Assembly (NCBI GenBank): GCA_949358305.1 | Contig: OX442314.1 | Coordinates: 6,758,001-6,822,000, forward strand | DNA: 64,000 nucleotides | Source of the DNA: Strigamia acuminata | Taxonomy: Eukaryota | Direction: 5' to 3' | Part shown: piece after piece, positions 1 through 64,000 of the stretch | How positions within the stretch are numbered: position 1 is the stretch's first letter | Layout: each line of letters opens with the position of its first letter | Notes under the pieces: generated by a model | What the model was told of the DNA's origin: nothing | Database searches by the model: none | What the model saw: only the letters and a program-made list of their open reading frames with translations | Made by a program: the position numbers and the translations under genes

Positions 1-77
1 AATATAATTACCCCTAATTATATCTTCAGGTGATGCCGAATCACCACAAGGATAGTGATAAATAGACTGCATTACGG

Positions 78-263
78 AACAGTCAGAACTCTTTATAACG
101 AATCGCAAGGAACCAAAAAATCGATTCGTTATAACAAGAATTTGTTATATCGAATTTTTTTAACATGGTGTTCTATGGCCAGCCAACCAAACCAGCCATT
201 TTTAGGTATTCGTTGTATCGATAATTTCTTATATCGCAATTTGTTATAAAGAGTTTCAACTGT
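78..263. mobile_element. Small MITE (Tc1/mariner-like)
   Basis: CAGTCAGAACTCTTTATAAC / GTTATAAAGAGTTTCAACTG inverted ends. Confidence 0.5.
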
Positions 264-1824
264 AGTAACATCCGCGATGGTACAAGTCAAACAAACACAC
301 GGTACTACTGTATATCTTCCAATAACGCTCCGTGCGCTATTTGCAAATATATTTTTTACCCCGCGCGCAATTGGAGGCCCGCGCAGTATTAGAGGCCGCG
401 GACTATTTAAACCCAGGTTTTTATTAACGTATCTGCAACGAAAAAGACCAAAAAAGTGTGACAAATGAAACGTTTTGCATACGTTTCGGTAATTACGTTT
501 CATTTTCTGTCGAAACGTATGCAAAACGTTTCATTTGTCATCTTTTTTTGGCATATTTAAAAAATTTTGAGCCTCCAATTGTGCACCCACGCGCAATTCG
601 AGGCCAGCGCTTTATTGACACCGATAATATTTCCCCGCGCGCAATTGGAGGTCCGCGGTAACCGGCGTCACTAACACACACCGCCCTACAGCCCCAAAGT
701 TGTCCCCTTTGTGGGTGGACCAAACTAGTATGGGGGAGGAGGGAGCTGAGTGGTGTGATGAGAGAGAGATGTGAGAGAGGCAGAGAGAGGAGCCGCGACC
801 ACCGAAGAGACGAGACGTGTCCAAGGCCTGACATGAGCAAGAGCAATCCTGCCCTGTGCTGACTCTGCTCTCCTCACCATTTACCACAGAGACGCTCAGT
901 GGTATGGCGTGCAGCCTCCTTGGGTGGCTGCGTGGGTCGTACTAGGTAAGTACGACATGAATGTTGTGTTTAACCGACCTCGTCACCCATGGGGCTCACG
1001 CCCTGTGTGTGACGGGTCGGTTGCCGGTGCGGTGTGCCTACTTGGCTCCCCTGCAACGGGTGACGGGACTATCCAACCCCTAGACAACGATATTAAAGCT
1101 AAACAACCAGCAATATGGAGTCTCTTGTCATTATTACATGAGTATGAATCCCAAACCAGAATAACTAGACCCCAGGTAACCTTGGCCAAGACCACACCAG
1201 TCACAAGATATGAACTCTGGTTTTCATCAGAACACTGCTTTTTGTTTGTTTCTCTGATCTAAGCTTAATTGCAGGAAGGCGAACCTGTGGTTAATCGTCC
1301 TCGGTCATATTATCCCCAAAGGGTAGAAAAGTCACAACTGAAAGAAATTTATTTTGTAAATTAACTTTCTTTATTTGTGTATAAGGACAACAATGACATT
1401 CCCAAACGTAATCCTATAATACTACCCACATCTCTTATCAATTGCGATACTGGATATGCCTGTTTCTCTTCTATAATCTGTGTTAAACAATTATATCGTG
1501 AATCAAAAACAATGCAAATAGAAACAATTTTGCAAAAGTGTTTATTACAAACTACATTGTAATACGTCTCAGATGTGCTTATAGTTGACAGGACATTGTT
1601 GCAGACATGGCTGAAAAATTTGTAGTGAGTTGGTCATGGTTTGAATTGTTTTTATCCAAAGTTTGGAAATTTGTATTCTGTTATAACTAGAATAAACCAA
1701 GGTTTTTCAATGTGCTGTCATCTATATGCCAACAGCACACTTTTGGACATTTGAGTTTTTTTCTTCAGGTTAATTTAGATGTAAGGAATTAATTAGAACA
1801 AAATTTTTCCAAATGGATATATGG

Positions 1825-1930
1825 TCTCAAGGACTGTGCGAAGGTGGGTTGAACAGCTGCATAGCTGCACAACAGGATATTCTTTCAGATGTGCACCGTG
1901 CAGCAAGGGCTCAATTCGCTGAAGTGCTTC
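1825..1930 (+). pseudogene. Short Tc1-like transposase fragment
   Basis: LCEGGLNSCIAAQQDILSDVHRAARAQFAEV, nearly the same as the 30400-30500 minus-strand copy. Confidence 0.65.
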
Positions 1931-2029
1931 GTTCCTGCTACATCTTTTTCTGTTGGTTGGTTTTCTTGTTGGTTCTCTCCGGAACTGCGTGCACTTTTAA
2001 GGAGGAAGAGATGTTTCCATTGTAGATAT

Positions 2030-4435
2030 AAACGGTCCCGTGTTTTTTATCACTATCTTACTTTTTCTTTCTTGCGCTACCAGGTTAAGATTATTATGAA
2101 GCGGGATTATGCTAATTATTTTGACTATTTGGCTACAACTGCACGGACTGATCCTTCTGTTTTTTTGGAAGCTGTTTGTTAAGCTGGGGTTTCGTGAGGC
2201 TCACTTTGATATTTCTTTGCTGGTTAACGATGTCTTGGTCTCGGATCTATAGGTTTTGGGTAACACATTCGCTAATTAGTTTTTGGCCCTTGTAACGATG
2301 ACCCGCTTGGTGGTTTTCCTTATTGTTGCGGGTCCAATCGTGTTGATCTTCCTTTGGTCTCTCTCTGATTTGATTGATGCAGCTAAGAAATTGTGCCCTA
2401 AGAAGTCCTTGGGTCCAGAGGATATCCCTTCCTTTATTTTGAAGGGCTGCGTTGAGGTTTTGAGTGTTCCGCTGCTCTATATCCTTAATCTTTCTGGTAT
2501 TTTTCCTTCGGGGTGGAGGTGTTCCACGTTGACCCTGGTCTTCAAGGGTGGTTCTCGCCTTGATGTTGGAAATTATTGCCCGGTTTCAATGTTGTTTTCC
2601 ACCTCTAAACTTCTTGAATACGTCGTCTTGGGTTCTAGCGAGGATTGATGATAATCTATCTTGATTTTGCCAAGGCTTTTGACTTGGTTGACCATTATAT
2701 TTTACATAAAAAGTTGAGTTTCTAAGGTTTGAGTGACCGTTTTGTGTCCTGGTTTACCTCTTTTCTCGGTGGTCGTTTGGTCGGGTCCGGTGCAATGGCG
2801 TCCTTGGTTCTCTATTCAACGTTTTTGATGCCGATGTTCCCCACGGCTCTGTTTTGGGCCGATATTATTTAAGATTTAGATTAATGATTTATCTTCTTTG
2901 CTGTCGGGGTGTTTCCAGTCATTTATTGCGGACGACACCAAGATTGGGAGATCGATTGACGTTCTTGGCGATTGTTTGGCTTTGCAGCGTGTTTTGGTGG
3001 CGGTCAAGTGATGGGTGGTGATGAATTAATGGATTCCAATCACTTCGGCACCTGAATTGGCGCCGAAATGAGGATGTTTCCCAGCTTTGTTTCATTCTGT
3101 TCTATTTTTTTGTTCGCTTGTTTTGTCGTCAATCATTTCGTCGCTAGTCATTTCGTCGCCAAATGTTTCGTCGCCGATAACCATGAACGTTACGATACTG
3201 TACGTAACTTCAGTGACTTCGAGGTTGCTACACTTAATGCAGCCCAGGAAAGCTTCCCTTACACAACCTTGCATGGCTGTTTCTTCCAACTTGCGCAAAG
3301 CATTTACCACCATGTCAAGGCTCAGGGTCTGCAGACTAGATACACCAAGGACAAGGATTTCAATATGGCAGTTTGGCAGTTAGCGGCTCTGTCATTTCTG
3401 CTTTGTAACAGAATCTAGCCAACGTACAGACAGCTAAAACTGCTGTTTGACGCTGATCACTCTAAGGAGGGAGCAAGCAGACACAGAGACAGTGATGGAA
3501 TTGATTATTTGCCGAGTACCGAGGCCAAAGAAGAAGGGCAAGTTCCTATGCCGGAAAGCATACCTATTGTACAAGAGGTAATGGCAGAAGTAACCGGCGA
3601 CGAAATGACCGGCGATGAGAGGATCGGCGCCGAAATGACCCGCAAAAGTCAGCAGTAAAAAAAAAGGTTTTTGCCTTAAGACTACGGAAAAATCTGTGCC
3701 GAAATGACCCGACTTCGAATTAATGCTTCCAAGTCGGTTGCTATGTCCTTTACCCACAGGGTTACTCGTATTCTGTATCTGAACATCTTGGTTGGCTTGC
3801 TTCTTCCTAGAGGTACTTCTCAGTGTGTTTTGGTCGTCGTTTTTAATTCATCATTGGACTGGGTGCTCGGAGTCACTTGTTGTTCAATTGGAGGGTATTC
3901 AACAGCGATTTACGCATCTTGTGGACCGTCGCTTTTTTCGCTCCACTATTTATAATTATGATATTGTTAAGACACTGAAGCTTCCTACTATTAAATCTTT
4001 TTTTGTAATGCAGGATGTTTTGCTTGTCTGTGTTTTTCTTTGCCTTAATTTATGGACATGTTCATTCCCCACATCTTCTGGGTTTGCTGAAATTTTATGT
4101 TCTAGTCTATTACACTCATGCTCATCTGACTTTTGTCCCTTCTCCTGTTGATTTCACTTAACGTTTGTGTGTCAATGTGAATAATTTGTCGAGTACTATT
4201 GTTATTTTTAATGCCATTTAATGACTTTAAGTGTGCTTTGGTTGCTTTATTTGACTAGTTTGTTGTTGCTATTTTTCTTTTTTTCATTTTGTTTTTACTC
4301 CGTTTTTATTTTCTTTTTTTGCAAGCCGGTTACTGCTTCTTTGTTTCGTCCTGTCTCTCCCCTTGTAGGCGTTTGCTGTTGGGAGGGACAGGACTACTTT
4401 TTGTAAACTCAATAAACTTTATTATAAAAAAAAAC
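2030..4435 (+). mobile_element. Degenerate non-LTR retrotransposon (LINE, Jockey/CR1-like RT) interrupted by a Mutator-like insertion
   Basis: KSLGPEDIPSFILK..GIFPSGW..VFKGG..NYCPVS (2283-2648), DFAKAFDLVDH (~2662), PHGSVLG, ADDTK; continues after 3717 (INASKSVAMSF); ends in AATAAA plus A-rich tail at ~4411-4435; boundaries approximate. Confidence 0.8.
3031..3716 (+). mobile_element. Internally deleted Mutator-like (MULE) DNA transposon
   Basis: MULE transposase fragment SDFEVATLNAAQESFP..HGCFFQLAQ (3180-3410); imperfect TIRs with subterminal TTTCGTCGCC repeats; 8-bp TSD GAATTAAT (3023-3030 / 3717-3724). Confidence 0.82.
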
Positions 4436-7400
4436 AAAGAAAAAAATCAATTTATTAAAAATGTATTTGTAAAATCAATTTCAACTTTGAAAGCAGAAAT
4501 GATTATTTTTTTAAGCTTCTTATTTATTTCTTATTTAAACTTCTTTAAAAACTAATTGTTAGATTATATAATTTTCCCAATCAGAATTGATTCTTCTTTA
4601 TGTAAGAGCCTATTACATGCTAAGAAGCACACATTCCATTTTCGTTGCTTTATTAAAGTTTTGCTTCCAAAAATAATTTTCCCTCCTAATTAACGCCATT
4701 GCTGCTCACACTCTAATATCGTTAAATGCGCGTTTCGTCACATGCGCAAACGAAGTTCATGCTTGCGTCTGATGCGCATAAATTGGTTTAAGTACAAAAA
4801 TCCTTGAAAAATCCAATAAAACCCCCACAACCCGAACACCACCTAAACAATTTCTTTGACATCTTCTTTCTTCATCTTCCAGCTAAGCTAACTTATTTGT
4901 AGGAATGTTTTATAAAGTGAATTCAAATGTGACATGCAGGAGTCCAGCCTTGGATATAAAAAAGTTCCTTACCTGCTCGAGCTCCGGCACCAGAACGAGT
5001 CTTTTCAACGCCAACCACCAGATGGTGCAAAAACTAATTGATTTTTTTGTGACATCACAAGAGTTTGAGAAATTTATAACTAGACACGAGCAACCGATTA
5101 GCAAACATGGCTGCCTGCCTGCCGAGAACTGTGTTCGAATTGCCATTTGAACAATTTCAACACATTTTCATCACAATTGACAGATAAATATTAATCTCAT
5201 TTATTTTATCTGTATTCTTTAGATTTAAAATTAGTTGCTTTGTGATCTGTTTTTTTTTAGCAATCAGCAAAAAATCTACATTTGTCATGCCAAAACTGCA
5301 CGGCACACACATACTTGTTTCCACTAGCTTATGAGAGCCCTATCAGTGGACATACATTATGAGAACCACAAGTTCTAATGTATGAATTAAAAAATGCTTA
5401 AAGGGATTTGATCAGGATATTAAATCAAACACAGCTGTGATTGTGATTTTTTGTCCAGAAAAATAACATATAAATATAATGTGAAAACCAAACGAAGATC
5501 CGCCAGCTAAATAAGAACCAGCAATAATACACAGTGACTATATGAAAACATAAATTGATACACTGGTATAAGTGTGACGGTTTATAGATGTTATTTAATT
5601 AATATCACAGCCGAAAACCTACATTATCGGTAAAACCCGCATTTGTCAATGCTCAAATTCGCCACTAGATGGCGCGATCGCGATTTAGCGGTAAATTCAA
5701 AATGAGAGATAAAATCTTGCAAATAAATATAAGAATATATTTATTAAGAAAGAAACTGTCACGTTATTAATTTTAGATGTTAGAATTAATGAGACTTGAA
5801 TTCGCGCAAACGTTGGTTTGGCGCAAATAAGTGGGCTAGTTCGCAGATTTACTCGTATTAGGCCGTCGTCAAGTTAGGACATCGGACGGTGAATAAACCT
5901 AGACTCGCTGTAACACCATTATTTATATTCGACGGGCTCAATCTCACGTTGTAGGTCTTTACGTTTAAAAAGGAATGAGTATGCGCAAATAACATGATCA
6001 AGCGGGTGGGCGAGAATGTCATAAGGCATGCGAATTAAAAGGTGGGCAAAAAGAGGCGCTATTAGGTGTTAAATAGAGGTGTGCTGTTTAGAACGCAATG
6101 TTAAATTAAAGGTGACTACTCAGCTCAGACTTAAGGTGTTAACCGTTTGAAAGAGTGATGAGAAGTGAGAATATTTATGAAAACGATTATTAGGTGAACA
6201 TGAGTCACATGGTCAGGTTTATAGAAGTGGGTGAGGGGGTGAAAGGTAGAAACTAAGGTTGATTGTTGAAAATAATAAGATGCGCTCTGTGAAGATGCGC
6301 ATATATTTAGAATGACTCATCTTAGCTAGATGAAAATAAATAAATGAATAAAAATTATGAAAAGTTTAGAACGCAAGTGAAACTGGGAAGCACGTAAGTA
6401 ATGAAAATAATGTAGAACAGGCAATTGTTTTAATGACACCAGGTCGGATCACTTCACTGAATCACGTTTCATCGAATTCTCTTTTTCTCTCATTTTTTGA
6501 AATGTGGGTAAAAGGGGGTTATTTCATCGAATTCTTAATTATGCGGTACGTTTTTACACCACCGATGATAAAGTGGGGCGCGGAAGATCGCCTTTCTAAA
6601 AAATGGGTCGCAATGCTAAAAAGTTTGGTAACCCCTGGTTTAGAGTTTATGGTTGGGGACTTTATTCCCTTCAACGCTGGTTTCCTTTGCTTTCTAATAA
6701 TTTAGGGTAAAGGGTGTGTATAGTGACTGACACTCAATAGTTTTATTAGTTTGGCTAACAGGACTTAAACGATTAATTCTTTTAGCAATATTTTGATGGA
6801 AACTTGAAAATATCAGTTTTTTTCATTGCCTTTCTGTACTTACAGTTTCCAAGTTGCATTCCGTGGATCCGTGGTACTCGATCTGTTTCGTCTTGCCACA
6901 GCAATGCATTATATTGATGTTGTCTGTCGGGAGAATATTTTAATATTAATGACAGCTGAAATAAATTATCACTATGGCACGAATCATTGAAAAGGTGGTT
7001 TCAACTACCGGTAATCACCAGTTGAATGTCAGGAAACCTATCATTAAAAATTTTTTGAAAGACATTCGTCAGAAGAAATAATGATGTTTACCGGTAATGA
7101 CTATGTTGTGCACGTTTCTTCTCCAAACATGTTGTTGAAAATTTCTATTGACATTTTTTGTGTCAGCATATTCGACGACGCAAAATGCCATTTTGTCATT
7201 TTGTAAATTTCAGAAAAATTTATTAAATTTTGTTAAGAAATTATGAAAAAAGTATTAAAATTTGTACGTTTTTGTTTAGGACTTCGTGCTGTACAATTTA
7301 AATATCAACGAATATTGAGTTGCGTGTTAAAAGTGTCAAAGTGTGAAAAAAAAATTAAAGGTAAAAATCACCTGTAAAAATTAAATGGACGCATGAATGA

Positions 7401-8046
7401 CCAGTAGAGTGGTTGAAACACTGTTGATCTAAAACGTACTTTGCCAGTGGTTAACATTGGCTAGGTGTAGAAGAGTGACATTGTCACCTAAAGGTGATGG
7501 TGTCCAGATGAGATCCAGATGACAAGTGACAAATAGAATGTTAAAAGGCTAGAAATCACCTCTGATCGCATGATTAGCGGGACTTAACTATTATGTGAAT
7601 AATTAAATTAGAGAGGAGGGGAAAGGTAGAATGAGTCATTAAAACATAAAAAAATGAAAAGTTAGAGAAATATAAGAGTAGAAATAATGCGCAAATCCTG
7701 CACATGAATAGATTAAATAGAGATGCCAAAATGCATGATTGTGACAAGTTTTATTTCCTAATTTGTCTTGACAATGTGCATTGACAAACAGTAGATTAAA
7801 ACAGCGACCAATCTGACCCAAACTCACTTGTCAGAATAGTTGTAATCTAATTTTAAAATTTTTTTAATAAGCAATCTACGTAACATTTAGCCTTGACCAA
7901 CTGTGCGTGAATCGATGTGGAGAGTGGAGAACCGATCAAAGCGTGTGTGCCAAACTATCACCAGGCGTAGTGGCTACAGTTGTATCGAATTGTGTGTATG
8001 TCAACATTATCCGGGCCTTTCCAGTTTGTATTTTATTGGCATCGAT

Positions 8047-8895
8047 TTAAACACCCCCCATTTTGGCTTAATTTCCCCCCTAAGTTCAACTTAATTTTCC
8101 CCCAACCAAAACCCCCCAAACTTGACTTCCCCTTATTAATGTATTTCCCCCCCAACCCATTTTAACCCCAATAATTTCGAAGGTACCCCCACGTAATCCC
8201 AATGTTATAACGTCTTCTCACTGTGTACACAAGGCCCTCTTCGCTTTAGCTGGCCGTCCGCGCTTCTTTTTTTGGCCAATGGGAATGGTTTTTGCCTCCA
8301 GTGGCACAACAAGCAAGTTCTCGATAATTGCTATTCCAACAATGTGCTTACAAATGTAAATCTTTGCAAACACGGGGCATGTACAAGTTCCCGTACTCCA
8401 TGCAGCATTTGTAATGCTAACCTGCCACACACTACTTCTCGGGTGTAGGTATGTGTCGAATCGGCGCCAACTTTTCCGCTCCTCTTGACGCAGGTATGTG
8501 TTAACACTGGTGTTGGTTAAATTCGGCTGTCCACCAGGGGTGACATAGTAAAACCTTAACATTATCTTTTCACGGACAATCATGCTAGGTTTTGTTCGTT
8601 TCCAGTTATAACCGTCTGTGTAGTGCTGTAAGGTAACCGTTGGAGTAAGAGCAAACTTCTTGACATTGACAGATTCCATGTGCCTTTCTAAAGACCAACA
8701 TTTCATACGTAGAGGGTGGTAAAAAATTTGTTGGGGGTTTGTTTAAAAATAAATGGGGGTTGTTTGGTTGGGGGGGAAATACTATAATAGGGGAAATTAC
8801 AGTTAGGGGGGTACTTTAGTTTAATTGGGAGAGTTTGGATGGGGGGAAATAAAACCCACTTTAGGGGAAATCTAGCCAAAATGGGGGTTAAATAA
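8047..8895 (-). mobile_element. MULE-like relic: SWIM zinc-finger transposase C-terminus between degenerate inverted repeats
   Basis: ORF 8218-8706 contains CTCPVFAKIYICKH (SWIM) and KKRGRP; C-rich 8047-8175 and G-rich 8722-8895 are imperfect reverse complements (CCCCCATTTTGGCT.ATTTCCCC). Confidence 0.65.
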
Positions 8896-9368
8896 ATAAA
8901 AATAAAGGTGATCAATTAAACCAATCTTACACATTTTCACTTTGAAAGAGCGAAAATTCTTATTAAAAGTATATATTTATTACCATACGGTTTCTTAACT
9001 CATAATCTAAAATAAAAATTCGAATTCGGGGAATGCTGCGGGATTTTCACAACTGGTCAGATCCGCAACTTGTCGAATGGATTTCACGTAGGAAATCTAC
9101 TAGTCCAACTCTTTCTTTAGAATAGTTTTCAACTATTTAGCAATTTAGTCATTATCGTTTTGCGCGTGCCCCGACTTAAGATTCTGCTGTTGGCAGTGGA
9201 TCTCCAGGCTGTGGGTCTCCTAGCAGAAATTACATAACAAAATACTGGTACCTCACGTCTAAGCTGTGATATTTCAACAATTTGTAGCTACTGTTAGAGA
9301 GTTTTGTTACAATATTTAATGTGTTAGAGATTAAGTTGATTTGTGGAACGAGTTTGTTATTATTAATG

Positions 9369-10188
9369 TGTGGTGACCCAGTTGGATAGGTGTCCCCCCA
9401 GGGCGGATACTTGTCCTATGAGTCACTATGATTAAAGAGTCGTTCCCCCCCGAGTTGGCTCCACCTCCCCATGGCAGGTGTGTGCCCCGAGGGGGAGGAA
9501 GCGGCTGGTGGTCAGCCCCCATTGGTTGATCGCCGGCCCTTCACCCCACTGCATAAAAGGCTGTGTTTCCCGCCTAAAGACAGAACTTACACAAACGACA
9601 CCAAGAACACAGCAACTACCTCACCGTCAGGCCAACTTCAACTACAAGTTAGGATTGATCGAGGATCGCTGAGTAAAGTGCAAACTGTAACTCTCACGAA
9701 GTCACTTGCGAGCTATTCCTGCGAAAGCACGAGAATAGCCCTTGTGAAATCACCCAGAATAATCGCCCAGACGATTATTCGCCGAAGTAAGTGTCCGAGT
9801 GCTTTGTAGGGAACCCCAAAGTTCCTAGACGAGGCCTCTGCGACGCTAAACAAACCCTAGACAACAGGCACGGATAGAAGACTCGAAAGAGCATTCCACC
9901 GCGTCCGTGAAGACGAATCCGTGACGAATTAACGACAACTCGAGACGCCGCCTTTGTTCCGCCGACCACGCGGAATCGACGACGCCATCTTGAGAAATCC
10001 TTTGTTCGACGCTGACCACGTCGACTCTAGAATTATTACTGAGTGTATTTTAAAGGCATAAAGCCTGGTGAATAAATTACCTGTTTATTTACATACATTT
10101 GGTATTCATTTGGGTATTTACATAATTGATCACAGGTAAAGTATTACACGTTAGCGCTATTTAAACCTATACCAAGTAGGACGCGACA
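9369..10188 (+). repeat. 5' LTR of the Gypsy element
   Basis: Starts TGTGGTGACC, ends CGCGACA; same length as and apparently identical to 21418-22237 (ORF-track translations of both copies match); TATA-like GCATAAAAG at ~9551 and AATAAA at 10071. Confidence 0.96.
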
Positions 10189-10190
10189 CG

Positions 10191-10208
10191 TGGGGGCCCG
10201 TCCGGGAT
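10191..10208 (+). promoter_or_regulatory. Primer-binding site complementary to the tRNA-Pro 3' end
   Basis: TGGGGGCCCGTCCGGGAT, 2 nt after the LTR; one mismatch to the canonical tRNA-Pro PBS TGGGGGCTCGTCCGGGAT. Confidence 0.92.
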
Positions 10209-10282
10209 TTAGAAATAAATCTCAAATCTGAACTTGTGATCTCTCAATAAGATAACCCAAATCGTAGAATTACCGAAAGAAA

Positions 10283-13200
10283 ATGTCAGACAAAGACGAG
10301 CAATCCACGTCTGAAACCGAGCAGAGAATGCCCGAGAAGGGAAAAAGGACCTCCGACTACCACCTGAGATCGGATGGTCCCGTCCCTGAAATGTCCGCAA
10401 AGGCGAAAGCCCGAGCGAATAAAAGGAGAGCGAAGGCGCAGAAAGAGGAGCAAGCTGCATCGCTCGCGGCCCTAGACGGGCCAGAGCGAGAGCGGGTTCC
10501 CTTGAATATGCAACCCTTCGAAGATACCGATCCGGAAGCCATAGAAAATCGAGAAGAAATTCGCGACGTATCGCCAGGACGAGTATCGATATTGATGACC
10601 GAGGAGACGAATGAAGCTCCGAAAATAACGGTCACGATCGGCACAGACCCATCGCCACCAACGGCTCAGACGTCCGTAAAACAAACCCCACGGAAAAACG
10701 ACGGCGGGACCCCGATAACCCCCCGAGTTACGGCGAGTCCTGCAGTTGTTTCCTTCGAAGTATCTCACCTAATTCGGTTGACGCAGCAAGCTGCCCAGCT
10801 AAAAGCGATGATAGACATTCCAGTAGGAACGTCAGTCTGGGAATCGATTACCCTACTCACTGACGCTATCTGTGCGGCACAAGCCCCGACGCCGGTCGCA
10901 AGACCAGCAGCGGAGACGCCCATGCCCCAGGTAACGCCCAGTGACACCGGAGGTTTCGCGCCAGACCCCAACCGAACACTTCACGAATCCAGAGAGAAGG
11001 CCCGCGAGGAAGCCAGACAAGAAGCGACTAGTCGCCAACGAAGGCTGAGCGCAGAGCGGCGAGAACTCTGGAAGGAAGAGGAAGAAAGGGAGCAACGCGA
11101 GAGAAGAACCACCGAGAGAACAGAGAAACTGGTCCAAAAAATGAGGGAAGAACGAGAAGCTAAAATTCGAAAAGAATGGAACGCAACAGTAGAAGGGCGA
11201 CATCGAGAAGCTCAAGAGTACGAGGACCAATTTCAAGCGCTAATAGCTCAAAGAAAAACAGAAAAACTACAAATGTTGCGAAAAGAGGCCATTCTACAAC
11301 ATCAGAAATGGGAAGAACAACATCGCGAGAGGTTGAGAGAAGAGGAAGCCAGAAAAGAAAAAGAACAGTTTCTGAAAGAGAAAGAAGAGTGGGATCGAGT
11401 CAGATGGACCGAAGAGTACAAAGCGAAGAAACAAGCTATAATAGATGAGCAAAAAAGATGGGAAGCCGAAAACTGGGAGAAGGAGACAGAAAAGTTCCAG
11501 AAAGAGTACGCACAAGACGTCTCGGACAGGAAGAAAAATGAAGAAAACCTGAAACGGAAACCAGAACCCCCCAGCGGCTCTGATACCGACACAGGAGAAG
11601 GTGCAACAAAGCCGGCAAAAACGGCGAAAAGGGGGAAATCTCAAAAGAGAGACGAGTCGGTCCCAAAAACAAAGGACCGTCACCCCTCAAAAAGATCCGA
11701 GACGGGAGCAGCCATCGACGCGTTACTCGAAAAGAAAAACGCAAATAAAAATCGGGAACGCCCCGAAAGCGAGGAAAACAGATGGCATTCTTTTTACGAG
11801 AACAACGACGGAGGGGAGCCGCCGCCATCCGGAGGCTCGAAACAGAAGAAGGCTGGCGGAGAGACCCCACCGAGAGGGCCGAGGTTTCACCCCCAAGGAG
11901 ATCCCTCCGAGCCCTCCGATTCGTCGGACGACGACCATCCGAGTCGACCGTCTACAGGGAGGAGTCAAGAAGACAGCGATGGGCACCGGTCGAACCGGCC
12001 GAATGCTTCAGACCGCTCCTCCCGGAGCTCCAACCCTCGTTCGGAGGAAGGGAACTTTCAGGACTCATCTGGCCGACATTACACGATGTCTGAGCTAGGC
12101 CGAGCCCTGCTGAACTCTTTCAGAAGAGAAGGAATAGATCTAGGCCATCCAGGCGACGAACATAATCGCGCCGGAGAGAGGGTTAAGCGCAAATATGGCG
12201 TACGAAACGAACCAAGCAGCGAAGCCACGGGTAACATCCGTTGGCAACACTACATACAAACACGATTCGACGGTTCGTGGAAGGCCGGAGACCGCTTCCT
12301 AGACGAAGTAATGCGTATCAAGAAAGCGACAAAAGCCACCGTCGCCGACATGCTAACCCACGGTCTAGTGGAGCTAACCACGGGGTCAGCTCGAGAATGG
12401 TATCAGGGACTGAAAAACCCAACCTGGGACGATTTTCTCGTCCGTTTCGATCTCCGATACGGCGAGACTCCAGACGAGATCAGTAACAAATTACGTGGTC
12501 TACGGCAAGCCCCAGGAGAAACATTAGCCGACTACGACGCCCGAGCGAAACTCCTGTTTGCAAGAGCGCCGTACGAAATAAACCCCGCTGGTTTTACGAT
12601 GATCTTTTACGGAGGATTATCGGCCCACTCGCAAAGAATTCTGCTAGACATGCGTGCACCCCGCACTGGCGATTACCAAGATGTCAGTAACTATCTTCTA
12701 ACAAACACGTTAGAAATAGAACAGCGGTATTACGCCACTCTGCCCCCGGAAGAAGCTGACGCGCACGAGAAGCGGTTGCAGACGAGCGCCGAACGCCACA
12801 AGACCTCAGAAAAATTAATGAGGCCAAGTGAATATTTGAGCGGCATAATGAGTCTCACCGAAGCATCCTTCGGACGAATGCTGACGCCTAAAGCAGGCAG
12901 TATTCTTCCAGCCAACCCGATAGCTGCCCCAAAGAAAGCACCGGCAGCGACGGCGATGCAGGTGACCTCGACGGACTCCACCCAGATGGAGAAAGTCGAA
13001 GAGACAACACCTCTCGCCACGGCTAAAGAAGAGGAGCCAGCATCGAGCGACGAGGAAGCCCTAAATGAGCACCTCGAAAACTTATCGACGGGATGCGACG
13101 ATCAAGGTCCCTATTTGCACCATGCACACCGGGCCTTGGCAATCACACAATTCAGAGCACACGTGCAAGCAACAAAAGCGAGAGGAGCATTGGGAGGAAA

Positions 13201-13423
13201 AAGACGATTCCCGACGCCCTTCGTCCCGAAAAAACCGGGATTCACTCCCACAGGGGATAAAAGTAACATCAAATGTTACAGCTGTGGAGAATACGGCCAC
13301 TACTCAGATAAATGTGAGAAAACCGTCAAAGAAAAGGACATCATGCAAACCATGATGAAAATGATGATGGAGTTAAGAACTGATCTGGCAAAAAACTTCC
13401 AAGCGCAGGCGTCGCCGAAATAA
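10283..13423 (+). CDS. gag: Gag polyprotein (1046 aa) with long charged helical N-terminal half, capsid-like region and CCHC zinc knuckle
   Basis: ATG shortly after the PBS; retrotransposon gag-like segment (AREWYQGL..PTWDDFLVRF..LRQAPGETLADY); C-terminal CYSCGEYGHYSDKC = CX2CX4HX4C. Confidence 0.93.
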   Translation: MSDKDEQSTSETEQRMPEKGKRTSDYHLRSDGPVPEMSAKAKARANKRRAKAQKEEQAASLAALDGPERERVPLNMQPFEDTDPEAIENREEIRDVSPGRVSILMTEETNEAPKITVTIGTDPSPPTAQTSVKQTPRKNDGGTPITPRVTASPAVVSFEVSHLIRLTQQAAQLKAMIDIPVGTSVWESITLLTDAICAAQAPTPVARPAAETPMPQVTPSDTGGFAPDPNRTLHESREKAREEARQEATSRQRRLSAERRELWKEEEEREQRERRTTERTEKLVQKMREEREAKIRKEWNATVEGRHREAQEYEDQFQALIAQRKTEKLQMLRKEAILQHQKWEEQHRERLREEEARKEKEQFLKEKEEWDRVRWTEEYKAKKQAIIDEQKRWEAENWEKETEKFQKEYAQDVSDRKKNEENLKRKPEPPSGSDTDTGEGATKPAKTAKRGKSQKRDESVPKTKDRHPSKRSETGAAIDALLEKKNANKNRERPESEENRWHSFYENNDGGEPPPSGGSKQKKAGGETPPRGPRFHPQGDPSEPSDSSDDDHPSRPSTGRSQEDSDGHRSNRPNASDRSSRSSNPRSEEGNFQDSSGRHYTMSELGRALLNSFRREGIDLGHPGDEHNRAGERVKRKYGVRNEPSSEATGNIRWQHYIQTRFDGSWKAGDRFLDEVMRIKKATKATVADMLTHGLVELTTGSAREWYQGLKNPTWDDFLVRFDLRYGETPDEISNKLRGLRQAPGETLADYDARAKLLFARAPYEINPAGFTMIFYGGLSAHSQRILLDMRAPRTGDYQDVSNYLLTNTLEIEQRYYATLPPEEADAHEKRLQTSAERHKTSEKLMRPSEYLSGIMSLTEASFGRMLTPKAGSILPANPIAAPKKAPAATAMQVTSTDSTQMEKVEETTPLATAKEEEPASSDEEALNEHLENLSTGCDDQGPYLHHAHRALAITQFRAHVQATKARGALGGKRRFPTPFVPKKPGFTPTGDKSNIKCYSCGEYGHYSDKCEKTVKEKDIMQTMMKMMMELRTDLAKNFQAQASPK

Positions 13424-16400
13424 ATTCAGCTTCGTCTGCGCCAGCCGCGGAAATTAAAAAGAAGAAATATCACACTGGACCCGCAGGTCATGCCTTGGCA
13501 GAGGCACAGATCAAAGACCGCATACAGATCGTTCCGAAGAAGGAGGAAAAAGTGACGTTAACGAGTATGCAAGTGAGAACGAAACCGGAGGTCGACATGG
13601 ATTGGACGGACCTTCCGTTCAATCTGGAGGTTGAGCCCCAGACATTACGCGTATTTCACTGCAATGTCACGAAAGCACATTGCGAAACTCTGTGTATGCT
13701 GCCAGTGGAGATCGAAAACCAAAAATTGTTCGGTCTGCTGGATTCAGGAGCAGATCGTTCATTCATATCCGAAGATATAGTAAAGGACTTGGATATTGAA
13801 AAAAAGGTGGCACAAGTGAACGCGAACGTAGAATTGCTCACCGCCAACGGCTACGTCAAGCCGAGGGGCGTAGTTCGCATCATGATCGACTGGAAGGGGG
13901 GGAACCTGTCCCACCCCTTCATAGTCTTGCCATCCCACGACAAAGTATTCCTCTTAGGGATGGATATCATGGCAAAACTGAAAATTCAGCCAAACCCGAT
14001 AACCCGTTCATGGAACTGGATAAGTCCCGAGGGAGAACGGCCAGTCCCCGTAGTTCCCCAAAAATTACTGGACGAAGCCAAGGACAAAGAGGAATACGGA
14101 AGAGGATTGCGAAAATTCGTCCAAGATTACGATTTCGCAGCCTTCACTCTGGAATTACAGAGGAGTAACGTCGTGGACACACTGGTCGAGGAGGCAGCAC
14201 TGCGTGTTAACGAGGCATCGCTACTAAGGCGAGTGCTTCGAAAACATGAAAGAATTCTGACCAAGACACCTGGTCGAACGACGGAAGCAACCCACGAAAT
14301 AGTCTTAACCACAGACAAGCCGATTCGAGTGCCTTACAAGGGGATGAACCCCCAGAAAAGAGACATTGTGACGCAGATGTGCCAAGACATGCTCGACAAG
14401 GGCATAGTAACTCAAGCGCTGGGCGAATACGCGATGCGGATCGTCCTGGTAATGCGTCCAGGCTCGGAGCCTCGACTATGCATTGATTATCGCCCCCTGA
14501 ATGCGATAACAGTTATAGACCCGATTCAGATGCCGTCTATAGACTCGATCCTCCGGGAACTGAGCCCGTTCAAGTGGGTAACCACGATGGATCTGTCAAA
14601 GGGGTATTGGCAAGTGGAGCTAAAACCAGAAGACAAACTAAAAACGGCTTTCTACTCCCCGATAGGAAGATTAATGTTCAACGTGATGCCGTTCGGGCTT
14701 GTAAACGCCCCGAGCACGTTCCAGAAATTGATCGAAAGCGTGTTGGGAGATATGCTTCACGACTTCGTGTGGGCGTATCTCGACGACATAATAATAACGT
14801 CGGACACATTCGAAGAGCATATAGACCACATCGACAGAGTGGTCTCTCGCCTAGCCAAGGCGGGACTCCACATCCATCCAGGGAAGAGCAAGTTTTGCAG
14901 AAAAGAGCTTGCCTTCCTAGGATATCGAATAGGAGTCGAGGGAATCGCGATTGACCCCGAAAAGGTCAAAGCAATAAACGGATTCCCCGCCCCCGAAGAT
15001 ATAAAAGGTGTCCAAAGATTCATGGGCATGGTCAATTTCTTCGGCCGACTACTCTCTGGTCTGGCTGAGGTGGCCGCGCCTATAACGGATCTCTTACGAA
15101 CGGATAAAGAGTTTGAGTGGACGGTCCAGTGCGAGGCCGCATTTAGCACTATCAAGCAAATGCTGGCTGACGTCGAAAAGATGCCATTGCCGGACCTAAA
15201 CCGACCGTTCGTGTTGCACACCGACGCGAGTAAAATCGGACTGGGTGCAGCCCTTCTGCAGACCCACGTGTACAACGGAATCTCGCAAGAAGTACCCTGT
15301 ATGTTTATAAGCAGGAAAATACAGGGCGCGGAGAAAAATTACACGGCAACGGAACTAGAATGCCTAGCCGTAATTTGGGCAGTTCGAAAATTTCGCGACT
15401 ATCTGGAGTACACGAACTTCGAGGTTCAGACAGATCACCAGGCACTAAGCTGGTTGATGAAGCTCAAGGAACCTTCCGGCCGACTCGCAAGATGGCAACT
15501 GGAGTTAATGGCGTGCGATATAACAATTACGTACCGCCCCGGGAAGTACAATCATGTGGCCGACGCCCTCTCAAGAGCCCCAGCCTCTGACCCCCAGGGA
15601 CCAGACGACGACGGCGAGGACGACACCCACCTCTTGTACTGCCCAACTCCACGCAGAATATGGCGCTTACGAAAAGCAAACGAACTGCCGGTGATGGAGC
15701 CCGAAGATAGAACGTTTTGTGGTTTTTGGACTCGAACGTACCAGCCAGCTGGGACGAGCGATTCAACGTCCGCAATTCAACCTCCGCCCCCCGGAGAAAC
15801 CCACAAAACACTACTACGCGCCTTCACAGCAAAAATTGAAGAAAAAACGCAATATGCTCCACCCACGAGACGTGAGTTCGTCGAACACCAGGCAGCAGAC
15901 ACAAAATGTCAAATTATAACACAATATTTGCTGAACGGCGAATTTCCGGAAGGGATGACAAACCCACACCGCCGGAAACAGTTCGTCAAAGAAGCAACAA
16001 GCTACCTCATAGATGATGAACTCCTGGTAAAATACCACCCGACATTTCAAGATGACCTCAGTGGAGCGGGAAACTCGGTGAAAGTGGTCGTACCGGCATC
16101 ACTGCACAACCGACTGTTGTGGCTGATGCACGGACACCCGCTCGCCAGCCATTCCGGCATAGCGAGAACCCTTTATCGAGTAAAGCAACTTTTCTTCTGG
16201 CCGGGCGCGCGGCAAAAGATAACGAAATTTATCCGACACTGCCCCCGGTGCCAAGCATGCAGACCGCGAGATAAAGTAGCCAGAAACGCCATGTCTCTCG
16301 GACCCTACGCACCGTTTGACTGCTTAAGCATAGACTTGATGGGCCCCAAGCCCACAACGGGAAACAAGAACATGTATATTCTCGTAATTATGGACGTGGC

Positions 16401-17526
16401 CACCCGATGGCCGGAGCTGTACGCCCTCGCGAAGCCCTCGGCTGAAAACATAGTCGAGTGCCTTTACGACGTGGCAATGCGATTTGGGTTTCCCAGAAAA
16501 CTCATTTCGGATAACGGCCCCCAATTCCGATCAAGAATATATAAGGACTTCTGTAGGAAATTTAAAATGGATGCATCGAACACCTCCACATATAATCCTC
16601 AGACAAACCCAGTCGAGAGATTAAATAAAGATATAAAATATGCGCTGACAGTATTCACCGACATTCACAATCGATGGGACGAATACCTGCGAGAAATCGC
16701 TTTCAGCATTCGCTCAACCGTGTCAAGAACACGCGAATTCTCACCGGCGTACCTCAACTTCGCCCGCGAATTAAGGATGCCATGGGACCCACGCGTTGCC
16801 GAAGCTGTTAACGTATTAGACCCATCGAGCCCACACGAGTACGTGTGCCGGTTGGAACAGACTATATCCGACACATACCAGCATATGATGGCGCATATTT
16901 TCAACATGAGAGAAAGAATCGCAGATAAAGAAGGCGATCTCGCTTTCGCGAACTTTAAAGTGAATGATCTAGTGTGGAAGGAAGCACACACGTTGTCCAA
17001 TGCAGCGAGGGGCATCGCCGCAGGTTTAGCCGACAAGAGGGACGGTCCCTATGTAATTGTGGCCGAACACGGCGGCAACGCATACCAACTACGCCGCTTA
17101 GAGGACAACAAAAATTTTCAGTCGATACATGGCCGAGATTTAAGGCCATATCTGCCAGAGTTTCCCCAAGAAATCTGGCTGGAAGGTCAGACACACAGCG
17201 GCCAAGGGGGCACCGTGGTCGACACGTTCCAAAAAACAAATGAAGCTGAAAATATAGCGGAGGACGAGGATGAATTCTTCGACGCCGAATCTCCGGCCGA
17301 CGAGGCTCCAGCACAGCCGGAGCAAGCAATTTCGGAGAGGGAGGAAGCAGAAGAATGTACTTCTGAAATGGAAAATAAAAAAATTAATAATGAGAAAAAT
17401 GCCAACACATCGGAGATGAACGAGCAAGTAGAGTCACGATCTACGAGCACGTCGAAAATCAACCTTCGACCACGACGAAGCAATAATCCGTTCATTCGGG
17501 ACGGCAAAGTCGTGGGGAAGAACTAA
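13384..17526 (+). CDS. pol: Pol polyprotein (protease, reverse transcriptase, RNase H, integrase with GPY/F), expressed by -1 frameshift from gag
   Basis: Frame opens after TGA at 13381-13383 and overlaps gag in the -1 frame; LLDSGA (protease), YLDD (RT), LHTDAS (RNase H), H..H..CPRC plus SIDLMG/SDNGPQF/VERLN (integrase), RDGPY. Confidence 0.96.
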   Translation, partial: SGKKLPSAGVAEINSASSAPAAEIKKKKYHTGPAGHALAEAQIKDRIQIVPKKEEKVTLTSMQVRTKPEVDMDWTDLPFNLEVEPQTLRVFHCNVTKAHCETLCMLPVEIENQKLFGLLDSGADRSFISEDIVKDLDIEKKVAQVNANVELLTANGYVKPRGVVRIMIDWKGGNLSHPFIVLPSHDKVFLLGMDIMAKLKIQPNPITRSWNWISPEGERPVPVVPQKLLDEAKDKEEYGRGLRKFVQDYDFAAFTLELQRSNVVDTLVEEAALRVNEASLLRRVLRKHERILTKTPGRTTEATHEIVLTTDKPIRVPYKGMNPQKRDIVTQMCQDMLDKGIVTQALGEYAMRIVLVMRPGSEPRLCIDYRPLNAITVIDPIQMPSIDSILRELSPFKWVTTMDLSKGYWQVELKPEDKLKTAFYSPIGRLMFNVMPFGLVNAPSTFQKLIESVLGDMLHDFVWAYLDDIIITSDTFEEHIDHIDRVVSRLAKAGLHIHPGKSKFCRKELAFLGYRIGVEGIAIDPEKVKAINGFPAPEDIKGVQRFMGMVNFFGRLLSGLAEVAAPITDLLRTDKEFEWTVQCEAAFSTIKQMLADVEKMPLPDLNRPFVLHTDASKIGLGAALLQTHVYNGISQEVPCMFISRKIQGAEKNYTATELECLAVIWAVRKFRDYLEYTNFEVQTDHQALSWLMKLKEPSGRLARWQLELMACDITITYRPGKYNHVADALSRAPASDPQGPDDDGEDDTHLLYCPTPRRIWRLRKANELPVMEPEDRTFCGFWTRTYQPAGTSDSTSAIQPPPPGETHKTLLRAFTAKIEEKTQYAPPTRREFVEHQAADTKCQIITQYLLNGEFPEGMTNPHRRKQFVKEATSYLIDDELLVKYHPTFQDDLSGAGNSVKVVVPASLHNRLLWLMHGHPLASHSGIARTLYRVKQLFFWPGARQKITKFIRHCPRCQACRPRDKVARNAMSLGPYAPFDCLSIDLMGPKPTTGNKNMYILVIMDVATRWPELYALAKPSAENIVECLYDVAMRFGFPRKLISDNGPQFRSRIYKDFCRKFKMDASNTSTYNPQTNPVERLNKDIKYALTVFTDIHNRWDEYLREIAFSIRSTVSRTREFSPAYLNFARELRMPWDPRVAEAVNVLDPSSPHEYVCRLEQTISDTYQHMMAHIFNMRERIADKEGDLAFANFKVNDLVWKEAHTLSNAARGIAAGLADKRDGPYVIVAEHGGNAYQLRRLEDNKNFQSIHGRDLRPYLPEFPQEIWLEGQTHSGQGGTVVDTFQKTNEAENIAEDEDEFFDAESPADEAPAQPEQAISEREEAEECTSEMENKKINNEKNANTSEMNEQVESRSTSTSKINLRPRRSNNPFIRDGKVVGKN
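13390..13441 (+). promoter_or_regulatory. -1 programmed ribosomal frameshift signal (A AAA AAC plus downstream stem)
   Basis: Slippery heptamer at 13390-13396 in the correct gag phase (GCA AAA AAC), 6-nt spacer, stem GCGCAGGCG (13403-13411) / CGTCTGCGC (13433-13441), inside the gag/pol overlap. Confidence 0.85.
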
Positions 17527-17906
17527 AAATAAAAGAAAATGTGATAACATGGAGCGGAGGCCTTGTAAAATAAAAAGATTTACTTACGAGAGCTGCTGCA
17601 CATGTTGAAACGCGAAAATTTGGCTAAGTCCAAACTTCGCAACGAATTGTCGCAGTCACCACTAACAGACGAGAAGTTATGACGTATCGGGCGACCACGT
17701 GACAATGAAACCACGCGGTCGACCCCGTAGCGTCATTGCCAGCACGGCGGATCTCGCAAAATACGAGACGCGTTCGAGACCCACAATTCTCAGCGTCGAT
17801 AGGCCCAGTTTCCGACTGTTTTTAACACGACGAGACGTGTTTTTGCTTCTCCCCCAAAGAGAAAGACAAAGACCTCTCAAACAAAACTTCATTTTCCTAA
17901 ATTGAA

Positions 17907-18023
17907 ATGGCCGATCGACGCAACCCACGATTAGAGCCGAGCGCATCGTCGAGAGACGAGAGCGACGGCCTAATCGTAAATGCAGAAGACGATGAGAATT
18001 GGGACGAACAACCGCCGTTGCAG
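17907..18023 (+). CDS. Putative first coding exon of ORF3 (MADRRNPRLEPSASSRDESDGLIVNAEDDENWDEQPPLQ)
   Basis: ATG in strong context (GAAATGG); 39 codons ending CAG|GTAAAT, a phase-0 donor that joins in frame to the 18584 acceptor, giving ~967 aa. Confidence 0.55.
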
Positions 18024-18583
18024 GTAAATTAGTGTGATTTCCCCAGAGAAATCACATAATTCTTTGAATCTGTTGCATCCAACCCAGATTGGAGCGTGAC
18101 TTGTGACTGATATATTTCTTTCTGTTTTATTATTGATTTAAGGCTGGCTAAAAACCCGAGAGTGGACCCAGATTCACCTCGGAGTCAAGGCCGCCAAAAA
18201 ACTAGAACAAAGGAAGTGTTCGCGGAATGGCGTCGTGGCAAACCAAAACCAAAACTAAAGGTTTTCTTTCTTTTAAAATTAAACATCGTAATAAATTAAA
18301 ATACGATTAGAGTTAAAATAAAAAGTTTAACGTAATATTAAGAATTTAACGATCGGTTTTGCCTGCGACCCCTTCCTAAAAAGCGGATCACCTGAGTTCA
18401 AAGGTAGTGTTGGATCAGCGCTACGACGGCGGAGATCATCGCAGAACTGCGAAACAAGAAAATAAGACCGACGGCCGCAACAAAAGAAAGGAGTTGCTGC
18501 CACCGTCGATCTTGAGCATATTTCTGATCCCCATCGTTAAACTGGGATTTATTATATTAATCTTGTGATCTAAAATTATTCAG

Positions 18584-21370
18584 GTCGACCCGCTAGAATC
18601 GTGGGACGCCCTGCCTTCGACGGTGTCAACCGCCAACAACATCTTTCGCGGAGCCCTGCCGATTTACCTGCGGCAGGCCTATCCTGCAGAGACCAGCGCC
18701 TGGAAAATCCGATTGATGTACTCCAGGACCCTCGAGGAAAAATTCGAGCGATCGAAAACGCTGGTCGAGTGCATGACGAAGGAGATGAGGGAGCGAGTGG
18801 GGCCGCGGATCCCACCCGATGCGGATCCGCCGAGCCCCGTTTACTCCGGGTACCTGGAAGAGGCTTACCCAGGCACGGTGGCCGAGCTGCACACCTCCCA
18901 CAGGTGGAGCGAGGCCCCGACCTTGGCAGCCCGCCAGAAAATAGTGGACGACGAGATCGAACGCTTAAAGCGCACCGAGACTCACGGAGTAACCCGAGTT
19001 CTCGAGAGAAACGGTTTCTCCCCCGAAGAAATCCGTAGATGGCTTCGCGACATCGAAGAAGACCATTTGACACCCAGATGGATACCACCGGCGAATTTTA
19101 CGGCCACGCAGTCTGAGATGTGGCAGTTATACCACGCTGGTATCCTGGGAAGTCGCCGCCATCACAGAAGATCGAAGCGTCCGGCGGAGTCCGCCCCACG
19201 CGGACCCGCACGAAGAAGACAGGCCGTCTCCCCAACAGAGGCCGGCCCGTCAACGAGTCGCGACTACCGCAGCCGCTCGAGCAGCTCCAGTTCCCGAACT
19301 CGAGTTGTCGTGCGCTCGGAGTGTCGCCGAGTAGTAACGCTCGAGCCTGCCTCGCCAGACGACGCGCGGGCTGAGCGAACGGTCGAATCTTCCGCCCACT
19401 GGGCTGCGAGGACCGAGACACACCAAGATCGAGGAAAGAAAAGATCCTCGTTGTTTATGGCGATTACCACACAGTCGTCAGATCAATCCTCGTCGCGACG
19501 AACCGTCTCAACACACCAGAGACCGGATTCCCCGACGGACGTCCCCCAGAGGACGGTCCAACAAAGATCCGTCGCAGCCAACACCAGGAGGAATCGGAAG
19601 CGTAAAGTACGACAGAAGACGCGTGCGCGGTCTCTGATCGCGAAAGGATTGGAGAAAGAGCGAGAGATGGCCGCCGCAAAAAGGTCCGAACCCCGAAGTC
19701 TCGGATCCGCGGCTGGGCCGTCCAGGCTCCAGGCAGAGATTGATTTGGGAGAATTGACGGAAGAACAAATATCCCAAGAAGAGTCGGACAAGGATGGACC
19801 GGTCACGAAACAAGATCTGGCCATGGCATTGAAGAACGCCTTCCGAGGATACGCGGCCAACCGGCCGTCGGGCTCAACACCGGCTGTGCCCACCGCGCTT
19901 GTGCCCCCACAGGTGCAATCGCGATGGCCGCCACTCCTCGAGGGTACAAACCCAGCAGTGACCACGTGGACCCCTCCCCGGATGATTCCGGTGGGAGATC
20001 CAACTCCCAAACGGGTCAGATACGACGACCTACCAGGGATGGGCCGTCCACCGTCACCCCCGACGCCACGAGTGTACCATCCTCATCGCAACGCCGAGTG
20101 GTACGCGCAGCGGGGGATGGACGCCAGATGCCGGCGTGAAGCGGCCTATCCCTCACTCAGCGAGTTACAAGAATATCTGGCCGAATACGAGAACCCCGCG
20201 ATTGCCGAGTTGGCCATACGACAGGCCGACGCCGCCCAAACTCACCACATCAACTGGGCGATCGAACAGATGCGGACGTTGTCACAGCAATTCAGTGACA
20301 ATCCGGACCGCGCTCACCCCTGCCATCGGAGCAGTTTGAATTTGGCTGTGACGAACGTACTGGCCCAGCTGCTATCCCTGGGCGTCTTCTTGGACAGTCG
20401 GCAAGCTATGGCGGCCTGGACAATCGTCGACCGTGAGGGAGTTCACCTTCCTCGGGCGTTGTACCAGGTATGGGCCGGATGGACTCCTGAGCCCGCCTCG
20501 CTGCGCTTCGACCTGGCCAGAAATACGGAAAACCCAGGCCTACAGTTTTCAAAGATGCGTTCGTTAGCATTCCGCTACCGGAACCCCGGAGTCCACCCTT
20601 CCTTGTTGCGAACAATTCGGGAGGTTCCGGAGATACCGGGAACGGCGGCGAGCCTTCCACAGGCCATCGAGACCGCCCCCCCAGAGGCGGCGGTCCAACC
20701 ATACATACCGACCCCAAAGCCGGTATTCCCGAAGGAGAAGCGACACGCGAATCGACCCATATTGATTCCGAAGCGTTCCAAGCGAGGACCCCGAACTCCT
20801 CCGCTGCCCTCTCCTTCACCACCAGCGGCAGGGCTGGCCGCTCTCTCTGCAGAGCCGGCTACGCCACCGTTGGAGAGCCCAATGGAGATTCCGCTCCCAC
20901 CATCGCCTCCGCCGCCCCCAGCAGCGCAGCTTTATTTGAGGCTGGGAGTGGAATACCCCTTCCTTCAGATGTCGGAGTTCACGCGACAACGCATCATTGA
21001 CTCCGACGATCACGGCGAATCAATCCTCAAATGGCTAAACAGAGAAGCCCGATCCACCATGGACGCCGTCTTCCATCGCCGTATCCTACGGGCCCACAGG
21101 AAACCCGGATCGAGCGCCGAGTCGCGAAGGATCCGACTCGTCCCCGATCGATTCCCCGCGTCTACCCGGATTTGGATCCATGAGCGTACGGGGTTGGTTG
21201 GCGAGCCAGCCGGCAGTCACCCGCAGTACTTCATCAACGAGCGACAAAATCCTGCGGATCTGACAACCTCTCTGCCCCCGGATTTACCACCGCCGCCACC
21301 GGCAGTGCCACCCGTGATCCTCCGCCCATGCAGAGGAGTGCTGCCGGCTCTTCGCAGAGGAGAGCGATGA
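18584..21370 (+). CDS. ORF3 main exon: large Arg/Ser/Pro-rich accessory protein of unknown function, not Env-like
   Basis: Stop-free frame from 18569 to TGA at 21370; the ORF track starts it at a GTG (18623); TTATTCAG acceptor at 18583 is in phase 0; no signal peptide or TM helix visible; basic clusters (RRHHRRSKR, RRNRKRKVRQK). Confidence 0.85.
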   Translation, partial: VDPLESWDALPSTVSTANNIFRGALPIYLRQAYPAETSAWKIRLMYSRTLEEKFERSKTLVECMTKEMRERVGPRIPPDADPPSPVYSGYLEEAYPGTVAELHTSHRWSEAPTLAARQKIVDDEIERLKRTETHGVTRVLERNGFSPEEIRRWLRDIEEDHLTPRWIPPANFTATQSEMWQLYHAGILGSRRHHRRSKRPAESAPRGPARRRQAVSPTEAGPSTSRDYRSRSSSSSSRTRVVVRSECRRVVTLEPASPDDARAERTVESSAHWAARTETHQDRGKKRSSLFMAITTQSSDQSSSRRTVSTHQRPDSPTDVPQRTVQQRSVAANTRRNRKRKVRQKTRARSLIAKGLEKEREMAAAKRSEPRSLGSAAGPSRLQAEIDLGELTEEQISQEESDKDGPVTKQDLAMALKNAFRGYAANRPSGSTPAVPTALVPPQVQSRWPPLLEGTNPAVTTWTPPRMIPVGDPTPKRVRYDDLPGMGRPPSPPTPRVYHPHRNAEWYAQRGMDARCRREAAYPSLSELQEYLAEYENPAIAELAIRQADAAQTHHINWAIEQMRTLSQQFSDNPDRAHPCHRSSLNLAVTNVLAQLLSLGVFLDSRQAMAAWTIVDREGVHLPRALYQVWAGWTPEPASLRFDLARNTENPGLQFSKMRSLAFRYRNPGVHPSLLRTIREVPEIPGTAASLPQAIETAPPEAAVQPYIPTPKPVFPKEKRHANRPILIPKRSKRGPRTPPLPSPSPPAAGLAALSAEPATPPLESPMEIPLPPSPPPPPAAQLYLRLGVEYPFLQMSEFTRQRIIDSDDHGESILKWLNREARSTMDAVFHRRILRAHRKPGSSAESRRIRLVPDRFPASTRIWIHERTGLVGEPAGSHPQYFINERQNPADLTTSLPPDLPPPPPAVPPVILRPCRGVLPALRRGER

Positions 21371-21400
21371 GAAAATTGAGATCGCTCCGATCCGAGATCG

Positions 21401-21417
21401 AAGCTGGAGGAGGGACG
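21401..21417 (+). promoter_or_regulatory. Polypurine tract (plus-strand primer) of the Gypsy element
   Basis: AAGCTGGAGGAGGGACG immediately upstream of the 3' LTR TG. Confidence 0.75.
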
Positions 21418-22237
21418 TGTGGTGACCCAGTTGGATAGGTGTCCCCCCAGGGCGGATACTTGTCCTATGAGTCACTATGATTAAAGAGTCGTTCCCCCCC
21501 GAGTTGGCTCCACCTCCCCATGGCAGGTGTGTGCCCCGAGGGGGAGGAAGCGGCTGGTGGTCAGCCCCCATTGGTTGATCGCCGGCCCTTCACCCCACTG
21601 CATAAAAGGCTGTGTTTCCCGCCTAAAGACAGAACTTACACAAACGACACCAAGAACACAGCAACTACCTCACCGTCAGGCCAACTTCAACTACAAGTTA
21701 GGATTGATCGAGGATCGCTGAGTAAAGTGCAAACTGTAACTCTCACGAAGTCACTTGCGAGCTATTCCTGCGAAAGCACGAGAATAGCCCTTGTGAAATC
21801 ACCCAGAATAATCGCCCAGACGATTATTCGCCGAAGTAAGTGTCCGAGTGCTTTGTAGGGAACCCCAAAGTTCCTAGACGAGGCCTCTGCGACGCTAAAC
21901 AAACCCTAGACAACAGGCACGGATAGAAGACTCGAAAGAGCATTCCACCGCGTCCGTGAAGACGAATCCGTGACGAATTAACGACAACTCGAGACGCCGC
22001 CTTTGTTCCGCCGACCACGCGGAATCGACGACGCCATCTTGAGAAATCCTTTGTTCGACGCTGACCACGTCGACTCTAGAATTATTACTGAGTGTATTTT
22101 AAAGGCATAAAGCCTGGTGAATAAATTACCTGTTTATTTACATACATTTGGTATTCATTTGGGTATTTACATAATTGATCACAGGTAAAGTATTACACGT
22201 TAGCGCTATTTAAACCTATACCAAGTAGGACGCGACA
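21418..22237 (+). repeat. 3' LTR of the Gypsy element
   Basis: Direct repeat of 9369-10188 at offset 12049; preceded by a purine tract and followed by the AATG TSD. Confidence 0.96.
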
Positions 22238-22532
22238 AATGTTGAGTTGAATTGCATTGTGGGATTGATGATTGCATAAAGCGGGCACGAATGAGCTTTT
22301 AGAAGGAAAATAGACTTTTATCTGAGCTACAAAAGTTAGTAGAAGAAGGAGAAGAAAGTGCATCAAGCAGCAGTGAGGAAGAGAGCACATCAAGCAGCAG
22401 TGATAATAGAAAAAGCAAAACGAATAGCAGTGAGGAAACCACATCAGGCAGTAGTAGCGATTACGACCACAAGATGGCGCCACAAACGACAACAGAGGAG
22501 GAATTCCAGCACTCACCCACAACAACTTTGCT

Positions 22533-24763
22533 ATGTGGGCGTGCAGATTGGAGGACAGATTAAGAGGCAAAAAATTATGGAAAAGTGTAATATTGGAGGG
22601 CGAACCACCTAAAAGCCAGGTGAAAGGAGATGATGCTGACAAGAAGTGGAATGAATATGATGACAAAAATGCCAAAGCCAAGATGATAATGATTGACAAT
22701 ATGTGTGAATCCAAGCAAATGATCAACATGCATGAGCGCAGTGCAAAAACATTGTGGCAACAAATAGAAACAGACATGCAGAGCACCGCTGAGAGAACCA
22801 AACTAGAGGCACACCATGAAGTCACACACATAACAATGCAGAAAAATGAAACCATTGATGAGTATTGCAACAGAGCGCAGGGACTCAGACAGTGCTTTTT
22901 GCAAGCTGGGGGAAAGATGGAGGAAACCGAATTGATTTTCCACATCAAAAATGGATTAAGAAGGTAATTTCAAAATGCAAAGGAAGCATTAAATTTCCAA
23001 ACTGGCATAAAAATGGCCGATTTGAGAAGCTGACTAAAGCTGTGCAAAGGAGAAAAACAAAATAACGAAAAAAAAACCACAGAGAACATACAAAAAGCCA
23101 GAGAGAACAGAAATATAATTTGCTATAATTGCTCAGGCAGGGGCCATTACAAAAGAGATTGTCGCAGCAAGCAAAAATGTTATAATTGCGGACGCCCAGG
23201 GCATTTGATAGCAGACTGCAAAGATGAGCAAAAACCGGAAAGTGACAGCAACAGAGGTCGTGGCAGAGGAAAAGGAAACTTTGGAAACCGAGGAAGAGGA
23301 AGAAGGCAGAAACAAAACGTGATGACAGCTGTTGAGAAGCCAAACAAGCATATTTGTGAAGAAATAGCTGAAACAATATGGAAAACTGAATTTAAGAGAA
23401 ACAAAGATGACGACCTGATCCCACATGAAACTTTAGTTGCAACAGGGCGAAAAATTAAGATATGCAACTGTATGGAAAATGATAAAGAATTGAAAGTAGA
23501 AAGATCTATGATGGTTGCATTTGCAGCAAAACACGGAAAACTCGTACGATTACACAACGTAAAAACAGCGTATTTGAACGCAAAATTTAAGGAAAAAATA
23601 TGGATGTAACAACCCGATGTATTCAAGGAAAAAGGGAGAGAAGATGAAGTTTGCTATTTGATACGAAGCGTATATGGACTAAAACAAAGTGGACGGACTT
23701 AGAATGAGCTGATTGACCAAATATTGAAATCAATGAGACTAAAGCAATCCAAGGATGATGATTGATGAATGCTTGTATTATATATTCATTGAAGTAGATT
23801 ATATGATAATTGGATTACACGTGGATGACATGTTATCAGTGGCTAGCAACATAACATTTGAAAACAAGATTTTGGAAAAACTAAGAAAAGCAGTAAATCT
23901 AGTTACCCTAGGAGACGCAAAGACTGTTTTAGGAATGCAACTAGAACAAACAGAAGGAAAAAAATTTTGTGCATCAGAAAGCTTACGTACAGAAATTACT
24001 GGAAATGTACAGCCTAGACAAATGCAACGGCGCAAAGTCACCGGGAGAACCAAACCAAAACATTGACAAATGCCAAGAAAGCAAAAAAACGGATAGGAAA
24101 ATGCATCAAGAACTGTTAGGAAGATTACTATACTTGGCAACACACACCAGATCAGACCTAAGTTTCACGTTTGGAAATTTATCGCGTTACAACCAAGAAC
24201 CGAGAGAGATACATCTGGAAGGATTAAAAAGAGTTCTACGTTATCTCAAATGAACTGAAAATTATGGCATCACGTACGGAAGCGAAAGGAAAACATTAGA
24301 AGTATTTACTGATGCTAGCTGGGATAGAACGTTGGACAGCAAATCATTTTCAGGATTATTAGTTTTATATGGTAAAGATTTAATACATTGGAAATCAAAG
24401 AAGCAGAAATTCGTAGCACAATCAACGAACGAAAGCGAATTGGAAGCATTTCATGAAGGCATCAAAGAACTGATCTGCCACAGAGATTTAATTGAGGATT
24501 TGAATAAAGAAGATTTGCAGAGAAAAGGAAAAATTTATTGTGACAGTTTGAATGTGATAACACTAATGACTAAAGGGACGCACAAGATGCAAACAAAATT
24601 TTTAAATAGAAGAGTTAATTTGGCTAAAGACCTGATTACAAGTCAAGAAGTGGAAGTCGAACATATTCCAGGAAAAGAGCAATTAGCGGATTTCTTAACC
24701 AAGAATTTATCCGGAGTGAAGATCAAAGAAGTTATGAACATTTTAATGAACAGTAGTGTTTGA
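22533..24763 (+). pseudogene. Copia gag-pol remnant (gag, two zinc knuckles, RT, RNase H; protease/integrase apparently deleted)
   Basis: Gag-like 22533-22967; [14 protein letters not shown] and [14 protein letters not shown] at ~23120-23220; Copia RT motifs [23 protein letters not shown]; RNase H FTDASW and QLADFLTK; multiple stops and frameshifts. Confidence 0.88.
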
Positions 24764-24819
24764 ATTATTGAAAGTGTTGTTTTAAGTGTTTGAATAATTA
24801 TAATAACAAGAGGGGGATT

Positions 24820-25053
24820 TGTTAGAGAGTTTTGTTACAATAATTAATGTGTTAGAGATTAAGTTGATTTGTGGAACAAGTTTGTTATTATTAATGTTGA
24901 GTTGAATTGCATTGTGGGATTGTTAGAACTTGATGATTGTTGGTGAAAATCAGTGCAAGCGCTTGTGTGTAATTTGGAACCATTTGGACAATATACCAGT
25001 TTGTTTGTTTATCAAAATGCGGATGTGTGGACATTTATTTAAGAAAACTAACA
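24820..25053 (+). repeat. 3' LTR of the Copia element (234 bp)
   Basis: TGTTAG...CTAACA terminal inverted repeat; matches 9292-9368 plus 22238-22274; shows the uninterrupted site TTAATGTTGAG. Confidence 0.85.
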
Positions 25054-27009
25054 GCTATACTCGAGTAGCCTTCAAAATGCATCTTTACAAAGTGTACTCC
25101 CATTCGTCAACCAGTTTACTGGTGTAGTGATCCGGAAAAGTAGACCCAAACACCAGAATTGCATTACAATGTACAGACATTGTAATCGATTGCCTAGGCA
25201 ACGGCCTAAAATTCCAACTTCCAGACGATGTAAGCAATAAACACAACAAACATGAGTTTGACATTTTTTAATGTGTAAAACTTCATTTTATTGATGGAAT
25301 TATTAATTTTTATTAAATAAAATCAAAAAAACATTAATAAAACTAGTCATAACAAGCACAACAATAAGTAAAAATTAAAACTACTTCTCCTAGTAGTAGT
25401 ATACAGTCTAGAGTTAGTAGTAAACTGGCTGACCTTGAAACTGACGAATGGGAGTACACTTTGTAAAGATGCATTTTGAAGGCTACTCGAGTATTCTTGC
25501 AAATTATTTCTATCGATCTGATTAACGATTTTTTTTTCAATTTTCATTCATTTTACAACCGCTGGGGTTTGACTTTTACTATTCAAAACAGACTTACTAT
25601 AGACAGACATAAATAAGACGCACTTACCTGATCGTGTTGGCTAATCGCGATGAAGTAATGTGAGCGGTGGATGTTTAAACGGTCTAAAATTGCACACTCA
25701 GCGTCCTCGTGCTCGTGGCTTTGGGCAAACAGGATGTGGGCCATGGGTCAAGGAAATGCGACACAACTCCAACTAGCACTGGCACAAAACAACAACAGAT
25801 CGAAAGCTCGGAGGATTCTGTGTACAAAATGTAATTACAGTGAAAGAAAGTATTGATATCTTTTTTTGTTGTATCTTCTTTGGTGTCGATTAAAAATAAA
25901 TATTTTATCATTTTTTTGAAATTAACTGCTAATGGAACAGTAATCGATTCGTATGTTGCACCATTAATTCTATAATTATTGAAACAAGTAATTGATTTTT
26001 GCTTTCTTCACCCATTCCCACCAAAAGGTCAAAATTTTTATTCGTGTCAAAACTGATTTTTGGTTTTTCTCTGTAAAAATTAAAGTGTTTTGCCACAACT
26101 AATTGCCGAATTAAACGACGTAAAATTTACTCCGTTGACCAATAAGGAATCAATGGCTCCTACCTTTGATTTTTTATATTTGTTTGGTTGATTTTTGGTT
26201 TTTTTTTTTCTTCCTGTGATTGGAGTTTACATGACAAAAAGTTCCAAGATCATCCTCTGAACGTTTAAATAATTATTAGTGGCGAAGGTCCTTGTGTTGA
26301 GTTGTTTTAAGACGAATTTCGTTATTTGATAGTTGCTGGAAATTGCAATACAACGCTCAATATTTGGCCCGTATCTCATTTAATGTCTAGATTAATCTAT
26401 GAAAAGCAATTATCTTCTTACGAAGGTTTCAATTACATTTTGTTCCACCCCTGCTACACCCGTCAACGAAATTGTGAAAAAGCTCATTAAAATCTCTTTA
26501 AATTTATGAACAATAATTGATAATTGATCGCGATGAGTTCATAAATGTAAACAAGTTTTGATGAGCTTTTTCACAACTTCATTGAAGGGCGTCGATTGGC
26601 AACGGCGCTTTGAGCCAGCTGCAATAGTGAAGGTCCGAGTCTTCGATCAATATGTGACGATCCTACCTCTTTGGTAATATTAATTACCGAGTTGTCCAGA
26701 GTGTGGAGTCCAATCCGTACAGTTTTCTCACGTAATATTCTATGAATCCATATAGGCGGCAAGCTCAACAAGCGGCAACTGGCTGATCTGTATGTGGCGT
26801 CTTCAACGGCGGTGTCAGAAATGTCCAGTCTCTGACGATTTGGCAAACACTGGCACATTTGTTTGCACGCATTGGCTGTCGGTGGACATTCGGAGAACAT
26901 TTCTATCATCATCAGAATCGTGCGAATAGAGACAATTAGTAGAATTAAAACAATTTTTTTTTAAGAATGTCGCACACAGCAATGGCACATTGCATGTGAA
27001 TCTCTTTTG

Positions 27010-27229
27010 ACTTAAAATGTCGATTTTTGGCTTAAAATGTCGATTTTTGGCTTAAAATGTCGATTTTTGGCTAAAAATGTCGATTTTTGGCTAAAAATGT
27101 CGATTTTTGGCTTAAAATGTCGATTTTTGGCTTAAAATGTCAATTTTTGGCTAAAAATGTCGATTTTTGGCTTAAAATGTCGATTTTTGGCTTAAAATGT
27201 CGATGTTTGGCTTAAAATGTCGATTTTTG
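27010..27229. repeat. 20-bp tandem repeat (~11 copies)
   Basis: CTTAAAATGTCGATTTTTGG units with no spacers. Confidence 0.9.
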
Positions 27230-28199
27230 CTTCAGTATTATTGATTTGGAATAGTCGGCTCGGCCAATGGGAGAAGGCCACTTATTTGAGTTGAACAAGA
27301 GTATAGTTGTTGCATATCGTATGCGCCATTTGTACTACATAATTTGAATAATACATACCTTATCATTGTACAGTGGGTTGCTATGAGATCGTCCTCTAGC
27401 AACCCACTCCATTCTTCTACAATAAACAATTAGTCGACTCACAAAATCAATCCGAACAGTCAAGTCCTTCTTTACTGGCCAGTAGGCCCAAACGAAGATG
27501 TTCTATGACGACCAGAACCCCACAATGGCCCGAATCCAAATCCAATAGACTCATCACTACTATGTTACGTCTATCAATAGGTTTATTTCTACGATTTACA
27601 CAATACTACAAATTGTGTATTTCAGGTGCACAACTAAGGTATTTTTCTCTTCAAGTTCTTGAGATGTGCTCTGCTGGGATCCGAGGCCATTCCCAGCAGA
27701 GGCACTTCAGAAATGAAGAGAGAAAGTGCATGTGAAAGGTTGATATTAGATACTAAAACAGTTGTGATAAAAGTAATGTTTTGAATGAAAAATTTTACAT
27801 TTTACATTTATATACAAACAAGATTAAATAAAATTAATTAATTCAGTGAAAATCACTTTTTGAATGTAACTGGTGTGTTAATGTTCTTTCAGATGTTAAA
27901 TGTTAATGATACTCAACTAGTGTATTTGTGTATTTAAGAACGCGAAAAAAAAGTCTGCATTGATGTGTATTGCCATATACATTTTATTGGAAGCAAATTT
28001 TCTAATGCAGAATGAGAACCAAGAATAATGCACAGGCACAATGTGAGGACTTTTAGCGTTACTCAGGCATAATGTGAGAACCGTACACAGAACACCACAA
28101 TTGTGCTACTAAATCTACCACAGAATACCAAAATTGTGGTTCTAAATCTGCCACAGAACAGGAAATCTTTATGATAAAGAGAGGGGACTCATTTTTGTA

Positions 28200-29764
28200 A
28201 GGTGCGCGCCATAAGTATGGAATAATCAGTTTTTTTATAATATTTTTTTTTACGCTTCATCTAGAATCAAACCAATTTTTTAATCCATGTATTTTATCTT
28301 TTGAATTCGTTTAAAATCAACAAGTTTATAATTTTTCTAGAAAAATAAATTTGGCAGTGATTTTACACAAAAATGGGGGTGACATAAGTATGGAATATTT
28401 CAGGTTTGATGCAAAAAAATGAATAAAATTAATGTCACCTAACATGCCTTTGTCTGATTAGTTAATCAGTGAATATGTCATCAATTTTCTGCCATTTTTA
28501 AATTGTATTACTTGCTATTTTCTTATTTTGAAGCCATCCCTTATACAAAACTTGCAACCACTGTGGAAATCGCTGAAATAAAGCGATTAAAGTCACTGGG
28601 CCTCTCCAAACAGCAAATCCATAGAAGATCAGGAAGAAATTAATCAATTATATCAAAAGCCCTAACCCAAAGATGAAAATCAAATATGGAAGCAAGACGG
28701 GGAGGATCAAAAGTGACCATGCAGCAAGTTGACAGGAATATTTTGTGCCTGGCACTGACTCTGCTGTTGTCTGCAAATGAAATTTGCACACATGTAGATG
28801 TAATTGTATCTTTAGCAAACAATTCAAAGCAGACTAAACAATTGTGATCACCTCTGTTATAAAAAATAGCTGTACAACTGTGGTTAACTGAAGTCCATAA
28901 ATTGAAGTGCTCTGATTAGACTAATACCAAGCTGCCCTGGACCAAATCATGAAACTGGGTGCTTTTTACAGACAAAATACAGTTCAACTTAGATGGTCTG
29001 GATGGTTAGTGTAATAAATGGCAAGATTTAAGGAGAGAAGAGAAGTTTTCTCAATGGGCAGAATCAAGTGATGGTTTGGGTGACATTCGGGCGAAAAATA
29101 CAGGCAATCATCATAATAATGAAAGGATGGAAAGATTCACAGAAGTATAAGGAAGTGTTGAACATGCATTTATTGCCATTTGGATGGAAAATTGTGGCAA
29201 TAAATGGGTGTTTCAGCAAGACAATGCTCACTGCATGGTCACTTTTGGTCTTCCCTGTCTGCTTTCACATTTGGATTTCATGTTTTGGTTAGAATTTTTT
29301 ATGCAATTGACTAATTTCTTTCAATTTCTTCCTAATCTTCTATCAATTTGTTGTTTGGCGAGCCCCAGTGCCTTTAATCGCTTTATTTCAGCGATTTCCA
29401 CAGTGGTTGCAAGTTTTGTACAAGGGATGGCTTCAAAATAAGAAAATAGCAAGTAATACAATTCAAAAATGGCAGAAAATTGATGACATATTCACTGATT
29501 AACTAATCAGACAAAGGCATGTTATGTGATATTAATTTTATTTATTTTTTTGCATCAAACCTGAAATATTCCATACTTATGTCACCCCCATTTTTGTGTA
29601 AAATCACTGCCAAATTTATTTTTCTAGAAAAATTATATACTTGTTAATTTTAAACGAATTCAAAGGACAAAATACATGGATTAAAAAATTGGTTTGATTC
29701 TAGATGAAGCGTAAAAAAAAATATTACAAAAAAACTGATGATTCCATACTTATGGCGCGCACCT
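28200..29764 (+). mobile_element. Defective Tc1/mariner (Tc3-like) element with ~525-bp inverted arms
   Basis: TA-flanked termini AGGTGCGCGCCATAAGTATGG / CCATACTTATGGCGCGCACCT; internal fragments WVLFTD..FNLDG.DG, VMVW, WVFQQDNA with stops. Confidence 0.85.
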
Positions 29765-29889
29765 TATCTCAATTTATTTTTTGAGATTGCAAATGTAGTT
29801 AAAATAATAATATCGCATTTGCCCTCACAATTCATGCTGGTTGCTTGCAATTGGCTGCCAGATAGGTTTTTTTTAATGAATTATTACTT

Positions 29890-30525
29890 TTGATTGCAGA
29901 TGATACTTCAAATTGGCCCAAATGTTCTCAATTGGATTGAGATCTGCTACTTTCGCCGGCCAATGGAGCAATTCCGCATGCAAGTTCGCCGCCAGCCACT
30001 GCCTGGTGATTTTGACTGTGTAATCCGGCGCCCTGTCATGCTGAAAAGCCTATGGTTCATCACTGAACCGGCGATGGCAGCTTGGCAGGAAAGTCATCTC
30101 CAGGACCTCCACATACAATGCAGCTGTCAGGTGGCCTGTCAGATGACAAATTTGTCCAAGACCACGTTGTGACATCCAGCCTCAGACATTCACGCTAAAG
30201 CGTCCACTGTGTTCCTGTAATAAAAGTGTATTTTTTAATAAATTTTTAAGTTAATTTGAAGTATTTTTATACAACAGATCTTACTTTTGTTGGAATGAAA
30301 GCCGGATCAAACCTGTCTCCGACTGAACAGTGCACATGGACCTGACCATTGCCACCAACACCCATTAGAGAAGACCACATTCTGCCAGTCCCGCTGCAGG
30401 TTGACTTCAGCAAATTGAGCCCTTGCTGCACAGTGCACATCTGAAATAATATCCTTTTGTGCAGCTATGCAGCTGTTCAACCCGCCTTCGCATAACCTCC
30501 TGTGCACAGTCCATGAGGACTCCGG
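29890..30525 (-). pseudogene. Tc1-like transposase relic, apparently with a 70-bp intron
   Basis: WTVHRRLCEGGLNS..ARAQFA..DWQNVVFS (HTH/linker), FQHD.AP, DLNPIENIW; GT..AG segment 30284-30215; related fragment on the plus strand at ~1825-1930. Confidence 0.75.
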
Positions 30526-33508
30526 ATGAATTGAATAAAACTCAATCAAAAGGCACTTTAAAAACTCAGTCATTAGATAACATATTAAATTATGAGAAAA
30601 CACTTAAAATTGTAAAAATCATGAGCGAAGACCCGAAACCAGTCAAATCGTTTTGTAAACCAATACAAATGTCCATTTGAGCATTACCCTATATAACAAA
30701 ACAGAAAAGGAATGTGAATTCTAGTAAATTTAAGTGAGTACATTTCTGTGCACACATAAACAGTGATATGGCAGGCAACCCTGACCACTGTTGAATGGGT
30801 GGTGCCCTGATAAGCCTGGCATTATATGCGTCCACACACAAAAAATATGACAATTTCTTTATATATACATGGATATTTGTGGGTAATCATGCCATGCTAA
30901 TAGTTAAAATCGGAGCTGAGGTGCGGAAAGAAGTGAATATCTGAAATACCTGCAGTTAACACTTTGGAATAAATTTTTTTGGATGGAAGCCTTTTTACAC
31001 ATAAAATAAGCTATTTTGTTCCCTTCACATGGATTATCCTTAGTATTTTCTTCGTATGGTCTATGTTATTAAATGAAAGTTAGTTAGTATAACCATAATT
31101 TCATTTCTTCAATTTGTTACCTTAAATACTTGAAGGTCTAACTTGTTCAACCCTCCATAGTGTAAATTCAATGGTGCCATGATGTTGACTTCATCTGTTG
31201 GATGTAATTACATCTAATTGTAGTGTTATAAGAACAAAGTTTGTGACGTGTGATTGTTTGGAAATAATATTCCCAAATCCAGGATAATTTTCAATTTAGC
31301 TGTTGAATTTCCGGGTATTAAATTTTTTTTAAAAGACATGCTTGGCCACCCAAGGATGTCTAGTGTCACGGTCAGTGTCCAGTACGAATTCGATACTGGC
31401 ACAATCAAAAGTCGCATATCGGCCACCGTTGGCGAGATATAAGCGAAAATCTGATTTTTCCAGTTTTTATTTCAATTGTAAATAACTGGCAACACGTTTA
31501 TATTTTTAAAAAAAAATTCTTTATTCACCGTAATCAATTTGAATAAGTGACAATCAAAAGAGAAATTTGTTGGCAAATACATTAATCTTATTTATAAAAA
31601 GCAATAGCCCAAAATAACACTTGTAAGTAAAGTTCTCCATCAGTTATTGTTAATCAAATTTGACAAATTAACATAATTCTTTTAACAGGCTGGAAGACTT
31701 AGAAATTAACTAATTTGTATAACCAAAAATAAACAAAAGAAATATTTCCTTATTTTTTTCTCATCTTTCTTACTTTTATACAAAAAAATTATCCAACATA
31801 AAATAGACAAATAAATTCACAACCTCCTTCAATTGAATGCAAACATATCTTACTTATTATTATGCATATATTTAAGTAGTGCATTCACTGATTGTCTCAC
31901 AATTTCACAATCTTTTAAAATAAAATTAAGATAAGTAATGTATAAGAAGAAAAATATCTATTGCATTTTTCTACATCTAAAAGCAGATCCAGAAATTCCA
32001 TTTAAAAAAAAATATTAAATTTTAAGAAAGAAAAATTCAAAAATTGTGATAAAATAAACAAAAAAATTTTTTTTTATCCTTTTAAATTTGTGATGATGAA
32101 GATGTAACAAGAATTTGATATATAAAATTTGTGATGAGATGAATCAGTATTCCAACAGGAAGAAATTAATTCTTTTCCTTTCTTTCTTTCATTCTCAGTA
32201 ACAATTGACCAAACTGTACAAGATTGTAGTAAAAATAGTTGAATTAATTGCTCGTTGTAAGGAAGAAGAATAAGAAGACTAAATTTAATATGGAATCAAA
32301 GATTATTCCTAACCGTGCAAATTATTGGATGGAATGTGCAACCGGTGTGTGCCATTTGAATAAAACTTGAGAAATACACCAAATTCTCCAAATTAAACTT
32401 TAAGTTTACATGCCACATGTAAATACCGCATTTGAATTGTAACCGCCCTCGAATAGTAGCCGCGGCCATTATTTGCAGAAATACTGTATGTGCAGAAAAT
32501 ATCTTCTGGGTGCCCATTGATATCCAAATGACATCCACATTCATCAAGTGAGCATTCAGTAGACACCCAATGAATGAAGTGCAGATTAGGTCATAAATGG
32601 GCATCCACAAAATGTCATAAATTGAACATCCGAACACAGTCTCACGATGGCAAGCAGTGAAAAGTGTGACTGCTTTAACACTAAAACAACCAGAATTTCC
32701 CCCTACCTAGAACGACCAAAACCGGTCATAATAACGCATTGAGTAAATAGTATTTTAATAATTTTTAATGGCTAAATAATAAATTAATGTGCATTTTAAG
32801 AATGACTAGATATAGTTTAATCTATATCGGGGAACCAAATCTATCCAAAATTGTATGTGTTAGAAATCAAAATTTCCGTTTTAATTGAATCAGGTTTTAT
32901 AAAATCCATCAATTTTCGTTTTACTATTTTCTTCGCATGTATTACATATTTCTCAATTTAAGACAAATGAATATTACGCCAAAACGTTGTATCCACGTAT
33001 TGTTCATGTTATTTCGACCGGTCATTTTGAAAGGTTTGGGTCTAATTCTCTCTATTTGTTATTATTTATTAAGAAAAATGCCACGTTTGCTGATTTATGA
33101 TGTAAAGCATCATAAATCAGCTAAAGTAAAAAAACAACAACATTGTAAACCCATTGGGTCAAAATTACCAGTCTGGCGGTTCTAGTGTTATTAAGATATT
33201 TTTCCAAATTAAAAAAAAAAATCTTTTCTTGGTAATTAATTGTGTGTTTGGTTGTTTTTCCAATATAAATATTATTATTTTTTGTTAATTCTCTGCCTTT
33301 CGGAACAAAACATTGACGATTGGTTTGAAAAATAGATGTTGAAATTTTCAATTTTTCACATTTGGCACACCATAGCTGCGAATGCTCGACCATTCCAAGT
33401 TGCATAAGGCAAAACATATTTAGCGAGCGAGCGAGCAATGAGTAGAAATTGCAAAAAGGCAAAAAGATTGTAACTGCCGCCACCGAACGAACGAAAGCCA
33501 TCGATGTG

Positions 33509-53979
<20,471 letters not shown>

Positions 53980-54862
53980 CGTGCAGGCACAATGAGCAAC
54001 GGTGTGTTTCTCAACCGCTTTCTCATCCAACCTCTTTCACTCCTCTGCTCCCTGGCTGGGCTGGCGGTGATGGCGCCACGAAGCATGTTTGGTTCCGGTG
54101 TTGGGTCATGTGACGGATAGCCTCGAACGGTGCGGAAATAACCTCGAATGTGAAATTTAATTAATTAATGGTTTTAGTGGTTCTGAAATGGAATAAAATG
54201 TATTTTAAATTAATGTTTGTTTAAGGGAATCCGAGGGAATCGGTTTGGTTAATTCGGAATATGATTTTCAATGTGAGTTTTGAAGGCAGTGATACGCATA
54301 AATGAACTGGAATTTGAAAACAACCTGCTCAATAAATTAATTAATTGAATTAATTGAATTAATGAATGTATAATAAATTTTATATTTTATTTCGCAGGTT
54401 GTTTTTATATTCCAGTTCATTTAAATCGATTCAGTTAATTTTAAATCAAATAAATTTGAAACAGAAATTTTATATGTAATTCACAACTGAACTGGAAAAA
54501 TAATAAGTTCGTGTAACTGAAAAAGAAAATTTAAAAAATGAAATAAAATGCTTCGAATGATTCGGAAAATATCTTTAAAATTCAAAAAATTATAATAATT
54601 TAATTTAATATGAATTTTCTACAACTTTTGATTTTAAAAAGCGGACACAACCGAACTGGAAAATCACTACACAGATTTCGAGATTTAAAATCCCGATCAA
54701 AACGACATAACAAACACAAAAAAAAAATATTCAAACAAAAAAACAACCGAAATAAACAAATAAAAACAAACAAAACCTCAATTCAAAACCCGGAAACAAA
54801 AAATTAAAAAACTAATAATTAATTCAACAAGGATAAATCCATGACGTAATTTTCTCGTCAAC

Positions 54863-55360
54863 ATGGCGCCCGCAACCCCGAACGATTCCGTGTCCAAACC
54901 CGACGGTCCGCTTGCCCCGATCCAAGTCGAACCCAACGTGCGGCTTTCCCACGAGCAATCGTCCGGCTGGCTCTACAAAAAAGCCCGCTTCTCCCAAAAA
55001 TGGAGGCGGCAGTGGTTCCTAGTTGACAGGAACGTCCTCAGATATGGCAACTCGGAAAAGGTGAAACACATCTATAAAAAAAAAAACGGAATTTTTGTCG
55101 ACAAAAGTGAAAAATTGCATATTTTTGCACGAATTTTGCAGGAAAACGGCAAGAAAATAGTGCTGGAAGGCGCCAGGATCCTGGAATCAAACATGGACAA
55201 TAAAATGCACGCGTTTTCGGTGCAACCACGAGCGGGCAAACGAATTTACTACCTGCAAGCCGATGACGAAATCAGCAGGAATAAGTGGATGCAGACCATT
55301 TGTTTCGCGAAGATGGTGAACGGGATCGAAGAGAAAGGAAGCGCGTGTGCGATTTTGTAA
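54863..55360 (+). CDS. Small PH-domain protein with C-terminal CaaX motif (two exons, ~138 aa)
   Basis: SGWLYKK..WRRQWF..L.Y..HAFSV..RIYYLQAD..RNKWMQTI is a PH fold; intron 55061-55141 (AAG|GTGAAA...TTTTGCAG|G); ends CAIL-stop. Confidence 0.85.
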   Translation: MAPATPNDSVSKPDGPLAPIQVEPNVRLSHEQSSGWLYKKARFSQKWRRQWFLVDRNVLRYGNSEKVKHIYKKKNGIFVDKSEKLHIFARILQENGKKIVLEGARILESNMDNKMHAFSVQPRAGKRIYYLQADDEISRNKWMQTICFAKMVNGIEEKGSACAIL

Positions 55361-57149
55361 AAATGATAATGCGTTCACTTCACGAATTTCTAGTCATTCG
55401 TTTGGAAACAGGAGAGAGAGAGAAAAATCTGGAAAAACAATCAATTTTTTTAGTTATTTGCATACGAAAACGTGGAAAACGACGAAAGCATAAATTATAG
55501 CGGATGAAGAATTTCGGCAGCCATTTTGTCAGCTTTTTGAAGGGTCGTGCGAATCCGACCGGCACCGGCACCAAACGGGGGCCCACCAATTTCTACAACT
55601 ACAATGAAACCAAATATAACCAAAAAACAATTGAATTTGTACTTTTCTAGCTTTTAGTGTGGGTGGTGAATCGGAGACTTGCAGTGAACATGGGTTGTGC
55701 CGAATATTTAAAAAGCCGAATAATAAACAAAACAAAAATTAATTTAAGTATGAAAGAATTAATTTTTACATTAAGAAAATGCAATTTCTATGTTAAATGC
55801 AATTTAACGGTTAAAAAAATGCAATTTTTACGGTAAATAATGCAATTTTTACGTTAGAAAATGCAATTTTTACCTGAATAAATGGCATTTTTAGCTATAA
55901 ATATATTTATCTACTAAAATGCAATTTATATATGGAAATTATCAGTAAAAGGCAAAACTTTAAGTTGAAAATGCAAATCGTACTAATTTTATCATTATTC
56001 AGTCGAATAACAATCTTCGGTGTTTTGGCCGAAAAGTCTGATGTATTCGGTGCAACCTAAATGGTACACAACGAAACTGAAGGGCGAAACAGTGGTTTTC
56101 GAGTTTTCGAGTTTTCGAATGCAATTAAGTGTTTTATTTACATTCCGACAAAGTATTGTTAGCATCGATTACCAAAAAAGGATTTTTTTTTTTAGTTTTA
56201 TGTTTATAAACAAGTACAATTTATACAGATTGAATAACTTATAATATAAATATATAATTTTTATTTAGATGAACATTCTTTTGTAAAAGCAATCTTTTTG
56301 TAACATTTGGAATAACTCAATTTTTTCAAGTCTTTCGGCAGCTGCTATTGGTTGAAAGTTTGGGTGTGTGAAATTGTGCATGAGGAAACAAAAAAAGAAT
56401 GTTGTTTTTGTTAAATTTTGCAGAAAAAAATAAACAAAACAAAAATGATGAAAAAAAAACATATTTCAAATATATTATATGTTATTATTGCATTGTTAGT
56501 ATTAATTACGAAATATCATTCCATGTAAAGGCAAAGAATATTGAATATATATAAATATAAATATAAATATACATATGGTACAGTATCATCACGTTAAACG
56601 ATAAAGGATTAGTCGTTTTCATTCTTTCGTTTTATTTTTTTCGGTTCGGTCGCAATTTGACAAGTGGTTTGTTTCACTCAATTTTCCACCATTTTGTAAA
56701 GTATGGTTGATTGTGGCCAACTCGTGTTGATTTAGTGATAATAAACATTTCTGAAATCGAATTGTGTGGCTACCTATTATTTTAATGACGCGCTGTAATT
56801 GGTCGAGATATATCAGGCGATGCGAGTTCGTTTCTTCAACATGTTTTTTTTAAAAACGATGTTTTTTGAGGTGTTATCTTTTTTTTTGCTCCTAAACCCT
56901 CCAAAACTAACATTATTCGGTTTTAACAAAGTCTGCAAGGAGTATTTTCATAAATGTTTCTCAATGTACAGTCGTGTTCAAAAAACTGCCACTAGGTTAT
57001 GTCTGCTGTACAAGTATTATACAAGTTTTATCACCTGTTGATGTCTAGTGTCTAACCTAGTGGCAAAACACGAAACTACTCACAATTTCAATTGCCAGCC
57101 TAGAGTGCACCCAAAATCGCAGCATTGAAAATAATGACCAATGGAGGAA

Positions 57150-57322
57150 ATTTAGAAAAAAAATTTGGCAAGATTTTGAAAAAATTTGAGAAGATTTTGA
57201 AAAAATATGGAAAGATTTTAAAAAAAATTGGAAAGATTTTGAAAAAATTTGGAAAGATTTTGAAAAAATTTGGAAAGATTTTAAAAAAAAAATTGGGAAG
57301 GTTTTGAAAAAATTTGGAAAAA
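57150..57322. repeat. 21-bp tandem repeat (~8 copies)
   Basis: AAAAAATTTGGAAAGATTTTG units. Confidence 0.8.
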
Positions 57323-58157
57323 ATTACAGATAATGTTGACGTATTCTGATGTTGGGTGTTTGACTTATTTTAGCTTACTGGTAGAAAATAAATTAATAGC
57401 TTATGGAGAAAAAAATACTTTTTATTACAACATATCAAAATATTGGAATATAAGACAGCAATCATTTGGATGAATTAATTCAATTGCAAAAAATATGCAT
57501 TGTGACACTTTATTGCTACTTTGTACGCTATTAACTAGGTTAATACATAGTTTGCAGCAAGTACTTTTCCCTTACAATTACAAGTATATCGGGGTTGTTG
57601 TAAGGGAAAAGTACGCGTCACAAACTGTGTAATATACAGTTTGTATAAAAATTATTGCAAAACTTAATTTCAGTTTCACTTAAGTAAATCAGCACGAAAA
57701 AGAATAAATTGAGAAAAATGTCCATTGAGTTAAATTAGTGAGAATGAATTCTTCTGAGAATGTTAGTCCGGGATAGAGCTATCTGGTGCTGTCTAGACAT
57801 GAGGAATGATTCATTTAGTATATCTAAATTCGAAAACATGTATTACAACTTAGTGTAAACAGTCAAATGATGATTTCCTCATCTCAAGTTTCAAACAAAA
57901 GATTTTGCTTCCTATATTCATTAGATCGACAACAATCTAGCAGTACAAAAAAGTACTTACACTTGAGTCTTGATAACTTGTTGCTAAAAGACCAGATTTT
58001 CAAAATCTACCTACGCTTACACAAAGTAAGTACAGTTGAATTATATAAACACCGATCGACAAATCGTTACAAAAAATGAGTAAAAAAAAGATTTAGTAGT
58101 ATGGAGATGTCAAAATACTGTACAATCCTTAACAAAAGGGATAATCCCCAGCCCTGG

Positions 58158-58415
58158 TATACTCTAAACCCCGATACAACGTTAGTTAACCTATTTACAA
58201 TTGGTTGAGCCGGATTACGCCTAACTGTGGACTGCTCTACTACGCGGAAAAGTAGTTGTGTCTAAGCATCACCTTTAACAATGAAAAAAGTGTTGGTAAT
58301 CGATAACAATGTCTGGAATTCAATTCCAATTCTGGTGTTATGGACTACTTTTTTGTGCCTCTACACCAGCGATACGGCTGGAGTTAGGTCAACGTTGTAT
58401 CGGTTTAGAGTATAG
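58158..58415. mobile_element. MITE downstream of dispatched
   Basis: TATACTCTAAACC..GATACAACGTT / AACGTTGTATCGGTTTAGAGTATA. Confidence 0.6.
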
Positions 58416-58562
58416 TAACGGTACCAAAACGCAGAACTACGTTTGTTGTTCCAGCATCATCTCTTGATGAGAATTGTTTTCCAACATGACTCCTGGATGT
58501 TACTTCTGCTACATCGATGGTGTTGGACGTAGTCTACGTCAAAAACATGCAAAAACTTATGG

Positions 58563-61500
58563 CTAAACTTCTGGATCTCTTCTCTGCCAGATATCAGTCC
58601 CATTCTTAGAGTTTGGAAACACAGTTGCAACGTCGCTACAGCTCGCTCGAACATCGCCCGTCGCTTCGATTGCTCCGGTGGGCAAACTCACCTTCCTAGG
58701 AGAGAGCGCGGCAAATGCCGACAAACTACGATCACCGTCTGAAAATGTCACCGTCAAACTACCGGATCTTTGCCTATTGCTTCTCCTCAATCGACTATGT
58801 CTGCGCAGAGAACCTCTCGTAGGCCTCTGATGAGGGGTGGCCAGCGGTTCCAACTCGTGGCTTTCGTTGGCATTGTTCGGATTCGGATAACTAGCGCTCG
58901 AAGTGGACAGTGTCGATTCAGATACTGCATAATTGTATACAGTTTTGTCGATGTGCACCTCTCCGGTGGCCGTGCAGCAGCAACTCACTGTCGGATACTG
59001 CAACTGCAATAGTTTCTTCTCCGGTCCAATTAGCCGAAGAACGGATTGGAAGAAAAAAGTGGAATACAACCAGCTGGTGACCATAAGAATCATAACAAAA
59101 GTGCCGATCTGTGTGTAACTTAGCACCGAAGAACCACTCATGCACAACCCTGCAATAAATGTCGTAAAGGCTGCCATGCTGATGGGACTACCCATACGCG
59201 ACAACGAAAAAATCACTGCAGATTCCCGGTCTTGTTCGGACGACAACTTGTAGGCCACCCCATAGTGCAGCGTAAAGTCAACAGCCAATCCTATGGCCAC
59301 AGTGGCCGCAATGGACTCTAAGACGTTCATCTTCCAACCAAGAAGTACAAGGCTTGCCATGGTGACGCAAATGATACTGGCAACGGTAACAACGGCGTAC
59401 AAGCTGACAAAGACGTTGAGCGTTGTCAGGAATACAACGACGAACGAAACGGCCATAGCAGCTCCGATAGCTTCAACCGTGCCGTACAAAAGACTTCTTT
59501 GGAGGTCATAAAAACCCAGGTAGCTAGTGAACCATCCATTTTTCATTCCTGGCGGTGCAGTCTTCAGTTTCTCTTCCATCCAACCCTCTACTTGTTTAAC
59601 AAACTTGTCTATTTCAGTATAGGACAATGTTTCTGGCTGATTGCTGTCGTACTCGACAACTATCGCTTCGATCTTGTAGGTCGTTTTGGAAAAGCGCGGA
59701 CCAGCAATCCCGGGAAGACGGTACATCACCGGAGTTTCGTACAGGGAATTGATTCCATCGTGGATGCACTTGTTGAATACTGGCTCCGAAAAGGGAAACG
59801 GTGATCTTTCGCAGCAGGGAGATCTATTGATCAAGTTCGGATCCACGCACCTTCTGGTCATCCACGACTTGAAAGTCTCGATGAAGCAATTTGGCAAAAG
59901 CGCTCCCATGGTCGATTGGTAGAACGGTTGAGCTCTTAGTTCTTGGCAGAAGCTAAGCAGCCATTTCTGGGATTCGGGATGTACTATGTCGAACGTTTCG
60001 TCGATTTCGAGGGTTCCTTTACTCGCCGGATCCAGATAATCGCCGTTGTCGACTGGCTTGATTCCCCAAACAAAGGTCAACGGCAGCTTGAATAAGGCAT
60101 TGGCATTCTTCATCTTCTCGAACCAGAAATGGTTCTTCAGTCGAAGATCGTATATCTCGAACGGGTGATCGGAAGATAGGATTTGGAATTCTTCCGAATC
60201 GGGTAGACGAAGGCCGGGATAGTAGAAGACGACTAGAACGCTGCAGAGAGCGGCTGCGCTTAGCAGGATCAGCCAAAGGTATCGCGGTTTGATGACGATG
60301 CACGGAAGAATCTTTTCGAAGAATATCCGCGCCCACTCCATGCAACGGTAGTGAAGTTTCCACAGAACATTGCACACCCGAGAACAAAATGTGTAGCGCT
60401 GCAATTGTGGCGCGTAGAGACCAAAAGGAGGAATGCAAATGCAGCAATTGAAGGAACACCAGCGTTCAGCAATAACTATGGTTGCTGGAAGCCACGTGAC
60501 CATGAGTATAAAATTGACCAAAACGGTAGTTCCCGCAAAGAGACTGAAAACATATAAACATCAATGATAACCGATCATGTACACTTTGCTGCAGGAACTT
60601 ACCTAAAGCATTTAATAGCAGTAATATTGCTGACATAACTGGCATAAAATGCAGTTGCTGTGGTCAGGCTTGTAACAAACATGGATACAGTTGCATGCTT
60701 CAAGGTGTCCCCAACTAGTTTCACTAAAGTCCCATTATTTCTCTCCGATTTTGCACAGGCCCAGACTTTACAGTAAATGAACGCATCATCGGCACCAACA
60801 CCTGCAATTCATAAACAAAAGAAATTAGTCAGTCTTTTAAGAGGTAAACAATAACAACAATAAAGAAAACTTTAAAGAATAAGAGGTAGCAAGAACATAA
60901 TAGAGAGGTTCTGCCAGGCGTAGAACCGGAACGGCAACTTGTAGAGTAAGCTCCGCCCACCCGTTGCCTCGCCCGTTGCCATTGTTTTCACGACGTCTGG
61001 ACCCTCCATTACACGTTGCAAACGCGCGCGCAACGTGAAGCTTACTACCTTAGCTCCACCCCATGACGTCAGCACAAAAAGTTATGACGTTTCGGCTTTC
61101 CAGCGTCAGCCGTTCCCGTCTAACGCCTGGCAGAACCTCTCTAACCACTACATTATTGCTTGATTCCAGCTTTAATATACAGTACTGTAGGAACATCAAA
61201 GCATAAAGACTAATAAAAAATGAAGAAATATAAACACATACATTAGCACTGATCTAAACACAAGTAAGTTCTTCGGCTTGCTCCTAACACAAGTAAGTTC
61301 TTCGGCTTGCTCCTAACACAAGTAAGTTCTTCGGCTTGCTCCTAACAGAAGTCGATCTCGATTTACTTATGAGAAAATCAAAACTCCTTTTGTCGTAACC
61401 CGACCTATCTAGATTTCCCAGTATAAATTTATTCCCGTGGCCCAACCTATCCAGATTTCCCGGAACTAAATTTGTCCTAAGTTCAGCCCTAGTCGAAGAT

Positions 61501-62533
61501 GGTCTGGTGAGCGCTTTGGATAACTTCCAAACAACTGGAAATGCAGGAGGCCATCTATCCATCTACATCTGCATACGTATGCAAGCAGAAAATATCAGCA
61601 CAATGTGCAAAATAGTTACCACAACAAAGTGAGAAGGGAAAGACATGAATAGGAACATCAACTGTTATGTTTCACTATGTGTCCCTATTGTACTATACAA
61701 TAGCACACAGTGTAAAACCTATTTGTTGTTTGGCCGTAGTTACTTACCAATTACAATCACCGATGCAAGTATATTCATAAAAGGAAAAAACTTCACTTCA
61801 AACACAAATGTATATAAACAATATGCAATTCCCAATGAGAATAAAATGGCTAACACAGTCATGATGGTGATGAGAAAAGAACTAGTATACATCCACATGA
61901 GAAAAAAAATGAGTAGCAAAGCCAAGGCTAAAAACACGGTGTCGTGGAGCAAATATCCATCGAACAAAGTATTCTTAAGGCCCATGTCCATCGCAACGAT
62001 CCGGACGTTGCTGTCGGATAAAACTTGTTTCTCCAATGCTTGGTAGTAAGGCAGGACTTTTGAAGAGCAGGCCACCGGTAAGAAAGACATGGCATATTTC
62101 AGATGTGTGTTGTTCGGCTGGGCTTTACTCAAAAAGCCGATATCCGTTAAATAGTGAAGTATCGTGTAGACGGCGTTGTGCAAAGTGCAATTCCTTGGAA
62201 TATCCTGGCATGACTCTTCATTTTCAAAGCAGTCAGGTTTCAGCTCCAGCTGGTGGTAAAATTTTGAACATCCTTGAATAATTTTCACTAAATAGTCAAC
62301 GTCTTCTTGCACAAAAGCATGACAACTAGTTTTGTTCCTCAGTAGGAGGAGATAGTTGGGCAAAGACCAACTAGGACAACACTTGCCATTCATTCTCAGT
62401 TCACATAAGTCATAAAATTCAGGTACAGATTTCAGTTTCAGTTGCTCAACAAAACACATGGATTGGAGGGAATGGACCGTCAGGAGACTTTCATCGCTGA
62501 CACTTTCAAATATCACTCTTGAGTAACTGCTGG
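58563..62533 (-). CDS. disp: Protein dispatched (RND/sterol-sensing Hedgehog-release protein), last three coding exons; 5' exons not identified
   Basis: Exons 62533-61748, 60801-60603 and 60543-58563 join in phase; SSD with FFPFMN and GVGADD (TM4 GxxxDD), second repeat [11 protein letters not shown] (TM10 GxxxD), [14 protein letters not shown] ectodomain. Confidence 0.92.
60901..61143. mobile_element. MITE in dispatched intron
   Basis: TIR TAGAGAGGTTCTGCCAGGCGT / ACGCCTGGCAGAACCTCTCTA. Confidence 0.7.
61255..61347. repeat. ~30-bp tandem repeat (3 copies)
   Basis: AACACAAGTAAGTTCTTCGGCTTGCTCCT x3. Confidence 0.8.
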
Positions 62534-63669
62534 CTGAAATAGAAGAACATAATTACTAATGTTTTAAATGCTCCAAATTGCTAAACACATGCACAAATTT
62601 TCATTATAATTGTCAATTACTATTAAGGGATACCCAAAAATAACAGGCCTCTTCTACTACTAACCGCACCCATGTGTATTGGGGCCGCAAGTATTTTTTA
62701 ATGTTGCAAAAAATAAAATGTTAAAATTCAAACCCTAAAAAATGCTTCTAATCAAACCAAATAAAAGTAGCTTAAAGAACAAACATTGGGCTTTATTTTT
62801 TTTAAAAAATGAATTTTTAACTTAAATGGGCCAAAGGTTATGTCTATTTGAATATGCGGTACTTGGCACAAGTGTATTTGGCCACCACGCTAATTGCCTC
62901 AAGTGAGTTGGGCCGGCAGAAAAAGCTTAGCACCACATTCAAAAAATCACAAAAAAAAACGGTTTCTGCAGAAAATCATTGTTTATTTGAACAATACATT
63001 TCAATATTTTGTTGCATAACCAAAATTTTGTATGTGATTGTGCAGGCCAAGTCAAAACCTAAATGTGATAGGTTGGATCACTGAGCAATTGACTTGACTT
63101 TATGCTTAGAATCATTTTTCTGCTGAAATATCCATGTCAAAGGCAGTTTATCATCTGCAAATGGAAGCATAACAATTCTCCAATACTTTTTTATAAGTAT
63201 ATTGGTCCATGATACCCTTAATTTAATGTTGTGGACCGATACACATACAGGAAACCATCCCCAAGCCACCGCAATAGTAAACCTACCATAAGACACACTC
63301 GATTTTAGAAATGTTTGTATGGAGAAAATATGCATCTTAAAACTGAAGAAATACCATATTAAATGTAAATTTCTTGTGCTTGAATGTTTAAAGAAAAATT
63401 TTGCAGTTTTGGATTTGTCACGTGATTTCAATTCTACCAATCATGTGCATAATTGCAAAAACACAAAATCAAGCAAAAGATAGTTTTTGCTCTTTTGGCA
63501 AGCAATTTTGAGACTTGTCAAACACAAAACAAAATGGCAGTGGCCAAGGTCATTCCTAGCAGCCATCACAAATAATTTGCAAAGTACAAAGCAATTGCAA
63601 CTAATTTAAAAAAAATTTCATTTTGTCGTATGAATTGTGAAAAGTTTTTTCTACATCACATCATATTAA

Positions 63670-63966
63670 GGGGTTTCATATATGATGCGCTGAAAGCGCT
63701 GAAGTTATTATTCCAATAATCACAATCGCTCTATTATTGAAGACCCACGCCAGGTTCAATTGATTATACTACTGTCACATGACTTCCGGTTATGTTCTGT
63801 TATGTTTTAAGCATGAAAAGCTCCTTTTTCAGTGATTATAAATAAGCGCTGAAACGCTGAAGCGATTATTCATGTGATTGGCCCACGCAAGTCACATGAT
63901 AATCACTTCAGCAGAATAATCGCCATAATCACTTCAGCACTTTCAGCGTATCATTTATGAAACCTC
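63670..63966. mobile_element. MITE
   Basis: GGTTTCATATATGATGCGCTGAAAGCGCTGAAG / CTTCAGCACTTTCAGCGTATCATTTATGAAACC. Confidence 0.6.
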
Positions 63967-64000
63967 AAGTCGCATGAAATCCTGCGATTTGATTTCATCA

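Follow-up and report, generated by a model that had tools for sequence, protein, structure and literature searches.

A complete Ty3/Gypsy retrotransposon, lying within a window of 64,000 nucleotides from Strigamia acuminata, carries in the env position a maintained accessory gene, here called ORF3, which has none of the hallmarks of Env. ORF3 very probably encodes a real, functional protein. It appears to be an orphan: a real gene, whose function is a matter of inference. The earlier note on this DNA proposed a nuclear or RNA-binding regulator, and this stands as the best reading, its basis being composition and analogy. In particular, we suggest, with a probability of roughly 0.4, that ORF3 acts as a nuclear RNA-binding protein promoting the export of unspliced gag-pol RNA, in the manner of Rev or of CERV from the Caenorhabditis elegans element Cer1.

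The element occupies positions 9369-22237 of the window on the + strand, as do all its features given below, and its integrity can be seen directly. It is flanked by a 4-bp target-site duplication (left copy 9365..9368, right copy 22238-22241) and bounded by TG...CA LTRs of 820 bp (9369..10188 and 21418..22237), which are identical across the entire alignment. The primer-binding site (10191..10208) is evident in the sequence, begins 2 nt past the LTR and is presumably of the tRNA-Pro type, and the polypurine tract (21400..21415) ends 2 nt ahead of the 3' LTR. Both gag and pol are open. The former (10283..13423, 1046 aa) has a long charged N-terminal half, a capsid-like region judged by eye, and one CCHC knuckle, whose Pfam zf-CCHC match (E 0.002) falls under the curated cut-off. 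The latter (13384..17526, 1380 codons) has the order PR-RT-RH-IN and is in the -1 frame relative to gag, with a slippery heptamer at 13390-13396. Within the 5' LTR there are a TATA-like box at 9552 and an AATAAA at 10071, and because of these the R region is predicted to be long (about 500 nt), the limits of U3, R and U5 being inferred. Together these are the features expected of Ty3/Gypsy, and the element is a recently inserted member of a high-copy family; the earlier note was right about the polypurine tract and about an intact, young element.

The pol stop at 17526 is followed by a spacer (17527..18583), in which GC-rich, exon-like blocks alternate with AT-rich, intron-like blocks, and by the main frame of ORF3 (18569..21370), which runs for 933 codons in the sense direction with no stop, much as first described. 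Its GC content is 60%, against about 50% for gag-pol. A stop-free frame of this length has a chance of about 4e-13 at this composition, the longest ORF in 2000 shuffles was 467 aa, and each of the other five frames contains 12-23 stops. Codon usage correlates with that of gag-pol at 0.64 in frame, compared with 0.41 and 0.30 in other frames. An antisense gene over ORF3 was rejected, the longest minus-strand frame being 199 aa.

The length and N-terminus of the protein are a guess about splicing. The figure of about 970 aa given earlier for a single frame needs correcting: the first ATG of the unspliced frame is at 18716 (884 aa), and 967 aa can be obtained only with a predicted splice joining 18023 to 18584, a single choice among the 136 in-frame paths enumerated. 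Splice sites were scored with an untrained consensus, from sequence alone. On this scoring, donor 18024 ranks first of 477 and acceptor 18142 first of 900 in the element, acceptor 18583 ranks ninth of 900, and the two predicted LTR donors (9787 and 10136) take ranks 3 and 5; a further spacer acceptor is predicted at 17859, and a phase-0 donor in gag at 10931, in frame with the ORF3 acceptor. The candidate 5' exons (17907-18023 and 18143-18260) are hydrophilic. The gene model is unsettled, because the best-scoring intron, 18024-18142, closes the frame from ATG 17907 after 41 codons when used alone. It is likely that ORF3 is translated from a spliced RNA.

Variants of ORF3 in other copies came from two sequencing runs of a single study. 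The best-supported 40 of 193 comprise 19 synonymous and 21 nonsynonymous changes and no stops, the expectation being 12.4 synonymous changes and 1.5 stops (p=0.02), and give a pN/pS of 0.49. Read in the two shifted sense frames, the same variants yield 9 and 10 synonymous changes. Indels are also scarce, with one row in 2787 nt of ORF3 (share at least 1%) against nine in the 1057-nt spacer (at least 5%), a contrast (p 9e-6 by length) that is inflated because AT-rich homopolymers make the spacer prone to indels. Both indel rows at 21369 retain a stop codon. Substitutions far outnumber gaps in seven diverged contigs (81-88% identity), at 350 against 6 gap letters over 2250 nt; in one diverged contig the gaps in ORF3 add up to a net 4 nt. 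Purifying selection holds ORF3 open among copies, and it is much weaker than in pol (15 of 16 variants synonymous) and comparable to that in gag (4 of 8). The idea of an intact, probably maintained, non-Env ORF is thus borne out.

The protein is predicted to have, near its N-terminus and at low confidence, a helical block (aa ~20-190), then a basic, disordered, Ser/Arg-rich region, a three-helix bundle (aa ~540-636) followed by a Pro-rich linker, and a small C-terminal block (aa ~790-890). Its net charge is +34. The Arg clusters noticed at the outset lie at aa 196-203 and 340-356, the second having 10 K/R among 17 residues, and the Ser-rich and poly-Pro tracts are likewise present. There are two bipartite NLS-like patterns, 24 RS/SR and 19 SP/TP sites, and an NES-like Leu pattern at aa 594-608, inside the predicted bundle; NLS, NES and RS patterns are short motifs that many disordered basic proteins contain. 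The five Cys are scattered (aa 68, 252, 521, 585 and 921), and there are one N-glycosylation sequon and four RxK/RR sites. The earlier statement that ORF3 has no signal peptide and no hydrophobic TM anchor holds for its ends, a hydropathy scan finding no N-terminal signal-like stretch (the true N-terminus may differ) and no C-terminal anchor, and needs qualifying for an internal 19-mer (aa 590-608, Kyte-Doolittle 1.75), which forms a helix of the predicted bundle. The AYP repeat is a weak one: the YLxxAYP pair keeps a p of about 0.02 once pattern searching is controlled for, and the aromatic tripeptide occurring three times does not stand out, being found in 22% of shuffles. A tandem domain repeat behind the motif was rejected, and just 7 residues can be aligned between the two N-terminal segments.

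Searches for relatives gave none. Pfam returned no family at E 1 for the whole protein and no relative when searched by block, PHROGs with NCBIfam gave a best E of 0.05, and nothing was found among PDB sequences, in the ESM Atlas (whole protein and aa 500-690) or in JGI metagenome and IMG/VR contigs. Word searches of 5.8 billion proteins gave no relative among those of 513-1633 aa (7988 candidates) or, for residues 480-900, among those of 30-512 aa (7992 candidates). The search for the ORF3 of related elements suggested in the earlier note came back empty (tblastn on 86 pol-related loci), as did blastp and phmmer on 15 downstream ORFs of such loci, and no relationship was found to the element's own Gag (p 0.13). 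No known Env, fusion glycoprotein or host gene was matched in Pfam or the other sequence searches, all of which were word-seeded or profile-based, so that absence of relatives is not thereby shown. The recommended fold check gave models with no specific fold. AlphaFold without an alignment gave a pLDDT of 41 for the whole of ORF3 and 54.6 for aa 500-690, with 736 of 933 residues under 50, and single-sequence models score low anyway. Foldseek gave nothing usable (best domain E 0.13), and its rows resembling herpes ICP4/ICP27 are not meaningful, the whole-model TM being under 0.1. VIA, whose search effectively covered aa ~540-640 and barely touched the N- and C-terminal blocks, gave best Z scores of 7.9 (rmsd 2.9, 94 aligned) and 7.5 (rmsd 2.1, 72 aligned), both to generic helical bundles.

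It is worth adding that the third ORF of Gypsy elements is not simply Env or absent, which the earlier note took to be the norm. The available texts of PMC10309623, PMC5408684 and PMC6431247 describe non-Env ORF3s, and further ones occur in several related loci that were fetched. A non-Env third ORF is a kind already known, and what is added is an orphan protein in the slot. In the bdelloid rotifer elements Juno and Vesta, ORF3 encodes a DEDDy exonuclease or a GDSL esterase, according to the available part of PMC5408684, and the present ORF3 resembles these in being a family-specific ORF in the env slot of a Gypsy-like element (captured, in Juno and Vesta). The same enzyme types recur 3' of pol in four fetched loci (by profile match, the exonuclease in L054 and L041 and the esterase in L005 and L069), whereas ORF3 fits neither, having no match to the DNA_pol_A_exo1 or GDSL lipase profiles that these controls matched. 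L054 belongs to a clade adjoining the element, and no relationship was found between its downstream ORF and ORF3. Related elements have an RNase D/Rrp6-like exonuclease in the env slot, and its presence in the neighbouring clade suggests that the env position may be a cassette for RNA-handling functions.

The closest precedent for the export reading is CERV, the sole trans-acting export protein of a Gypsy element found in our literature search. In the available text of PMC10309623, which also describes Rev, CERV is spliced, nuclear, encoded in the env slot of Cer1 and required for export of genomic RNA; it has 517 aa, and its parts are a leucine zipper common to Gag, a Cys finger and, at the C-terminus, a G-protein-like domain. 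The likeness of ORF3 to CERV is one of analogy only. ORF3 has 884-1200 aa, depending on the model, is Arg/Pro/Ser-rich and has no counterpart of the Cys-rich finger of the CERV M domain, which forms rings. Cer1 has gag-pol in a single frame, in contrast to the -1 overlap here (PMC10309623, available text). The N-terminus of CERV is shared with Gag, for which the donor predicted at 10931 would offer a parallel.

If the export reading is correct, the strong predicted LTR donors 5' of gag and the strong predicted acceptors just 5' of ORF3 would cause gag-pol to be spliced out by default, giving the ORF3 message. The Arg-rich tracts of the protein, which is probably nuclear, would carry it into the nucleus and bind structured RNA of the element, and the helical blocks would form oligomers or attract export factors, so that full-length RNA builds up for Gag-Pol synthesis and packaging. 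One candidate target is a group of stable stem-loops at 9690..9950, in the predicted R region, with a folding z of -4.63 on the sense strand (0 of 200 shuffles as good) and -1.74 on the antisense, and no match in Rfam. Averaged over its 79 sense windows, the element has a z of -1.47, against 0.08 for 16 windows of a neighbouring Copia; shuffles are outdone by the antisense strand too (mean -1.09), and the signal of structure therefore does not point to any single element. The proposed logic of spliced expression, an Arg-rich motif with a Leu-rich export-like motif, and structured cis RNA is that of HIV Rev and HTLV Rex, small proteins of vertebrate retroviruses; no sequence or fold match between them and ORF3 was found. 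Against the export reading, no homologue, family or specific fold tying ORF3 to an export factor was found. Nor does splicing require a Rev-like protein, because simple retroviruses and errantiviruses, which splice env, manage to export their full-length RNA with no such factor.

A bolder version is possible but doubtful: that an arthropod Gypsy lineage independently evolved a regulatory circuit like those of complex retroviruses, with a multi-exon orphan nuclear protein of about 1000 aa, of a new fold family, which binds a structured response element in the long R region and shifts expression away from spliced and towards full-length RNA; control of the Rev/CERV type would then have been invented a second time in a retrotransposon. 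If true, a second, unrelated-looking regulator in the env slot of a very active family would imply that accessory regulation of the retroviral style can arise again and again where there is no envelope. Only a handful of LTR retrotransposons have a known means of getting their unspliced RNA out of the nucleus and of evading silencing, and reporter tests would be simple here because the copy is intact with identical LTRs.

Somewhat less probable still is that ORF3 activates transcription or counteracts silencing in the nucleus by binding the LTR or host chromatin or piRNA machinery, like foamy-virus Tas or HTLV Tax. The basic tracts, disordered Pro- and Ser-rich regions and small helical blocks fit this equally well, and a high-copy young family would profit from evading silencing. 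There are precedents in the plant VANC proteins, anti-silencing factors of DNA transposons (PMC13547354), and in the nuclear sORF1 of 412 (bioRxiv 10.1101/2025.03.14.642691), as far as the available texts go. However, ORF3 has no zinc finger and no DNA-binding family at E 1 in Pfam, and CERV, the proven precedent for this slot among animal Gypsy elements, works on export and not transcription (PMC10309623, available text).

A cytoplasmic cofactor of the RNP or particle is an unlikely alternative to the export factor. Here the largely disordered, strongly basic protein of the single-sequence model would be a scaffold condensing genomic RNA with Gag or shielding it from decay, and the exonuclease in the env slot of related elements does point to RNA handling; the NLS-like patterns and the long charged extension already present in Gag argue against it. 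It is more improbable again that ORF3 is captured or newly arisen GC-rich sequence with no useful protein, open through the youth of the family and RNA constraint. Such a view could draw on the identical LTRs, the GC content, the RNA structure across the whole element, the 4-nt gap and a pN/pS of only about 0.5 among the best-supported variants. Yet the synonymous excess appears, among sense frames, in that of ORF3 only, stops are absent, indels are nearly absent up to 15% divergence, the stop codon survives two of them, and RNA constraint would reduce the synonymous share, not increase it. A protein that was only a weakly constrained passenger would be one more orphan ORF3.

ORF3 shares with the F- or gB-type Env of errantiviruses its position 3' of pol and probable spliced expression (PMC13524379, available text), and lacks their signal peptide, ectodomain and C-terminal anchor. 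An unrecognised membrane or cell-to-cell transfer protein (a divergent Env or FAST-like fusogen) is very improbable: the position, the hydrophobic 19-mer, the RxK/RR sites and a signal peptide supplied by unmodelled 5' exons could be cited for it, but the candidate exons are hydrophilic, sequon and Cys are few, and ORF3 matches no Env family, whereas the same Pfam library finds Baculo_F in 4 of the 30 ORFs taken from downstream of pol in fetched loci. The pol phylogeny agrees. In an RT+IN tree of 45 sequences, with no named reference elements, the four Env-bearing loci (L020, L082, L083 and L084) form a separate clade (99.3/100); the element lies outside it and clusters with P0057 (99.4/100), within a clade of 15 members (95/89). 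Its integrase C-terminal motif appears to resemble that of the Osvaldo-like Gypsy clade.

The 933-codon sense frame in the env position of the Gypsy element (ORF3, 18569-21370) is a real and maintained gene. It follows pol after a spacer of 1057 nt (17527-18583), and at its GC content of 60% the chance of such an open frame is about 4e-13, the longest ORF in 2000 shuffles being 467 aa. This bears out the large, stop-free, GC-rich sense frame described in an earlier note; that it forms a single ORF of about 970 aa does not hold, since 967 aa requires a predicted splice from 18023 to 18584. Codon usage in ORF3 matches gag-pol best in its own frame.

Variation among family copies was taken from two runs of one study, in which the family is represented by thousands of short contigs rather than whole copies, these covering 30/30 bins of the element and 30/30 of ORF3. 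The 40 ORF3 variants with the best support, out of 193, comprise 19 synonymous and 21 nonsynonymous changes and no stops; from their substitution types one would expect 12.4 synonymous changes and 1.5 stops (p = 0.02, pN/pS 0.49). Among the best 40 of 586 variants element-wide, the synonymous fraction is 15/16 in pol, 4/8 in gag and 6/14 in ORF3. ORF3 is thus under moderate purifying selection, about as strong as that on gag. Only one ORF3 indel row has a share of at least 1% (1 nt at 21190, in a single contig, about 2% of depth), and both indel rows at 21369 keep a stop codon. The spacer holds nine of the best 12 of 13 indel rows with a share of at least 5%, a contrast with ORF3 that is limited by the indel-prone homopolymers of the spacer. 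Seven diverged contigs from run X2 (81-88% identity) carry 350 substitutions and six gap letters, one of these contigs having a net gap of 4 nt. Among the copies in these two runs the frame is kept, as the earlier note had expected.

The element is otherwise complete. Its LTRs (9369-10188 and 21418-22237, 820 bp each) align with no mismatches, start with TG and end with CA, and have a 4-bp duplication on their flanks. The primer site, presumably for tRNA-Pro, starts 2 nt past the inner end of the left LTR, and the polypurine tract ends 2 nt upstream of the right LTR. Both the 1046-aa gag and the pol of 1380 codons (in the order PR-RT-RH-IN by Pfam) are open; pol is in the -1 frame, and a slippery heptamer lies where the two overlap. 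The capsid-like region of the unusually long Gag comes after some 600 aa (10283-12100) that are charged, coiled-coil-like and disordered in character.

The predicted ORF3 protein has a net charge of +34, with about 12% each of Arg and Pro, and contains NLS-like, NES-like, RS and SP/TP patterns; the AYP repeat motif is present but marginal. Single-sequence AlphaFold gives low-confidence helical blocks at approximately residues 20-190, 335-369, 505-685 and 815-845. Only residues 540-636 or so reach moderate confidence, as a helical bundle which in a fold search resembles common bundles, none outstanding. Neither word-seeded nor profile sequence searches found relatives of ORF3.

ORF3 lacks the hallmarks of an Env: it has five scattered Cys and one N-glycosylation sequon (the Env features used for comparison come from PMC13524379), and the element's pol falls outside the F-Env-bearing loci in the trees. 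The top single-copy pol matches share about 45% identity across RT-RH. The element groups with the Logan protein P0057, with support of 0.94 in FastTree (118 sequences, three dropped for short coverage) and 99.4/100 in IQ-TREE (45 sequences, two dropped), in a clade (95/89) that also contains loci L054 and L004 as well as relatives of a tick element. An integrase match was found in 66 of 86 fetched pol-related loci; a scan of 30 ORFs lying downstream in these gave four matches to Baculo_F, two to a 3'-5' exonuclease, two to a GDSL lipase and none for the other 22. None of these 30 resembles ORF3, and no LTR pair was detected around the downstream ORFs that would place them inside elements. The exonuclease ORFs follow pol in L054 (13975-15309, with HRDC) and L041 (2490-3893, a weak match); they are RNase D/Rrp6-like and homologous to each other (E 2e-22). 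Because the integrases of these two loci are among the closest to the element's, its part of the tree appears to have diverse non-Env genes in the env position.

Several other downstream ORFs are worth describing. L054 has a 386-aa Pro/Lys/Arg-rich orphan ORF (12505-13662) upstream of its exonuclease. In the Gypsy loci L005 (7329-10189) and L069 (4835-7596) a GDSL lipase ORF is followed by an Env-like ORF of about 715 aa, which by eye shows a signal-like start and a C-terminal anchor and has no Pfam match. A separate GC-rich, Pro/Arg-rich ORF3 family occurs in L047 (6209-7195), L034 (2168-3118), L052 (5338-6420), L037 (7723-9267) and L061 (6755-8137). All five have an N-terminal C2H2-like finger and no Pfam match, the first three also having C-terminal Cys clusters; those of L047 and L034 are homologs of each other (E 6e-32), and the RTs of these two loci cluster. 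These are candidate nuclear regulators, in an alignable family.

The earlier note held that a Gypsy third ORF is normally either Env or absent, which published non-Env examples contradict. According to PMC10309623, CERV fills in C. elegans Cer1 the position taken here by ORF3, is made from a five-exon RNA having exons in common with gag, lacks homologs beyond nematodes, and is nuclear and needed for export of genomic RNA. Other sources describe DEDDy and GDSL ORF3s in bdelloid rotifer elements (PMC5408684), extra ORFs (review, PMC6431247), and a nuclear sORF1 and fusogen-like sORF2 in Drosophila 412 (bioRxiv 10.1101/2025.03.14.642691). Literature text searches, which cannot recognise an unnamed protein, found no description of the ORF3 family. 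What is new is the large, unrecognised orphan protein, which is open to testing; the category of non-Env accessory ORF3 and the mechanism favoured here both have precedent.

Splice sites were scored across the element by an untrained consensus score. The donor at 18024 ranks first of 477 and the acceptor at 18142 first of 900, the acceptor at 18583 ranks ninth, and two LTR donors rank third and fifth. Given these strong predicted sites, and a spacer in which GC-rich and AT-rich blocks alternate like short exons and introns, the ORF3 message is likely to be spliced. The N-terminus is only a candidate, since 13 donors, 14 acceptors and six ATGs allow 136 in-frame paths (one giving a 1144-aa fusion of Gag residues 1-216 to ORF3), and with the top-scoring intron alone the frame from the ATG at 17907 ends after 41 codons.

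Strong donors are predicted 5' of gag, and strong acceptors just ahead of ORF3, so default splicing would remove gag-pol and yield an ORF3 message, whose product would be basic, Arg-rich and probably nuclear. This arrangement is common to CERV, HIV Rev and, by inference, ORF3. Over its whole length the element RNA is predicted to fold more stably than shuffled sequence (mean z -1.47 on the sense and -1.09 on the antisense strand; controls 0.08 for Copia and 0.15 for a host exon), 12/79 sense windows across 9560-21417 being below z -3, unlike the neighbouring Copia. The strongest signal is in the predicted R region of the 5' LTR, making it a candidate site for binding of structured RNA by the ORF3 protein. 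On these grounds of splice layout, composition and RNA structure, we tentatively read ORF3 as an RNA export or splicing-escape factor, with a probability of about 0.4, each step resting on composition, gene layout and analogy. The basic, Arg-rich composition and NLS-like patterns agree with the nuclear or RNA-binding regulator proposed in the earlier note. The likeness to CERV is one of analogy; CERV has a Cys finger and ORF3 has none.

A transactivator or anti-silencing factor is a possible but doubtful alternative, for which the VANC proteins of plant DNA transposons are a precedent of the anti-silencing kind (PMC13547354). A cytoplasmic RNP scaffold is unlikely, and a mere passenger still more so. 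A membrane protein is very improbable; ORF3 does have a single internal hydrophobic 19-mer, which qualifies the earlier statement that it has no hydrophobic TM anchor.

It is worth adding that the Gypsy insertion split a decayed Copia element (9292-9368 and 22238-24920) within its left LTR; the Copia LTRs are short, with pieces 76/78 and 30/30 identical. A minus-strand SWIM-finger ORF remnant (8218-8742) between 81-nt inverted repeats (8111-8812) is probably a Mutator-like relic, and long near-perfect inverted repeats at 33729-34766 (501 nt, 99%) and 28198-29766 (444 nt, 96%) are probably foldback or MITE-like elements. A nearby dispatched-like gene marks the host as an animal, and a TTAGG-like array in the window, together with a tick element among the pol relatives, makes an arthropod likely. 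Host exons lie at 44144-46135 (minus strand), 54845-55360 (plus) and 58563-62552 (minus), encoding respectively a C1-domain kinase, presumably resembling protein kinase D, what we take to be a PH-domain protein, and a dispatched-like protein.

Follow-up and report, generated by a model that had tools for sequence, protein, structure and literature searches.

Known split third genes and RNA export regulators

The regulators Rev, Rex and Rec are small, and Rex and Rec are export systems of complex retroviruses. Rev-type export of intron-retaining RNA is described in the portion of PMC10309623 drawn on here, together with CERV of the C. elegans element Cer1 (Ty3/gypsy), a 517-aa protein encoded by five exons. 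According to the same portion, the N-terminal exons of CERV come from the gag region, gag and pol of Cer1 are not separated by a stop, and a function in genomic RNA export is established for CERV. In Drosophila errantiviruses of the ZAM, Beagle, springer and idefix subclades, the start of env-F is provided by a short exon located upstream of or within gag, with a single intron spanning gag-pol and an F-type envelope as product (PMC12992720, in the sections covered). Two coding exons, which the preliminary description of the present locus had taken as a mark of complex retroviruses, are not confined to these: split coding exons are already known from insect errantivirus env genes and from Cer1 CERV. 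Non-env additional ORFs of LTR retrotransposons include the bdelloid DEDDy/GDSL ORF3s (PMC5408684) and the plant aORFs (PMC7264820); an internal intron with a start exon after pol is not described in the covered parts of these two accounts.

We analyzed a window, that is, the whole 64,000-nt stretch of Strigamia acuminata DNA, which contains a young, intact retrotransposon with identical 5' and 3' LTRs. The main parts of the element are as follows.

9369..10188, + strand, 5' LTR with TG...CA ends, identical to the 3' LTR
9787, 10068 and 10136, + strand, LTR donor candidates
10283..13423, + strand, gag, with Retrotrans_gag and a CCHC knuckle
13384..17526, + strand, pol in the -1 frame, with protease, RT, RNase H and integrase in Ty3/gypsy order
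21418..22237, + strand, 3' LTR, with a purine tract just ahead

The element has the features of Ty3/gypsy: two LTRs, a 4-bp target duplication (9365-9368 and 22238-22241), a primer site, presumably for tRNA-Pro, the purine tract, and gag followed by protease-RT-RNase H-integrase. The 5' LTR carries a TATA-like site at 9552 and AATAAA at 10071, and ATG is absent from 9560 through to the gag start. A slippery A-AAA-AAC is located at 13390-13396 in gag, where two donor candidates, at 10931 and 12962, are in frame and in phase 0.

As in errantivirus env-F, the main exon of the third ORF (ORF3), predicted to consist of two coding exons, would obtain its start from a short coding exon ahead of it. 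In the window, however, this start exon comes after pol, and envelope features are absent from the product. Differences from CERV are the position of the start exon after pol, the predicted product size of 967 aa and the -1 frame of pol; gag donors exist in the window but do not give the best model, and a role in export is only proposed here, by analogy. Database searches with ORF3, in which a metagenome protein was the one homolog found, turned up no link to CERV. Like Rev, Rex and Rec, ORF3 is predicted to be a multiply spliced regulator with basic clusters, with a structured element in the intron-retaining RNA, whereas it is far larger and has no Pfam REV match, and it does not conform to a small Rev-type regulator with an Arg-rich RNA-binding motif and an export signal. 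Unlike a Rev-type response element, the structure in the window is an array of small hairpins with the same loop, and its binding is putative. In contrast to the bdelloid and plant additional ORFs, ORF3 of the window has no known domain.

Predicted exon structure of ORF3

The preliminary description had proposed that ORF3 is a split gene. The predicted parts of this gene are as follows.

17836..17859, + strand, candidate acceptor of an initial intron starting in the LTR, a pyrimidine tract followed by AAG
17907..18023, + strand, predicted coding exon 1, with ATG and 39 codons, acidic, ending in phase 0
18024..18583, + strand, predicted GT-AG intron of 560 nt, strongly structured (z -5.0)
18584..21370, + strand, predicted coding exon 2, 928 codons

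The proposed coordinates and frame were confirmed: the ATG at 17907-17909 opens 39 codons up to CAG|GTAAAT, the acceptor AG ends at 18583, past the in-frame stop at 18566-18568, and both junctions are in phase 0, so that removal of the 560-nt intron gives the 967-aa product. The start region of the long ORF was also as described, with a GTG at 18623 and the first in-frame ATG only at 18716. The exon-1 ATG has G at -3 and at +4, and no ATG lies between the candidate acceptor at 17859 and 17907. Without splicing, the exon-1 frame reaches a stop two codons past the donor.

The donor at 18024 matches MAG|GTRAGT at 8/9 positions; it is the sole 8/9 donor between the LTRs and the best in the element interior. 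Of 2000 dinucleotide-shuffled versions of the pol-ORF3 spacer, 1.6% held an ATG exon of at least 20 codons with a phase-0 end at an 8/9 donor, rising to 9.5% at 7/9 and 34% at 6/9, so the chance estimate hinges on the strictness of the donor rule. The acceptor at 18583 is one of two interior YAG sites that pass a post-hoc rule (AG-free, with at least 9 T upstream); a looser rule allowing any NAG gave 44 sites on the minus strand and 5 on the plus strand, and the acceptor rule is therefore weak taken alone. The GC content rises from 0.30 to 0.60 at the exon-1 ATG and is 0.56 within exon 1, and it is 0.22 over the 3'-terminal 45 nt of the intron and 0.61 past the acceptor; these steps coincide with the predicted exon borders.

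Family copies were represented by two read runs with many copies, whose flat depth indicates DNA. Among the 15 of 25 joints listed for these runs, none linked 18023 to 18584, which has no bearing on splicing. Among the 12 of 19 indel entries listed, all 11 indels of 1-2 nt lay outside gag, pol and both ORF3 exons, three of them just ahead of the exon-1 ATG and two (1 nt) within the intron; these listed frameshifting indels flank the ORF3 exons yet miss them. The ATG, GT and AG were untouched among the 40 of 286 differences listed. The ORF3 variants listed were synonymous in 6/13 cases (25-31% expected), which indicates weak constraint on ORF3 in these entries, and those of pol in 13/13.

The split-gene reading is supported by a homolog, by the indel pattern and by the layout in three relatives, with the splice itself deduced from DNA: ORF3 probably starts with a 39-codon ATG exon that is spliced in frame over the 560-nt intron to exon 2. 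The suggestion of extra or alternative exons within this intron found no support. The AG noted at 18142 is present, but when joined to the phase-0 donor it leads to a stop at the third codon, and the blocks of higher GC content are predicted to fold into RNA structures. The segment 18143-18260 was considered as a duplicate alternative exon and rejected: the peptide likeness was weak (shuffle p 0.024) and equalled by 8/611 other segments, there was no likeness at the DNA level, and the donor matched at just 5/9 by our own count.

The ORF3 protein and its homolog

Exon 2 is predicted to encode two helical domains, at approximately residues 5-185 and 500-680, along with Arg/Ser-rich and Pro-rich linkers and basic clusters. 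It has neither a signal peptide nor a clear membrane span; the top 19-residue hydropathy of ORF3 (1.75) falls within a predicted helical domain, and the protein has 5 Cys and 1 sequon, with an acidic exon 1. ORF3 is not an envelope: an errantivirus env was rejected for lack of a signal peptide, membrane span, Pfam match and, in low-confidence models, viral fusogen fold. The sORF2/FAST-like fusogens have 60-210 aa and one membrane span (bioRxiv 2025.03.14.642691), and this class was set aside on length and hydropathy, the small ORFs of the spacer being read by eye.

The metagenome protein P0126 was the single match for ORF3 among 1.84 billion representatives (E 2e-7), and a two-sequence profile search gave P0126 alone. 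The match covers both helical domains. The alignment score of exon-2 residues 1-44, which precede the first ATG, with P0126 was equalled in 0/5000 shuffles, and a start at a downstream ATG, named earlier as an outcome that would speak against a split gene, is now unlikely because these 44 codons are conserved. The 13 residues ahead of the GTG did not score above shuffles (2365/5000 scored as high). P0126 has a Met 48 residues ahead of the match, compared with 43 in the spliced ORF3 model; exon 1 itself gave no match to P0126.

ORF3 had no match in a word-indexed protein search, in Pfam (including the REV family) or among PDB sequences. The ESM Atlas searched with ORF3 and P0126, viral contigs searched with pol or P0126, and metagenome contigs searched with pol alone likewise gave nothing. 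The predicted structures were of low quality (mean pLDDT 41.5 and 50.8), and Foldseek on them gave no match at E 0.001; neither Pfam nor Foldseek on these low-confidence models thus pointed to an RNA-binding family or fold. A Pfam REV hit on the gag N-terminus (E 0.14) was taken as chance.

Layout of ORF3 in Ty3/gypsy relatives

The same layout recurs in three distant relatives, L002, L009 and L011, each with an ATG exon of 28 codons, a phase-0 AG|GTA donor, an intron of 181-454 nt with 21-24% GC, and a phase-0 acceptor followed by an ORF whose first Met is at codon 59 or later. Their introns fold at z -6.8 to -7.5 and carry their own repeated hairpin. L005 has an intronless homolog of the ORF3 of these relatives (E 5e-4) with an N-terminus of similar length. 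An ATG-led ORF3 with no such mini-exon was found in 7/10 relatives with at least 1 kb after pol, in a scan that omitted L006, whose contig ends inside pol. The third gene of L018 is a 3'-5' exonuclease, and relatives swap unrelated ORF3s. RT trees (quick trees with a long branch) grouped L002, L009 and L011 loosely with the window (SH-aLRT 96, then 93); the integrase tree gave no specific grouping of them with it. Homology of their ORF3s with that of the window was undetectable, so the shared layout may be convergent.

Structure of the predicted intron and CCCAGA hairpins

The strong structure of the intron and a hairpin repeat were not part of the preliminary description. The predicted hairpins are as follows.

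9757..9780, + strand, CCCAGA-loop hairpin of the LTR with a 9-bp stem, ending just ahead of the donor at 9787
12981, 16492, 19545 and 20680, + strand, further CCCAGA hairpins, that at 20680 with a bulge
18032..18181, + strand, cluster of three hairpins, all with CCCAGA as hexaloop (at 18042, 18083 and 18167), right past the ORF3 donor

The hairpin repeat is non-random. A stem of at least 5 bp is capped by 7/12 sense CCCAGA, compared with 0.6% of all sites, and the most repeated hexaloop occurred no more than twice in any of 100 shuffles and once on the antisense strand. The raw CCCAGA count (12) is not enriched over shuffles (mean 6.5, maximum 17), so only its hairpin context stands out. Three of the seven hairpins are inside the predicted ORF3 intron, and two others are about 20 nt from the donor candidates 9787 and 12962. 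The LTR hairpin recurs in the 3' LTR, where its loop is at 21815. No CCCAGA hairpin was found in the 16 relatives checked, and two Rfam hits for the intron (E 0.16 and 0.48) were taken as chance.

It had been argued that splicing this intron and also retaining it implies regulation. This is needed for any retroelement with a spliced gene and is not itself evidence; the hairpin array is a better hint. The occurrence of further hairpins in the LTR, gag, pol and ORF3 is just as compatible with packaging signals scattered along the element, and those of the LTR and exon 2 would remain in spliced RNA.

Proposed role of ORF3 and alternative explanations

We somewhat favor a two-exon non-env ORF3 of a Ty3/gypsy element in which the intron hairpins mark the genomic RNA for protein binding. 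The ORF3 mRNA would probably be spliced twice, from an LTR donor to 17860 and then from 18023 to 18584, dropping gag, pol and 4-6 of the seven hairpins according to the LTR donor used. The product would be a basic, probably nuclear protein and a candidate binder of the CCCAGA hairpins, and this binding would let intron-retaining RNA leave the nucleus. By analogy with Cer1 CERV or HIV Rev, such an export loop is a tentative proposal. A more doubtful one is that this undescribed Ty3/gypsy lineage evolved, independently of HIV Rev and Cer1 CERV, a switch like that of complex retroviruses, in which the doubly spliced protein reads the hairpin array in its own intron and licenses unspliced genomic RNA, and that the sister lineage (L002, L009 and L011) did likewise with another protein and hairpin.

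With the same splice, the hairpins may possibly serve, at their scattered positions, as sites for host factors or as signals for Gag packaging or dimerisation, ORF3 being otherwise engaged; its role could be countering silencing or acting on chromatin. Their spread over the LTR, gag, pol, intron and ORF3, the lack of an RNA-binding family or fold match for ORF3, and the swapping of unrelated ORF3s among relatives, such as the L018 exonuclease, agree with this, whereas the clustering of 3/7 hairpins past the ORF3 donor and of two near other donors suits control of splicing or export, although the intron cluster would also suit selective packaging. It is rather unlikely that the ORF3 mRNA starts at an internal promoter after pol, which would replace the initial LTR splice but leave splicing of the 560-nt intron in place. 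A CCCTATAAAAGGG box common to L002, L007 and L011, which lies about 150-170 nt ahead of the mini-exon ATG in L002 and L011, argues for it, but by eye no comparable TATA box precedes 17907 in the window, and the acceptor-like site at 17859 has counterparts in the pyrimidine tracts with AG ahead of the mini-exon ATG in L002 and L011.

The 18583 acceptor could instead be joined mainly to the gag donor 10931 or 12962, giving a Gag-leader/ORF3 fusion with the mini-exon as a minor form. Both donors are 7/9 and in phase 0, one is followed by a CCCAGA hairpin at a distance of 19 nt, and CERV (PMC10309623) and idefix-type env (PMC12992720) are precedents in the parts of these papers covered. In coding DNA, however, donors of this kind arise by chance from Gln-Val codon pairs. 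The donor at 18024 is the stronger one and has its own ATG, an upstream acceptor and the layout of three relatives, and the P0126 leader fits about 40-50 residues rather than 216 or 893, which makes the fusion improbable as the main product. An LTR donor could also be spliced directly to 18584, with a start at ATG 18716 or GTG 18623 and exon 1 as a chance ORF. No retroviral scheme is simpler, no other ATG occurs in the LTR leader or in 18584-18715, and with lax donor criteria 10-34% of shuffles contain such an exon. The residues ahead of 18716 are conserved in P0126, however, and this ATG has T at -3, while a start at the GTG is opposed solely by the rarity of GTG starts in animals; we regard this scheme as very improbable.

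Significance

Little is known of the export and packaging of LTR-retrotransposon genomic RNA outside a few models, and CERV is the one element-encoded export solution described in the portions of the literature covered. The present element offers a candidate protein together with a sharply defined candidate RNA site, a hexaloop repeated seven times, so that the export question is directly testable. Post-pol retrotransposon ORFs can be mis-annotated when a small start exon is missed, and the findings point to a group of Ty3/gypsy elements whose non-env third genes are diverse and unnamed.

Element and surroundings

ORF3 lies in an intact Ty3/gypsy retrotransposon, which is bordered by a 4-bp target duplication. 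The features of the element and the host genes of the window are as follows.

9369-10188 and 21418-22237: LTRs, 820 bp each, zero mismatches between the two
10283-13423: gag
13384-17526: pol, -1 frame (protease, RT, RNase H, integrase)
18569-21370: third long frame (ORF3)
54845-55360, plus strand: small host PH-domain gene with one short intron
58563-62552, minus strand: host membrane protein gene (Pfam MMPL, E 2e-4), which we take to be Dispatched-like

The retrotransposon is inserted into an LTR of an older, broken copia-like element (9292-9368 and 22238-24900), of which gag, a CCHC knuckle, RNase H and a second LTR copy near 24820 remain. In two sequencing runs from one study, depth over the element was high and flat with numerous variants, which is what DNA from a family with many copies should give. 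The gag product has an unusually long N-terminal extension of about 600 aa, disordered and coiled-coil, ahead of the capsid region (10283-12080), and an Arg-rich segment close to its start. Two small ORFs (26 and 66 codons) follow pol at 17602-17905, and the longer one opens with what is presumably an AT-hook-like motif. The LTR poly(A) signal at 10071 overlaps a donor-like site, and another such site follows 65 nt downstream (10068-10140); this arrangement could inhibit polyadenylation within the 5' LTR. Long inverted repeats at 28198-29766, 33729-34766, 37421-37814 and 40761-42090 are probably foldback or MITE-type DNA elements, and several 20-55-nt tandem arrays were also present in the window.

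Splice signals of ORF3

The preliminary description had proposed that an ATG mini-exon of 39 codons (17907-18023) is spliced in phase 0 across an intron (18024-18583) to an exon 2 that opens at 18584, and on re-reading of the sequence every coordinate and phase of this claim was correct. Between the LTRs, only the donor at 18024 scores 8/9. When the spacer was shuffled 2000 times, chance produced an ATG exon of at least 20 codons with a phase-0 end in 1.6% of cases for a donor of 8/9, 9.5% for 7/9 and 34% for 6/9; block shuffles gave 1.75% and 10.7%. A T-rich acceptor rule, set post hoc, selected five AG sites of the plus-strand interior, three of them in the spacer (17859, 18142 and 18583). 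The same rule selected 44 sites on the minus strand, because the plus strand is A-rich, and it is therefore weak evidence. GC content shifts stepwise at each of ATG, donor and acceptor. Genes of the host, an animal, contain introns, and by eye the 18583 acceptor was similar in style to the AT-rich acceptors of host genes in the window. Overall, ORF3 is quite probably a split gene.

Variants among family copies covered 12 of 19 indels and 40 of 286 differences. None of the 11 listed indels of 1-2 nt fell within gag, pol or the two ORF3 exons, parts that add up to 84% of the stretch. Three lay just upstream of ATG 17907, so that the 66-codon ORF at 17705 is broken, and two lay in the intron; the twelfth, of 3 nt, was at the ORF3 stop. 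The nominal P for avoidance of coding parts was 1.5e-9 overall and 0.001 after pol, values that exaggerate the avoidance, since AT-rich DNA is prone to indels at its homopolymer runs. Synonymous shares among listed differences were 13/13 in pol, 6/13 in ORF3 and 4/10 in gag (expected 21-31%), and the single listed exon-1 difference was a third-position amino-acid change. The ATG, GT and AG of the split model were untouched by the 40 of 286 differences listed.

Coding before the first ATG of exon 2

When 1.84 billion representatives were searched in full with HMMER, a single ORF3 homolog was returned, the metagenome protein P0126 (525 aa, E 2e-7), which aligned to exon-2 residues 6-108 (pairwise E 8e-13) and 524-644 (E 1e-6). 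The score of residues 1-44 alone against P0126 was matched by none of 5000 shuffles, and that of residues 1-13 alone was not above shuffles. Given the score of residues 1-44, ORF3 translation must therefore start upstream of ATG 18716. This calls for either a splice or initiation at a GTG. P0126 has a Met 48 residues before the match, a distance similar to the 43 residues of the spliced ORF3 model, but exon 1 does not align to P0126.

Related elements

No pol with identity above about 45% to that of the element was found; 78 metagenome loci were retrieved with an alignment of the closest pols. A quick tree of RT-RNase H grouped 19 of the 78 loci, and P0016, with the window element (SH-aLRT 96; 93 in a smaller tree). 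The integrase tree placed it with P0016 and the L013-L027 group, not with loci L002, L009 and L011. We scanned 18 loci after pol, and all 10 with at least 1 kb there carried a further ORF. Seven of these ORFs open with an ATG that lies no more than about 270 nt beyond the pol stop. The other three (L002, L009 and L011) have exactly the layout of the window: a 28-codon ATG exon, a phase-0 AG|GTA donor, an AT-rich intron (181, 184 or 454 nt) closed by a phase-0 acceptor, and then an ORF of 163-322 codons in which Met first occurs at codon 59-69. Their 28-codon exons differ strongly in sequence. The exon-2 products are Cys- and His-rich, mutually homologous (E 1e-74 to 8e-18) and weakly homologous to the intronless ORF3 of L005, and no relation to the window ORF3 was detectable. 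A second intron seems, by eye, to be common to L002 and L011. With these three matching relatives, the start-exon layout is real in this group of elements; the window may share it through inheritance or through convergence.

The Cys/His-rich ORF3s form an unnamed family (L002:4089-4960, L009:3420-4926, L011:3389-4703) with intronless homologs in L005 and L010. A TATA box lies upstream of ORF3 in L002, L007 and L011, and the L010 and L011 contigs appear to hold head-to-tail tandem element copies. Two related elements have a fourth ORF that encodes a 3'-5' exonuclease domain (L018:5235-6809, L027:7970-9409; Pfam E 9e-25 for L018) and resembles the DEDDy ORF3s of rotifer elements.

Structure of the probable intron and CCCAGA hairpins

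The intron folded at -152 kcal/mol, against -121.8 for shuffles (z -5.0, 0 of 100 as good), and opens with three hairpins with an identical CCCAGA loop. This repeat was first seen by eye and then tested without naming the loop. Among 190 hairpin loops in the element, CCCAGA occurred seven times and any other at most twice; the commonest hexaloop occurred at most twice in 100 shuffles and once on the antisense strand. The loop formed in 8 of 9 fragments folded separately. Copies outside the intron were placed as follows.

LTR: CCCAGA hairpin 21 nt upstream of donor 9787
gag: CCCAGA hairpin 19 nt downstream of donor candidate 12962
Integrase and ORF3: remaining CCCAGA hairpins

The CCCAGA loop was not found in the relatives. 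Strong structure was likewise seen in the introns of L002, L009 and L011 (z -6.8 to -7.5), which have a different stem-loop in 1, 1 and 3 copies; this stem-loop recurs after ORF3 in L009 and L011. The strongest local RNA structure of the element lies inside the RT gene (14769-14918; 150-nt scan, z -6.8, 25 shuffles), and folding was strong (z about -4) in windows at 17469 and 17769.

ORF3 product and proposed mechanism

The ORF3 protein lacks a signal peptide, a cysteine scaffold and any clear membrane span, and is not an envelope. Arg and Pro each make up 12% of its residues, and basic clusters lie at about positions 192-213 and 335-349 in exon 2. Low-confidence models predicted two helical domains, for which no fold match was found.

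Published work describes an export role for CERV, the spliced non-env protein of the C. elegans element Cer1 (PMC10309623), errantivirus env start exons (PMC12992720), sORF2 (bioRxiv 2025.03.14.642691), plant aORFs (PMC7264820) and rotifer ORF3s (PMC5408684); passages of an env survey (PMC13524379) do not mention splicing. In searches of the main text of open-access papers, no invertebrate Ty3/gypsy element was found reported to have a start exon after pol on the sense strand together with an intron that bears a hairpin array.

ATG is absent from the LTR leader up to gag and likewise from 17860-17906, so that in a doubly spliced RNA translation would begin at 17907. Such an RNA would lack gag, pol, the intron and the hairpin cluster, all of which genomic RNA would retain, and the hairpins would be candidate binding sites that mark out unspliced RNA. 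We infer a mark and a reader, which may be ORF3 or Gag. Reading of the hairpins by Gag, for packaging, is about as likely as reading by ORF3, for which a CERV/Rev-like function is possible but less likely than not. On the simplest account, the hairpins may mark unspliced RNA and ORF3 may act as their CERV-like reader.
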